This document shows positions 1 through 64,000 of a stretch of DNA of 64,000 bases, piece after piece. Where the stretch lies: assembly GCA_028716965.1 (NCBI GenBank), contig JAQUOV010000003.1, positions 5,302-69,301 on the forward strand, in the 5' to 3' direction. Under the pieces are notes generated by a model that had not been told where the DNA came from, ran no database searches, and saw only the letters and a program-made list of their open reading frames with translations. Position 1 is the stretch's first letter. Each line of letters starts with the position of its first letter. The position numbers and the translations under genes were made by a program. Source of the stretch: Candidatus Omnitrophota bacterium. Its GTDB lineage: Bacteria; Omnitrophota; Gorgyraeia; Gygaellales; Profunditerraquicolaceae.

Positions 1-653
1 ATATTCACGCAGACCCCGCAGACAAACTGCTCAACCTGGCGCTGCGCTTGAAAGCTTTTAAGTTTCTCAAAACATCTGGCGTAGTCAAAATCCGCGGCAG
101 CCTCACCGATTGCTCCAGCGGGGCATATTTTAACACAAAGCCTGCAGTTACCGCAACCATTTTTCACCGGCTTATCTATCTTTAAAGGCATATTGGTCAA
201 CACAGAAACCAGGCGGAATTGGCTGCCGAATCTTTCATTAACCAGAAGGTTGTTCCTGCCGATCCAGCCCAGGCCGGCAAGTGCTCCCAGCCTTCTATGA
301 GAGAGATGTGCAGTATTTTTCTCCCAGTCGATAATCTGGGTGGCTGGGATGGCTAAAGCAGAATAACCTTTTTTCTGAATTATATTGCACAACTTCAAAG
401 CCACCTGATCTAAAAACGAATTTACGATCTTGTAGTGGTGGAAATACAGCCTGGTGGGAAGCGCCTCTATTTCAGAAAGCACCGCTGCAGAAAGAATGCT
501 CCCCAGGCAGACAGCCTTGTCTAAATTCTGTAAAGTTTTGGGGGAAATCTTAAATTCATCTTTTATCCCGTTTATATCGGCAACTCCAAAAAGATCTACA
601 CCTTCCTTCAGGCAGAAATTCCTTAACAACGCGTAATCTCTATTTTTGCTCAT
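1..653 (-). CDS. queG: Epoxyqueuosine reductase QueG, N-terminal ~217 codons; the gene runs off the left window edge.
   Basis: Manual minus-strand translation from the ATG at 653..651 gives MSKNRDYALLRNFCLKEGVDLFGVADI..., and contains HRRLGALAGLGWIGRNNLLVNERFGSQFRLVSVLTNMPLKIDKPVKNGCGNCRLCVKICPAGAI. It has the AGLGWxGK block and the CxxCxxCxxxCP 4Fe-4S motif, collinear with E. coli QueG. There is no stop before position 1. It is absent from the ORF track because it has no in-window stop. It overlaps the mnmG 3' end by 14 nt. Confidence 0.6.
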   Translation of the reverse strand, partial: MSKNRDYALLRNFCLKEGVDLFGVADINGIKDEFKISPKTLQNLDKAVCLGSILSAAVLSEIEALPTRLYFHHYKIVNSFLDQVALKLCNIIQKKGYSALAIPATQIIDWEKNTAHLSHRRLGALAGLGWIGRNNLLVNERFGSQFRLVSVLTNMPLKIDKPVKNGCGNCRLCVKICPAGAIGEAAADFDYARCFEKLKSFQAQRQVEQFVCGVCVN

Positions 654-2502
654 TGGCTTTTTTTAAGTAAACCATTAGGAGTGATACTGCCGCCGGGGTC
701 ACCCCCGAAATCCGTGATGCCTGGCCCAGATTAAAAGGCTTGAAACTTACCAGCTTCTCCCTTATCTCCCGGGAGATACCGGATAAACGGCTGTAATCAA
801 AATCATGCGGCAGCCTGATCTTCTCCAAATGCTTAAACCTTTCCACATCCCTAAGCTGCCTCTGGATAAATCCTGAATATTTTACCTCTATTTCAACCTG
901 CTGCCACGCAGGTTCCGGTATGCCCGGTTTTAGTTTATGTATTTTCCTTAAATCTTTAACGCTTATTTGCGGCCGCTTTAATAAATCCTCCAGGCTAACT
1001 ACTCTCTTAAGCGCCGCAGAATTAAGCCGGGATAACTGAAGGTTAATCTTCCTGCCGGGCTTAATGTGAGTTTTCCTCAAAAAAGCTATACCCTCTTTTA
1101 TGCCATTCTGCTTATTCTCAACCTTACGATAAGCTGCCAAACTTAACAAACCCAGATCAAAACCCATCCTGGAAAGACGTAAATCCGCGTTGTCTTCACG
1201 CAGGATCAGGCGGTATTCCACCCGGGAAGTAAACATGCGATAAGGCTCAAGAGTGCCTTTAGTAGTCAAGTCATCTATGAGCACCCCTATATAACTACTT
1301 GCGCGGTCCAGGATAAACGGCCCTTTATTCTTTACACGCAAGGCGGCATTGATACCGGCGATTAGCCCCTGTGCCGCGGCCTCCTCGTACCCCGTAGTGC
1401 CGTTAATCTGCCCTGCCAGATAAAGATTCTTGATTAACTTCGTTTCCAGCGAAGAAAATACCTGTGTCGGCTCAACTACAGTATGTTCAATACCATAACC
1501 AAAACGGATTACTCTTGCCTTTTCCAATCCCGGTATAGAGGCCAGGAGCTTAAGCTGCGCATCTTCGGGCAGGCTGGTTGAGATCCCGTTTGGGTAAATC
1601 TCGCGCACCCCCAACCCTTCAGGCTCCAGAAATACCTGGTGCCTTTCCTTATCCTTGAATTTGACAATCTTATCTTCTATTGACGGGCAATACCTTACCC
1701 CGGTTGCCTTGATTTTGCCTGAATAAAGAGGAGAACGGTCTAAATTAGCACTAATTATTTCATGTGTCTTTTTATTAGTATAGGTTATATAGCAGGGTAT
1801 TTGTTTCTGTTTGAGCCTTGCCGTAGAAAACGAAAACGGCCGTGGATGCGCGTCGCCGGAGTGCCTGATGAGGCCAGAAAAGTCTATGGTGTTTTTATCC
1901 AGGCGCGGGCAGGTGCCGGTTTTAAAACGCAATAGACCGAATCCCAGTTCCCTTAAATTATCCGCCAGGCCTATGCTTGCGCGCTCGTTGATCCTGCCGC
2001 CGCTAAAATGCCTTAATCCTACATGAAGCAGGCCGTGCAAAAATGTCCCGGGGCAGATAACCACGCATTCAGCATAAATTGCTTCTTTATCCGTTAAGAC
2101 GCCTGAAACCTTACTATCCTTGACTATTAATTTCTTTACTTCCGCTTCTTTGACCGCAAGATTCCTCTGTCGTTTAAGCAGCCTTCGCATGTAGAGGCTG
2201 TATTTACGCATATCAATCTGCGCCCGCGATGACTGCACAGCCGCGCCTTTAGAAGCATTAAGGGTGCGCAATTGTATTGCGCAGGCATCCGCCGCCTTCC
2301 CCATTGCCCCGCCTAAAGCATCAATCTCTTTTACCAGCTGCCCTTTACCCACCCCGCCGATAGCCGGATTACAGCTCATCTTACCGATAGAGTTTATATC
2401 AATGGTAAGCATGATCGTCTTTGCGCCCAGGCGGGAGCTGGCCAGTCCTGCCTCGATACCGGCATGACCGGCCCCGATGACAATCACATCAAAATTGTTC
2501 AT
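640..2502 (-). CDS. mnmG: tRNA uridine 5-carboxymethylaminomethyl modification enzyme MnmG (GidA).
   Basis: The 620-aa ORF has an N-terminal FAD Rossmann motif (MNNFDVIVIGAGHAGIEA). It is collinear over its full length with the MnmG/GidA family. Confidence 0.9.
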   Translation of the reverse strand: MNNFDVIVIGAGHAGIEAGLASSRLGAKTIMLTIDINSIGKMSCNPAIGGVGKGQLVKEIDALGGAMGKAADACAIQLRTLNASKGAAVQSSRAQIDMRKYSLYMRRLLKRQRNLAVKEAEVKKLIVKDSKVSGVLTDKEAIYAECVVICPGTFLHGLLHVGLRHFSGGRINERASIGLADNLRELGFGLLRFKTGTCPRLDKNTIDFSGLIRHSGDAHPRPFSFSTARLKQKQIPCYITYTNKKTHEIISANLDRSPLYSGKIKATGVRYCPSIEDKIVKFKDKERHQVFLEPEGLGVREIYPNGISTSLPEDAQLKLLASIPGLEKARVIRFGYGIEHTVVEPTQVFSSLETKLIKNLYLAGQINGTTGYEEAAAQGLIAGINAALRVKNKGPFILDRASSYIGVLIDDLTTKGTLEPYRMFTSRVEYRLILREDNADLRLSRMGFDLGLLSLAAYRKVENKQNGIKEGIAFLRKTHIKPGRKINLQLSRLNSAALKRVVSLEDLLKRPQISVKDLRKIHKLKPGIPEPAWQQVEIEVKYSGFIQRQLRDVERFKHLEKIRLPHDFDYSRLSGISREIREKLVSFKPFNLGQASRISGVTPAAVSLLMVYLKKANEQK

Positions 2503-2526
2503 GGAGATGTTTTTGGAGAAGTTAAA

Positions 2527-4821
2527 TTAACACTTAGAATAACCGCAGGCATGGCATTTTACGCAGCCTTCCTCATGGCGAAGCGCCCCTCCGCAATCCG
2601 GGCATACGCCTACAATATTGCCCTTGTCGTCAAGGTCCGAACCTAGCAACTGGTCATCATGCGAATGTTTCATGGGGATGGTTATTGCTTCGGAGGCAAC
2701 AGAAGCTGCCTGCACATTCACCAGACGCCTTTCTACTACGCGGGCAATAGCATCAGCGCAGGAGAATATCCTCTGTCCCTTTTCCCAGGAAGGAGAAGGG
2801 CAGCGTATATTACGCAACTGCTCGATAATGGATTTAACTTCAATACCTGCGCGGAAAGCTAAAGAAACTAAACGGCCGGTTGCCTCAAGCTGGCTGGCTG
2901 CGCAACCGCCTGCCTTGCCCATCTGGGTAAACAACTCAAACGGCTTACCGTCTTCATCCACGTTAATAGTCACATAAAGATTGCCGCATCCCGTAGCCAC
3001 TTTTGTTGTAGTGCCGATAATAACCTCGGGGCGCGGCCGGGGGGCAATCTCCTTCTTAAGCTCCTGCTCCGCTTTAACATCCTGTTTCTCCTTGGGCTTA
3101 CCGATATTTAATACCTGTTCTTCTCGGCTCCTATCGCGGTAAATGGTAATGCCTTTACAGTTTAAATCAAACGCGAGCAGGTAAGACTTGCGCACCTCGT
3201 CAATGGTGGCCTCATGAGGAAAATTAATCGTCTTGCTTGTGGCGTTATGCACGTATTTCTGGAAGGCTGCCTGCATGCGCACGTGCCACTCCGGAGATAT
3301 ATCATGCGAAGTAACAAAAACCCTGCGCACATCCTCTGGGATCTCTTTGATATCCTTAATTGAGGAGCTCTCGGCAACCTTCTCCATAAGCTGACGGCTG
3401 TAGAACCCTCTTTCACGTGCAACCTGCTCGAATAACGGCTCTACCTCGATCAGCTTATCATTATCCATGACGTTACGGTAATACGATAGCGCGAATAAAG
3501 GTTCGATCCCCGAAGAGCAAGGGCCGGCGATAATGCTGATGGTGCCGGTAGGAGCGATTGTGGTAAGCGTAGCATTACGCATGCGCATCTGAGGGTCTTT
3601 TTTATCATAGATACTGCCTTTAAAAGCCGGGAACACCCCTTTGGTCTTACCTAACTCCAAAGATTTCTTATTCGACACATCCAGGATGAATGACATCACT
3701 TTCTCTGCCAGGGCCACGGCTTGCTCGCTATTATAAGGAATCTTCAGGCGGATTAGTAAGCTTGCCCAGCCCATCACCCCTAATCCTATTTTGCGGGTAG
3801 CCTTGGTAGCCTTCTCGATCTCCGCAAGCGAGAATTTATTCACATCAATCAGATTATCCAGGAAATGCACCGCCAGGCAGGTTACCTCTTTGAGCCTGTC
3901 CCAGTCAATCTCGCAAATCTTCCCGGACCTCTTACACATCTGGTCCAGGTTTATCGAACCTAAATCACAAGATTCATACGGTAAAAGAGGCTGTTCGCCG
4001 CAGGGGTTAGTGCTCTCAATCTTCCCTAATCTGGGAGTGGGATTATATTGATTGATCCTATCGATAAAGATTATCCCGGGTTCGCCGTTTTTATGCGCCT
4101 GTTTTACGATTAAGTCAAAAACCTCTCTGGCGTTAATCCGCTGCACGGATTTATTAGTATGCGGGTCAATCAAATCATAATCTTCGCCACGGGATAACTT
4201 CTGCATAAACTCATCGGTGACGGCCACGGATATATTGAAATTGGTGATATGGTTATTATTTTCCTTGCAGGTAATGAACTCCATAATATCCGGGTGATCC
4301 ACGCGCAAAATACCCATATTTGCACCTCTGCGCGTACCTCCCTGTTTGACCGCCTCGGTAGCCGCATCATAAACGCGCATAAAAGAGATCGGCCCGCTGG
4401 CCACTCCGCCGGTAGTCTTGACCACGGCGTTTTTGGGGCGCAGGCGCGAAAAATTAAAACCGGTCCCCCCGCCGGATTTATGAATTAAGCTGGTAACCTT
4501 TAATGTCTCAAATATCGACTCCATAGAATCTTCAACCGGAAGGGTAAAACATGCGGAAAGCTGCCCCAGCTCTTTTCCGGCATTCATCAGGCAGGGAGAA
4601 TTCGGCAAAAACTCCAAACTGGTCATTATCTTGAAAAATGATTCCTGCAGTTTCTTTACATCCTGGTCTGTTGCGCCGTATTGCTTATCCGCAACAGCAA
4701 TAGCACCGGCAACGCGAATAAACATTTGTTCCGGGGTTTCAATAAGCCTGCCCTCCTGATCTTTACGCAGGTACCTGCGCTCCAAAACCTTAATCGCGTT
4801 GGGAGATAATTTCAATTCCAT
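2527..4821 (-). CDS. nrdJ: Adenosylcobalamin-dependent (class II) ribonucleoside-diphosphate reductase.
   Basis: The 764-aa ORF has the active-site block TNPCGEQPLLPYESCDLGSINL and a C-terminal Cys-rich zinc ribbon (CPDCGG...CVKCHACGYSKC). Its length and motifs match class II RNR. Confidence 0.8.
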   Translation of the reverse strand: MELKLSPNAIKVLERRYLRKDQEGRLIETPEQMFIRVAGAIAVADKQYGATDQDVKKLQESFFKIMTSLEFLPNSPCLMNAGKELGQLSACFTLPVEDSMESIFETLKVTSLIHKSGGGTGFNFSRLRPKNAVVKTTGGVASGPISFMRVYDAATEAVKQGGTRRGANMGILRVDHPDIMEFITCKENNNHITNFNISVAVTDEFMQKLSRGEDYDLIDPHTNKSVQRINAREVFDLIVKQAHKNGEPGIIFIDRINQYNPTPRLGKIESTNPCGEQPLLPYESCDLGSINLDQMCKRSGKICEIDWDRLKEVTCLAVHFLDNLIDVNKFSLAEIEKATKATRKIGLGVMGWASLLIRLKIPYNSEQAVALAEKVMSFILDVSNKKSLELGKTKGVFPAFKGSIYDKKDPQMRMRNATLTTIAPTGTISIIAGPCSSGIEPLFALSYYRNVMDNDKLIEVEPLFEQVARERGFYSRQLMEKVAESSSIKDIKEIPEDVRRVFVTSHDISPEWHVRMQAAFQKYVHNATSKTINFPHEATIDEVRKSYLLAFDLNCKGITIYRDRSREEQVLNIGKPKEKQDVKAEQELKKEIAPRPRPEVIIGTTTKVATGCGNLYVTINVDEDGKPFELFTQMGKAGGCAASQLEATGRLVSLAFRAGIEVKSIIEQLRNIRCPSPSWEKGQRIFSCADAIARVVERRLVNVQAASVASEAITIPMKHSHDDQLLGSDLDDKGNIVGVCPDCGGALRHEEGCVKCHACGYSKC

Positions 4822-4871
4822 ATTTTCACCTCAAGTTTACAAAACAAATATTATCCAAAATATTCTCCTGT

Positions 4872-4900
4872 GCCAAAAGCGAGTATAACAAAGGGGACAC
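4872..4900 (-). promoter_or_regulatory. sigma70-type promoter for nrdJ: -35 TTGACA at 4895..4900, a 17-nt spacer, and -10 TATACT at 4872..4877 (minus strand).
   Basis: The minus-strand sequence reads cttaTTGACAagtggtgtcccctttgtTATACTcgc. A GAGGTGA Shine-Dalgarno lies 5 nt before the nrdJ ATG. The 5' UTR is about 50 nt. Confidence 0.5.
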
Positions 4901-4989
4901 CACTTGTCAATAAGAAATTACTACATATGGGATAATTACATCTTCTAGTATACAATAGCTTGTAGTGGTAAGGTTTGCCCGCCTTGCGC

Positions 4990-6015
4990 TTATTCTCCCG
5001 CAAAAGGCTTGCAGGATTCCCGGATTACCAGTTCCGCCGGTAGTAGGATCTTTTTTGCGGTGTTCTTTTTCAAAGCAATCAGACGGTTCAATTCTTTAAC
5101 GCTTTCTTCGGCCATGCGAATTAAAGGCTGTCGCACAGTAGTAAGCCCAACCGGTCCATAAAGGCCTGAAGGATTATCATCAAAACCCACGATCGATAAA
5201 TCACGCGGTATATCCTTTCCCAGCTCGCGGGCAACCGCCATCACCTCAAGTGCCATGGAATCAGAGGCAACAAAGACCGCACTCGCCGCATCATCCGCTT
5301 TAATTAAATTCTCAGCCGCCGTGCGGGCCTGGCCGCGCGAATAATCAGTGTAAAAAATATAATCGTCCCTTACTTTAATATTACTTTTTTCCAATGCCCA
5401 CTTATAGCCTTCTAATCTTTTTGCCGCTGCCTGGGTGGTTATATCGCCGGTAATGTGGGCTATCTTCTTGTGTCCTAACTGAATTAAGTAATTGACCGCA
5501 TTCTGCGCGCCCCCGGCATTATCTATAGCAATACAGGAGACATCCAGGTCATCCACATAATAATTAATAACCACACTGGGTATCCCTTTGGCAAGGCTGT
5601 CTTCCAATTGTGAACGGTTACCGATAATATCGGAGAAGATTATCCCGCCTACTCCACGTAAGGATAAAGGAGTGCGTGCGTCAGTCAGGTGCAAAAGCAA
5701 ATCCAGTTTTAAGGCCTCACACATCGTGCCTACGCCGCGGATAAGTTCCAAGGCGTAAAATGAATAGAATACTCCTTCATAACGGGGAATGACCAGGGCC
5801 ACCACATTACTTTTGCCGGTTGCCAGGCGCTGCGCGAAAATAGAAGGCTGGAATTTCAATTCTTTAACCGCGTTCATCACCTTGACACGGTTGGATTCTT
5901 TTACGGTTTTAGCCTTATTGATTACACGGGAAACAGTAGTTATGGATACGCCGCTGGCGCGGGCAACATCTTCAATAGAGATATTCCTGGGGGAAGATTT
6001 CCTGGTGCGAGTCAT
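4990..6015 (-). CDS. LacI-family transcriptional regulator.
   Basis: The N-terminal HTH reads ISIEDVARASGVSITTVSRVIN. The rest is periplasmic-binding-protein-like sugar-binding core. Confidence 0.85.
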   Translation of the reverse strand: MTRTRKSSPRNISIEDVARASGVSITTVSRVINKAKTVKESNRVKVMNAVKELKFQPSIFAQRLATGKSNVVALVIPRYEGVFYSFYALELIRGVGTMCEALKLDLLLHLTDARTPLSLRGVGGIIFSDIIGNRSQLEDSLAKGIPSVVINYYVDDLDVSCIAIDNAGGAQNAVNYLIQLGHKKIAHITGDITTQAAAKRLEGYKWALEKSNIKVRDDYIFYTDYSRGQARTAAENLIKADDAASAVFVASDSMALEVMAVARELGKDIPRDLSIVGFDDNPSGLYGPVGLTTVRQPLIRMAEESVKELNRLIALKKNTAKKILLPAELVIRESCKPFAGE

Positions 6016-6089
6016 TATATTTAAATGATTTCTTTATTTAACTTAACAAAAAACTCATTGGACAAAAAGCAAGAGGAAAAAATAACGGC

Positions 6090-7253
6090 TTATTTAATGG
6101 TATCCCCTGTCTTAAACGGAGTGCTCATTTTCTTTATATCGCAGGCGGAAACATTACTCTTTACCTGGATCACTTCAAGAGAGCCTATCGGCTTGCCGTC
6201 ACGGTAAACACTGAAACTATCCCCGGATTTTACCTCGGTAGAAGAACCCCGGTCGATAACCACGAAATTATTATCAAGATTTACCGCCAATATCTTTGCG
6301 GGTGACATAGATAGGGTCGCATCTTTTTTCTCATCGGGAGAAAATGAACGTACTACTATCGCCGGCAGTTCAACAGACTCGCTGGACTTCTTATCTAAGA
6401 AATCTATAGGCTTGACATTCCTTATTGCATCCAGGTCCTCTTTAAGGGAATTAATCTGGGATACCCTGTCCTCCAGCATCGTCTCCATCGTGCCTAATCG
6501 CTTTTCTATATCGGACTTCCCTTCCTGAAGCTCCTCTATCTTTTTATCCAAAGCTGCCTTGTGGCTGCTTAAACTCTTCAATCTACGGCTGAGGATCGCA
6601 TTCTCCGACTTGATCGCTTTAAAGCTTTCCTGGATCGCCACTTTATCATTCCTCTCCCGTACTAACTCCTGGGACATACTGTCTAAAAGCTTGCGGTTAT
6701 AATCAAGCTGCCTTAAAAGATCATGTTTTTCATTACGCAGGCTGCTGATATCTATCTCCAAAGAGCCCTTTTCTCTCTGCAATGATTCATTACTGTCTTT
6801 TAGCACTTTTAATTCATCCCGGATATTGGATAACTGCAGCTCAAGGTCGGTTTTAGCCTTAAGGATCTGCCCCCAATAGGCATCCGTATTCAGAGGGGCT
6901 GTTTCCTGTCTTTCCGCTACAGGTGCTGCGCGCTCCTCTTTACGCTGACTCTTTAACTTCTCAACCAGTTCATCCTTCATACGGGTAACTATCTCAAGCC
7001 TGCTTTTTAAATCATCCAGATCGCGAGTAGTCTTGTCCTTTTCGTCTTGGAGGGAAACGATCTTCACCTGGCTTGCCTTCAGATCACTCTCAATCTTGTC
7101 CACCTTGCTGATGAGGGTAGCGTTCTCGCTCTTTAAGTCATTGCGTTCACGCATAAGCATTTGCTGAGAGCTGGTTGCCTGCATAAAAAGAAAAAGGCAT
7201 ACTACGGAGAAACCTATCAGGCCGATGATAATTAATTTTGTCTTCTGATCCAT
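6090..7253 (-). CDS. Membrane-anchored coiled-coil protein of unknown function, with an N-terminal TM helix, a long heptad-like central region and a small C-terminal beta-rich domain.
   Basis: The TM segment is LIIIGLIGFSVVCLFLF, followed by roughly 250 aa rich in E/K/L/R heptads. No catalytic motifs were found. Confidence 0.55.
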   Translation of the reverse strand: MDQKTKLIIIGLIGFSVVCLFLFMQATSSQQMLMRERNDLKSENATLISKVDKIESDLKASQVKIVSLQDEKDKTTRDLDDLKSRLEIVTRMKDELVEKLKSQRKEERAAPVAERQETAPLNTDAYWGQILKAKTDLELQLSNIRDELKVLKDSNESLQREKGSLEIDISSLRNEKHDLLRQLDYNRKLLDSMSQELVRERNDKVAIQESFKAIKSENAILSRRLKSLSSHKAALDKKIEELQEGKSDIEKRLGTMETMLEDRVSQINSLKEDLDAIRNVKPIDFLDKKSSESVELPAIVVRSFSPDEKKDATLSMSPAKILAVNLDNNFVVIDRGSSTEVKSGDSFSVYRDGKPIGSLEVIQVKSNVSACDIKKMSTPFKTGDTIK

Positions 7254-7308
7254 AATCCCCCCTGTTATGGCTTTGCTTCGGGGAAGGCAAACTCATTAGC
7301 CTTCCGGC

Positions 7309-8541
7309 TTATAATTGGGCGAATACCCTCTCTAAAACAAAACTTGCCGCGCCCATGGCTACGGCATTCTCCCTTAATTGAGAATAAACTATCTTTAAAT
7401 CGCTGGTTGATTCATGGAAGGCCCAATCCATAACCGTGCTCCTGACCCTATTTAAAAAACTTTCCCCCGCTTCTTCCAGGCCGCCGCCGATAACCACCAC
7501 CTGCGGGTTAAGCAGGTTTACCAAATATGCAATCTTAATTCCCAATCTTTTTGCCGCATTATCCAGAACCAAAGAAGCAACTTCATTTCTTAGGCGGACG
7601 GCAATGAATACGTTCTTTAAATCCACGCTCTCCATGCTGCAAGAGGCAGCCCGAAAAAACTCATTCGCCTTTTCTTTATCCTTAAGCAAGATTGCCTTAA
7701 GTTCATCAATAATTCCCAGGTCCATCTCCCAACGCTTTATAAAACAAGGGGCACCGCTTGCGCAGTTGAAAAGATCCTGCTCCTTATAGTTATACACGGA
7801 TACCTCTCCGGCATAACCCTGGGAGCCGCGGTAAACCTCGCCGTTAATCATTATCCCGCATCCTACCCCGGAGAACATATAAAGCACATTCTTGCACTCC
7901 TGGCCTAAGACCAGCCAGTGCTCTCCGGAACAGGCGCTGGTAGAATCATTTTCAATCAAGGTCGGCAGGTTAAACTCTTTTTCCATTAAATCCTTTAACG
8001 GAATATCCACGGAGGTATAGGTATAATAATGGTCCATTTTCTGCGGCCAATGCACCGAGCCGTTCTTTTTATTGATCAAACCGGCGATACCTATACCAAT
8101 GCCTTTTATATTCTCGGTGTACCCCTTGGAGCGCCTCAGGATCTCACGCACAATTTCTAATAGGCATTCGGAAACCTCTCCTACCGATGCCTGGGTCCTC
8201 GGGACTTGGGTCTTAGTGATGATGTTGCCCTTTAAATCCACCAGCAGGCCGACCATATTCATCAGGTTAAGCCCCACGCCGATAGCAAATCCCGCAGATG
8301 GATTTAAATCCAACAGTACCGGGCGCCTGCCTCCTTCGGATACATCAAGCTCTTTTTCATAAACCAGGCTGCGTTTGATAAAATCGTCTATATAGCTGGA
8401 GATAGTTACAACATTTATCCCCATCTCCTGAGAGATATCCGGACGGCTTATCGGCCCATGCCTTCTGAGAATATCAAATATTTCAATATTACGCTTTTCT
8501 TTTTCGCTGAAAATTTCTTTCTGTAAATCTAATACGTGCAT
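7309..8541 (-). CDS. ROK-family (NagC/Mlc/XylR-like) transcriptional regulator.
   Basis: It has an N-terminal winged HTH (IFDILRRHGPISRPDISQEMGINVVTISSYI) and a ROK sugar-kinase-like fold with glycine-rich segments (AIGVGLN, GIGIGIAGLIN). Confidence 0.8.
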   Translation of the reverse strand: MHVLDLQKEIFSEKEKRNIEIFDILRRHGPISRPDISQEMGINVVTISSYIDDFIKRSLVYEKELDVSEGGRRPVLLDLNPSAGFAIGVGLNLMNMVGLLVDLKGNIITKTQVPRTQASVGEVSECLLEIVREILRRSKGYTENIKGIGIGIAGLINKKNGSVHWPQKMDHYYTYTSVDIPLKDLMEKEFNLPTLIENDSTSACSGEHWLVLGQECKNVLYMFSGVGCGIMINGEVYRGSQGYAGEVSVYNYKEQDLFNCASGAPCFIKRWEMDLGIIDELKAILLKDKEKANEFFRAASCSMESVDLKNVFIAVRLRNEVASLVLDNAAKRLGIKIAYLVNLLNPQVVVIGGGLEEAGESFLNRVRSTVMDWAFHESTSDLKIVYSQLRENAVAMGAASFVLERVFAQL

Positions 8542-8593
8542 AAAATGAAAATACCTCTTTTCCTGGTAGATTAAGAGAAAAATATTTACTTTA

Positions 8594-8622
8594 TTTATAC
8601 TACTAAAGAGAGCTTAAGTCAA
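8594..8622 (-). promoter_or_regulatory. sigma70-type promoter for the ROK regulator: -35 TTGACT at 8617..8622, a 17-nt spacer, and -10 TATAAA at 8594..8599.
   Basis: The minus-strand sequence reads aaatacTTGACTtaagctctctttagtagTATAAAtaaag. An AAGAGG Shine-Dalgarno lies about 12 nt before the ATG. Confidence 0.45.
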
Positions 8623-8676
8623 GTATTTTTAAGAAGTAATGAAAAGATTGCCCGGAAGGATATAAATTACAGGAGA

Positions 8677-10284
8677 TTAATAAACATCTATCATGATAAA
8701 TGAATGGTCCAGGATCCCGGCAGAGGTTATTATAATTAAATTTATTTCTTTTGTCCCGGGATCAGGATAAGCACCCTGGAAACCGGCACTATCTATGCCG
8801 GGATTTCCGCTCCCTAAATTTCCTGACCATAGATACTGCAGTTCTACCTGATTACAGCCGCTTGCCGGCATTGCGGCAAAAGAGGAGACCGTAGCCTCCT
8901 GCCCTTTTCCCAGGATATAACCGGAAGATTTTAATTCCGACCTGTCCGCCCCTAAAGAAGCATCCCCTTTATTAAACGACAGATCCAGGAACTTCTTTAA
9001 ATTATAGTTCAATGACTTATTCTCGGCTATCTCATCAAGTCTCTCTTGGGCCTTCCTTACCGTCGTCGGTTGCTTATCCCCTGCGCTATCAATCAACGCC
9101 TCGTAATAACTTTTAGCTTTATTTAAATTTCCCTCCCATTGCGCCAATAAGCCCAATTGATAAAAACTGGAGATTACTTGGGGGCTGACTGTTGATTTGG
9201 TAATAAGTTTCTCAAAATAGGCCCTTGCTTCTTTGATGTCCGCCAATACATATGCGTTAATCATAGCGACTTTGTATACAGCCTCATCAAAATGCCTGGT
9301 ATCCGGATAAAGCTGGACTAACTGTGAATAAAGCGCTGCGGCCTTTTTGTAATCTTTCATTTTCTCTAAATTACAAGCGCGCAGGTAGATTGTGTCCTGA
9401 TCAAAAACATTTTTCTGCCCCCATCCCTCTATTTTCTCGTAAATCTTCTCTGCATAAGCCATATCATAAGGGCCGCTGGCCTTATACGCAAACATTTCGG
9501 CAATCTGGAATAACTCCGGGATAAGCTTATCGGGGGTAAGAGATTTGGAGATCTTTTCTATATAAATATCATAGACTGCTTCGGCCAGATCTAAATTGTT
9601 TTCCTTATAGAAGCCCTCTGCCGTTTCCTTTAGCTGGGCATCCGATATTTTTCCTGAAACCAGCTTTTCCACATAAAGCTTATAAAGCTGCCGTGCCTTT
9701 GATTTTTCCCCATTTAGCGAAAGATTATCTGCAACCTCTTTTACCAGTGCGGCATCCTGGGTTTGTCCGGCATAAGCGTTTACATCATCCATCAACTCGG
9801 TCAAGGACTGAGCGGTAAAGGCGTCCTGCTGGCCGCAATGAAACTGCCAGAGTAAAAGCCTGGCCCTCGGCCTTAAGCAATCGCTGTTTTGGGTTTGAAC
9901 AATAACCTTTTGCGCATTTTCCGTTATCTGGTCGCGGTAAGTATTGCCTTCGGCAAAATACTCATCCCAGGATTGTTTTTCTTCCAGGTATTTAAGCTGC
10001 AGATAGCGGGTAAGCGCTTTATAATAATTAAAGCATGGCTGCCTGATAAGTTTATCTTGCCCTTTTAGGTTTTCCAGGAATCCGATAAACTCGGCATAGC
10101 GGTTATCTTTAAGATACTCTTCTTTTGACTCTTCAAGGCCGGCGCAGCAAGTAACATTTGATGCGGCGCTTGAAACAACCGGCTGGCAAAAAGCGGTTGA
10201 GCAAAAAAATAAACCTAAGATAAATGCCGTAAACCTTAAGACCGCTAACATAGGGTTAACCTCCTTAAAAGACTTTCCTGTCAC
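8677..10284 (-). CDS. Secreted or lipoprotein TPR-like repeat protein.
   Basis: The N-terminal signal peptide (MLAVLRFTAFILGLFFCSTAFC) is followed by helical-repeat-rich sequence, for example AYKLYVEKL and ALIDSAGDK. Confidence 0.55.
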   Translation of the reverse strand: MTGKSFKEVNPMLAVLRFTAFILGLFFCSTAFCQPVVSSAASNVTCCAGLEESKEEYLKDNRYAEFIGFLENLKGQDKLIRQPCFNYYKALTRYLQLKYLEEKQSWDEYFAEGNTYRDQITENAQKVIVQTQNSDCLRPRARLLLWQFHCGQQDAFTAQSLTELMDDVNAYAGQTQDAALVKEVADNLSLNGEKSKARQLYKLYVEKLVSGKISDAQLKETAEGFYKENNLDLAEAVYDIYIEKISKSLTPDKLIPELFQIAEMFAYKASGPYDMAYAEKIYEKIEGWGQKNVFDQDTIYLRACNLEKMKDYKKAAALYSQLVQLYPDTRHFDEAVYKVAMINAYVLADIKEARAYFEKLITKSTVSPQVISSFYQLGLLAQWEGNLNKAKSYYEALIDSAGDKQPTTVRKAQERLDEIAENKSLNYNLKKFLDLSFNKGDASLGADRSELKSSGYILGKGQEATVSSFAAMPASGCNQVELQYLWSGNLGSGNPGIDSAGFQGAYPDPGTKEINLIIITSAGILDHSFIMIDVY

Positions 10285-11590
10285 GTGCTTTCTTCAAAAC
10301 CGGGTTTTTCCAGAATTCCCTGATTACGTAATAGGCCTTGCGCGGTATGCGCTTATTCAATCCGTTCTCAAGCTCCGGGCTTAAAGCAACTATCCCAAAC
10401 CACTCCTCGTTCATATTCTTATTGCCTTCGGCGCGGATATCAAAATAATAACTGCCGTTGGACCAGCCGCTTTCGGTATTATGCACCTTCCAGTCTTGCG
10501 GGTTATCGGGATTATACTTCCACCATTCATCCGTCCATTCAAAAAGCGTACCGCCTATGCAATTTCCCGCACCCTTCTTGCTGTTGGCCAGGTTTTCATA
10601 TATCTGGTTCCACTGCGATTGCAGGAAAAATGCCTGCATATTCTGGTCCTCTTTTTTCAAATAAGCGTCGTAACAATCCGCGCCGAATTCAGCCAATAGC
10701 ACCGGCTTATCAAATGTCATCCTGATGGATTTAAAAAGATTCCCAAAAGTCTTGCCACGATAAATTATACAAGCGATAAAATCTACATCCGGGCAGAATT
10801 TATTGGCATACTCCAGCCCTACCAACTCGCCATTGCCCAGGCCTACCGGGTGCGCAGGGTCAGCTTTATGCACTTCATCAGCTAAATCATTAATGAATGA
10901 ATAATAAATACTGGCGCGCATAACCTTCTGTTTCTGAGGATCGGGCTCCTTATCAATCTCTTCGTTTGACCAGGGATTGACATGCCCCAGGCAGGAATAA
11001 TTATTTTCATTGCCCAATATCCATCCCAGTATCCCCGGTTCATCCTTGTAAAGGTTCACCATCTCCAGTACCTGACTTTTCACTTTATCCTGGAATGCCT
11101 TGTCCCCATAAAAAGGACAGGGATATTCCCAGAACCCCAGCCAATCCCCCATAAGCGTACGGATGCCGTACAGCTTATATAAATCCCCTATTACCTGCTT
11201 TACCTTCTCGGGATCGTTATTCGACTCATAAATACGGATGGTATTAATACCCATCTCTTTCATCAATTTTCCGTCAACTATCCACGGTTTATTAGGATCT
11301 GCCCACCAGTCATATTCATGGTTAAACCCTATAGGGATAGGATTATAGCAGACACCCTTAACAATATATGGCGAGCCGTTAACTATAAGGCGATAGTGCT
11401 GATTCTTAAGTTTCTGAATATAAACCCCCTGCTTAAGCTGACAGGCGGATAAAATAAACAAAAACAAAAGGCTGCAGGCTACAAGCAAAAAATGCCTGTA
11501 ACCTGCAGCTCTAAAACTGTTGCTGTTGCTTTTATTCAAACTTGATCTCATCCAAATAGAAAGTAAACCCTTCAGGATTGTTATCCACAT
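10265..11590 (-). CDS. Clan GH-A (beta/alpha)8 glycoside hydrolase, a GH5/GH72-like glucanase, probably a lipoprotein.
   Basis: Motifs include YIVKGVCYNP, GINTIRIYE, a catalytic ILGNENNY (NEP-type acid/base) and AEFGADCYDA. The likely true start is the internal MRSSL... with signal peptide plus LSAC lipobox. It is paralogous to the C-terminal domain of the 12729..15032 protein. Confidence 0.6.
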   Translation of the reverse strand: MWITILKGLLSIWMRSSLNKSNSNSFRAAGYRHFLLVACSLLFLFILSACQLKQGVYIQKLKNQHYRLIVNGSPYIVKGVCYNPIPIGFNHEYDWWADPNKPWIVDGKLMKEMGINTIRIYESNNDPEKVKQVIGDLYKLYGIRTLMGDWLGFWEYPCPFYGDKAFQDKVKSQVLEMVNLYKDEPGILGWILGNENNYSCLGHVNPWSNEEIDKEPDPQKQKVMRASIYYSFINDLADEVHKADPAHPVGLGNGELVGLEYANKFCPDVDFIACIIYRGKTFGNLFKSIRMTFDKPVLLAEFGADCYDAYLKKEDQNMQAFFLQSQWNQIYENLANSKKGAGNCIGGTLFEWTDEWWKYNPDNPQDWKVHNTESGWSNGSYYFDIRAEGNKNMNEEWFGIVALSPELENGLNKRIPRKAYYVIREFWKNPVLKKARDRKVF

Positions 11591-12689
11591 TGGCTGACCA
11601 GCAAAAACCGCCGATAATATATGACATGTCTTTGCCTTTTAAGTCAATAGTATATTGTGTCCACTCCTTGTTCAGGATAACCGGGCCGATATTGGCGCTG
11701 TCTGAATCCGAAAACTCTCCCATGATGCCGCCAACTTTAAACTCTTCGATGCGCTCGCCGCCTTTTGCGCCTCTTGCCCAGAAGGTAAGCTTTATAGCTT
11801 TAGAAAGATCAAATCCGGCATCAATACCGCCCCAGTTGTTTGCCGGATTCTGCCAGAAGATACCTGCCCAGCGTGCACCTTGAGTTGCCTTACCGCTATA
11901 CATTATTTTAATGCAGGTATCTCCTAAATAAGCATCTTCTTTTGAAGAACCATCGTATTTTATATCGCCGTAATCACCCATCCAGCCGGAAGGGATAAAA
12001 TGGTTGGCAATGGATGAACGGTCAGCATAAACATAGAACGGCATAGCCTGCTGCTTCTTGGTTTCGGGCTTTAAAGCAGAATCGGCTTCAAATCTTACAT
12101 CATCAATATAAAATGTGGCTCCTTCAGGATTTAAATCTGCGGTAGTAGTCCACCCAAAAGCGCCGTTAAGATACGAAATATCCTTACCCACCAGGTTAAC
12201 CGTATATTGCTTCCAGCTATCGGTTAATTCAATAGGCCCCATCTCAACTTCCGCAGAATCAGGATATGTCCCTTTAATCCCGCCAACCATTATCTTCTGG
12301 ATTATCTCGCCGCCTTTTGCGCCTCTTGCCCAGAAGGTAAGCTTGGTCATGCCGGTTAAATCAAACCCTCCTTTTTTGTTCCCCCAGTTGTTCGCAGGAT
12401 TCTGCCAATAAACTCCGGCCCAACCCTGGTTTTGCGATTTCTTGGCGCTGTAAATAAATTGAATGCTGGTTGCCCCGTTATGCGGATTATCCGCAGCCTG
12501 GTCATTCATTTTTATATCGCCGTAATCACCCATCCAGCCGGAAGGAATATAATGGTTATCCCTGGCATTTTTATCCAGGTAAACCACAAACTCCTTAGCT
12601 GTATTAGCCGCCTTATCTTCAGCCATAGCTATTGCCGGAAACATAAGGCCCAAAGCTAATAATACCACTAATAACTTTCTCATACCCAC
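11532..12689 (-). CDS. Secreted protein made of two tandem-duplicated ~180-aa beta-sandwich (putative carbohydrate-binding) modules.
   Basis: The signal peptide is MGMRKLLVVLLALGLMFPAIAMA. Repeat 1 (about aa 34-201) and repeat 2 (about aa 218-385) both carry H(Y/F)IPSGWMGDYGDIK, W(Q)NPANNWG, KLTFWARGAKGGE and FY(I/L)D(D/E)(V/I)(R/K)FE. Confidence 0.6.
   Translation of the reverse strand: MGMRKLLVVLLALGLMFPAIAMAEDKAANTAKEFVVYLDKNARDNHYIPSGWMGDYGDIKMNDQAADNPHNGATSIQFIYSAKKSQNQGWAGVYWQNPANNWGNKKGGFDLTGMTKLTFWARGAKGGEIIQKIMVGGIKGTYPDSAEVEMGPIELTDSWKQYTVNLVGKDISYLNGAFGWTTTADLNPEGATFYIDDVRFEADSALKPETKKQQAMPFYVYADRSSIANHFIPSGWMGDYGDIKYDGSSKEDAYLGDTCIKIMYSGKATQGARWAGIFWQNPANNWGGIDAGFDLSKAIKLTFWARGAKGGERIEEFKVGGIMGEFSDSDSANIGPVILNKEWTQYTIDLKGKDMSYIIGGFCWSANVDNNPEGFTFYLDEIKFE
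11535..12590 (-). repeat. Intragenic tandem duplication with a period of 552 nt (184 codons), including an identical 39-nt core at 11754..11792 and 12306..12344.
   Basis: The string ctcgccgccttttgcgcctcttgcccagaaggtaagctt occurs at both positions. Translations of the two units align end to end. Confidence 0.8.
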
Positions 12690-12728
12690 CTCCCCTTTTG
12701 CTTCTGTCCTTGTAAATAAATTAAACTC

Positions 12729-15032
12729 TTATTGCCACTTCCTCTGATACATATAATAAACTTTACGCAATTGCCTTAAAAACGGGCTTAATTTCCCGTC
12801 ACCCTGTCCGGACATCCCCAGCCACTCCTCGTGCATATATCCGTCAGGGAAAGGCCCGGCCCATAAACCCTTGGTGTCGTGGATCGCCGGTTCATAAGCC
12901 TTCCACCATTCATCCAGATACTCAAAAACCACCCCACCCAAAGCATTGCCTGAGCCGCCGCTGAAAGCCATATTGCCCTGGATATCATCCCAGGAACCTA
13001 AATGGTATTGCGCCTGCAGCTCTTCGGATTCGTCGGGGTTCTTGCCCTCTGCGTAAGCCGGACAGCCAAATTCAGTAATAAAAGCCGGCTTGTCCGCTTC
13101 TTCCTTAACCTGCCTCCAGAATGCGCCAAATCCGTAATCCCCCCGGTAAGCATTTGTGCCAAACATATCTATATCCGGGGCGTTTCTGCCGAACTTATCC
13201 AGGAATAAAATATCCCCGCTGCATATGGCAACCGGATGCTCCGGATCAATTGATTTGATAATTTTAGCAACCTCATTGGCAAATTTAAAGAAAGCCTCGG
13301 GCTGCTCATTTGCATTACAGGCATAACCGTAAACATTTTCATTCCCCAACAGCCAAAATAAAATATACGGCTCATCCTTAAATTCATTGACCATCTTTTT
13401 TACCGATTCAATCATATTCTTCTTATGCGCTTCATTATTGTAATCCGTTCCGGGATTCCAGCTGGCTCCGGAGCCGATAGCGTATTTGCCGAGGAAATCC
13501 CCCATCATCACCCGGATACCGTAAGTATTATAAAGATCGCGCAGGAGTTGCTTGTTCACCTTAAGCGGATGATGGTAGAGCCGGATAGTGTTTACCCCCA
13601 TATCCTGCATCAACTTAAAATCTCCTATAGCCGGTTCATCGGCGTCCTGCAGGTTATTTTTGTTTTTATCAATAAAGGCATCATACGGGCCGTCAATCTT
13701 GCCGTTCTTATTGAAATCTTCTTCCATCCAGTTACCCAATGTCCCCTCATCAGGAGACTGTCCTACTTTAGTCGGGGCATAAGTAATCCCCTTGATTATA
13801 TAAGGCTTATCATCAACCAATAACTGCCAGTCATCATTATCATACTGCACCAAGCGCACCTTGCCCTTGCCAACTTTCTTTTTAATCTTTAAAGAATCAG
13901 CCGTAGGTTTAATCTTAGCCGCCTCCTGTGCAAGGTCAACCTTAACGAACTTCCCCGGCTTAGTTATGGCCAGATCATTAGAAATATCATTGTCAAAACC
14001 GTTGATAATGTCGATTTGGGCGCCTTCCAGTTTATAACCCAGCTGGGGGTTGCGCTTCAAAAGAAAATTTATCTTGGCAATAGCTGCCTGCCCCACATAC
14101 CAGGGGGTATGCCAATAGGTCCACCCGTAACTTCCCGGAAAATGCACCACAATGGAATAGTAACATTTAAGCGCCTGGGTAATCAACCCTGAACGTTCAA
14201 GGATTAAGCCGGTACAGAACAACCTTACTCCCTGCGGCTCGCTTGAGGTCGCCCATTTCAAGAATGCCGCCTCTAAATCCGGAGAATAAACAAAATCCCA
14301 AAGGTCGCCTTCCAAACGCTTTTCTTTTACTGCCTTCTTTAGTTCTGGGTCCTTCCTTATGGCGCCGGAATTAGGATAAACACCCTCCCCTACCGCAGCC
14401 ATCAAACCAGGCTGGTCAACGATCAAATACTTGTAATCTTTGGTCCCGATATCCTTAAACTCTCCGTATTTTGCGTAATCCACAAAACTTTCTGTGCCGG
14501 GGTCATACAAAACCACTTTTGTAGGCAGCTGGCTTACCTTCTTTTTCTGTTCTACTTCGATAGAGCCGGTCTCAATCTTCTTTATGCTCTGCTCGGATGC
14601 CAGTTTTATTGACCAAAACCAGCCACGCGGGTCCCACGCCTGGCCATAAGAATATTTATCGACAATCAATTTGAATATCTTCTTGGCTTCATCAAGCTTC
14701 TCCTGGCGCATCAGGCTTTCCGCCTGAATGAAATAACAGGTAGCCACATCATTTAAAGCCTGCACCGCCTCAATTTCTTTCTTGTTCTTAGGCAGGGCGT
14801 TTAAAGAAGCTTGCTCCTTATCCGCCTGCTGCCTGTATAAATCAATGCACTCCTGCGTATATTTAAATGTAAGATCAATGTCCCGCTTGCCGTGGACAAT
14901 CCAGGCTTTAGTAGTAAGCTCTCCCGAAGACGGCTTAGCGATAGGCGCTGGTTCAGCAGCCAAGGCGCTTACATACTGGCACGCTATTACCATGAAAATC
15001 CGCAACCCTAAACTCAAAATCCTAATACTCAT
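12729..15032 (-). CDS. Secreted two-domain protein with an N-terminal TPR-like/helical region and a C-terminal clan GH-A glycoside hydrolase domain, paralogous to 10265..11590.
   Basis: The C-terminal half repeats the same motifs as the paralogue: YIIKGITYAP, GVNTIRLYHH, LLGNENVYG and ITEFGCPAYA. A signal-like N-terminus is present. Confidence 0.6.
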   Translation of the reverse strand: MSIRILSLGLRIFMVIACQYVSALAAEPAPIAKPSSGELTTKAWIVHGKRDIDLTFKYTQECIDLYRQQADKEQASLNALPKNKKEIEAVQALNDVATCYFIQAESLMRQEKLDEAKKIFKLIVDKYSYGQAWDPRGWFWSIKLASEQSIKKIETGSIEVEQKKKVSQLPTKVVLYDPGTESFVDYAKYGEFKDIGTKDYKYLIVDQPGLMAAVGEGVYPNSGAIRKDPELKKAVKEKRLEGDLWDFVYSPDLEAAFLKWATSSEPQGVRLFCTGLILERSGLITQALKCYYSIVVHFPGSYGWTYWHTPWYVGQAAIAKINFLLKRNPQLGYKLEGAQIDIINGFDNDISNDLAITKPGKFVKVDLAQEAAKIKPTADSLKIKKKVGKGKVRLVQYDNDDWQLLVDDKPYIIKGITYAPTKVGQSPDEGTLGNWMEEDFNKNGKIDGPYDAFIDKNKNNLQDADEPAIGDFKLMQDMGVNTIRLYHHPLKVNKQLLRDLYNTYGIRVMMGDFLGKYAIGSGASWNPGTDYNNEAHKKNMIESVKKMVNEFKDEPYILFWLLGNENVYGYACNANEQPEAFFKFANEVAKIIKSIDPEHPVAICSGDILFLDKFGRNAPDIDMFGTNAYRGDYGFGAFWRQVKEEADKPAFITEFGCPAYAEGKNPDESEELQAQYHLGSWDDIQGNMAFSGGSGNALGGVVFEYLDEWWKAYEPAIHDTKGLWAGPFPDGYMHEEWLGMSGQGDGKLSPFLRQLRKVYYMYQRKWQ

Positions 15033-15033
15033 C

Positions 15034-15882
15034 TTATCCTACTATCGCTCCCTGGGTAACGCCTTTGACAATATACTTCTGCATCAACAAATACACTATA
15101 ATAATAGGTAAGGCGGTAATGGTTAAACCTGCCATTAATAACGGATAATTGGTGACAAACTCCCCCTGGAAGGTCTGCAGCGCAACCTGAAGCGGCATAA
15201 ACTGCCGATTATCAAAAATAATCAGGGCTAAAATATATTCGTTCCATACGGTTAAAGCATTAAAAACAATAACTACTGCCAATACCGGTTTAGCCAAAGG
15301 CAAGGCAACATGCCACCAGATCCCCAGCTTTGAGCAACCGTCAATACGCGCGGCATCCTCCAGCTCTTTAGGCATCTTGTCAAAAAAAGTTTTAAGCAGA
15401 AAAATACTCGTGGAAAGACCGACATTAATCATGCACAGTATATAGCCAATGGGGGTATTTCTTAAATGCAGCTTGTTTAATAAAACATAGAGGGCGACGA
15501 AACTTCCCGGGATAGGGATCATCATCGCCGCCATAAACATAATAAATAAACACTTGCTTCCAAAAAAACGCAGGCGGCTGAAAGCATAAGCAGCCATGGA
15601 AGAGATAATTACTATGCCGAATACCACCGAAACAGTATAAATGATGCTGTTCAGGAAGTTCCGGCCAAACCCGCCTTCCTGCCAGGCCCGTAGATAATTT
15701 TCCAGACGGAACTGATGCGGAATCAGGGAGATATCCTTAAAGATCATATCCTGTGTCTTCAAGCTGGATACGATCATCCAAAGCAGAGGATACAAGCAGG
15801 TTATTGCCACGCTGATCAGGAAAAGGTGGATCAACGTATTTACGACTACCTTTTTACTCTTATAATAAAGCGCGTTCTTCAT
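15034..15882 (-). CDS. Carbohydrate ABC transporter permease (MalG/UgpE-like).
   Basis: It has six predicted TM helices and an EAA-like loop (ELEDAARIDGCSKLGIWWHVALP). Confidence 0.85.
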   Translation of the reverse strand: MKNALYYKSKKVVVNTLIHLFLISVAITCLYPLLWMIVSSLKTQDMIFKDISLIPHQFRLENYLRAWQEGGFGRNFLNSIIYTVSVVFGIVIISSMAAYAFSRLRFFGSKCLFIMFMAAMMIPIPGSFVALYVLLNKLHLRNTPIGYILCMINVGLSTSIFLLKTFFDKMPKELEDAARIDGCSKLGIWWHVALPLAKPVLAVVIVFNALTVWNEYILALIIFDNRQFMPLQVALQTFQGEFVTNYPLLMAGLTITALPIIIVYLLMQKYIVKGVTQGAIVG

Positions 15883-15889
15883 CCTAAAG

Positions 15890-16768
15890 TCATTGGTTCC
15901 TCTTTGAAAACCGGTATTGGATAAATGAAATTATCACAAGCACCAGGCCGAAAGTAATCCCTTGCGCGCAGGCATACCCAAAACGCGATGAGCCGCGCAT
16001 GGAGGCCAGGATTCGTAAAACCGGCACTGAGGTATGCCCGGCAAACTCCCCTCCTACAAGGCTGACAATCAAAACGAATACCTGCATTGTACCCAACACC
16101 GTAAGGATAGCCACTAAAATCATTATCGGGATCATCAAAGGTATTGTTATCTTCCTGAATGACTGCCAGGAGCTTGCTCCGTCAACGCGCGCAGCTTCGT
16201 AAAGCTCGCGCGGGATAGTCTGCAGGCCGGCCAGGAAGATCAGGAATCCCCAGCCAAAACCTTTCCAACAATGCACCAAAGCAACGGTAGTAAGGGCCGT
16301 ATTCGGATCAGAAAGCCAATTATGTACTAAATTAGGCATACCAAATCCTGCAAGCATACGGTTAATGATATTGGCCCCGTCAATGTCGTTGATAATGAAG
16401 CGCCAGGCCATGCCTACGACTACCTCTGATAAAACCGGGGGAATAAAGAATATAACCCTGTAAAAATTCTTCATCTTAATTTCGCGGTCGCACGCCCAGG
16501 CAAGCATAAACGCCAGGATATTCTGGAAGGTAAGCGCGATAAGCGTAATATAGATGGCATTGCCCATTGACTGCCACCAGCTTCTATCCTGCAGGAAGAT
16601 CTCCTTAAAATTCTGCAAGCCCACAAATGTCTTGGTAAAAGAAATGCCGTCCCACTCAAAAAGCCCCAACTGGAAGACCCAGATAAAGGGGATAACGTAG
16701 AATATGGCAAAGATAGTTACTGCCGGCAATACAAAGGTATAATTTTCCAGCGATTCTTTTATTTTCAT
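15890..16768 (-). CDS. Carbohydrate ABC transporter permease (MalF/UgpA-like).
   Basis: It is polytopic and carries the EAA motif YEAARVDGASSWQSFRKITIPL. Confidence 0.85.
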   Translation of the reverse strand: MKIKESLENYTFVLPAVTIFAIFYVIPFIWVFQLGLFEWDGISFTKTFVGLQNFKEIFLQDRSWWQSMGNAIYITLIALTFQNILAFMLAWACDREIKMKNFYRVIFFIPPVLSEVVVGMAWRFIINDIDGANIINRMLAGFGMPNLVHNWLSDPNTALTTVALVHCWKGFGWGFLIFLAGLQTIPRELYEAARVDGASSWQSFRKITIPLMIPIMILVAILTVLGTMQVFVLIVSLVGGEFAGHTSVPVLRILASMRGSSRFGYACAQGITFGLVLVIISFIQYRFSKRNQ

Positions 16769-18069
16769 CTTGCTCTTTTCTTGGCTAATTCGCGCTCTTT
16801 GATCTTCTGTACATCATCAGCCACCTGCTCCGGCGTCTTCTCTCCGATGATAATCGACTGGATACCTCTGTCAAAAGCTTCAATTACCAAAGAGAATTCC
16901 GAAACCCCCCAGATATTCGGATGCGTGGCATAATCCATGCCGCGGGCAAACTGCGCTAAGATCTCCGGTATCTTGGATAAACTATTCTTGTTTGCGGGCA
17001 GGTTATTGGTCTCCTGCGCTAAATATGCCTGTTGGTCCTGGTCGGTAAGCCAGGCCAGGAACTTCACTGCTTCTTCTTTATTCTTTGAACGGGCATTAAC
17101 CATAAAAGATGAACCTGCCCCTCCCCAGATAGCCATAGGGTATCTGCTTGATGCTTCCGGAGGGAGCATTGCTCCATACTCCAAATCTGGATTCATCCCT
17201 TTGTAAACATTCACGCACCATGAACCGTTAAAAGCAAAAACAGCTTTTTCGTTTGCAAAAAGCTGTTCAGCGGATTTATTGATCATAGTAACTATGCCTT
17301 TAGCCAATACACCTGACTCCTGCATCTGTTGAAAAAGCGCAAATACCTTAATCCAATCCGGGTCAGTATAAGCAACCTCGCCCCTTATTGTAGCCAATAC
17401 CTTGTCCTTGCCCATTATATTAAAAGCGTAGTTATTCGCCAGGCAATCAATCATCCACACCTCGCCCCAGCCGGAAACCAGCCCCTGCAGCCCGGCAGAG
17501 CTTATTTTATTGCCTATATCCAGAAACTCCTGGAATGTTTTGGGCGGCCGGTTAGGATTTAAACCCAGCTCCTTAAAAAGTTTCTTATTATAGACCATCT
17601 GGATAGTCATAATATCTATGGGCACCCCAAATATCCCCGGGTTGATTCCATAGCTGTTGTCGGAAGAAAATTCATTCACTGCCAAGGCCTTGGGGAAAAA
17701 CTTATTTTCCCAAAGGCTGTTATTAGCTTCCATATAGGAAGTTATATCCAGAATATGCCCGGCTTTAATAAAGGCGGCAAAATCCCTCTTTTCTCCCAAG
17801 ATACCGAAGATATCCGGAAGATTTATTCCCTGCGCCGCGGCGCGGACCTTTTGCGAATAGGCATCTGATGGGGCATAAAGCTCAAAATTTACTCTTATGC
17901 CGGTTAAAGCTTCATATTTTTTGGCTAACTCCTGGAAGGCGGGGTCCCTGTCTGTCATCCAGTGCCAGACGGCAATGGTAGGCTTGGTATCAATCTTTTC
18001 TCCTGAACAACCTAAAACTGAGAATAAGGCAAAAATACACAAAGCTGCGCTTCTCATCAACATCCTCAT
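16765..18069 (-). CDS. Extracellular solute-binding lipoprotein of a sugar ABC transporter.
   Basis: It shows an SBP family 1 pattern. A lipobox (LGCSGEK) follows a hydrophobic leader. The likely true start is the third Met (18061..18063), because the GGAAGGAG Shine-Dalgarno at 18071..18078 abuts the first ATG. Confidence 0.8.
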   Translation of the reverse strand: MRMLMRSAALCIFALFSVLGCSGEKIDTKPTIAVWHWMTDRDPAFQELAKKYEALTGIRVNFELYAPSDAYSQKVRAAAQGINLPDIFGILGEKRDFAAFIKAGHILDITSYMEANNSLWENKFFPKALAVNEFSSDNSYGINPGIFGVPIDIMTIQMVYNKKLFKELGLNPNRPPKTFQEFLDIGNKISSAGLQGLVSGWGEVWMIDCLANNYAFNIMGKDKVLATIRGEVAYTDPDWIKVFALFQQMQESGVLAKGIVTMINKSAEQLFANEKAVFAFNGSWCVNVYKGMNPDLEYGAMLPPEASSRYPMAIWGGAGSSFMVNARSKNKEEAVKFLAWLTDQDQQAYLAQETNNLPANKNSLSKIPEILAQFARGMDYATHPNIWGVSEFSLVIEAFDRGIQSIIIGEKTPEQVADDVQKIKERELAKKRAR

Positions 18070-18126
18070 ACTCCTTCCATTGATCGCGGGGGATTTTCCC
18101 CTGGGGATAGGTTATAAAAAGACGTA

Positions 18127-18143
18127 ATGTTAAAATTTAACAT
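18127..18143. promoter_or_regulatory. Perfect 17-bp palindrome ATGTTAAA-a-TTTAACAT in the 113-nt gap upstream of the ABC operon; a candidate operator.
   Basis: It has 8-nt arms around a single central base, read directly from the sequence. It overlaps a candidate -10, and a TTGACC -35 lies at 18157..18162 on the minus strand. Confidence 0.4.
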
Positions 18144-18182
18144 ATTTTCTCCCCCCGGTCAAGGTTTTTTGTTTAAATCCGG

Positions 18183-18905
18183 TTAAGCCCTGAGCACACG
18201 GGCAATACCCATTAAATCCGCTTTCTCCAGATTTATTCCGCTGTGGTATTTGTTGTCCTCCTGTAATCCTGACCAGACCACCTCGCCTCTTAAATATAGC
18301 GGCTCCCCCTTATCCGGGATTCTTAGCCAGATCTCAAGAGGAGTCTTCGGCTCAAGTTTCTCGTCCGCTTCCAACCTCATACCTTTGGCGCTTAAATCCC
18401 GGGTCCGCGCCTGGCCTTCAGCCCCGGAATAAAGATTTAAAAAACTTAGCCCTAAACGTTTTTCAAACCTTTCGAATATCCTTCGGTCTTCAATCATATC
18501 CCCATCTCCCTTTGGTTGATTAATATCATTATCAATATCTTTCCACCATTGTTTATTAATTTGCTCCTGGAAATTACTACGCATGAATCTATATAACTTT
18601 TCTTTGCAAGGATCGCTGATTTTGGTAAAGTACAGGCCATAGGAGTGGTTTTCCCCAATCGCCTTATGCCAGACAACCCAAGCCTCCAGATTATCCAGGC
18701 TGCAATCCTCAGAGAGGACCAAACTTAACTTTACAGAGCTATCAACCTTGATTTTCTCAGACAGACAAACCCTTAAACCTCTAATAGTTATATCATAAAT
18801 AAGGCAATTAGTAAAGTCTTTCGCTGCATCAGCACCTTCAGCATCAAGCCTTATCTTTGCCTGCCAGTTAGCCCGCCACCTGATTGTCTGCCTATGGTCT
18901 TGCAT
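18183..18905 (-). CDS. Tandem PilZ-domain protein, a putative c-di-GMP receptor.
   Basis: Two RxxxR + D-x-(S/T)-x-x-G pairs are present: RQTIR ... DITIRG, and RRIFER ... DLSAKG. The start codon at 18903..18905 overlaps the giant ORF stop (18892..18894) by 14 nt. Confidence 0.55.
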   Translation of the reverse strand: MQDHRQTIRWRANWQAKIRLDAEGADAAKDFTNCLIYDITIRGLRVCLSEKIKVDSSVKLSLVLSEDCSLDNLEAWVVWHKAIGENHSYGLYFTKISDPCKEKLYRFMRSNFQEQINKQWWKDIDNDINQPKGDGDMIEDRRIFERFEKRLGLSFLNLYSGAEGQARTRDLSAKGMRLEADEKLEPKTPLEIWLRIPDKGEPLYLRGEVVWSGLQEDNKYHSGINLEKADLMGIARVLRA

Positions 18906-21900
18906 ATTTGTACCTCAAGAAATTTCTGATATAGCGGTCATCCAATATATCTAAAGAAAATATTCTTTTACTGCCAAGGTTGCCGCCCACACACGCCCCC
19001 ACTCCCAACAGGGACGTTTCTGAGGTCAATCGGGGGACGTTTCTTGAGCCAATCGGAGAAGTGTCCCCTTCAGCTGCCAGCGGCGAGGCGGATTTTTCAT
19101 TCGTTCTCGGATCGAAACAGGTAGTTAACTTTTCAAGTACTGCTTCCTTAATCTTCTCATTTAGCGAAACGTTATCAAGCGCTTCAAGTATTTCTGCCGC
19201 ATCTCTGGAATTTAAGACTACATGGTTTTCAACCAACGCTGTTAAAAAATCAATAGTCCTGTTGACTGATTGTCTTAAAGCCTTAGCCATATCCTCTTCA
19301 GTAGGATATTTCAGAAGCCTGTTCATATTCAATCCGGAAAGGGAATCAAGGAGGCCGCGGATAACGTCCTGTGCGATAACCGGCTTCTTTAAAACATAGA
19401 AAGGCGTTAAATCCGGAGTTAAGCGATACAGCACCTCCCATCCGGCTTCCTGATAATACCTGCTGGAAAACCTTGGTAAGTGCGCCTGCGTCACAATTAA
19501 ATACCCTCCCGGACGCACCATATGATAAATTTCATCGAGCGCTTTAGTTGCCGCCTCCCAACTCAATACATCCGCGCACAGCACTCCCTCCAACACAACC
19601 AAATCAAATAACCCCTCTTCTAGCTCATCGCTCAACCTTGCAGCATCGGCTTTAATAATACGGCCCTGAGTGATGCCGGCTATCCGGAAATTCTTCCTGG
19701 CAGCCTCAATCATATCCTGATTAATATCCGAGCCGAATACCTTGAGGTTTAACCCATTTTCCCTGGCCATATTATGGATATCCGTCAGCCGTAAACCCAA
19801 AGCGCAAGCCGGGTCTAGAACCTTTATCTCTCTCTTAACTGCAATTTCTTCGGAGAACAGTTCTTTAGCCCAATCGGCAATAAGGAATCCGAGAACACGG
19901 AACTGATAAGACTGAACAATCATATATCCTCTTGCGCCTCTATCCCAAAATGAATTATTGCGCGGCTCTATTGTGTAGGTGCCCCGTGACTCAATTTCAA
20001 TGCCCTTCGTCCGGCGCAAAAGCTCATAAATACCAAACTGGGGCTCAAAAAACTCTGCGTTAATCCTGATTCCCGCCATATCACTTAAGAAACTTCCCGG
20101 GATACCTTCTTCATCTTTATGAAGCACAACCTCCACAATCGCCTGGCCAACTTTTGGCCCTCTAACTCGTACGCTAATAACCGCGTCGGTACGCACCCTA
20201 AGCTGCCCCCGTCGCCCGCTCTTTATAGCCTCCAGAACAAACTCTTCCCATTCTGGACTTTCAGAAGTAAGGTCCTTATCATAATCAGCCGTTACTTCTT
20301 TAACAGCCATTAGCGGACGAATTGCCTTTAAGCGGGATGCCATCTTTTTTTGCTCAACGGCCACCCTTCGTTTTATCGCGCCTCTTCGCTCAGCAGAGAT
20401 AGAAACCACGCAGTCAAAAGCAAGCTGTCTTGTCTGGCCGATGTAATAATTAACATCCCTTTTGCTATTTGAGCCATTAAGCCCGAAACGAAGAGTAGTT
20501 TGCATGCCGTTATCCAGGGAAACAGGGACATAAGCCACGCCCTGAGGCAAAATCCTACCAACTCTGCCCGCTATTGGGACAAGCATGCTGTGATTAATAG
20601 ATACTCTGGAATCCTGCCCCGAAAGAAGCGGCGGACTGGGCAAAGCGCTTGCCATCTTAAGAGCTAATGCGATAAGATTAAGCTTTTCATATCTTATCAG
20701 CGTATCCTCGTTTTGCGGCGCGGGCGATTCTTCGGCGGTCCGCTGCAATAGCGTGTAAGAATCAACTGCGCCCAGTGGCAATTCATTTCCCTGCCGGGAA
20801 GCCAGACATTCTTCCAGACACGTCTTTAGCCACTCCCTAACCTTCTCTACTTCACCAAAATAAGCCGCCTTCTGTAAAATGTCCTCCACCGCGTTTAAGG
20901 GGAATTCTCCAAAAAAGTACCCGCAAAAAGAACCGGCTGTATTCCAAAATAAGAACCCGTTGCTTTCCTCCTCTTTCTTTGTCTGACAAAGAATCCACAG
21001 CAATTCCAGGATTTTGAAATAAACCGAGGTCTTTGTATCCTCAATTTCTCGTAGTTCAGGGTGTTGAATCCAGCTCATACAGGCGCTCTCCCCGGGCCTG
21101 CCCATAGTCGGCACATAAGAAACGCCGGCTTCGCCGATAATGCCTTTGGTTAATCCCCATGAATAATGCCCTCTGTGTTCGTCGGTGATAAAAAGTTTCT
21201 CAACCTCCGGCCGCAGCCTAAACGAAGCTTCTTCAACAAAGAAACTCCTTCCTTTATTGTAAATTTCCTGCATCCCGATATCCTTCAACAAAGTAGTTGC
21301 TTGTACTAGTAAGCCGTCGACTAAAACAGCCTTAAGAATTCCAGGCTGAGTGCTTGCCACGAGATTCCGCTCAAGCGGGGAAGCGCCCGTAGGAGGTAAC
21401 CTTGCCTGCGCCAGTGGCGAGGCAGCATGAACTTTATCTGCCCTTATCATAAAAGTAATAAACTCTACGAATTCTTTATCCCCTATAACCTGGTATTTAA
21501 TAGCCTGTCTTATTTTTTCGCTTGCGTTATTAAATAGTCTATACACTGTATCGAAATCATCATATTCTCTTAGCCATCTCTGTAAATCTAACATGAAATT
21601 ATATGTCCGTGTTTCGGCAATGCAAAAACCTGTTTGTCCTAGAAGATGTTTCAGACCCGACATTGAATAGAACTTAAAATCTGTCGGCTGTCTTATCCTG
21701 CTCATTTTATTAAAAAATTCATCTACCTCTTGGTCTTCATAAGATAAAACGTCTAACAGTATCAAGCTGGCTCCTATCTTTAATGCCCTGTTTACATTAC
21801 TAAGCGCTTTTTTTGCAAACTCAAAATGATGGAGAGAATAGCGCATAACAGCAAAATCAAAATATGATTCAAAATAGAGGCCAAGTTCGTAGGCGTTCAT

Positions 21901-24900
21901 TATTCTAAGCTTTATCCTATTATCTTCCCCAAGAAGTTCTCTGCCTTTACCAATAGCTGGCTCAGAAATATCCGTACATAATAATTCCTGGAATTCCATT
22001 TTTGGAAGAATTCTTTGCCAAACTAAACCCATTCCAGATCCTACATCAATACCATTGCCATTTAGAGATAATGTGGATATCCATTTTTCATGGGCCCTGA
22101 TTACTTCTGTATGAAAATTATGGGCGCCCTTCCGCAGGTAATGTCCTAAATCACGCCTGGTATGCATGTATCTGTCTATGCCATCCAACGGCGATGCGCT
22201 AAAAGAAGGTTCCGATGACAAAGAAGCATGCTCTATGGTCTTTACTAATTCCCTGAATGGCAGACGCAAACTAAAGCGTTTAATTCTTAAAAATTCCCAT
22301 GTTTCAACGGATAATTCCTTTACCCTTTCCGATGTACTAGTAATAAAAATGGGAGGTACGATTACGCCTGATCTCTGCCTGTATTCCAGTTTCTTGATTA
22401 AGGATATTCCGTCCATTACCGGCATTTCTAAATCCATAAAAATAACGTGTATTTTTTCATTATCAATTATCTCCAGCGCTTCTTTTCCGTTATAAGCACA
22501 AAATATTCTATATTTACCGGGATACAGGAACTCAAATACTGGTTCCATCCGATCTATAAAACATGCTATATCATTGACAAATAGTATAGACTTCTTTTCA
22601 GCCTGCGCCAGCGGCGAGGCGCAGTTAGAACGCAAAGGAGAACCGCTTATTGCTCCATTTATGGCTTGATGTTTACGATAGAGTATGAAGATTGACCACA
22701 ATATTAGATATGCGGCTTGCCACTCTCTTATCGTCTCTTTCAGGGTTCTCTTATTCGACTCTAATAATGGACGATAATTCTCTTCAAAATCTTTTATCCC
22801 CCTATAAAACCCTTGCGGAAGCCATCTGCCGAAAATATGGTAAATAGCAAATTGCCTGGAGTCATCATTGAGTAGTATCAACTGCTCCAAAGTAAAATCT
22901 TCCCCGGCTGTCGCAGGCCGCATATATTTATACTTAAGCGTCCTTCGTGCAAGCGCTATTTTCTGCTCATCGTTTAGATTTTCTATTTTCTTGCGCATCG
23001 AAGTCAACGGCTCATAATCAATGGTCAAGAATATCCGCATCGCCGCCTGCATTTGTCTCAGCCATTTTGGTTCATAATACAATTTCTTAAGAAGCTTCTG
23101 CATCCCCTCTCCCCTAAGCAAGATTTTAACTCGTTTACCGGAGGTCAAAGACCGGTTTGCCACTAACGGAGAGGCGGCCGGCAGTTTATCACTTACCTTG
23201 CCCTCTCCAGCTACTTTTAAAACAGATGTTCTTACCCTGTTGGAATAGTAGCGAAAATCTACGGACTCAAGCGTGAACAAACCTGCTGAATTATATAATC
23301 TCTCTGACGGATGCTCGTCAAAAGGATCCTGGATTATAATAATTCCATTTCCATTCAGGAATAAAGACATATTCCGCAGAGCTGCGATTTTATCCTGCTC
23401 GCTGATTGAATAAGTATCTGAACCATCACCAGCGTCTAACCGCCCAAACAAAAAGATGGCGATCACCAAATCGTATTTACTATTTGCGATTCGCGCGGGA
23501 AATGAGTTAATACCCAGAATATTTGCTTTATATATTTTTGTTTCTAAGTCGGCGGCTGAAATATCAATGGCCTCGGCTTCAATACCCCATGATTGCAAAT
23601 TCCTTAACAGTTTATCGTGATACGAACCAACTTCTAATGCATGAATTCCCGGCCTTGAGCCCAGCCATTTACTGATTGCCCGATATACCGGGATAAGCTT
23701 CATATTCCAGAATTCCGGAAATCTGCTAAATCTCTCTGCATTCAGCAATATTTCTCCATCAGAATTAAATCTTACCAATTGACGATTAGCATCAGCATTA
23801 TTCCTAAGGAGGTTCACATTTTTATCCAGCGGCGAGGCGCCATCTTTGCTTCGCTTGACCTCATCACCTAGAAACTTCTTCTTGATCAAAACAAGTTGTT
23901 CAGGTAACCACTTATCGAAACTGCTAGTCAAATAAACTCTTTTGTGTCCTATTAATGCTTTGTTATTTTCTACGCCTAACTGGTCAAAGATTACCATAAT
24001 GCTTTCCCTCACCATATTCAGAGTAACGCTATCTAAACCAAAAATGGTAACTTTTAATATTAGGCGCCCCTCATTAGTTAGAGGTGGTTGAAAAATCGAT
24101 AGCCTTAATAATTTACCAAAATTTGAACCCATATCATTGGTTAATTTGACTTTATCCTTCGGACGGTGTTTAAATGCAATGTTCATTGTAAAACTTTTAG
24201 GAAGGTAAAAGAAACGAACAATATCATCGACTCCTTTTGCAATAAAACGCGATGCCCCTGCGTGAATACCCAACGGATCCATTAATTTCACCTCGAAAGA
24301 ATCAGAATATTTTTGCGCCAGCGGCGAGGCGCATAATACAGGACGAACCTGAAAAGTAAACAACCGTTCCTCAATCAGACTGTATTTTATTTTCTTCGGC
24401 ATATCTTTAACTCTATCGCTCAAATCAGCCAGTTTTCCCGAACTAATTATCCTGCTGCGCAAAGCGCCGAATCCTTCATTAGAACAACTTAAGAATAAAC
24501 CGCGATCATTAATGAATTTTTCTGGATCACCCCAGTAATATTGCACAGAAAGATATCCTTTTAACCAGGAAATAGGAACCATCATCATATAATCAAGTTG
24601 CGAGTCAGTGTTTATTCTCCTGAGCTTTGCTTCTTGTAAAATGATTGCATTAATAACCCCGGCGTTTTCGCAAGAGTGATCTTTGAACGGGAATATATCG
24701 TTAACATGAATATTTATGGCTCTGTCAAATCCAGCGAATTGGATAGCCCTAAAGGCAGATGCGCTCTTTGCTTCTTTTACACCCTGTAATCTCAACAGTT
24801 CGATAAAACTGTTTACCAATGCTTGCTTTGGCATTACTTCGGTAATAATATCTATATCTTTTATATGAACCAGCTTCACAGCCCTATTGATATCGGCCAA

Positions 24901-27900
24901 ATAACGCGCACTACCTACTATCAATCCTTTTCCCCCTAATAGATATTCAAGATTATCAACTTTTAGCCAACTTTCTCCTTTTCTATTAAGAATCAGCGGC
25001 GAGCCGGCGGATTTTTTTTCAGCCGGCCTGCTTTTTCTTTCTATTTGCGCGAATGCGCACGCGCTGCTATCAAGATCATTGTGAACGGCAGTTAAGCTAA
25101 GCTTCCATTGCTTCAATACTACGCGTAATCCCCGCATTCTCAGCCACTCTCTGGGCATACGGATAACAGCTTTGCCTTTAGCATCAAGATATTTCCCAAT
25201 AATAGAAACGCTGCGGAGCATAATCCGGAATCCGCCTTCTTCTCCCCATTTATTACAAGCCCAGCCGAATGGAGGGTCTGCAAAGATTTTATTAAATACC
25301 TCTCTCCCCAGCTTCCTTTGGACCCCCCGCCGTTCGGTTACGTCTTGCTGAAAAATCCATATTCCGCACTTAACTTCCGGCCTAATAACTTCCGGATAAT
25401 ATCTAAACATGTGGAAAAATAACCTCTGGTTATCTGAAGCATGGAAAGCGGTGCCCGGATTAATATCTAGACCTACAACTTCTGAACCGTATAACGTAAA
25501 GAGCATGCTAACATAACCCCTGCCGACGCCTAACTCAAGGACTTTATCATTAGGCCCAACCCGCAACAGATTATTAACGATATAACTGATATTCTGGGCA
25601 GAGAGCAATTTTACATCATTCTCCATTTGGATGCCTCTATCTGTATTAAAGGCAGGCGCAGGCAGGTCTCTATATAACTCCGGGAAGGTTGGTATTGTTA
25701 ATCTCTTACCGGCGGACTCTGATAATATATAGCCTCCGGGAAGATTAATAAATAATTCTGGATGCAATGATTCATACGGAATGACATGCAATGCGGAATT
25801 ATGGCACGGCATAAGGTCTTCCTGAAAACGGATACCCGGGCGATATCTTATATAATATTCTCCTAAGGGGTTCGGACCCATGCCTGAACCAATCGCGGAC
25901 AACCTATTGCCGTTGAAGGATAGCCCTTCCTCCAAATTATCTCCCAATTGTTTATTTAATAGATTAAGGAGGTTCGTGTTGCCTTGAACCTGGTGAACAG
26001 TACCTGATGGAAAAAGGCATTTCAACTCGTATCCTGCAATAGTTATCTTTCCCGTATCTATAAAATTCTGCCCGCCCTGATTACTGACAAGTTCTCCCCT
26101 TAATGAGACCATAATGCCCTTCTGCCTAAGCTCTTCTCTAGTAAAACCGATGATCCTGTCAAGCCTGGACTTTAACTCTTCCAGCCCTCTCCCGCGCGCA
26201 TTAAACATAATTCTAAACATATTCCCGGAGATATATTCAGCTGTCCCGATAAAATCCTCGGAAATGCTTTTAAGCGTTTCATGAATATGCTTTCTATTAA
26301 AATAAGCGGCGGGGCTGCCTATGTGTATATCCGCTGATACATACGAATCTGCTAAGCGGCTGTTCAATATGCGATAAAGCAATGCCAGAAGCCTTGCATT
26401 GTCCTGCCGGGTTAGGCCTGAATTAAAGATAAATCTTATGCCTCGTAGATCTTCCTCTATGCAAGCAAGCCCTCCGTAACGGCTGAAGACGTTCCTTGTT
26501 TCTTCGTAAGCACGCCCAAGAATAAAATTAGCGAAGGCCGGCCCATACCGCTGATGCATATCGCTTAATCCGCCTATACAAATAATCCCCATTACTGCGT
26601 GTTCGTCACTGCAAAAAACAGCCGTTTGCCCTCTAAGGACACCTGCCGGCAGGATTCTTTCCGACAATAAATACGTATCCTGTTTAGAACCTCGCACAAT
26701 ACCTAAACCCTTTTCATTCATATAACCTGCGATTGCCTCAACTATGCAAGGATCTGACAAATCCAAGCTATCTGTACCTGCGGGGTTAGGAAACTTTTCG
26801 AATGCACGCTTTATCAATAACCACCTGCTATACTGACGCGAAAAATCTATAATCATAGGTTCAGTTTTATCTTTACTGCCAAGCGGCGAGGCAGTATTAT
26901 AACTTACTGCTTCTGACTTTTGCATATAGGCTTTTGAACAAGCTGAACTGCCGACAGCGACTGCTAACCCCTCCAGACGATCTCTGCTTATGAAAATCTT
27001 CATATGGCAAACCAATTCTTCCCATTGAACCTCTTCGCGCAGTATTTCTAAAACATCATGCCAATAAATAATTTTCTCAAGCATCATTTTTATAAACTGT
27101 CGCGCCTCATTATCTACTCTAACTTTGCCTCCAAAAAATTCCAAAAGGGCTTTTTCATCTTCATCCTGTACACAACCCTCCCTTGTGCGTAATTCTAGAT
27201 TCCGGAAGATCCATCTGATACTCCCGCGCTCATCTAATTTTTCTAACAGCAGATCAACCATCTTCTTGACTCTTAGCATTTCGGACAAATCTTTCATAGC
27301 TGCATTTAAATTAGCCGGTTGTTTTTCTATTCTAATTTTAAAATGTTCCCTTATATATGCAAGCGAATGCTCGGTCCACATTAAATCCACCTGGATAATA
27401 CCGGATTTTAACCCAAGGCCTAAAGACGGATACTGGATATTCAGAGGATCTTCACTGCAAAAACGCGATAGCTCTTTGCGATAGTTATTCCAGATTTCAT
27501 CAAATACCTGCATAAAAGTTTTATGCGAGTCTTTCTGCTCTGGTGGTTCAGGAGGTATCACGACAGGAGATTGTTCCTCCATTTCGCGTGAGAATATATT
27601 AAGATTTACATATAGAGCTCCCAATGATTCAAGGATTGCTTCTAAAATTAGCGCCTCTGAGCCGGAAAGCGCAGTATTATGGGTTTCTCGTAATACAGCT
27701 TGCAGCCTGCTACATTCTTCCAGCAAGCTTCTTGCTCTTGTGTAATCATCCCACTGCTGTAAACCTGCGCGGGACTGCTCATCCCGGATAGCCTTAATCA
27801 GATTCCCGGTTTTTTTAGTTGCTTTGATTTCCTGCGCCGCCAACGCCTCCCTGGCGTCATCTAAAATGGCAAAAAATGCATTTACACGGGACTGAAAACG

Positions 27901-30900
27901 CATGTAATTTATAAAACTATTCATCTGCTCCTTAACTGCTTTAAGCACGCTTAGATGAAACTCCAGATCCTTGGCAACCGCAGTTATATTCTTCACAGGC
28001 ACTGTTAATATCTCCAGCCTGGCTTTGGAAAGCGGCAACTGCAGTTTCCCCTGAGCGCTTTTTAATTTATCATCGGCTTTCTGCAAATCCATTAAATAAC
28101 TTTTGGTAGTAAATTTATCGACAAATAAAAACCTGAGCCACTCATTCCGTATTAAGCTATGGATTTCTAACACTGCGCTCATCAATGGATGCCTTTTTGT
28201 CCCGCAAGCTTTAAATACCACATCTTTTAACCGTGCGCATATCTGTTCTAGCAGGCTTGCAGTCAATTTTAATTTATTATTAATATCTCTGTTCTCTTTT
28301 TTGGCATCATTAAGAATTTGACCGCAACCAGAAGATACCGGTGGAGAGGAAGCAAAAAGGATATGACCAACCCCATCTTCACATGATCTGCGAACAAGTG
28401 GATAAAAACCAATGGGATGCAAAATCGGCGAGGCGATGGTATTATTTACGGGAAAAATAGAACAGGAGAGCTGAAAAAGCACGGCACCAGAAACAAAATC
28501 AACGAATTTCCTTGCATCCCTGGGAAAGAAATTCGGTTTATAATCATATACTGAAAAGATGCTCATTCCTATACTATGCGCCCGATACTTATTCTGAATA
28601 AGCATGCAAGAATGAGGAAAAACCAAACTATCTATGCAATCTAAATTCCTGCCATTAACGCAGATAGAAAAATCATCCGTGATGAAAACGATAAAATCTA
28701 CGGAGCTATCTTTAAGGAGCAAATGATCAAAAATTAAACGCATAAAATAAAATATATCTAAATTACCAGCGTCCGAGAGATTTATAAATCCTTGGGCGAC
28801 TGCAGTTTTTAACTGCGCATTAGGGGTTAAATAATGCATCTTTGTCTTAAAAATACTAAGCTCTTGACTAGCCTTTTCATTTATCGCTCCGGCAATATCA
28901 TAGCGGTGCCGCGCAAGCATGCCAACGCTGTCTATGCTTGAAATAACAATTGCCAGATTAGCGGGTTGAGAATTCATTCCAAAGCCGGCTCGGCAATAAT
29001 TCTTCTCGGCAGGGCTACTTGTGCCATTTGAAGTTGCAAATAGTCCATTCACTAAGCCTGTTCGCCTAAGCGGCGAGGAGCTGCGTTGATCAGTGCATTT
29101 TGGATTTGTAACTATTTTCTTACTTTGACGCCTCTTACGCTCATCTCTCCACAATAATAGCAAGCTAAGAATAGGAACCAATATAAAAAGTGGGATAACA
29201 ATATAAGAAAAAGGTGTTTTCTTAAGAAAAACGCATAATCTTTCAGTACCTTTAGAAAAATCATTTAACCAAGCCAATAAACAAATCCCATCAACCATGC
29301 CTAATATAGCTCCGAGAATTATGAACCAGGCTTTAATTGACCAAAACTGATCATTCTCAACGTCAGGTTCTTTGGCTTTATCCGCCAGCGGAGATGAGGA
29401 ATCAGGATTATTACTTTTATTGGTTATTGGTTTAATCTCTGACAAATACGGTTTAAATCCATTTATTTTCTCCAGCATATTATCCAAAAGCATGCGCATA
29501 TTTTGAAGCCCGACGCGTAAACTTGGATAGGCGTAAAGCGCATCCCGCATCCGCTCCACAGAAATGAGATAATTCTGGATCCTCTCTTCCAGCCTCCCTA
29601 TTTCAGCTGATACTTTTTCTTTGGGACGCGGCCACTCTGCCCAATACCCTTCATCAACCTTACGGAAATCGATCTCCAGGGATTCAAAGTTTTCAATAAT
29701 CTTTCGTATATCTATATTGATAAGGGAATGGAGTTCGGCGATATTGTCTTCAATCTCCCTGGTTGCTTCCAGAATTCCTGCTTTTTTTTCTCCGGCATCC
29801 AAAGATCCTGATATCTCCCTCAAAAATTCTGCGCCTTTCTTCAGCACGTCAGAAAAAGAAGGGAACCCCGTGATATCCGGTTTACAATCCTGGCGAAGTA
29901 AATCAAGTAACTGGCTGACACGCTTATCAATTATGAAACTATGCGGCAAGACAATTGAGGTAACAGAGGGTAAACCATTTTTCTGCGTGATACCAATAGG
30001 AATATCTCTTACCAAAATGCCATTTAATTCCCTGCTTGTCCGGTGGTGCTCCAGATATTGCTCTACCGGTATAATTTCTATGCCCTCGTTAACTGTGTTT
30101 ATTCTTTTTTCAGCTAAAGCAGTCAAAGGAAGAGGATCAAGCCCAAGAGCAATAATAAAAAGTGGAACCTTCTGATATTTACGGTAACAATCCAGGGACA
30201 GGCGAGAGATCTCCTTTAATTCCAGCGAAATCTCCTCTAAAGAAGCTGTGCCCGCATCGCTGCCGAGGATAATGTTGATGCTTAGCGACAATCCTAAACC
30301 AAGGATTCTCTTAATAAGATCTTGTGTTACCTTGATATATTGATCTCCGGACTGTGTCTTACCCAAGTGTTCTGCCTGAGAAGGAACAAATGTTTCCACG
30401 CCCACTGTCACTATCTTTATTCCGGCTCCTGCCATTAGCTTCAGCAGCTCTTCATCCGCAGGAGAAACAACCCTAAATTGGCAAATAAACGATACTCTTT
30501 CATTTAGTGCCAGTCTTTTTATTTCATCACATAGTTTTTCTATCCATTCCCTATCCTGGATAAAGACATCATCGGCAAAATCTATCTTTCTTACCCCATG
30601 CTCAATAGCCTGCTGGCAGATTTGCGCTACCCTTTCAGGGCTAATCCTGCGTCCGCCGCTATATGGAATCTGTATTGCGCAAAAGCCGCATTTCCCCGGG
30701 CAACCACGCTGGGCATATAGAGAAACAGACTTAAATCCCGCTTTTTTAAAAATATCCCAAGGGTAATTTATAAGGCTGTCCAATTCTCCTGAAAGCGGCC
30801 GGCAATGAAAATATCGCTGAAGCCTTTCCCCGGCGTCCATGCCCCCTGCTCCCTGTTTTCTGATCAAAACCTCTCCACTTTCCTTCTTCAGGAAGATCCC

Positions 30901-33900
30901 TTCAATAGGAATGGCGATTTGCAGTTCTTCTTCGCCTTCAACTAATTTCCGCACAAAAATAGTGTTGATTATATTATCTGCCTGCGTTTCTGTAATAGGG
31001 CTTTTATAAAGATTCCCTCCTAACATTACTTTCAGGTAATCATATTGAGGATTAATAAGCTGATAAATGTTTTTAAAAGGAACAACCATTCCTTCCGGGG
31101 AATCCTTTCTGCGTAAATGTCTTAAAACCAAAGGCAAGGTTATCTCTGTTTCCCCTTCCAGGATTATGTCTACCGCAGGATGATTTATCAACTTCTCGGA
31201 ATATGGCCGAAGCCCCTGCCCCCCCAACATGACCACGGCGCAAGGATCAGTGGATTTGACTTCTATAGCAACCTGTAAAATAAAAGGTAAGGTATAATAA
31301 AGAGTGGATAGGCCGATAACGTCATATTTTTCTTTCTGAACCGCCTTTAATAACTTATCCTTATGGACAATCAGCTCGACTTCAAATCCCGTTTCTTTTG
31401 CTAACTGCAAAAGCGGCAACAAACCAGGAGAATCCTGGCTGGGAGTAAAATCATACGGCAGGTAAAATAAGAATTTTCGTAGCAAAGGATCGGAATGATT
31501 GATGCAAGAGGAGCTCCCCTGACAATATCTTTTAGCCAGCTGAGCGCAAAGATTTTGATATACGCTACCCGTTATACGGCTGGCTAATGCTGCACGCACA
31601 TGCCTTACCTGGGGATAATACATTAGTTCATTTAAATCAAATGAAGATAATGCCTTAAAAAAATTATCCATACGCTCATAATCCGTACTTGCCTGTATTT
31701 TTTGCAACAAAGCCTTAAAATATCTTTTACGCGGCTTACTCATCTTTTCAAGAATAAGCCAGCTTCTAAAATTATCGGCGATTATTTCAGGGTCGTATTG
31801 CTGAATCTCTTCAAGAATACCTCTGTAAACTTGGATCAATTCATCTATAGCCTGCCAGTATTTGCCTGCCAACTCTAAACCTCTGGCATCCAGGAACTTC
31901 TTAAGAACAGGCTTAATATCTTCTATTCGGTTGAGCTTGCTCTGTACGTAGAAATAAGACCGCGGAGAAAGCATGGCTGAGATCCAATCAGCAATGTTTA
32001 AAGCTAGAGTTTGTTCATATAAAACCGGATTACCGTAAAGCTGGAGGGGATTATGATGAGCTAAGATCATCTCAATTTCATCGTTACTTAAAGATATGCC
32101 CCATTCATCGCAAAGCACTATGCTGCCAAAAGGATGTTTTGCTTTTATCTTTTCGTAGTCATCTTCTGACAAATCAGAAGGATAATTAACCAGCGGCAAC
32201 AGCATGAATTTACCTAAATCATGCAGCAGGCCGCACCTCCTCATAGATTCAACAACTTCATCATTAAACCCCAGCAGCCGGGAAAGGATTGCGGCAAGTT
32301 CCGAAACCTGGTAAACGTGGGCAATATTTTCTTGGGAGCCGAAAGGAGGAGCCCGGGCAATAATAATTTCTTTTATCCGGGCAAGGGCTAATGAACCGGA
32401 AACCCGATTATTGATAAAACTGGCGCTTGATTCAACTGAACCAAATATAATATTAGAAACCGTTTGTCTATCTATAAGCCTGGGCTTGCCGGATAACTTA
32501 AAGCTAATTGAATTCGAGGCGGCATTGCCTAACGGTACCAGCGGAGAAGCGCCTTTCTTTTTGGTAATTTTCGAGTCCATGAATTTCCGTATAGGCGGAA
32601 CCTGCCTGTTTTCGGCTATTTCTTCAAACAAATCGAGAGCGCGCTGAAACATAATATCCGTCATTTTCTCTAAAACCAAAAATGCCCTGGATAATTCAAG
32701 TAGATAAATTTCCACTCTCTCCGCATAATTATTCCATTCCTCACGTATTTCTTCATAATCACCTGAAGAAAGCTCGATATAACCCAACAGCTTTTTATCT
32801 ATTTCATGCGGGAAAAGCCATTCATCTTCCCATCGAAAAGCATTGGGATACATCCAATCCTTTCTAGTTGTATCTGTTTTAATAAATAAAATAACCGGCA
32901 AATATCCTAAATCTCTTTCACTGGCGTTAAAAGGGTCGTCCATTTGTTTTATCCCATAGCAAACCCTGGTCTTTATATCCTGCCTTAACACCTCCATAAA
33001 TTTCTCTGCACTAATGTTCCTTACATCTTCATTTAATAACGCTACGTTTCCATAGAAATATCTTGATTCCATTACCGAAAGGAAAGTCTGGTAAGACAGA
33101 CCATGCAGGCCTATGTCAGGCAGTAATCTGATTAACCGTTGCGCCCTATTCGGGTCTTTCCAAGCATCCAGCGCAGAGGAGGCGCGATTTCTGCCATCCT
33201 TGCTGTGAAGAGCTAGCGATGGCCTGATAAGCTCTTTAACTACTTTTAGGCACACAGCATCATCATCCAGTAATCCCGGTAACTCTTGTATATAAACAGT
33301 TAAAACCATCTCCTTTGAAGCGCCCAAAGCATTTAGTTCTCTAACCATAAACAAGCGAAGGGATTCTTTGTCAAAAAATTTTCTTAGGCCGTCCAAATAA
33401 AGGGCGATAATCCCTTCTTTCGACAGCAATCCTTTTAGGTTCTGTAAAGCCAGCGTTAAAATCCTGAAATCCCGGCTACGGGCCCTATACAACCACCAGC
33501 TTTTTGGGAATAATTTATACCAGATAATAAAATACAGGCAGGCGCAGAAACAACTAATTCCAGCCAGGTCAAAAATGGCTAAGAATACAGGTGATGAGCT
33601 TCCATGGGTTGAGCCGGTAACTACATAAAGATTTCGTCGAGCAAAAAGCGAGTTATTATTAAGCTTCTCCCACTCATAAAGGCTGCTCACCCGATCCTCA
33701 ACTTCCTGGCTACAGTATTTTCTAAAACTTATTTTCTTTACATCAGAAAAAATCTCATTTTTTATCAAAAACTTCGTTACAGCGTCATCAAAAATAGAAC
33801 TCTCCTCAAATATAGACAAAATCTTGCTTAGGATCTCCTTTACCTGTTCCAGGTATTCTTCGGATAATGGCAGTGAGTAAAGATAAAGCGGCGGTTCATT

Positions 33901-36900
33901 AATCAAATATTTATTGAATTTAATTGAAAGATAAAGCGTTAGCTGGTAAATAAAGTTCGGCGAGCTGTATTGCCTGTTTATTCGCTTCAAAATTTCGCAT
34001 ATATTCGAAAGATAGTAAGCTAACGGCTGGGCCTCTAAATCTCCCCATATGCTTAAGGGGATAAAATTAAAGAAAGAACATAAATTATTATGCAACAACC
34101 ATATGAATTGGCTATCCTGCGTTAACCTTTCCTCCAAATCTGTGTCAGAGTAGTCCCTTAATTCTTTAATAAACTTGATAGTGGCATGCCTCTTTAAATT
34201 CAATCTTCTGTCTGTCCTGATATCTATTATTTGGGCATTATTTTGAACCTGAATCGGTGAAGAGCCTTTCTTCCGGATAACTGGATCCGCCACCAGCGGA
34301 GAGGCGATTATCTTATTATTGGTCTCGGATAACAACCCTGATAGCCATTTAAGATCCAGAACTTTCATCGGCCCGGTAAGGGGGAAACTAAATTCTTCGC
34401 TGGGTAGCTTTTTAAACTCAAGAACCATCATTATCAACCTGATTGTCTTTTGCAACCTTTCCAGGGCAGCTCCTATATCTTCGTCATTAAACTCAATCTT
34501 GCTTTTTGAATACAGAAGCAAATTCCCGAGTTGCGCCAATATATCTATCTCTTTGAAAATATCCCCTAAGGCTCCTGCGCGAGTAAAAGTAGTAAAAATA
34601 AGCTTTATCTTACTTATTTTGCTGTTTACGGCTGTTTCAACGCAAGCCTGGATCTCCATGGCTAACTGCAGTAACATGCCATTCAAATTATCAGGGATGC
34701 TGCCTTGGCCTATTCTATCTAATATTTCTCTACAAATGTTTATCCAGCCCTCCATAATATCTCTTCTCACAGGCACATCGGCAGGTCCCCTGATACCGTC
34801 GCATTCAAACGGTGAAGAGGCAGGCTGATCAATACGTTCAAGCTCTTGCAGCCTCTGTTCATACTTCCCGGATTGACTATAGATCCCTGTTTCAATGATA
34901 AATGTATTTACTGCAGCGGGCAGCAGTTCGCCGACAGATTGCCCATTCCCAATCATTTCTTTAATATCAGTGGATGATATTTCGGCTTCATAGCGCGGCA
35001 ACCTGAATGGATAGGAACGCATTCTTCTGTTGAATTTGATATTTCTCTGATATTCAGGAGTTTTATCAATCATTTCCCCTCTCCTGTCCATTACTAAGAA
35101 ACAGTTTTCCTTAAAAAGCTGGGTGAGTTCTTTGTTAGAATGCTCATTTAATGTTGCCTGCATAGAATCTTTTCCAACAATAAAATAGGTTTTTATTTTT
35201 TGCCCGTAAACTTCCCGATAATATCTTCTTACCCCTTCTCCAATCTGCGAATACAAACCCCTATTAGCAATGAAGATCTTATCCGGCACCAATAACCCAT
35301 TATTCTGCGCGTTGTCAAAAGCAGTTTGAAGAGTCAAAATTCTATCCTCCGGAGACATCCCATTCATTTGTTTTCTTATGTGCTTTGTCCCTATTATGAC
35401 AATAACCTCATCTAAATATTTATTTTTGGACAACTCAAGTATCCTGGCTTGTTTTATTAATTTAAAATGGGCCAGATGAAACGGATTTGCGGTGAAAGCG
35501 CATATTCCTATTCTAAGAGACCTATTTTGTTTTTCTTCGGTAGGTTTGTATTCTTTGACTGGGATTACTGCGGGTTCATTGAGAGCGTTAACCTGGCTGA
35601 CCTTTTTACGTACATCTTGCCAGGCAAGCACACAATTCTCTGCCTCCCATTTATTCTCTGATAATATTATCTTAATAAACTCATCCCAATCCTGGTTATC
35701 CAAAGCTTTGGCTGACTTAATCATATCTTCAAAGAATTTAAACCCTGCAGCATCATCTTTAATCCTTTCCATCGTGTTCCAACGCAGGAGCCAAAGGAAC
35801 TGATGCGTAAATCTTACGCGCAGCATTTCAGGAATTGCCCTGATTTCCTGTTCACTTAACGGATAGCCGAAATTCTCCGCGGCTTTTTGATAATCAAGCA
35901 CCCATTCGATAAGCTCTTGCATATTAAATTCCTGGCCGTCTTTATTCAAATCAAAGAAAAGACTGCGCACTATATCGTAAATCCTCGCTTCTTCCCTGGC
36001 TATCTCCCAGTCAAAAACCCTCCTTACGCGCTCCTTTAAGAAGCTTACATTATCAGGCCTAAAATCACCGTGTATCACTGCCCTTGGCAGTCTTTCATAT
36101 AGCCCGGCCATTACCTCTTTAATAATCCCGATCTGTTCTTTAAAATAAGGGTAATTATCCAAGAACAATTTTTCTGCCCCGTCCAATTCCTCACGGACTT
36201 TCCCGGATAATTCCTGAAACGCGGTATCTAACTTCTTTTCGCGGGCATCCACCCCTTCAAAAGTAACAATCGGGTCAGTAATCCTTTCACCCTGTATTGC
36301 TTTAAAGCGCTTATCTATGGTAAAACAGTGCAGTTTCGCCAGGAATGCTGCCGCGCTCCTCATCATTTCAGGCGTTAATTCATCATTAGAGTAAATTCTT
36401 CCCTGTTCGTCATATTTATGAACGGTGAAAATATTGTCTTCTTCCCGGTAAAGGACGGTTTCTTCTTTTGTATACATAATTTCCGGTATCTCAATAAGCT
36501 CATCCTTGCTGAATAAACAATCAAAGCATTCATTTTCCCAAATACTTCCTTTTAAATCCCATACTGATTTCTTGATCACAACTCTACCGGCATTCTTCGT
36601 TTTCGCGATTGCCACCACTGTTGCCAAACCGCGGTACTCGATTATTTCTTCGTCAATAAGCTCTAACCCGTAAGCTCGGGCAATGTCCCTTATCTCCGCG
36701 AGGGTAATTTTTAACTGCGAGTCACGGCTAATGGCGAGCTCCCTTATCTTCTTTAATTCCGTAAGGCTATCCGGCAATTGCCGGTAAATATCAGTAGCCC
36801 TTAACCCCTGGCCTTTTTGTTTTTCCGCTAAATCACCCGCATAACCATGTAAATACGCCCCTAAAACAGCAGCTTCAAAAGGAAGCAAGCCCTGGCCAAG

Positions 36901-39900
36901 CAAGCCCGCGATTATTCCTGTGAGCACGTCGCCTGTTCCGGCAGTAGCCATATAACGATTTCCTGTTGTATTGCGATACACTACACCTCGCGGATGAGCG
37001 ATAACTGTCTGGTCCAGTTCATGCCCCTTCAAAACTACGATAACCCCATACGCGCTGGCAAATGTCCGGGCTACTTCAGCCCGATTTGCCATAATATATG
37101 CCTCATTCTTACCGGTTAACCGGCTCATTTCTCCTATATGAGGCGTAATAATTATCCTCCCCCCTGCTTTTCTTAATAGTGAAGGCTTATCCTTTAAAGC
37201 AGTAAGCGCCCCGGCGTCCAAAACAATAGGAATTTTCGTATCTCTTATTAAGGTATAGACCATTTCTTTTGTTCCTTCTGTTTCTGATTCAAGGCCCGGG
37301 CCGACAGCTAAAGCATTAATTTTAAATTTCCGTATAAAATCAAGGATCTGCGCGGGTTTTTGTCCCGACAAAGTAATTACTTCATCGAATTTATTTGCAT
37401 TAAATTCCTGCCTTAAATGTTCGGGAATTGCCGCGCGCACTAAACCCGCTCCGCTTCTCACCGCGGCTTTGGTGGTAAGTTGCATTGCGCCGATATATTC
37501 ATCAGAACCGCCTACCACTAACAACCTGCCTCTTGTGCCTTTATACGCATCAGGCCTTACTTCCGGCACAAGAAACGCCGCATCTTCTTTGTGTAACCTC
37601 TTTACGTCTTTATTCAGTACCGCCTCAACAAATAAGACTATGTTCGGAAATTCTACGTTTTCTGTGATGATTTTTATATCTTTGTCCCAACGGTTAATCT
37701 GCCGAGCCGGAGTAAAGTTATCAACTATAGCCGTAAATCCTAATTCAGAAAGCACATCCACATATTCTTCAATGCTGAAATACTGCCAGCCTTCTTCTCT
37801 TTCAATATCCCAACGCGGCCCGCCCACATATAAATATTCGCAGGCAAAAAGCGGAAAATCCTCTTTTTTTATTCTCACTCTATAGCCATTTTTTGAGAGT
37901 TTTTCATAATAAATTTCCTTGGGCAGGAATTCCCGCGCAAACCCGTAGAATCTGTCTCTTGTATCCTTATTCTTAAACTGAATCACTACATATTCATTTA
38001 ATTCATCCCGCGAAACAGCTGCCCCGTCATAAAGATAAAGGTGGCCATACGGCTTCATCATCAGCTTTATATTACCCAACGCCCTGGCAACATATTTCTT
38101 GCCCAGTTCAGGCACAATCCTTTCATGTATATCTCCAGAAGGCCTGCCGTAATAAGAGTAAACTTCATGCAGCACATTGATGACCAGCACAAAATCAAAT
38201 TCACCGGTTAAATCGCTTAAATCTCCATCAATAATATCCCTGGTTATATAGCAGATATCGCCGACTACCTGTTTTGCCTCATCAATAATATCCGGGTTAA
38301 GGTCAAGCGCTACATACTCAATGTTCGGCTCGTTGGGAAATATCTCTTTAAGCAAGGCTATTTCTATTGCCTGGCCGCAGCCGATTGATAAAATCCTCAC
38401 CTTCTCACCCCGGCTTAACTTTATCCTGATAGCTTTTATGAGGCTTTCCATAATCTTTCCCTTGCCGTCTAAAACCATAAAAGATGACTTCATGCCATCC
38501 AAATAATCTTCCAGTGTCATGCCGCTGCAAACCGGCCTGCCTCCTTTAAATTCAGCAAACCTGCGGTAAATCTTGTTTTCTTTAATATAGGCGCCTATTT
38601 TGTCCGGCACATAATCGTCAAAAGGATTACCACCTTTAACACATACCCTAACCCTTGCTGAAGAAATATGCTGATAGTATTCATTAACAGGCAAACGATA
38701 TAAGCTGCCTGTATATTCTCTCAGATCCGGTTTCACTGCTAATAGATTATCAAGATCCATCCCTTCCTGATCAGCCACTACAAAGGTATAATTATCAAAT
38801 AATTCTTTTATAATATCTTTCCTGCCTTTATGCTCCCACTCAAGCATAGTGTTAAATGAGAGCATCCCGGTAATAAAATGTATATCCGCGCGAGGATATA
38901 ATCTCTTGATTTTTCTGCCGATATCAAAGTATAAAGTATTTTCGCTAAGTATTATTTCATAATCCTGCCTGTCATTTGCCCATAGTTTCAGCATCTCTTC
39001 CCGTTCATATAAGCTTGTCCCAAGCACTCTTGTTCCCCTGGGGTTGCCGGTAACCGCTAAAATAATTTTATCCAAATCATGCTCTTGTTTTGCTTTTTCC
39101 ATTACTTCAACCATGGATTTAGTCAAGGGGTTAAAAGTACTGGCAAAGACTCCTAATTTAAACCTGCTATTATTTGCCAGCGGCGAAGCGGCGATGGCGG
39201 AATGCCTGGAAATCATAAACATAGTATAGACATCTAACGCCTTAATTAGTTCTTGTATGGGGAAAGAGCTGTTAAAAGCCCCAAGGTCGGGATTCTTTTT
39301 GTCTTCCATCCATCCGTACGATCTATAACCCGGGAATGAAAACTCTACGGATGGATCAAAAATTCCCTGCGGCAGTTTCTTCTGGTTCAGCATGTGCACG
39401 TAATGTTTATCCATAAAAACAGCCATTTGTTTAGCCAACATGCCCCAATTCACTAATGCCGAGATATCCGCGTCATTTCTTAGAGTAAATACCTCATAGG
39501 CATGGCCGAATATTTTCTTTATCCTTATCGAGAGCTCCTTAATATAGCCGTTCCCTAGATTTAATTTATGCCGGCTCTTCATTCGCTTGCCTTCGTTTAA
39601 CACCCAGGCCAACAGATAGTTCCCCATAAAGTGGGCAAGCAAGATTTTCCTGCGCTGCGGGACAGGAAACCTTCGCAGGTTATTACGCAGGTAAGCCGAA
39701 TGCCTGTTCTCTAAATCAACCAATTCATCAAGGGTAAGCATTTCGGCAAAGTCTGCCGGCCCAGAAATCCTCATGTTGATAAAATTAACCCCTTTCTCCC
39801 AGGCATGCATTCTACCTGTACCCCTTCTTCTCTCTAGGGGCCGGATGATCTCCGTCATCCAAAGGAACACCCCTTCATCAAGCCTTGCCCCCTCCAAACA

Positions 39901-42900
39901 ATGAAACAAATCAGCTATGTCAGGGTGAATATACCCATACCTGGCAAGCAAAAACAAATCGTGGATATTCCTTAATGACGCCTCGCCTATTGCTTCATCA
40001 TCCGCTTCATGAAGATAGATGAAATAATCAGGAGTTTCAGTGGTATACAGCATTACGGTATAGAGGTTATCCTGAGTATCAACCGAAAATTCATTTCCAG
40101 GCTGTTCATATTCCATGATGGATTCCCTTATGTATTGCGGTAGGTCTTCCATGTCGATCCTGAATGCCCGTTTCCCGTCTAAAGGAAGCGCCCGCGGGTA
40201 ATCTCTCTTTAAAGGAACACCCTTTCCTTTTAAAATGTTTAAATGGTCAAAAAATTCACTTTCAAAGATAAGGCTTCCCGGATCTTCTCTTATCTCCTGC
40301 CATTGGCGCTTTATCCTTTTAAGAAACTTTAGGGCAATAAATTTATTCTCCCTTGTCTTTACCGCTGTTGTCCTCCCCATATTCCTAAATAAAACACTGC
40401 CTTTTAATTTCTCCAGGAGCGCTGCGCTATTACCCAATAAAGGCGGCTCCTGGGATTTAAACCGTGGACCAGGTACGCTCAACGTGCCTAGTGTCACCGG
40501 AGGAGAATCCAAAATGCACCTTTCCGCGATCCGGCTGAATGTATTAGGACTGTCGCCGTTGATGGTAAAAGCGATGCGGAATAATATAAAGGCTTTTTTT
40601 ACAAATGGATGTATCTTTAATCCTGTCCTGGATAAAACCGATAAAAATGATCCCAACCTGGCGGCCGGATAGGCATAATTGTCTTCTGATGAGCGCGCAA
40701 TCTCTTGGGTAAGTTTCTCCTGTAATCTGTTATTTATATAATTCACCGTCTCATGCAATCCCGCCTTATTTTTTATCTTTTCAGCCAAGATCTCAAAGAA
40801 AAAGCTCCTATATTGCGTGTCTCTAAAGAAAATGAATAACTGTATTAAATCATTGGAAAGATAGGTAAGGAGGCAGGATGCCTTCAAATCTGCTTCGTCT
40901 TTTAATAGGAACATAAGATTTAAAAGATAAGAATAGATGTTGTCGGGCTTAAAGCCATATTTATCCGCGCAAAATTCTACTAGCAGCTCCGGAATATTCT
41001 TGATCCTTGCAATCAAACCTCTTCTCAACAGGGATTCTATCTTCTGAATATTAAGTTGCCGCACTGACCAATCGCAATTACAAGAATTTTTAATAAACTC
41101 TTCCGGAGAGAATGAGATTTCTCTTTCAGATGCGAATCTTTCTTCAGCCCTTTCTTCAGCCCGGTATTTTAAAATAAGCTTGCTCGCTATTTTTTCTTTC
41201 GGGATTATTCCTGATTGGAATAAATAATTTGCTACGGCTGATTTACGCGCCCAGGAATGCCCCCCTGCGCGCTGGGAATCTCCTGCATCGGGGATTAAAC
41301 GGTTCAGGTTTATTTCCCTTTTTAATCTTTGCCTTTCTTCCTCTCTGATCAATCCGGCATCGTTGAGATATTTTATTGCTTCAGCGTTCCTGACCCAAAT
41401 ATAAGAATCTGCCTCGTTTAATCCGGTAATTAAATCAGATAAGGGAATTCTTGCATACATTTCTTCTCTTTTTATCAATCCGGCCTCAACAAGGTAATTT
41501 ATTGCCTCGGCGTGCTTTGTACGCTCATCAGGATTCCCGGAGTTTAAACCTGCGCTTAATTCTTCCAGGGGGATCCTCCCTTCCAGCTCTTCTTCCCGGA
41601 TCGTCCCTGCGGTAAGCAAAGAATTTACCGCCTTGGCGGTTAGGAAGCGGATATGAGGCTCTTTGTCGCTTAATCCGGAAATAAAAATATCCAAAGCTGT
41701 ATAATAAAGATACGCCTGTTGCAGGGTGGCTTCGTTCAGGAATATGTCTTTAACCCAATCCCTGAGTGCTGCGGATTCTCCCAGCGCAGAGGCGGCACCG
41801 TAACTCTTGGTTCCTAACCCTTGGCTCGTAAGCAGCCTGTTCTGTGTCAAAAACTGGGCTTTTTCATTAGGATGTTTTCTTATCCCAACTGCCTGCCAAG
41901 GTTGGACAACGATACCTTTCCCGCAGCTGTACAGAACAAAAGAAATAAAAGGAGGCTCAACTTTATTTTTTATATACTTTCTATAAGATGGCATACCCGT
42001 ACTGGGTCTACTGAAGGTCGCCCTGATGCAATGCCGGAATTCTCTTAATAAGCCGGCTTCCAATTCTGCGACTCTATATAAAATATACCGTTTAGCCGCC
42101 TTGACAATTTCTTCTTCTATTCGCGCAGGAGGAATACTGTCTAGAAATAGGTTTCTTCTTGCATGCTCAACCCATCTTTCAAAACCGGCAGTCTTCTCCA
42201 GGTGCGGATAGATTCTTTCTTCTACAATACACAACTGCTCTTCCAGCTCTTGCTCATACTGTTTATAATAAAATGAAATAGCGACTATGTTAAACAAATC
42301 ACGATATCGTTTTTCCTGCACCATTGCCCTTAAGCTACGAGTATATTTTTGCGTTCTTACGCGCGGAGTTCCATTTACCCTTTCTGTTGTTGCGTCGGGG
42401 ACTACCAGGTTTATTTTTATCCCCGGAGGGTATATATCCTTAATTTCTAAAGATAAGTTATGAAGATTGCCAAAAGTAGCCTCTTCTGCCAAATCTGCTT
42501 CTGAAACCGGTAAATTCGGGTTCTTTACCCCTCCCCACCCTAAAAGAAGTTCTATCGGTAAATTATCAGCGGCTATTGCCCTTATTCTTTCTATGATTTC
42601 TTCCCGGGACATCTCCGGATGTTTAGGACCCGTCCTATACCTTCTAGAAGTAAATATCGTATATATTTGTTCGCATGTTTTTTCTAATGCGGACACTATA
42701 GGTGATCCACCGGGAATCTGCGTAGAGGCACCAGAACCACAAACATAGGGCAGTTGAATTCCTCTGCAATATACTTTAAATATTGAGACAGGAAACTTCA
42801 CTTGACTTGACCAATAAATTCCCCACGGGATAATCCCGAATATCTTTTTTGGCTGCCACTCTATAAACTGAAACCTAACCCACTGTTTGAGCTCCAGCTC

Positions 42901-45900
42901 TACTATCCCATTATCTATCTCTTCCACTGAAGAAAATTGTATTAAAAAGGTTCCACTATCATACCGAAAACCTTTGTGCCCATCTCCGACAACCTCCCGC
43001 GCTTCTTTTATTGGAATACCTTCATTTATCTTTAACACCGTAACGTTATCAGCCGGTATATTTCTTCTATTAAGCTCATTGCGTAATATTCCAGCCAATC
43101 GGGCTAAGTCTTCCTGCGTGTTGGAAATTCTTGGAATGTAGGAAGAAACATCCACTTCTGATTTCATAGGAGGCAAGATTCTACGATAAAGATTCGCCAA
43201 TAACCCTAACGGCGAGGCGCAGGAAAATTGAGCAAAGTGCTGTTTTGTAGATTCCCATCGGCTCACGAATTCTTCAGGTAATATTGCCAATACTTTCCGC
43301 AAATATTTATTTTCCTGTAAAATATTTAAAAATGCGCTGGTTCCCGATAATACCGCTTCTTCAGTCAAACCCAACTCTCTGCCTAAATGACGTACTCTAT
43401 TTTCCGATTCTTTTGGCTCTAATATAATATAAGTTGCCGCCTCGTCAACTGCCCTTAAGAAATATGCCTGCTCTTCGATTGCTTTGCGCAGCGTCAAATT
43501 ATTAGTTAAATCCAAAAATGCCCTAATCTGCATTTCCTGTTCCGGTGTCATAGGATAATCAGTGCTACGAACCAGGAATATAATACGATTAATATCTATT
43601 TCCAGCTTCTCCAATAATCTACGGATTTCCCCACTCTTGGATAAATATTCTATGGTATTAGCGACTACCGGCTTAGAACCCTGCTTCCTCCCCGGATGAA
43701 GGTCATGTAATAATCCGGCTGCTCCCATTTCCAGGATACACTCAACAGGATACCCCTCATATTTAGAAATAAGAACAGACAGATAAGATGCTTCTAAGCT
43801 ATGGCTAAAGGTATGATAACTGTGGATAAGCCAGGTGTCTTTATCATATTCAGCTTTCACAAATGAAAATAACTCATCCAGATAACTCTGGGCTTTGCCT
43901 GACAGATTAAGGATTTCTTTTATGTTTACCCACAAATCGCTTTGTAGCGGCGAAGCGACAGTTCGCTTACTTTCCCTTGCTTCTAAACGGTTAAGGTTAA
44001 TCAACAGGTTTTCAATTTCTGCCTGCTGGCTGATATAAACTGCTCGGGCCTGCGGGTTAAGAATATTTACCTGCCCATAAGGCACCATATTCGGCAGATG
44101 CTTGCGGTAAACTGACTCGTGAATATACGGAATAAAAGGCATCCGTATTTCAGGCATTTCTTTAATCTGGCAAAACTGCTCCAAGAACCAAAACCAGTTA
44201 AAATAAAATTCGCGTATATCGTCCTCTAATTCATGCAGGCGGCGCGCTGCCCAATATGTAAAAATACCTTCTTTCCAGCTAACCATAATTAAAGGAACTA
44301 ATAGGTCTTCCGGTAGGTGCATAACAGGTAAATTCTTGCAGCGCTTAATAACCTCATCCCGCAGCCCCTTGAATAACTCAATAAGATTCTTTATCCTTCC
44401 CTCATTTTCAAATTTTACCAATACAATACCGGTAAATGCGAGCATTTGAAATTTGGCATAGTTTCCCAAATCATATATCTGGGGAATAGCTTCCCTGACT
44501 AAATAGTTGCCTAATTTCTCATGATTAAATCTGGCAAAGAATTTTTTGATCAGCTTAGAATGGTCAACTAAAAATATCCCTGATAGTTGTGCTTTAACCT
44601 GTGGATAAGACGCCCAGGCACTCATTAAAGTTATATCCCCTTTACCCCCCATAATCGGCCCAAGATATATCCTGTCCGCATTTAAGATAACAAGAGAACC
44701 GGAATCAATGGCTGAAGCAAAAACTGCCTTGTAAGCATTAAGCAATTGCAATTCAAATGTTTTAAGCGGACGTTGCAGCTTTCCCGTGAGACCAAAGGGC
44801 AAATTCTGCAAAAGGGTATTTTCATCTTCATTGTCGGCTAACAAACCTATAATTCTTAAGTCTTTTACCATTTTCCCGTTGAAACTGCGGAATTCTTCCT
44901 GATCGCTCATAAAACTTACCTGCGAATCGCCGGATAGCCTTTCCATTAAAACTGTGGCAGGATCATCAAGGTTAACCTGTTCAAACAGTTTCAACATGCT
45001 CAAGCCGTTACCTTTACCATAGCCATGCATAAAAACAACAGGGACATCCTTACGCCATAGAACCTGTTTTGTCTCCTGTAATAAATCTTTCAACAGATTC
45101 ACGCGCCCAAGGGGGTTGCCTGCCATTACAAGAATAATATCGGCGGCTGGCTCGCCATTGTTCATTTGAGCATCGCATGCTTCCTGCATCCTGTGATATT
45201 CCTCATTGCACATCTTTTGCCTGAAATCGATTCTTTTGTCAGACTGCGCCGAAGAAAACAATCTCAATCTCCTTTGCAGCATTCCCGCTTCTATTAATTT
45301 TGACTTATAGCGGAAACTGGTAAAATCCCATTCGAGGAATATCCAATGCATTACCATCGGAGAAATAGATAAAATAATCCTCCACCAGTCGCTTAACAAC
45401 CTGATATTGCCTAATTTGGGGACAAAGAGTTCATACAATAACACCGCGGACAATATGCTAAAAATCCTGGAAATCGTACTGCGGTACGGCCATCCTTTTC
45501 TCCAGCCTAAACGTGATTTCTTGGTTCCAGAAAGATAAAAATCGATATATTTCTGAAGGGATAAACGGATATCTTCGGGATTCGGGTATAATCCCGGGAT
45601 AAGCCGATTACCTAATTCCATAATAGAGCCCGTTAATTTCTTTAATTCTCTTTTATTTACAAACGCATTGAGGCTTATACCAAAAATCGATCTCATTACC
45701 GGCATTAATCCCAGAATTTCAAAAATGCTCCACGGCACAAGTATATAGCTAGGCACACCTTCAATATTGCCCATTCTATGCATAGCCCAGCTGTAGCTAA
45801 GGCTATACCCCCTTACAACTCGCAATACATCGATTTTTACCTGTAATCCCCTGCGGGTAGATTCGGGAACGGAGAAATTTTTTAAGTAAGCCTTTATTTT

Positions 45901-48900
45901 ATATACAGCCTTTAAGGCAATTTCATCCAAACGCCTAAATGCCGCCTCCCTTTCCTCCTTTACCGCATCTGTCATTTGCGTAGAGAATACATTCGCAGCA
46001 ATCAAACCATTTATCAGGGTAAGCATTTCCGAAATGCTTCTTTCATGGAGATTGGTGATATCGCTGATATGTTCTTCGTAATAATCATTTACGAGCTTAA
46101 ACGCCATATTTTCCTCTATAATATGTTGTGTTTGCAGCCTGAACATTTCTCTAATCCTGCGGCCTGTCTGCCAACGCGTATAGACGCAGGTTGCATAAGC
46201 AATAAGGATAACAATACCGAGCTTTATCTTTAACGGGATAACCCCGAAGGATTCAGCCAATACCCCGATAGCGCTATAATCTTCTACTAAATCGCTGGCT
46301 GCCCAGCTAACTAAAGGTATAAACAATAGAGAGGAAATTCCCGCTATGAAAATAATACTCCAATTCCGCCATCTGCTTTCCAGTATCCTTTCGGCTAAAC
46401 TAAGTGGCGAGGCGGCAGGGCTGTTAGGCGGGAATCTTTGCCACCTTTCCCAATACCGTAAAGGATAATAGATATTCTTCCTGATATAATCATATGGTGG
46501 CTTGCGGCGTAAGATATGCTTTTCAATGGATGACAAAAGATGCGGAGCCAATATCTGCTTAACCCTTGCTAAGTTATATTTATCGGCTCTAGCTACTTGT
46601 TCGAAAATAAAGGTATTCAAGCGGCCCATTGCGCCTTTATTTGTTCCTAATATCACTGACGTCTCAAAATCTATAACATACGCCTTTGGTGCCGAAGGAT
46701 CACCGGCCATAATATTTCTCCATTTGTGAAGAGAACCATGCGCCACTCCTTCTTTATGCAATTGCCCTACAACCCGCTCCAGATTTTCCACAAATTCAGA
46801 AAAATAACCTGAATTGCCTGCCGGATCATCCCTCGTTTCCTGAAAAACATCGGCCAGCGTTCTGGCTTCAATAAATTCAATGTCAAATACCCTGTTATTA
46901 AGCACCCTGAGTAGGCCAGGAATCCCCTCTAAGCCGCTTAATCTATTTAAAACAGCCACTTCTTTTTTGGCTAATAAAACAAAAAATGCGTATTTTCTAA
47001 TAAATTTCTCTCCATCCGCTTCATATAATTCTACCTTCGCCTTGAAATCTTCACAAATCAATCTAACTGACTGCGTATTCACCGGAGAGACGGGCTCAAG
47101 ATAAGCAGGACTGGAGGCCTTACGCTCCATGCCAAAACCCGCCACATAAGCACCCAACGGCGAGGAGGATAGGTAATCTAACGAAGAAATAACTGCAATT
47201 AGAGGCTCATTGGTCAACGAAGTATATTTGACAATCTTGGCCATATCTTCATCCCCCGAATAAGTGGCTGTTTTTCTTACCGTGGGATAGCCGGCTTTTG
47301 CCGTTAGCTTAACAAATTGTCCCGGTGAACGCCTGGTGATTAAAACAATTTTCTTACCCGGAACTTCGCCGGAATCATAGGAATATACATTCATTTCCAT
47401 CCCCTGACAACACAGTGAATCTGCAAGATTGCTGTAGAATTCCATAAGCCATATCTCGGAATAAGGAACAAACACGGTGTTTATGATAACTCCGCCATCC
47501 TGAAGCTGATTAACCAAATTACACCATGCTTTTAAAGGATCATTCAGGTATCTTAAAACAAAAAAAGCCGTTATCAAATCCATTTGTCCGGGAAGTTTTA
47601 TGCTTGTGATATCTCCCGGTATGAAATTAAACGGCTTATACTCTGAAAGATAAAGTCGCACTTCCTCCATAGGATATACTTCTTTTATTTCCTTAATTTC
47701 TCTCTCGCTTAAGTTATTACCATTCCAATTTATAACGTCAGCTCCGTAACAAACCAAATTATCCCCGAAAGAACTCTTGGCTCCGATCAAAGCCCTGCCT
47801 ATGCCGCATCCGGCATCCAGCCATCTGACAAAGCGCCTTGAAGTTTCCCTGTTTAAATATTCATTTAAACAAAAATCAGCGCCTGCCTCTTTTAATATTA
47901 AATCGTAAGTTTCTAAATCCCTGGATTTTCTTGTGCGCTGGTGGATTAGGCCCTGTTCAAATATGAGGGCTCCTTCCGGGGTCGATGCTGCAAAGAATTC
48001 CAGCAAAATTCTGATGGTAAGAAATAGTTGTAACGGGGAATAAAGGATGGATTGATCAAGATAGAGAGTTTTCTGGAACGCGCCAAAGAATAGATCAAAC
48101 GGCCCTGCCCTAATTCCTCCGGCATCAGCTAAGAATTCATTTAATTTAAACACCAATTCATGTCTGCCTGTTTCATTTAATGATGATTTCAGCGGCAGAT
48201 ATATGTCACGTTTCAATATCACCTTTTCTGAGCCGGTTAAAGGCCGTAACAATGCCGCGTGCGTTTCTATTTCGTAGCTAATTTCTTTCTCTGTCAGGGG
48301 CCATCTTGTTTTTGAACGCGCCGGGGCAAAAGGAGAACAAGTCAAAGCTGAACTAGCGCTTCTTGGTTTCTTTTCTCTCAAATTCCCGGTACCATTGTTA
48401 GAAAAGTCTTTATCGGTAACTTTATACAGGAAAATGAATGACGGGATGCTGGCTAATGCGGCTACCAATACTATGCCTTGCAAAGAAAAATTCGCGCTCA
48501 CCAGGATAAACGACAGGATGGTGCCAAAGATCCCCGCCGCTGCATCTATTGTCTTGCCTAAACCAAAAGCAGCTCCGGCTTCTCCTTCCGATAGCGAAGC
48601 CATATACGCCTTCTGCGTTGTAGAGCGCATGCCCAGACCGGTTTGGTTGATTATTTTTGAAATGACGATCATCAGGAAAATTCCCGGGAAAAAGGCAAAA
48701 ATGAATGTCGCCACCGAATAAAAAAAGTATCCTGTACATATGAATGCTTTTTTGGAAGCGAAACGCCCTGAAACATATCCGAAGATTAACTGTGAACAGG
48801 AACCGATAAGGATAGTTATGGCGGTAAAAATACCCATCTTCATTGCCGCCGCGCTGAAATTATGCATAATAAAAGGTATGACTGGAGAGACGATCTCCTG

Positions 48901-51900
48901 TGAAAAACTCAAGAAAAATGAGGCCATCCCAAGCCGGCAGATATTATAAATTGAATCGGGGTTGAACCTGCCATTGGGACAAGCATTATTTTTCAGCCAT
49001 AACCATGGCGCTCTCCAAAAATCAAAAGGGGAACGGTCTTTCCCGAGCCCCTCTTTCCTTATCGCGCTGGAGGATACATAAATACCCGGGGTCGCCGCAA
49101 ACCTATCAATAATCTCCTGGTATGCCTCTATTGCCAGGAACCTTCCGTTGCTGCCGTTATCAAAAACCTCCCCCCTCTTGTTCTCTTCTTTAAGATATAG
49201 CTCGAGGTGCTTAGGCTTAATGCGCATTTCTTTATCAATGAGGCTTATTCCCCTGGCTGTAATCAGCAGTTGCCGTTTTAACAGGTAACTTGCCCGGTCG
49301 ATTACATCGCGGAAACTCCCCTGGACATGCTCAAGTTCAAGATCAGTACGATCGCTAAGATGCGGCATAGCCGGTACAAATGTGTTTAAGGTAGAAAAGA
49401 TGCCTTTACGCTGTGATTTCCTGTCCAGTTTGTATAAAGTGGAAAGGTTATGAATTCTATCGCAAAGCTTAATAAAAAGCGCGATCGCAGCTTCATAGTC
49501 CCCTGTACGCGCGGCCTTAACAATCCGCAGCAGATATTCTGCTTCGCTTTCGCCCGGTTTTTTAGATAAAAGCACAACTATCCTGTAAAGCTCGGGGAAT
49601 TCTCTGCGAATCTTCCGCTTAACGGCAACGTAGTCTTCTCCGGCATCTTCAAGCGCGTCATGCAAAAAAGCCACTATTATCATGCTTATTAACCCGTCTG
49701 GGCTAACAATTACATTAAACCCGAAACGTGATAACACATTTCTGGCGTACAAAAGTATCTCGCTTGCTATCTCAGCCACCCCGACGGGATGCCAAATATA
49801 AGGAGTTGTTCTATCTCTGCGCGCCAAGCTCAAGTGTTTTTCCGCCACAATTTCCAGGGCTTTCTTAAGGCTATCCCTGTCCCCGGGCCGCAAGTTAATG
49901 CCTCTATCCCTAAGCAGCGATAAAAACCTGTTTAAAACCTTATCTACAAGGCTGCCGCGGAATAAATCAATAGTTCCGCAATCTTCCTGCCCGACCTTCT
50001 TCTTGAGTTTCTTCTCAAACCGTTCAAGATTAAGGCTATCGGGAATCTCTAATTCAAAGATAAAATTAACCTTATTCCTTGTCCCGGAGATGCGGGGAGT
50101 GAGAAATTGTGATATGTTAATCCTGTTATCTTTAAAAAATACGGCGATTTCGCGTAAATTTCCCGGCCGGTTCGGCAGAGTAAATTCCAGCACATATGTC
50201 TTGTATTTGCATTCCTTAAGTTCATCCTCATATTTTTTGTCGCGATAATCCTTTACTTTCCGTAGCTCAAACAGGATTTCATTCAAAAGTTGTTTTTTGG
50301 GAAATTCAAGGCCCAATGTTAATATACGTCCGGCACTGCTTTTCTTCATTGCCATAAAGGTACCATTAGCTTTATCTCCGATCTTGATTAAAATATCAGC
50401 AAGAAGGCCCGGGCGTTCATTATTAAACTTGATTTCAACATCCCGTCCCCATTTCTGCGCGGATTTTTTCCCAAACCGCCACTTTCCCTGAATATGCCTT
50501 GCCTGCACATATGGCACTTCAACAAAAGTCACGGGAGAAGCTGCCTTTATCCGTTCTTTCGGCGGCTTCGGATTGCTTATGCTGATAACAACGCCAAAAT
50601 GCTCTAATACGTAATATAACTGCAAAGCCCCGAATACTTGTTCTAATTTACTCCTGATATCCGTATTCGGCTTCTGCGCCTCAATAAACAGCTTGAATTC
50701 AGCCAGCGTAAGCTCAATGGTAAAACCCTCTTCGCTATATTCATATCGCTGGCGGAGCTTTCGCCCTTCAATGGAAATAATATTACAATCCCGCCTATTG
50801 GCAAATGCAACCAGCTTTTTTATAAGGTTCGGCTTGCCATCCTTTGATTTATCATGTTCGCCGTGGATAGCCACATTGTTAACTACCCTCAGGAATTCAT
50901 CATCCCGGTTTAAAATTCCCTTTTTTCTATGCGCCTCAATTAGCATTCCAAAAAGTTGCAATGCGATCTGGCCGACAAGATCCCTGAGCCGAAGGGTATA
51001 TTTAAATTCATAAAGCACTCCGCATTTACCGTCATCGCTGCACCTCCAGCCGTCGCATTCTATTTTTTTCTTTGTTTTTGGAAAAGCGTAGATTGTATTT
51101 ACCGCGTTTAAACCAAGTACCGGAAGGGATAAATCCAATGCCCTTACCGTATCCAGGAACTCAAAAGTGAACTTATAAACTCCGGAGACCTCCCCTAAAA
51201 TGCCTTTTACCGCGCAGGCATATGTATCATAGTAATTCTTAAGTGCTTTGCTCGATCTGTTGGATTCGCCGGGCTTTGCATTTCCTATTTCAAACATCCG
51301 CAATAATGTTTTCTTTACGGCATCGAATAACGCGCAGCGCCTCCTGATATCTTTATGGTGTATTTCCCAGATGCCTTCTGAAAGCAATTGGTCCAGCTTT
51401 CTCAATAATACGCCCATATCCGCCCTATCTTTAGCAAGCGGCTTCTGCCACCGCGGGATAACCGCCAGGCCTCCGAGCAATCTCTTTAACGCGTCGTCAT
51501 CCTTGGTGACGGCAATAAGGCCGAGAATCAGGCTGAAAATTCTTCCTTCTGAAATATTCAGGACGGTAAAACGAGGGATTAGGTCCTGCTCTATATAATC
51601 CTGCAATTCATTACTGATAACAGGATCTCCAAGCTCTATATTGTAAACAAGAGAAAACATCTTGGAGAGATCCGGTATCGCTTCCTCTAACTGCCGCATC
51701 CTGCCCGCAGCCGGATAATTGTATTTCTCTAAAGAAGATATGATACTGCTGCGTTCAGCCTGCGCCGACTTCAAAACAAAGATTACGTCACCCTGATGCG
51801 TCTGCAAAGATTGATTCATTGATTTATGTATAAAATGCCTTATGACAAAGGAGATAAAACCCGGATTGTTTATCTCCTCCAATGGGAGCACGATGCACAT

Positions 51901-54900
51901 TCTCTCCCTGCTTAGTTTTTCTGTTAATACAAAGATATCTTTATCCGCAGTAAAGACGACCCCAAACTCAAATTGAGAGCCAGTCGGTAAAAGGTCACCC
52001 ATCGCCTTCCTTTTTCTTAAAACATCCAAAGCCTTCTCTAATGTATCCTTGACCTGCGCCGCATCAAAACTACCTGGCTGCTCAATAATAATATCCCCGC
52101 CTTTAACATATCCGCTTACGGGAAAAATGCGGCTATCCAGGGTGCCTATTGCAGAAGAAGAAATCTTGATTAAATCCAAAAACCAATCATTCCTCACATA
52201 AATTTTAATTTTTCTTTCAAGCAAAAGTCCTGAATAATCAACCACAACGTCTGCCTTAGCAAGCTGAGCATTTATTAAAGGACCTTCTTCCATCTCCGAC
52301 CTAGCAAATACCTTAAGATTTTGAGTAAAGTTATAACCTTTATTGACGCGATCACGACCATCCCTTTTGTCTAAACACAACAAAGGCAAATCATCCACTC
52401 CGATTTTGATTATCATTAATTCTTCTATTTCTTCCCAAAGCCATGCGTAAATACCTTCCAGAACAAATGCGTAATAATCTTCACCATAATATGGTCCATC
52501 ATGATCCTTCTGCTGGGTCAGTTGAATAATACGCTGCAAATATACCGGAGTGCTCCCGTCCAATAAATCTAAGATTATGCTCCGCATCAATAGATGATCC
52601 ATCATATCGGCACCCTTAAGGCCTTTTTTCCTCCTTTCCTCCCGCAGAAAGAAATAATTATCGGTCTGTAATCCTAAAAACGGAAAATGGATTGTTCTTC
52701 TCAACATTCTTATCAACATCCTGAATAATTCGCTCTTTCCCGATGCCCCAAAGCCGGATATGCCGATCAGTCTCCTTCTATCCCCGGATTCAATTCTATA
52801 GCCGTAGACCTTTAACAGGATTGCACAAATATCAAGGATAATATCGCGAAGTTCGCCATAGAATAACTCAAGACGTGTTATACCTTTCTTAAGCTGCTGC
52901 ATCTTGCACTCAAGATCCAAAGGAACAGTAATCTCTCTCAGCAAAGTAAATTTTCCTGAATTCCAGTTACGCTCATAATGAGGTACCCAAATCGGCTTAT
53001 TCGTTTCTTCGTCAATAATTAGACTGAAATATTTGTTTACCAAGCCATTCGGCAGGCCTCTCTTCAATGCTGCTGAGATCTTCTCAGTCATAATCCTAAA
53101 AATATCGGTCTCCTGCGCTTCTTTGGAAGTTAAAAGATAGTAGTAAGTTCTCCGAATACTATTTATATCAGTTTTAGCACCGAACCGCGATTTAAGCACC
53201 CTCTCTAAGCTTAGTTTATTGTCCTCAAGGCCGCGATACTCTTGTTCCACTTCGGAAATATGGGATACCAACTTCAGCGAAGAAGAGGCAGTTGGAGAAA
53301 ACATACGGATATCTATGCCGAATTTATTTTTCATTTCATTAAATACGCTTTCCAGGATCTTATGGTTATAGCCCGTATACTTAAAGTATTTTTTCCCTTT
53401 AGGTGTAACTAATTCTTCTTTTCTCTGGGAAAAGTAGCCTAAACTCTTAAACGCCGAAGGCCAGTCTACATCGTAGGCGATAATGGTTGAAATACCATAA
53501 TCCAAAACCTGCTTAATTCCGATATAGCGCAAAGTTTCTTCCAAGCCCTTGCGCTGATATGAATCTTGTATATCCAAACTCAAAATCTCCTCCTCCGCCA
53601 TGACGGCAATCTTCTCATCGGGATAAATCCTGAAAATGCTTGTCCCAATCCTCCGCTCGCTAAAATCATCGTAGAGCACATCAAGAAAATGGGATACCGA
53701 TACGCGTGGCTCAATATCTAAAATATACTGCCGGACTATAAATATTGCTTTGGGACTAATTACAACAGCAAGGGCAGGACACTGCCTCAACGAAACCCAT
53801 TTCTTATTGCTTTTAGGATCTATAAGCGCAACGGCATCACCGGTAATTTTTACTTCCTGACTGATCCTCTCGAAGATTGTCTCAAAAGAAACATCTTTAA
53901 GAAGCGGCGCATAAATACTTGAAGATGCCATAAGCCCGTCAATAATCTCCTGGCGGACTTGCGCCATAGGAGAAGAGCCTTTAGATGTTGAGAGTAGTTT
54001 TCCGTTAATAAAGAAGTTACTGGCATTAGGCTCAGGCAGGACTATGAGAGGGAATTCGCTGCGCGCCCCTCCTCCTTCCCAGCCTCCATTCTCCGATTTC
54101 TGCGGCCAGAGAAAACTTAGAATATGCCTTCCCGGCTTTAGGCCAAAAAACGGGACAAAATATTTCTCCGCGGCCTTTCCCTGTAAGGCCGGGATAAAAT
54201 GTTCGTACCCGCTTTCTTTATCTTGCAAATAAACGATAAAAGGATTGTCGTTTTCTATTAGAAGGAGCTGATCATCCAGCAGTAGTGTCTCTTTATACCT
54301 GCTTTCTTCCCAATTCCATTCCACCAGACGCTCTCCCAAACGCATAAAAATATTGCGCGGAGTTTTTCCCGGCTCTCGCAGGCTCTCAGCAATCAGCCCG
54401 CGTTCAGGTTCTTTGACGGAAGGAAGAATATGTTTACGCATCCACTCTTCAGGGCTCTGCTCAACCGATTCAAACCGGTAAATACCGATTTGTCCGGGAG
54501 CCAATTCCGTTTTGAATATCGGCGTATTCAGGACAAGCTGCTTTCCAGTGATGAGTTCTTTAAAAACGAATCTATTGCCTGGATGAAGCCCAAACTTCCA
54601 GAAAGGCAGCGGAAATTCAACTGTCTTAGGTATGTTGCTGAAATTAACTACGATTAAAAGATTATTTCCTTCGTGCGCCTTGGCAACGCATAGCAGGCGC
54701 TCGTCATTGGTAAAAATACGGGTTGCTTCGGAATAATTTACCGCGGAATTGTTCTCCCTCACCCACACACACATCTTTATTAAATCCGAAAAGTCAAATC
54801 GACCTGCCTCCTCCGTTCCCCAGATTATCGCCTGGTCGCTTTCTCTTTTCCACTTTGCCGGTTCTATCGTCCCCAGATCGTCAAGACTGAATATTTCGGT

Positions 54901-57900
54901 CTCTAAGAGGGGAATAAGGAGTGCTAAAGCCAAAAGCCCGGGCCCTCCTATACGTATCGCTTCCCTCTCGTTCTGTTCTCCGGTCAAGTACTGCAATAAT
55001 CCGAGCATCTGCCTGAAGAACCGCTGGTGGTCGTGGTTGCCAACTACAGTTTCTATGGCTTTACGGGAATTCTCTATTAGGTCATCACAATATCTATCCA
55101 GAGTTTTGAAACTTTCCTCAATATGGATAAACGAATACTGGATAAATCCCAGCCAATCAAAATTTATATCGCCTCCCATCTGCTCTATAAGGGCTAAAAG
55201 GTTATTCTCGCGGAAATGTTCGGCAAGCGCCCCTGCCAACAGACAATGATTGTTATTTTCGGGTAACCTGCCATAATCAATATTCTTATCCCCGCAGCCG
55301 CACTTATGCAAAGCATCTATCCACCAGCCGCTGATACCGGGGCATAGTTTCGTCCAGTACTTATACGGTTCTATGCGAGGATCAGTCTTGCCTTCTGCTA
55401 CGAGCCGGGCAATAAAATTCTCATCCCATAAAGCCAAATCTGCCCACTCCTGGTAATCGATCCTGTCGGGGCTACGCACTATGCTCCCCGGGCTCTGTAT
55501 TTTTCCATCTATAACCACAAAGTAATCCGGGTTAAACTTCGCCTCCGTTCCCTCTTCTGAGGGATAAAAAGGCATAGTAGGTAAAATACGTATACCGTCT
55601 TTCTTAAGAGAATTCTCCATTTTATTTAAATTTTCTACTCCTACAAACTGTTCATAGAAAATAAACTCTTCCAATTCCGGATAACTCAAGGGCTCCCTGC
55701 CGAAATACCGTGTTTCTTTATAATTTATTTTATCTACACCGTAACCTTCCCATAGAGATATTCTTTCTTTAGTTAAGCAGGCGTATTGCCGTATTTTCTC
55801 AAATTCACAAAACCTCCTGAACGCCTCCTTCCTATCGCTTTCGGCAAATTGTTTAAAATGTTCAAACTTATCAACTGGGAATTCTCCTGCATCTTGAACC
55901 TTGTTCCAGTCTATTACTCCCGGGTGCAACGCATAGAAAGAAAGAGGCGCGAATGGGCTTGACCAAGGTGTCGGAAAAAATGGAGAGAGGATGAAGACAT
56001 TTTTGCCGGTTTTCCTGTTGAGCTGACGGATAAAATCCTCTATCTCCGCGAAGGTAGGAACCAGCCTATTTTTTATAGTGTAACCGGACGAATATCCGGA
56101 TGTAATGACATCCGGAAGGAAAACATAATACGGATGGTAAGTTTCCCGCTTGAGCCAATCAGGGACTGAATGAATGTGTATAGTAGCAATGGAATCCAGT
56201 TCTTTAGCCCAAGAACTCTGGTTCCTGAGCCAGGCATAAGCTTTGAAATTAAAAAACCCGCTCAAACGCTGGGGGGTGAGTTTTACTTGCGCGACAAAAA
56301 CCTGTCTACCTTGCTTATCTCTTTCCTGATAAACATTATCTGCTGGTGCAGTAACATCATACCAGGAGTCTTTATAAGGATTATCCATGTTTGTGCGCAG
56401 CGCAATCGCCAGGTCCTGCGGCCTCAAGCCATATCCGCTGTTTACCTTAACAATGATTTTAACCTCAAGGCTTTCTCCCAGTAAGAGCGGAATATAGCTT
56501 CCGGCAGACGGTTCCATATCCAATTCCAATGCCTCCAGAGGCACATCTTTACGCAATTCCTCTAATTCTTGAGGAAGCACCGCTGAAGACGCTCTCCCTT
56601 GTTCGCAATTCTTCCTCCCAAATAAATTACTGCCTCCGGATCTTTCTTCGGTATAGCTAAGCGCCCGCATCACTGCTCCTAAAAGATCCGTTGCGATGGG
56701 ACTGGAGGTAACCGGAGATTGCAGAGCCACGACGGTCAACGTTTTTAACGGTTGATCTTCCTGCAAAGGGGTCCGAGAAATTTCATACGGCAGCCCCTGG
56801 CTGTCTTTACTAATGCCTATTTTCACAAATCCTGGATAGTGCCGATATTCTTTCTGTCGTTTGGGATAAAGAGCCTCAAACAAGATACGGGGACGGGAGC
56901 CTTTTGGCAGGTCTATTACACGCATGCTCATTCCGTCTGCCTTGCTTTTCAAATACATAACGAATATGCGCCCTTTTAAAGAATTTCTTATGCGGTTAAA
57001 ATTCTCTTGCAGATTTGCAGTGAGAGGAATTTCATCCGCATAGAAAACCTGTTTATCGCCTTTCGATCGCTCATAAGGAAACTTATATAACAGATACGCC
57101 CAGTACGGAATTACCCCCAGCTCTTCCTCTCTCGGCTGCCTGCCGCTGACATACTTTTCATATTCGGCCGGCTCAATAACCACTATTTCAAACGGCAAGG
57201 GCTTTTTACCTTCCCTAAATGCTATCGCAAAGCTTAAACGAGTCGCTTCATATCCTTTTTTGGATTTGACCTGCGGCTTAGTTCTATACCGTATACCTTC
57301 ACTTTTAAGGTATTTGACAATTATTTCTTTTATTAAGTACCTATCTTTGGTGATAACACGCACCCCCATGATGTCAACAACCTTTCTTCGCCCTTCTTCG
57401 CGCAGCAGGCCCTTGCGTAAAATACTGACCGCGTCTTTTACTCTGCTTTCGATTTTTTCAACGGTAACCCCGGATTGCTCAAATTGAACCTGCAGTTGAA
57501 AAGAAAATCTCCGTAATTCATTCTTCATTTCTTTGCGGGAAAGCCCGTATTTTACTTCAAGATTTCTTTTAATCTTTCTATAGAGGGCCGTGTGTACGAT
57601 CTTAAAAGAGATACTCCTCATTTTTTCAAATAATATGTATTCGTTAAGGCGTGCCGACAAAGGTACAAGAACTTCTTCAATTTTCCTATAAGTATAACTC
57701 TTTTTCCATTTGGTCGCTTTTGTCAATGCCTGAGTTTCATCCCCAAAATCAAGCACCAGATTATCCGCATCTCCGCAGGACTGGATAACGGCATTCTGGT
57801 AATTCTGTACGGTATTGCTTCCTTCAATTTCAGAAATAATGCCTCCCACAAATGGCCACCCCATTGAAACCTTTTCCAGGATTTCAACCGAGGCTTTTAT

Positions 57901-60900
57901 CGCTTTCGCATCATATTCCCGCAGGTATTCAAGTTTTTCCCATTGCCTCTTAGCAAAGAATCCTTTGCGCTGCTCTTTTGTTAATTTATGACAGAGGGCT
58001 GCCAAAATTATTTTTACCGGCATCCTCCATATCGCTAAGGTCAAGGCTACCTTCAGGGCATGTTCAAAATATGTGTCCTTGGAAAGGAATGCTTTACCGC
58101 CGTACTCTTTTTTGACTGCCCAGGCCCCCGCCGTAACAGCCCTTGCCTGCGCAGGGCTATAGTTTACCCATACTTCTTTCTTCAGCCGTCTAAAAATACG
58201 CTCTTCCTTCGGAGTAAAAGAACCCGTGGAAAGGACAACTGGAGAACTACTTCTAATTCCCCTCTTTCGTTCCTGCTTAAACGAATCTATTATTTGCCGT
58301 AATTCCGAGGCGTCTGCCTCGCAAGCGCATTCAGGCAACACGAATTTACGCCACAGCTTACCCTCCGATTCAGCCAATAATTCTCTATAATGACTGACGG
58401 ATAGAATACGCTGGCGCACCCATGAGGCCGCTATTTCTTTAACCCCTTCTTCGGAGACCCCTTCATAGACGCGCTCTACATGATAATAGTACCCTCTTCT
58501 CACAAATTCCGTTGAACAGCTGACAAATCTAGGACAAGAAAAATCAATTGATTTGACCTCTTCTAGGCCTAAATTTAAATATTCATAGATAACACACTTC
58601 CCAGCTTGCGCTATTGCAGATGCAATAATCTTTTCAATTTCATCAGGGTTATTAGTTCCTTCCGCTATCTTCATTAAGAATTCTTTCAATATATGCGTAG
58701 AATAGCCTGCTTCAATTGCAAATAATAGATAATTTATGTACCTTTCTTTTGCCGCTATTTCGCCTTCTTCAAAACCGCTCCTTAACTTATTTGACTGCGG
58801 AATACCAGATACACGCTCTATGGTAGCAGCAAGGCCAGGGAATAAGAAAACAATAACCCCCGCTATTACTGCCAGTAAAACGTATCCTGGCGTAATATTA
58901 CAAATTTCAGAAATCGAACAAAGGTAATCAATAGACAGGATTCCGATACACCCCAAAACTAGATATCTGAGGGTATCAGAGGAAACCGGGCTGGCAGAAT
59001 GCTGCCTTCGCGGAAGCTCGCTTCTTTCAAGCCCTTCCATGACCATATCCGATATTTCTTCTGCAAAGATATCTGGATTACCGGCAATATGCTGCTCAAA
59101 AGAACGGGTGGATAAGATACTCATCCCTGTCCTATGCGCAACAAATCTCTTTAAGTTAGGATTGCCGACAAGGCACTCCCCGTATGGAACCAGCCAGCTT
59201 ATAACAGGAACGGGCCTCTGTTTCCCCGCTTGGCTATCTTCAACTGCCAAAGCCAGATCCGTGACAACAAATACGAAATTATTTTCCGATATTACCCCGG
59301 GCATGAGCCGGAAAATTACGGAGGGGAAATAATTGAACTTTATGTAACGTAATTGCGAAAGCACATTAAGGTATTCTTCCTCGGGGTCGAGAACTTCATC
59401 CGGATCCTGCGATGTTCTGCTTAACGGCTGATAAACTATTTCCGGAGTATAGGTTATATCAAACTTTGTTCTCGCCTTGCGATGTATGGCGCCGCATACT
59501 CTTTGCCTGTTTTCCCATAGAAGCGTTGTATCGTCTTTCGTGATAACCGCTATTGCCACCTTAAGGAATTCCTGACCTGATTCCATGGAATTGGGTAGAG
59601 CAGGACTGGATCCCCCCCTAGAGATCTCCTCCAACGCGTTGCGAATAATCTCAAACCCCCTGGCGACCTCCTTGGGGCCGATGTCTTTGCTTTCCAATAA
59701 ATCATCAATTGCAGCGATACCGAACCGTTTAAGAAATAACAGCTTGGGAAACAACCGCTTCTTAAAAATATATCCGTCGTCATAGTCGATATTACCTGCC
59801 AGGATTATCGCTTCCTGCAGCGCATTCTTATCGGCATCAGTGCAAAAATCATCGCATTCAAGCGCAACTCCATCTACAATATCCTGCAAGAATAGCAATA
59901 CCGTCTCAAGAGAAGTAAATGTGGTTATATCCGGATTATCTATGCCTGCGCCGACTATACCGATTATCTTTCCTTGGTATAATACCGGCCCGCCGCTTGT
60001 GCCGCATTCTGACCCGGTATCCAAACTCATACGCTGTTCAAAATGACCAAAGAGTATCTTTTCACCTGCCGATGCTATGCGCCCCTGATATAATCTCAAT
60101 GAATTTTTTCCGATTGGATATCCAAGGATAACTGCATGTTTTCCGCAAATAGCCTCTTTAGATACCAATGCCGCGTCTGCCAAAGATATAGTCCGTGTAT
60201 ATTCTTTCGCTATCCCCTGCTTTTTAATTCTTAATAAGGCTAAATCAACTGAAGAAGAGCGAAAAGTATCTGCTACGACCTCCGCCTGTACCTGTATCCC
60301 GTTCCGAAGCCTTACTGTGACATCGGGGTTATATTCCCTGCGTGTGAATGAAAATGGATTGGTTACGTGGGAAGCGGAAAGTATATAATAATGCTCCTCG
60401 CTTGCATGAAAGACCACCCCTGTCCCTTCTCCGATATCTGATATATCCCGTATCCCCAACTGCCTAAGCAGGAACCCCTGATCATCTTCTTCAATGCCGC
60501 CCCAGCCTATTCGGATCCTTACAACTCCATTTTGCATCCCCTTGATAAAAAACTTGGGGCCTAAATAATAAGCAGCCGTTATATTTGCCGGGCTGCCAGC
60601 GCTCCGTTTAGGATTTCTGGATATATCCCCTATCACCTCAATACTCATAGTGCCGGCAAGGGCTTTGCCCGGATTCAAAATTACGGGTGTTGCTTCTAAT
60701 ATTCTTTTCTCCGTGTATAGGTTAAACGCATCGGTAGCTGATGTCTGCGGCTCAATACAGATAGTATCCTTATCTGCGGGAGCATAAAATACAATATGCT
60801 TAAATACGGAGCTTTGGGTTACTTTGATGAGGATACCTTCGGCAGGATTATAGAGCAAAGATGTATCGTGGGACAAATCGGTAAAGGCATCATCGTAATT

Positions 60901-63900
60901 CAGTCCATTTAAATAGCGAAGATGCCCGAAATAAAAATCCCCTTCTGAGTAAACCGGAGGGCCGGTGGGCATCTGGTTGACGGATGGCCAGAGCTTTCTG
61001 ACCGGCAGCATAACCTGCCAATTTTGCCTTTGCGGCGTATTAAACCAGGGATGAAATGCCCAACTCATTAACAGAGGCTTGCTGTCAAAGCTTTTGACGT
61101 AAATAATAACGTCCAGTTTATTAGCTTTTAGCCGATAAGTTACTCTGGCTATGAATGCCCCAAAAAAATCCCTGATTGCCTTATGCGCCTGTTCTCTTGT
61201 GTCAAGAGAACAGCTGATAAACACTCCGCGGGCGTCTTTTCCCCATTGCCTGACTTCCCAGATGCGTTTACGAATAAGCCCATGGTAAATATGTTTGCCG
61301 CCGCGGATGTCATAAGTAGCTCCCTCATCTTCCAGACCGGACAAATCTACTATCCTGTCTTGTAAATCAATAAATTTGCTATCTCTAATCCTGTTCGCGA
61401 ATGGTCCCAGTATAGGGTTTCCTCCTGGATAAAAAAGTATCTCTCTGCCATCAACCATATAAGATATAGCCATTGCTCCTAGTCCAGGGACAATATCAAA
61501 TGAAGAGCCATAGGTTAAATCGGATGAACGGAAAATCCTCATGTTCATATGATTTTTGCGCTCCCACTCAATAAAAGTTTCCAAGCCCAAATTTGGCTCA
61601 TCCAATGGAGAAGAAACAGGTTCCTTATCAGCCCAAACCTGAAGCAATGTTCTGATTTTATTTATTCCGCGCGTAAATCCGTTCTGTTTTAGACTGTTCA
61701 TCTTTCTGACCGTCTTGCCTAATTCCAACAAAAGCAGCAGCAAATCCCTGGTTTTATCGCTATTACTATGCTTCAATACCATCTGACGTATAAAAGGGTT
61801 TTCTTCCATCTCCACTATCTTGCTTTTTTCACTAAGCATGCCATAAAGTTGATTTAATCCTTCCAGGTTAACTTTTTTTCCGTTAAAGATTACTGCCTCA
61901 AGAAGACTGGTTAATAAGTTCCGCATTAATCCTTCGATCGCTTGAATATCATTTTCAGAAGGCATTAGGCCGAGAAAATCTTGTTCGCCTATCCTGCTGC
62001 GGCTTAGTATCTTAAGCCTTGTTTCAACTATCCCCATTAAATCAACAATTCCCTCCCCGCGCTTAAGATAATCTTCCTTTAATAACCGGTATAAGTCAAA
62101 TACTTCATCTCTTTTAGATCTTCCCAATTTTATAATTAAGGAACGAAGAATTCCTTCCAGATCATTAATCCGGGAGGATAATAATCCTTCATTAATCCTT
62201 TGTTTTAGATTTCTCCATTCTATACGAAGCATTCTCTTGCGCAAATTTTCAATACTAGTCAAACATTCTATTTTTTTTGCAAAAACCCTTAACTCATTCT
62301 CAAGATTAACAAGATTGTCGCCTCCGGCAGGATGCGCCTGGCCTTTCATGATAAGCAGGCATCCCAACGGTGAAGCGGATGAATTTAAAGAGAAAAGGGT
62401 ATTAACGAGAATAAAATCCGCGGGGAGGTAAATATAAATAGGAAGCTTGCCTCCTTTTAGGCCTGAGGCGTACTCTTTTAATTCTGAGAGTCTGGAGACT
62501 ATATTTTGCACTAAATCCTGCGGCCCGTTTACCAATATTCCTGGTGTCAAGCCTATAAAATCAATTTCCGGCCTGTCTCCTATCGAAATTGCCTGATGAG
62601 CCCTTAGCTTAAAATATCCAAATGCATAGTTATGCATTAGCGGTGAGGGTTTGCCTATTTTTATATCCTGCTGGGTCAAAACCAGGCTAAATAGCTTATG
62701 AATATCCAACGCCCGTAATACATTCAGAGTAATCATCCTGCTATTGTTGCTTTCCATAATAAGGATAAATTCCCTTGATAGCTCTGCAAGTAAAGTTTTC
62801 AGCTCTTTATCAGGGCTAAAGTATTCTTTTGGGCGCAATTTCTTGCCCAACTCTTCAAAATAAGCATTTACATCCAAGCCAAAGAAACGCAACATCCCGG
62901 ACATGCTGTTTTTCTCAGTTTTTACTCTTTTTAAATCCTGCAATGTTACATCTCTTCTCCCTTGCCTGCGCAACTGCTCCAAGGCGAACTGGTAACATAT
63001 ATTCTTATTTGCATCGCTAAATTCCTTGTTCTTTATTAATGTGCCGCCCAGGTCGATGATCAACAGCCTGAAATCTACCGGAACAATATTAGCGCCGGCG
63101 GGCAATATTAGCGCGGAAGAACAAATTTTTCTTTTACCTATCGTGCCCTCCAAAACAATATGCCATCCTGAACCTTCTTTCTGCTCTGCGCTGAAATATT
63201 TTTTGAACCAGTTTTGGACTTTTACATTTGTCGTAAGGCTGAATATTTTCCACCCAAAATATCTTCCCTCAAGAAAAACCACGGTATTCTCGGTAATCTT
63301 AGACATAAACCCCTGATTCCGTAAGGCTATCTCTGCAATTGAACCGCTGCGCCCCAGCGTTCTTTTGCAGGAATTAACCCTCTCCTTATATAAATCTGTA
63401 TTTATATGGATAATAAACTCAAACTCTTCATTCTCTGCGTCACCCCGCAGAATCTTACGCAGATGCCATCTTATGCGCCAGGCCGCGTCAATAAGCATTA
63501 TATAGTCAACTTGATTACAACTCTGACTATGCACTTCCAGGGCAACAGCTAACAAAGTCTTCGGCGAAAATATCGATTTCCATCTTAAGGTTCTTTTCAA
63601 CTCTTTGCGCACATAGCGCAAGTCTCCGGAGATATCGGTAACAGGGACCGCTTTATCGTTATTCAGTTCTTTGAATGCCTCAAGTATTTCCTTGCTCCAA
63701 ATCCCGGACAGTTTTTCCACTGAAGTTCTAGTTATAGAAGATACCTGGCGACTTGCCAGCGCAGAAGAGCTGAATTTTATCAAAGAAAGGGCCTCCTGGA
63801 AAGAAACCAGGTAGATGTTGCCGCTTGAAGGAGATTGGGAAGGCAAATATCCATCTATAACGAAGATATCTCCTTCTACCCCCTCCCTTATAACCTCTCC

Positions 63901-64000: not shown

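Follow-up and report, generated by a model that had tools for sequence, protein, structure and literature searches.

What is half of an MFS fold doing in the middle of a chain of otherwise soluble enzymes? A reading made from the sequence alone had proposed that one bacterial mega-protein carries a six-helix MFS-like half-transporter and several transmembrane hairpins, and that the chain either threads the membrane repeatedly, with different enzyme blocks on alternating sides, or is separated into modules after processing. Here, the window is the whole 64,000-nt stretch of DNA that was analysed, and all the features located below lie on its minus strand.

The giant gene and its host

The mega-protein is indeed a single chain, encoded by one real open frame (18892..64000) of at least 15,035 codons, with about 24 Pfam domains in-frame along all 45 kb. 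Counted from the first TTG, at 63948, the giant ORF is 15,018 aa long; the 17 codons upstream of 63948 are stop-free and the frame is open to the window edge, hence the true N-terminus is outside the window. Residues were numbered so that aa n ends at 63948-(n-1)*3, and on recomputation the residue numbers and coordinates of the sequence-only reading matched exactly. The Pfam search of the visible 15,018 aa returned about 20 distinct families and no match to a SecA DEAD-like domain, the N-terminal part being beyond the window.

The MnmG encoded next to the giant gene has 87% identity to an Omnitrophota MAG and about 70 further genome matches, almost all in Omnitrophota, and the homologues of an enzyme cassette of the giant protein (see below) are likewise from this phylum. 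Judged from these matches, the host is a member of Omnitrophota. A PilZ-domain gene (18183..18905) overlaps the end of the giant ORF by 14 nt, a sugar-type ABC importer, consisting of a solute-binding protein and two permeases (15034..18069), is directly downstream of the ORF, and ROK and LacI genes also adjoin it. The importer, ROK and LacI genes give the same gene context as that described for Omnitrophota giants in the 2023 preprint (West-Roberts et al. 2023, bioRxiv 10.1101/2023.11.21.568195).

Omnitrophota giants have been described as 'Archaeovorin-type' (10.1101/2023.11.21.568195) and as 'multi-enzyme metabolic clusters' (Nielsen & Lui 2026, bioRxiv 10.64898/2026.06.07.730766), and giant multi-enzyme proteins with numerous transmembrane helices are already published in these two works. 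The present protein shares with them the phylum, a single ORF of >10,000 aa, the status of sequence singleton, many enzyme Pfams with none dominating (methyltransferases, HAD, HD, radical SAM, response regulator, peptidase), scattered helices amounting to ~2% of residues (here from hydropathy) and an adjoining carbohydrate import system. Unlike most of them, its visible part is without the SecA DEAD-like domain, which is present in most, but not all, Omnitrophota giants. The window contains the final 45 kb of the giant gene, whose product falls into the published Omnitrophota class of multi-enzyme, membrane-anchored proteins. Since giant membrane-threaded multi-enzyme proteins were already described in this phylum, the present protein is a new example of them.

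A six-helix MFS half inside the giant protein

The six-helix MFS-like half-transporter is real according to Pfam, an exhaustive search, a custom HMM, AlphaFold and Foldseek. The half-MFS module (48370..48960) has six helices, at aa 4997-5020, 5035-5062, 5066-5084, 5090-5119, 5124-5151 and 5156-5175. Pfam MFS_1 (PF07690) matched aa 5007-5193 with 59.2 bits (cut-off 33.4; E 4.4e-16) over profile positions 2-190 of 347. The exhaustive search, in 1.84 billion representatives, gave 1428 relatives at E<=1e-3, and the best 150 of these 1428 were all MFS proteins of ordinary length, 158-557 aa, aligned over their N-terminal halves (residues ~3-220). We built the custom HMM from 108 full-length relatives and ran it in a six-frame search of the window: it gave a single match, the half-MFS itself (E 6e-35, HMM positions 11-199 of 392), and no C-terminal MFS half in any frame of the 64 kb. 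In the AlphaFold model (pLDDT 82) the module forms six long helices, and the sequence downstream of helix 6 is hydrophilic and disordered. Every top match of this model in a Foldseek search of the PDB was an MFS transporter, with about half of each target covered (TM-scores of 0.66-0.75 when query-normalised and 0.3-0.45 when target-normalised). Precisely, the module has the fold of an MFS N-domain and scores above the family-profile cut-off (Pfam PF07690 / TCDB 2.A.1), but in place of the MFS hallmark of two six-helix bundles (12 helices, central cavity) it has six helices only.

Among the closest known systems are the 12-helix DHA1/Spinster MFS permeases (NorA, SPNS2, LmrP, YajR), which the module resembles in the sequence and fold of helices 1-6, in the position of the motif-A loop and in the N-in/C-in charge pattern. 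In contrast to these permeases, it is without helices 7-12, has Gly in place of the motif-A Asp, has lost most subfamily-conserved charges and lies within a chain of at least 15,000 aa, far from its ends.

We considered as extremely improbable that the arrangement is an artefact, whether through misassembly, as the remnant of a pseudogene or as a frame that is open by chance. An artefact would agree with the absence of an orthologue of the module anywhere searched: other long proteins contained no detectable counterpart, and a search for relatives of the MFS-containing stretch found none among 5.8 billion proteins and none in metagenome contigs. However, ~80% of such long proteins are reported as sequence singletons, the 45 kb are stop-free at 43% GC, Pfam domains share the frame on both sides of the half-MFS, the GC of the segment is unremarkable and continuous with its surroundings, and the helices are predicted to be intact and confidently folded.

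The sequence-only reading had also called half of an MFS fold inside a larger protein unusual. At the level of the class this is overstated, given the published giants and the six-TMS domains of the MFS superfamily that are known as fusions with enzymes (TCDB 9.B.111 '6 TMS LysS' and 4.H.1 MprF; PMC8154325). For the specific module, no counterpart was detected among other long proteins. MFS or PF07690 has no mention in the main text of either Omnitrophota preprint (2023, 2026). The two TCDB families, likened here by description, also have a six-helix MFS-related domain covalently joined to soluble catalytic domains, but in them this domain is N-terminal, in ordinary-sized proteins, and has a defined lipid-related role. 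The half-MFS is a clean natural case in which one MFS half persists as a folded six-helix unit although the other is missing, and bears on the re-use of such folds as anchors.

Degeneration, orientation and role of the half-MFS

The 'GRFASKK' loop pointed out in the sequence-only reading is the motif-A loop between TM2 and TM3, in which a glycine takes the place of the aspartate. In an alignment with 13 MFS relatives this degenerate motif A reads GYVSGRFASKK (aa 5057-5067; 48748..48780) and departs from G-x-x-x-D-(R/K)-x-G-R-(R/K) in two places, with Gly5061 for the Asp and A-S for G-R. Compared with these 13 relatives, which represent one subfamily, the half-MFS retains 27 of the 65 columns conserved in at least 12 of them and 4 of the 17 conserved charged positions, and has 12 charged residues in helix columns vs 19-26 in the relatives. 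Several family-invariant glycines, R5108 and D5135 are retained. By this comparison the module is degenerate, the motif-A Asp and about half of the charges kept by the relatives being gone. A lone half-MFS would expose its former cavity face to lipid; the loss of charges fits such exposure, but also simple decay.

Lysine and arginine are absent (K/R = 0) from loops 1, 3 and 5, and the positive residues cluster in the two flanks and in the loops that join TM2 to TM3 and TM4 to TM5. From this canonical charge pattern we infer an N-in/C-in orientation, which by itself leaves the sidedness of the neighbouring blocks unchanged. The module (aa ~4976-5205) corresponds to the six N-terminal helices of a DHA1/Spinster-like MFS permease, without the C-terminal bundle. 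It would insert in the membrane with both ends cytoplasmic and hold the upstream ACT/HD block and the downstream methyltransferase block at the membrane's inner face. It is probably a membrane-anchoring or integration module, a role deduced from the features that it does not have, and is unlikely to act as an autonomous transporter.

It also seems quite improbable that the module is a working half-transporter, pairing with the copy of a second giant chain, or with an unseen C-half, into a 12-helix MFS-like pore that would feed, or export from, the adjacent enzymes. The well preserved fold (pLDDT 82) and the retained glycines, R5108 and D5135 speak for it, MFS proteins are thought to derive from duplicated smaller units, and split LacY halves are able to complement each other. 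On the other hand, the C-half is absent from the 64 kb, the motif-A Asp and most conserved charges are gone, and we know of no natural functional 6-TM MFS homodimer.

A junction pentapeptide at module borders

The pentapeptide [SA][SA]SP[LVFI] occurs 15 times in the giant protein vs 0.21 copies expected, and its copies differ in codons; the other ORFs, with 5,911 aa, contain 0 copies. The looser core, SP[LVFI], has 43 copies vs 12.2 +/- 3.5 expected. All the three homology breakpoints that were found (aa 5210, 8258 and 9706) are at most 5 aa from a motif copy. Four of the five membrane clusters start at most 25 aa past one, which was matched by 0 of 100,000 random placements. The pentapeptide coincides with module borders. 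No enrichment was seen in the few other Omnitrophota proteins inspected, and the pentapeptide is not described in the 2023 or 2026 Omnitrophota preprints.

The half-MFS lies between two junction-like SPF tripeptides, one at aa 4973-4975 (49024..49032), 24 aa ahead of helix 1, and the other at aa 5205-5207 (48328..48336), 30 aa past helix 6. From aa 5210, 5 aa past the second SPF, the sequence is homologous to P0164, another Omnitrophota protein, in which the module starting there recurs without an MFS half upstream. Similarly, AASPL and ASSPF bracket a cassette made of CTP_transf, MTase, Carb_kinase, APH and CTP_transf domains (aa 8253-9714; 34807..39192), whose 1,457 aa contain no copy of the motif. 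Elsewhere in Omnitrophota this cassette (aa 8258-9706) is a separate gene with ~50% identity and unrelated neighbours, encoding 1572 or 1599 aa with a signal peptide.

The best explanation overall, and in our opinion a moderately probable one, is that the giant protein is a mosaic of modules linked by the recurrent [SA][SA]SP[LVFI] junction, with the half-MFS as a membrane anchor whose ends are both cytoplasmic. Most of the other membrane segments stand directly behind a junction motif, a position in which they resemble the N-terminal signal peptides of stand-alone module homologues.

The other membrane segments

All the five hydrophobic regions listed in the sequence-only reading were found (aa 1662-1710, 5005-5178, 5862-6210, 10121-10148 and 11541-11601), with Kyte-Doolittle 19-residue means peaking at 2.1-2.7 in each. 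Isolated hydrophobic 19-mers at summed dG<=3.5 numbered 9 vs 10.5 expected in residue-shuffled sequence, and even in soluble Pfam domains a TopPred-style scan called 'certain' helices, which it scored at up to 1.48. On hydropathy alone, only nine helices are safe (score >1.6). Hydropathy or homology supports 13 helices, or as many as 17 when weak ones are counted, and these make up 1.8-2.4% of the residues of the giant protein.

Membrane cluster A (58819..58968) consists of a strong helix (aa 1688-1710) and a marginal one (aa 1661-1682), with SASPV ahead at aa 1651. Cluster B (46180..46359) is built in the same way, with a strong helix at aa 5864-5884, a marginal one at aa 5903-5926, AASPL ahead at aa 5845, K/R-rich flanks and an acidic inter-helix loop. 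The second helices of these supposed hairpins (aa 1662-1682 and 5906-5926) scored ~1.0, which is marginal. Three weak hydrophobic segments follow at aa 6068-6098, 6160-6178 and 6183-6207 (45328..45747); their membrane status is uncertain, and a single-sequence AlphaFold model, with pLDDT 46.5, was uninformative here. Segment C (aa 10121-10148; 33505..33588) is single, directly behind SSSPV at aa 10117, with 0 K/R on its N-side and 5 on its C-side. Hairpin D (29146..29328) has two strong helices, aa 11541-11562 and 11581-11601, with a copy of SSSPL on either side (aa 11517 and aa 11623) and RDERKRRQSKK as the C-flank. Hence, of the transmembrane hairpins that had been proposed, hairpin D is one, segment C is a single segment, and the partner helices of A and B are marginal.

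Topology of the chain

The giant protein carries a genuine six-helix MFS N-domain and at least 5 further strong membrane helices, and the alternation of enzyme blocks across the membrane is one of two possible arrangements. If the marginal partner helices of A and B are real, the clusters have an even number of helices, with aa 10121-10148 as the only exception, and the whole chain remains on the cytoplasmic side; that exception breaks the parity. If these partner helices are spurious, alternation gives a self-consistent model.

In this alternating model, which is possible but which we regard as doubtful, clusters A, B and C would each span the membrane once. The N-part with the HAD, aldose epimerase and HtrA-type protease domains, and aa 5884-10123 (the DIT1-like domain and the cassette with its NadD-like, MTase, NnrD and APH domains), would lie outside the cytoplasm, and the blocks around the half-MFS and everything past aa 10148 inside. 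Only one helix in each of A and B exceeds the internal false-positive ceiling, and the flank charges of the three strong helices fit out-in, in-out and out-in, which would remove the parity problem at aa 10121. Furthermore, Sec-type signal peptides with AxA-like cleavage sites stand at the start of the cassette's stand-alone homologues and of every large neighbour of theirs; such peptides on the homologues of one 'cytoplasmic-type' block make it unsafe to assume cytoplasmic enzyme blocks in Omnitrophota. The 2023 preprint also predicted most giant-protein domains as extracellular, although its authors call TM predictions on such proteins unreliable (10.1101/2023.11.21.568195). On the contrary, the 2026 preprint takes TM-only giants as membrane-anchored cytoplasmic domains (10.64898/2026.06.07.730766). 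Moreover, alternation would put outside the K/R-rich flanks at aa 5927-5940, 6145-6159 and 6209-6232, as well as ATP-, SAM- and NAD(P)HX-dependent enzymes.

An embedded protease and possible processing

The giant protein contains a Trypsin_2 (HtrA-type S1) peptidase domain (59935..60426; Pfam E 2.7e-13) in which the triad motifs are intact: SASH(1195)V, D(1225)LALL and GTS(1319)GGP. The junction motif, together with this protease, gives circumstantial support to a possible separation of the modules after processing, as the sequence-only reading had proposed. The combination of an intact-triad S1-fold protease with a short motif that recurs where modules meet recalls viral polyproteins with their embedded chymotrypsin-fold protease and short conserved junction sites. 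In contrast to these, the giant protein belongs to a bacterium and has metabolic enzymes as modules, and its cleavage is only proposed.

We consider it unlikely that the chain is a polyprotein in which the [SA][SA]SP[LVFI] junctions serve as cleavage sites, with the HtrA-type domain of the chain cutting, for instance, behind the Leu/Val. The products would be separate enzymes, some of them anchored in the membrane by their N-termini, and the six helices as a free protein of ~230 aa. Such cutting would agree with the enrichment of strict motif and core, the copies at homology breakpoints and ahead of membrane clusters, the motif-free interior of the cassette and the intact catalytic triad, and with a cut at aa 10117 the parity problem would disappear. 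That such giants are cleaved was proposed earlier, with the cleavage sites not known (10.1101/2023.11.21.568195). However, a Ser-Pro motif in linkers may have a structural function only, or may be a site of modification, the embedded protease had no sequence match in the PDB, and the motif is not enriched in the few other Omnitrophota proteins inspected.

The junction pentapeptide offers a concrete, testable way to divide giants into modules for structure prediction, for proteomic searching and for the question of processing. The lack of cleavage-site information was named as an obstacle by the 2023 study (10.1101/2023.11.21.568195). Less likely still than cutting as such is a full junction code, with the motif at every fusion point, an HtrA-type cut after Leu/Val, and the release of anchored enzymes and of a self-pairing half-MFS. 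If true, such a code would supply the cleavage-site information reported as lacking for Omnitrophota giants, and the free half-MFS could self-pair as the presumed MFS ancestor did.

The giant gene and its surroundings

The giant gene lies on the minus strand, in a single frame that is open from 18892 to the edge of the window; counted from the first TTG at 63948, it encodes 15,018 aa. The 17 codons upstream of 63948 are open as well, hence the N-terminus of the protein lies outside the window. The amino-acid numbering of the sequence-only reading matched this frame exactly. We scanned the protein with Pfam in 1000-aa pieces and every match was in the same single frame, in the order HAD, aldose 1-epimerase, Trypsin_2, RelA/SpoT, a weak GH77, PRK, ACT, HD_4, MFS_1, several methyltransferases, DIT1/PvcA, CTP_transf_like, Carb_kinase (183 bits), APH, a second CTP_transf_like, HD, B12-binding with Radical_SAM, Response_reg and three more methyltransferases. 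At E <= 0.01, three of the 1000-aa stretches (25849-28848, 39349-42348 and 52849-55848, minus strand) had no Pfam match.

Giant proteins in Omnitrophota were described by West-Roberts et al. 2023 (bioRxiv 10.1101/2023.11.21.568195), with domains including methyltransferases, peptidases, radical SAM and HAD and with carbohydrate import genes close by; in that work, membrane predictions on the giants were conceded to be unreliable and cleavage sites not to be known. A catalogue of 916 such proteins (Nielsen & Lui 2026, bioRxiv 10.64898/2026.06.07.730766) has TM helices or a signal peptide in 94% of them, about 2% of residues in helices, 80% sequence singletons and, as one class, the 'multi-enzyme metabolic cluster'. 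Published sets of Omnitrophota proteins of at least 10,000 aa number 46 in West-Roberts et al. and 916 and 5,761 in Nielsen & Lui. The giant protein is a new, sequence-unique example of this already published class.

Downstream, on the same strand, there are 13 ordinary genes (PilZ, a sugar-type ABC importer, GH-like/TPR proteins, ROK, LacI, ribonucleotide reductase, MnmG). The MnmG shares 87% identity with its counterpart in a Candidatus Omnitrophota MAG; nearly all of about 70 further genome matches are Omnitrophota. Between the stop of the giant gene and the start of the PilZ gene (18183-18905, minus strand) there is an overlap of 14 nt, suggestive of translational coupling. The product of this gene has two PilZ domains of the cyclic-di-GMP receptor type.

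Half of an MFS fold inside the chain of enzymes

The six-helix MFS-like half-transporter that the sequence-only reading had placed within the chain of enzymes was confirmed by Pfam, HMM searches, AlphaFold and Foldseek. Precisely, aa 5007-5193 aligned with positions 2-190 of the 347 of Pfam MFS_1 (59 bits, cut-off 33 bits, E 4e-16). Among 1.84 billion representatives, searched exhaustively with HMMER, 1428 matched the segment, the best at 30% identity. The best 150 of these were all 158-557 aa long and aligned over the first ~200 residues, with no long protein among them. A custom HMM of 392 positions, built from 108 full-length MFS relatives, had a single match in the six-frame translation of the window (E 6e-35, HMM positions 11-199), and positions 200-392, the MFS C-half, had no match in any frame of the 64 kb. 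The AlphaFold model, obtained with a 14-sequence alignment (pLDDT 82, pTM 0.76), showed six long helices followed by a disordered tail; its leading Foldseek matches in the PDB were all MFS transporters (NorA, SPNS1/2, LmrP, YajR, VMAT2), each covered over about half of its length. On these results, the six-helix half-MFS is real.

A neighbouring gene as the source of the missing half was rejected, because the ORFs that follow encode a PilZ protein and ABC permeases and the C-half is in no frame. A recent foreign insertion was rejected as well, the GC content of the segment being without anomaly. Word-indexed searches found no orthologue, as aa 4960-5240 retrieved only ordinary MFS proteins (22-29% identity) and aa 4960-6400 one weak match; aa 4700-5500, scanned against metagenomes, gave no match. 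MFS or PF07690 is not mentioned in the main texts or supplements of West-Roberts 2023 and Nielsen & Lui 2026. Within the published class of giant proteins the half-MFS is a curiosity; fusions of enzymes with MFS-related domains of six TMS are catalogued in TCDB (PMC8154325).

Set against 13 relatives, the module retains 27 out of 65 columns of high conservation and just 4 out of 17 conserved charged positions; where the relatives have 19-26 charged residues in the helix columns, it has 12. The motif-A aspartate is replaced by glycine in the loop GYVSGRFASKK, and the TM4 signature LDRxGKGIRxxPRDALIAD reads INQTGLGMRSTTQKAYMAS in the module. Loops 1, 3 and 5 have no lysine or arginine, these residues being concentrated in the TM2-3 loop, the TM4-5 loop and both flanks, which gives the canonical N-in/C-in pattern. 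We infer that the module has been retained for membrane insertion and anchoring and does not work as a transporter by itself. With its six helices, it would keep the neighbouring blocks on one side of the membrane.

Other hydrophobic segments and sidedness of the enzyme blocks

All the hydrophobic segments listed by the sequence-only reading are present in the giant protein, with uneven support. We rejected hydropathy counts as a significance test, because the residue-shuffled protein gives as many hydrophobic 19-mers as the real one and the threshold of a TopPred-style scan calls helices in soluble Pfam domains, with scores up to 1.48. Above this ceiling were aa 1688-1708, four of the MFS helices, aa 5863-5883, aa 10124-10144, aa 11540-11560 and aa 11580-11600. 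The partner helices aa 1662-1682 and aa 5906-5926 were marginal (about 1.0), the segments at aa 6065-6208 scored weakly, and a single-sequence AlphaFold model of aa 5845-6240 was uninformative (pLDDT 46.5).

If the marginal helices span the membrane, the clusters become even-numbered, their K/R-rich flanks all face inward and every enzyme block would be inside. This arrangement is self-consistent, but the single segment aa 10121-10148, with no K/R before it and five after it, breaks the parity, except if it fails to span or is removed by cleavage. If the clusters at aa 1661-1710, aa 5864-5926 and aa 10121-10148 each span once, the N-terminal blocks and aa 5884-10123 would be outside, an arrangement also self-consistent and supported by the signal-type N-termini with which homologues of one block, and their neighbours, begin elsewhere in Omnitrophota. 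The idea of a chain that threads the membrane repeatedly, with blocks on alternating sides or separated after processing, was partly supported: the hydrophobic segments are present, and alternation is one of two self-consistent arrangements.

A junction motif and an embedded protease

The most promising lead is the motif [SA][SA]SP[LVFI], of which the giant protein (18892-63948, minus strand) has 15 copies where 0.21 are expected (no more than 2 in any of 300 shuffles), at aa 524, 1651, 1900, 4469, 5594, 5845, 8253, 9710, 10117, 11517, 11623, 13591, 13917, 14175 and 14953; those at aa 8253, 9710 and 10117, for example, correspond to 39178-39192, 34807-34821 and 33586-33600. The 13 neighbouring genes (5,911 aa) have no copy. 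The core SP[LVFI] is enriched as well (43 occurrences, 12.2 +/- 3.5 expected); control tripeptides were not. The codons vary among copies, so the selection is at the protein level; for this reason a DNA repeat or recombination site was rejected.

The block of two CTP_transf domains, methyltransferase, Carb_kinase and APH (the cassette; 34807-39192, minus strand) is bracketed by the strict copies at aa 8253 and aa 9710, and no copy falls inside its 1,457 aa. A third homology breakpoint, at aa 5210, lies 5 aa past the SPF that trails the MFS half, and another SPF is 24 aa ahead of MFS helix 1. From this breakpoint, aa 5210-5312 (48016-48321, minus strand) are 40% identical to residues 790-892 of P0164. 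Ten Pfam domains start 10-75 aa past a copy of the motif, and four of the five membrane clusters start <=25 aa past a strict copy, which none of 100,000 random placements matched. Its enrichment and its positions at borders, breakpoints and clusters indicate that the motif marks fusion junctions, where it may serve as a linker, be modified or be cleaved.

P0164, annotated as a diguanylate cyclase, is a partial protein of 1,775 aa from Omnitrophota; the stretch common to it and the giant protein opens in each with ARSKT..LTEK, a few residues past an SP dipeptide. The HtrA-type Trypsin_2 domain of the giant protein (59935-60426, minus strand) has intact His, Asp and Ser motifs (SASHV, DLALL, GTSGGP), and a PDB sequence search with it gave no match.

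Stand-alone homologues of the cassette

The cassette (1,450 aa: NadD-like, methyltransferase, NAD(P)HX dehydratase, APH kinase, NadD-like) is, over aa 8258-9706, about 50% identical to a gene that stands on its own in two further Omnitrophota genomes (loci L081, 10001-14719, and L084, 8107-12906), where its product has 1572 or 1599 aa. These stand-alone genes begin with a Sec-type signal peptide and have unrelated neighbours. A metagenome scan with the cassette alignment returned only one unrelated locus of normal size, L085. At L081 the homologue belongs to a run of five consecutive large genes (614-1572 aa; 1656-18447), four of which share a near-identical Sec-type signal peptide, MK..R..QTNTFFR[IV]TAL.L[IV]W..., that of the first gene being different. 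This arrangement looks like an unfused counterpart of a giant gene. The neighbours at L084 also have hydrophobic signal-like N-termini, but these are mutually dissimilar. At L081, a short xL[SA]Px element follows the signal peptide in all five large genes, and the array is followed by genes for a C39 peptidase and a DUF6627 protein.

Follow-up and report, generated by a model that had tools for sequence, protein, structure and literature searches.

An Omnitrophota giant protein assembled from enzyme-sized modules with a short junction peptide and an embedded HtrA-like protease that could cut it at its joints

Omnitrophota commonly carry giant open reading frames (ORFs), with lengths from 10,000 to 147,000 codons. 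The giant proteins described to date, including the Archaeovorins, exceed 10 kaa, carry many Pfam families and transmembrane (TM) helices, and are sequence-unique (West-Roberts et al. 2023; Nielsen & Lui 2026 preprint), features that are shared by the protein described here. The 2023 study proposed that giant proteins of this phylum undergo autoproteolysis and stated that their cleavage points were unknown (bioRxiv 10.1101/2023.11.21.568195). The word "linker" does not occur in the text of either study, nor does "motif" in the 2026 preprint, and a further article (PMC12583861) does not mention the giant protein.

A bacterial precedent is found in toxins. In MARTX and clostridial toxins, modules are freed by an embedded protease that cuts after Leu within the unstructured linkers that join them (PMC2900308). 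MARTX and the clostridial glucosylating toxins resemble the present locus in being large multi-module bacterial proteins with an internal protease and short joints that contain an aliphatic residue. However, the MARTX protease is an InsP6-activated clan CD cysteine protease, whereas the one considered here belongs to family S1, and MARTX proteins are secreted toxins of 3.5 to 5.3 kaa with RTX repeats and effectors that act in eukaryotic cells, whereas the modules of the giant ORF are mostly metabolic and regulatory enzymes. Cleavage has been demonstrated for MARTX, whereas for the giant ORF we infer it. Viral polyproteins (picorna-like 3C, flavivirus NS3, and sobemovirus and astrovirus types) are similar in their single ORF, protein-sized modules, short semiconserved junctions, and chymotrypsin-fold protease embedded between its own putative sites, but the giant ORF shows no specific structural affinity with them, is ten times longer, and has modules that are shuffled between relatives. 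A fold search of BFVD with the protease returned generic chymotrypsin-fold matches, the best of which were giant-virus HtrA-like proteins. Given the toxin precedent and the 2023 proposal, the polyprotein idea itself is not new for Omnitrophota giants, and bacterial polyproteins cannot be called virtually undescribed, as they were in the initial annotation.

The window (i.e., the whole 64,000-nucleotide stretch analyzed) contains a giant ORF at positions 18892..63948 of the minus strand, on which all features given below also lie. These 45 kb form a single open frame with no internal stops, encoding 15,018 aa of a multi-enzyme, membrane-anchored giant protein. Pfam annotation identified about 24 distinct enzyme and regulatory domains along the chain, including HAD, methyltransferase, HD, response regulator, radical SAM, and other families, none of which dominates. 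Hydropathy indicated approximately 10 to 15 TM-like segments, among them half an MFS transporter, and no signal peptide was evident by eye at the start of the ORF. The ORF sits on a cellular chromosome amid housekeeping genes, and its MnmG neighbor is 87 to 63% identical to about 70 loci in Omnitrophota metagenome-assembled genomes, compared to 50 to 55% for other phyla. In host phylum, length (at least 10,000 aa), number of Pfam families, and presence of TM helices, the giant ORF fits the multi-enzyme giant proteins described previously. No C39, S8, SecA-related, or dockerin domain was detected in it, which sets it apart from giants of the Archaeovorin/dockerin type; the candidate processing enzyme here is an S1 protease, and a junction motif can be defined.

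The initial annotation had recognized an S1 protease with a complete triad at 59899-60435. Our analysis confirmed this, as the interval corresponds to aa 1172-1350, encloses the triad, and yields both a Trypsin_2 match and an HtrA profile match. The catalytic domain extends over aa 1175-1338 (59935..60426), with Trypsin_2 (PF13365) matching aa 1175-1331 (E = 1.9e-12; 48.6 bits against a cutoff of 27.6) and Trypsin (PF00089) matching just above its threshold (21.7 bits against 20.6). The triad comprises His1194 (SASHV, 60367..60369), which aligns with the catalytic His of HtrA, and Asp1235 (VDLALL, 60244..60246) and Ser1318 (GTSGGP, 59995..59997), both assigned from the family alignment and the HtrA profile match. 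In an 11-sequence family alignment, these three residues are invariant together with Gly1319 and Gly1316, the latter being what we take to be the Gly193-equivalent position that contributes to the oxyanion hole in S1 proteases. When searched with a single sequence, the PDB gave only a marginal trypsin match, and the HtrA matches required a family profile, which aligned to the solved HtrA, DegP, and AlgW structures at E ~6e-10 with its triad columns on their AHV, DLA, and GNSGGP motifs. Identity to solved structures is only 17 to 23%, and the family has a subfamily signature of its own (YYILSASHVTNP ... PDLS ... G[FY]SGGPV ... FDNFxDExDK).

Modeling of the protease, which the initial annotation had suggested, produced a confident HtrA-like fold. 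The two AlphaFold2 models (pLDDT of 81 and 80; pTM of 0.84 and 0.81) have a strand-rich core that forms an HtrA-like double beta-barrel, and in the second model pLDDT is 80 to 95 across aa ~1134-1446 and below 50 outside, falling exactly at aa 1447. Foldseek matched the model to MucD, HtrA1, Thermotoga maritima HtrA, and Deg8/9 at E ~5e-9, and the probability was 1.00 for matches with HtrA, MucD, Deg, thrombin, and Spl proteases. The HtrA/DegP/DegQ/AlgW/MucD family (MEROPS S1C; Trypsin_2) provides the best matches in both sequence profile and structure, and it shares the chymotrypsin double barrel, the His-Asp-Ser order, and the AHV, DLA, and G-x-SGGP motifs. Unlike HtrA proteins, the embedded protease has no Pfam-detectable PDZ domain. 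In the place of PDZ domains, it carries a family-specific C-terminal extension of about 100 aa (aa 1345-1445, 59614..59916), without a Pfam match, which contains a conserved F/L-D-N-F-x-D-E-x-D-K-x-A-L stretch and was modeled as a helical bundle (pLDDT ~80 to 93). It also differs from HtrA proteins in forming its own subfamily, in lacking an evident signal peptide, in its apparently cytoplasmic context, and in being enclosed in a 15,018-aa chain. Altogether, aa ~1122-1446 constitute a complete HtrA-like S1 serine protease module, with a catalytic double barrel and a helical extension, and this module is probably cytoplasmic, like the nucleotide-dependent enzymes that surround it. Hints of location are that such enzymes flank the protease and that one relative is fused to Sigma70_r4 beside clpC, with topology estimated from hydropathy alone.

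Metagenomes were scanned with a profile from a four-sequence alignment of the protease family, and two independent metagenomic contigs (L087 and L088) carry homologous frames that stay open for more than 2,600 and 6,900 codons. Their proteases also pass the Trypsin_2 cutoff and are 77% (L087) and 59 to 64% (L088) identical to the module described here, and the adjoining modules differ. The initial annotation placed the protease near the N-terminal end of the giant protein, which is accurate for this ORF (8 to 9% of its length) but is not a conserved position, since its counterpart in L088 is preceded by more than 3,300 aa. An artifact, with the giant ORF being a pseudogene or chimeric assembly or the protease an inactive remnant, might explain why the protease region had no match in a word-indexed protein search or in a genome contig scan, why an exhaustive protein search found no homologues above 44% identity, and why L087 contains one in-frame TAA. 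This explanation is effectively refuted by the invariant triad and surrounding motifs and by the homologous open frames in two independent relatives, and with 45 kb open in one frame and giant ORFs a documented trait of the phylum, we give it next to no credence. Protein searches returned no protease homologues in a giant-ORF context, the L087 and L088 ORFs included, and the C-terminal response regulator-methyltransferase segment gave only generic response regulator matches in the word-indexed search.

The stereotyped linkers noted in the initial annotation are real and more pronounced than had been claimed. ASPL occurs 16 times in the giant ORF against 0.3 expected (a 54-fold excess), the exact form ASPLA occurs 5 times, and [AS]SP[LVIAM] occurs 31 times, whereas 500 shuffles gave 1.8 ± 1.4 (maximum of 7), so that over-representation ranges from 17- to 54-fold depending on the form of the motif. 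None was found in the 5,911 aa of 13 neighboring proteins. The general form is small-[A/S/G]-S-P-[L/V/A/I], usually located ~5 to 40 residues before the next annotated domain, and none of 36 junction sites falls within domain envelopes, which cover 27% of the chain (P ~1e-5). For example, NadD starts at aa 8260 after a joint at 8254, the response regulator starts at aa 13788 after the canonical ASPL at aa 13777 (GCC TCG CCG CTG, 22609..22620; 11 aa ahead of the module), and in L088 Inositol_P starts at aa 4171 after a joint at 4161. The giant protein consists of modules, each about the size of an enzyme, that follow one another in frame with a short peptide at their joints, a candidate junction motif that appears to be new. 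The fit is incomplete, as the region of aa 8254-9882 contains five domains, several of which adjoin without a joint between them.

The protease module is itself bounded by two such peptides (59599..60597, aa 1118-1450; confident core at aa ~1134-1446). On its N-terminal side is GSPA (aa 1118-1121, 60586..60597), where homology to L087 and L088 begins, and on its C-terminal side is SSPA (aa 1447-1450, 59599..59610), where L088 has an insertion of ~310 aa exactly at the joint. Both lie in low-confidence segments of the second AlphaFold2 model, bounded exactly by the module edges; short conserved sites occur in exposed linkers between modules, including those on both sides of the protease. A fragment with 61% GC (P0013/L116) encodes a family protease that is 28% identical and has GSSPV on both flanks. 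Across 59 junction sites, the fourth residue is L in 33, V in 9, A in 9, and I in 5. HtrA/DegP proteases prefer an aliphatic residue at P1, and it is plausible that the aliphatic fourth residue, a putative P1, fits this type of specificity.

The joints also mark where the giant ORFs differ from each other. L087 and L088 share modules with the giant ORF in shuffled order, and few modules other than the protease are common to all three. In comparisons of the giant ORF with these two relatives, a joint is found no more than 10 aa from 46% of the ends of high-scoring segment pairs, against 5% at random, and homology break points lie about 2 aa or less from the motif. For example, the block between two ASPL junctions at aa 6665-6914 (43207..43956) is present in L087 at 64.5% identity but at another position. 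At the DNA level, the junctions share a 13- to 14-nt consensus, c-GCC-TCG-CCG-CTG-G, in which all synonymous positions and the base on either side show bias. The 13-mer is confined to the coding strand of giant ORFs (7 and 3 copies) and was not found in 434 kb of other Omnitrophota DNA. A genome-wide DNA element of the uptake or Chi-like type was rejected, because the 13-mer is absent from the ordinary genes of the window as well as from those 434 kb of Omnitrophota loci. Two codon flavors of the junction Ser, TCN and AGY, are inherited along with the modules. Rfam detected no RNA family anywhere in the window, which makes it less likely that the joints contain a known ribozyme or RNA element.

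Since the nucleotide consensus goes beyond what a cleavage site would require, a DNA-level process (recombination or descent) is suggested, and the consensus could by itself account for the breakpoints at the joints. This is the ground for an alternative in which the giant protein stays an intact scaffold, with the protease as cargo or a housekeeping enzyme (having a role in quality control or regulation, for example, or in attacking proteins of prey or host) and the junction as a structural joint, either a helix N-cap or a hinge formed by Ser-Pro, with DNA that provides in-frame recombination microhomology for the shuffling of modules. The synonymous and flanking-base bias, the restriction of the 13-mer to the coding strand of giant ORFs, the breakpoints at the motif, and the transmission of codon flavors with modules all agree with it, as does a literature that presents these proteins as membrane-anchored multi-enzyme clusters and contains no cleavage data. 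However, a pure DNA signal does not require the same peptide under two unrelated Ser codon families or in the 61% GC lineage, which instead indicates selection on the peptide itself. Nor does a hinge alone explain the 54-fold tetrapeptide excess and its absence from ordinary proteins, and a mere cargo protease would not be expected among the few modules kept in three related ORFs. We consider an intact scaffold a serious contender, albeit one that we lean against.

We tentatively prefer, at somewhat less than even confidence, the reading that the giant product is a polyprotein cut at its junctions by the embedded protease and that the junction DNA reflects descent or microhomology for module swaps. 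An intact HtrA-like module could cut the giant chain at its joints, and autoprocessing is plausible. It gains indirect support because the joints delimit enzyme-sized modules and coincide with breaks in homology, because the S1 protease is the sole peptidase domain detected by Pfam in the giant ORF and is retained as such in L087 and L088, and because the two joints beside the protease fall in segments modeled with low confidence and the fourth motif residue is aliphatic, in line with the P1 preference of HtrA-type proteases. Internal translation starts, another means by which separate enzymes might arise, are not enriched at joints (8 against 8.7 ± 2.5 expected), which also favors a polyprotein. 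In such a scheme, the protease would recognize exposed junction peptides and cut after the aliphatic residue (A-S-P-L | A/G), with the sites beside it cut first and others then in trans, and individual enzymes or multi-domain blocks would be released, some of them still membrane anchored. The junction DNA consensus is best interpreted as identity by descent or microhomology through which whole modules could be inserted, deleted, or swapped in frame, and the flanking junction sites would be kept during module exchange between giant genes. We further speculate that these are cassette-built bacterial polyproteins with a two-level junction, at once a peptide cut by the HtrA-like protease and a 13- to 14-nt in-frame recombination point, a conjecture that we regard as unlikely.

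Several observations weaken the polyprotein reading. Proteases of the HtrA type usually act on unfolded proteins, which they degrade with little specificity, some adjacent domains lack a joint, and the N-side joint of the protease in L088 has lost its Pro. A weaker objection is that AlphaFold2 placed neither flanking joint in the active site, in models where the flanks had almost no alignment depth. In addition, the protease family also occurs alone or in ordinary proteins without the motif, an observation that agrees with an intact scaffold as well. Family members include a stand-alone protease of 245 aa (P0003), a 741-aa protease-Sigma70_r4 fusion that adjoins mcsAB/clpC and has no motif (P0002), and a complete 2,849-aa HEAT protein with only two motifs (P0001). 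A further 27 metagenome loci (L089-L115) are ordinary HtrA-like genes of 260 to 760 aa, only one of which has a single copy of the motif, and they are uninformative on this point.

That the family is not limited to motif-bearing proteins, together with a motif that behaves as a peptide-level signal, would also suit a case in which the junctions are cleavage or recognition sites for a factor encoded elsewhere (another protease or a Ser-Pro kinase-like modifier) and the S1 protease has an unrelated substrate. The giant ORF itself includes a Ser/Thr-kinase-like module (aa 5650-5816) and a SidJ-like module (aa 7851-8078), and C39 and S8 peptidases have been implicated in other giants (West-Roberts et al. 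2023). Against such a factor, no further peptidase was detected in the three giant ORFs or in the 19 kb of neighboring genes, and in the distant 61% GC lineage the motif again flanks a protease of this family; we therefore regard it as quite improbable.

A defined, enriched junction peptide makes testable the question of whether Omnitrophota giants persist as single chains or are cleaved, and it would offer a rule by which giant proteins could be split up before they are annotated or their structures predicted. Were cleavage confirmed, metabolic and regulatory enzymes would here be produced by a polyprotein system on the chromosome, well beyond toxin-type precedents such as MARTX. If the two-level junction is also correct, exon-shuffling-like evolution and virus-like polyprotein expression would be combined on a bacterial chromosome.

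A separate observation concerns the module that follows the protease (aa 1447-1658). It is conserved, has a paralogue at aa 11627-11841 of the same ORF, and gave no Pfam match and only a nonsignificant PDB match (E = 0.29).

The minus strand carries every long open reading frame (ORF) of the window, among them the giant ORF (18892..63948), which runs for 15,018 codons with no internal stop. Its residues 1172-1350 are encoded by 59899-60435. Pfam places Trypsin_2 (PF13365) at aa 1175-1331 (E = 1.9e-12; 48.6 bits versus a cutoff of 27.6), with Trypsin (PF00089) scoring marginally over its own cutoff; the nearest NCBIfam model is an HtrA equivalog, with a score far under its cutoff. The catalytic residues are His1194 (SASHV; nucleotides [nt] 60367-60369), Asp1235 (VDLALL; nt 60244-60246), and Ser1318 (GTSGGP; nt 59995-59997), all on the minus strand. 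HMMER, run exhaustively against 1.84 billion representative proteins, recovered 56 matches, the top one at 44% identity, and in an 11-member alignment the His, Asp, and Ser and both G-x-S-G-G glycines showed no variation. The family signature is YYILSASHVTNP ... PDLS ... G[FY]SGGPV, followed by F-D-N-F-x-D-E-x-D-K-x-A-L. Solved HtrA, DegP, DegQ, and AlgW proteases match the 11-member profile (E, about 6e-10), the catalytic columns of which align with AHV, DLAVLKV, and GNSGGP of solved HtrA-type proteases. AlphaFold2 models were obtained for aa 1161-1400 (pLDDT 81, pTM 0.84) and aa 1105-1465 (pLDDT 80, pTM 0.81). MucD, HtrA1, Thermotoga maritima HtrA, and Deg8/9/2 are the top Foldseek PDB matches (E, about 5e-9). 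No PDZ domain was found in the protease module; in its place is a confidently modeled helical extension of ~100 aa (aa ~1347-1443). The complete His/Asp/Ser (GTSGGP) protease with an intact triad that the initial annotation had described, and proposed to model, is confirmed by the agreement among Pfam, the family alignment, the HtrA profile match, and AlphaFold2 with Foldseek: it is an HtrA-like S1 protease of its own PDZ-less subfamily, a new member of a well-known fold.

The stereotyped peptides reported between domains also proved real, at frequencies far above chance. With 16 copies in the giant ORF versus 0.3 expected (54-fold), ASPL is the most enriched tetrapeptide there, being found (all joints on the minus strand) at aa 525 (62365-62376), 5846 (46402-46413), 6665 (43945-43956), 6911 (43207-43218), 8254 (39178-39189), 9882 (34294-34305), 10467 (32539-32550), 12353 (26881-26892), 13207 (24319-24330), 13371 (23827-23838), 13592 (23164-23175), 13777 (22609-22620), 13918 (22186-22197), 14176 (21412-21423), 14189 (21373-21384), and 14954 (19078-19089). 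The pattern [AS]SP[LVIAM] was seen 31 times versus 1.8 +/- 1.4 in shuffles, adding SSPL at aa 779 (61603-61614), 5595 (47155-47166), 11518 (29386-29397), and 11624 (29068-29079); SSPA at aa 1447 (59599-59610; the C-side joint of the protease module), 5612 (47104-47115), and 11644 (29008-29019); SSPV at aa 1901 (58237-58248) and 10118 (33586-33597); SSPI at aa 2415 (56695-56706) and 9896 (34252-34263); SSPM at aa 3325 (53965-53976); ASPV at aa 1652 (58984-58995) and 4470 (50530-50541); and ASPI at aa 11839 (28423-28434). The wider pattern [AGS]SP[LVIAMT] gives 36 sites by including GSPA at aa 1118 (60586-60597; the N-side joint of the protease module) and 12544 (26308-26319), GSPI at aa 7081 (42697-42708), and GSPL at aa 12982 (24994-25005) and 13769 (22633-22644). 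About half of the Ser-Pro dipeptides of the giant ORF fall in this context, and no such site occurs in 5,911 aa of neighboring proteins. Extended to its flanking residues, the motif reads small-[A/S/G]-S-P-[L>V,A>I]-[A/G/V/S], and K/R are mildly enriched at -4 to -2.

None of the 36 joints lies inside a recognized domain (P, about 1e-5, since domains cover 27% of the protein). Annotated domains usually start about 5 to 40 residues past the preceding joint, as for NadD (aa 8260; joint at 8254), the response regulator (aa 13788; joint at 13777), and RelA/SpoT (aa 1922; joint at 1901), and joint-to-joint segments are frequently of whole-enzyme size, such as those of the aldose epimerase (aa 783-1117), the response regulator (aa 13781-13917), and a methyltransferase (aa 13922-14175). 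No joint, however, separates the five domains of the segment at aa 8254-9882.

A metagenome scan with the protease alignment yielded two close relatives of the giant ORF, L087 (a 12.4-kb contig; 78% protease identity) and L088 (20.7 kb of a 62-kb contig; 68%), with single open frames of >2,649 and >6,902 codons, respectively, that both run past the contig or locus ends. At 7950-7952 of L087, away from the junction motif, a lone in-frame TAA separates halves of 2,649 and 1,455 codons in the same frame and may mark a true boundary between genes, permit readthrough, or stem from a sequencing error. Both relatives share modules with the window ORF in different orders and with different neighbors: window aa 59-556 and 1114-1503 (the protease) correspond to residues 764-1260 and 1285-1674 of the L087 translation, which is missing the aldose-epimerase module; window aa 6668-6915, with an ASPL joint at each end, corresponds to L087 residues 3058-3305; and window aa 1447-1658 corresponds to L088 residues 3956-4167 (79% identity). 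In side-by-side alignments homology starts or stops about two residues or less from the motif, and 46% of HSP ends lie <=10 residues from a joint, versus 5% at random positions. In L088 the protease module is separated from its SSPA joint, precisely at the module end, by an insertion of ~310 aa. Joints in the relatives likewise lie just upstream of domains: the L087 HAD domain lies between ASPL 982 and ASPL 1230, and in L088 Inositol_P begins 10 aa past ASPA 4161 and a response regulator 14 aa past SSPA 5476. The ~210-aa unannotated module at aa 1447-1658 (58975-59610, minus strand) always follows the protease module in all three loci, recurs as a diverged paralogue 10,000 residues further along the chain (about aa 11627-11842; 28423-29070, minus strand), and gave no Pfam match and only a nonsignificant PDB match (E = 0.29).

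The joint signal is present at both the peptide and the DNA levels. The 28 [AS]SPL sites of the window ORF (19078-62376, minus strand) and L087 share the DNA consensus c-GCC-TCG-CCG-CTG-G (for example, at 22609-22620, 24319-24330, and 23827-23838), with bias at all synonymous positions. TCG supplies 19 of the 28 joint Ser codons versus a background of 10 to 15% (for the window sites alone, P for at least 11 of 16 is 4e-8), and the motif is flanked by C before (P = 9e-8) and G after (P = 3e-8). The 13-mer GCYTCNCCGCTGG occurs seven times in the window ORF and three times in L087, always in frame on the coding strand. The other 18.9 kb of the window lack it, as do 434 kb of Omnitrophota mnmG loci. 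A second flavor, x-S-P-[A/V], is encoded with AGY serine codons (TCC AGC CCY GCY or GCA AGC CCG GTT); it predominates in L088, is found at seven window sites, and is retained at orthologous sites. In P0013, a 565-aa fragment in 61% GC DNA that runs off both ends of its contig (L116), a 28% identical protease has GSSPV on each side, followed by SSSPV (three motifs versus 0.24 expected), with mixed Ser codons. The recurrence of the same peptide in unrelated codon families and at differing GC contents argues for a peptide function; the nucleotide consensus within each flavor additionally argues for joint identity by descent, gene conversion, or microhomology recombination. Internal translation starts and known RNA elements at the joints were considered as alternatives, and neither was supported.

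Whether the joints are cut by the embedded protease has evidence on both sides. In favor, the S1 protease is the sole peptidase domain seen in the window ORF, L087, and L088 and is kept while neighboring modules vary; its module is bounded by GSPA and SSPA joints; and the protease family and the motif occur together again in P0013. The AlphaFold2 model is confident at aa ~1134-1446, with pLDDT falling below 50 exactly from aa 1447 and before aa 1134. HtrA/DegP-type proteases prefer an aliphatic P1, which the aliphatic fourth motif residue suits. The loop before the catalytic Ser is DTGSECGTS in L087 and the window ORF, whose joints are mostly x-S-P-L, and GAYSKRGAS in L088, whose joints are mostly x-S-P-A/V; this pairing may be a weak additional hint, the sequences being far too few for co-variation. 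Against cutting, HtrA proteases are generally unspecific, and other family members include a 245-aa stand-alone protein (P0003), a 741-aa Sigma70_r4 fusion without the motif between mcsAB and clpC (P0002), and a complete 2,849-aa HEAT-repeat protein with an N-terminal protease and only two motifs (P0001). Moreover, some domain pairs have no joint, and the N-side joint has lost its Pro in L088. The main rival, an intact scaffold in which the protease is cargo and the joints are recombinational or structural, is possible, if short of probable; the DNA-level consensus alone could put the shuffling breakpoints at the joints. A polyprotein cut at the joints by the embedded protease is the single most likely reading, which we favor tentatively; the autoprocessing proposed in the initial annotation is partly supported.

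Embedded-protease processing of multimodule bacterial proteins is textbook knowledge for MARTX and TcdA/B, so calling such a bacterial strategy virtually undescribed was an overstatement. Autoproteolytic processing of Omnitrophota giants was itself published in 2023, based on C39 and S8 domains, by authors who stated that the cleavage points were unknown (bioRxiv 10.1101/2023.11.21.568195). MARTX toxins are a worked precedent for cutting between modules, their embedded protease cutting after Leu in unstructured inter-effector segments with a small-Leu-small consensus (PMC2900308). The apparent novelty lies in a junction peptide and DNA motif of defined sequence, which coincides with the edges of modules and with the breakpoints of their shuffling, and in an S1 protease as candidate processing enzyme; the word "linker" is absent from the text of the 2023 study, and "linker" and "motif" are absent from a 2026 preprint (bioRxiv 10.64898/2026.06.07.730766). 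The joints make the standing question of giant-protein cleavage directly testable.

The 13 neighboring genes are of ordinary bacterial chromosomal type and include mnmG, a class II ribonucleotide reductase, lacI- and ROK-family genes, glycoside hydrolases, a sugar ABC transporter, and a PilZ gene; MnmG shares 87 to 63% identity with about 70 Omnitrophota MAG loci, versus about 50% with other phyla. About 24 different domains tile the giant ORF, including HAD hydrolase, aldose 1-epimerase, the protease, RelA/SpoT, GH77, uridine kinase, ACT, two HD-family domains, half an MFS transporter, several methyltransferases, Ser/Thr-kinase-like, DIT1/PvcA-like, and SidJ-like modules, two NadD modules, NAD(P)HX dehydratase, an APH-like kinase, B12-binding plus radical SAM, and a response regulator, along with about 10 to 15 TM-like segments. 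The giant protein is a member of an already described class, fitting the "multi-enzyme metabolic cluster" of Omnitrophota giants (bioRxiv 10.64898/2026.06.07.730766), and is without the C39, S8, SecA, and dockerin features of Archaeovorin (bioRxiv 10.1101/2023.11.21.568195).

Several further observations concern individual modules and loci. The SidJ-like pseudokinase/polyglutamylase module (39715-40398, aa 7851-8078; NCBIfam NF033873, E = 9e-15) and the Ser/Thr-kinase-like module (46501-47001, aa 5650-5816), both on the minus strand, are effector-like enzymes of a presumably host-dependent bacterium. Two separate NadD modules on one polypeptide (38563-39171, aa 8260-8462; 34870-35514, aa 9479-9693; minus strand) lie near the NAD(P)HX dehydratase module in an NAD-related subcluster, the five domains of which are not separated by any junction motif. 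The half MFS transporter (48373-48930, minus strand; aa 5007-5192) matches positions 2-189 of a 347-position profile and places several TM segments amid soluble enzymes. In the P0002 locus (L083/L084, 10001-12226), the helix-turn-helix Sigma70_r4 fusion has mcsA/mcsB and a MazE/PIN pair on one side and clpC on the other. The operon order in Firmicutes is ctsR-mcsA-mcsB-clpC, and P0002 looks like a proteolytic regulator at the place that CtsR has there. Upstream of the TTG start of the giant ORF (63949-64000), an AGGAG ends 2 nt before the start and the same frame stays open over 33 nt, bounded by a TAA 15 nt ahead of the start; the homologous region of L087 has >760 further codons and an ASPM joint ahead, and another ORF in the same frame may precede the giant gene where the window stops. 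At the other end, the PilZ-domain gene that follows (18183-18905) begins inside the giant ORF, overlapping its last 14 nt (18892-18905), which suggests cotranscription or translational coupling.
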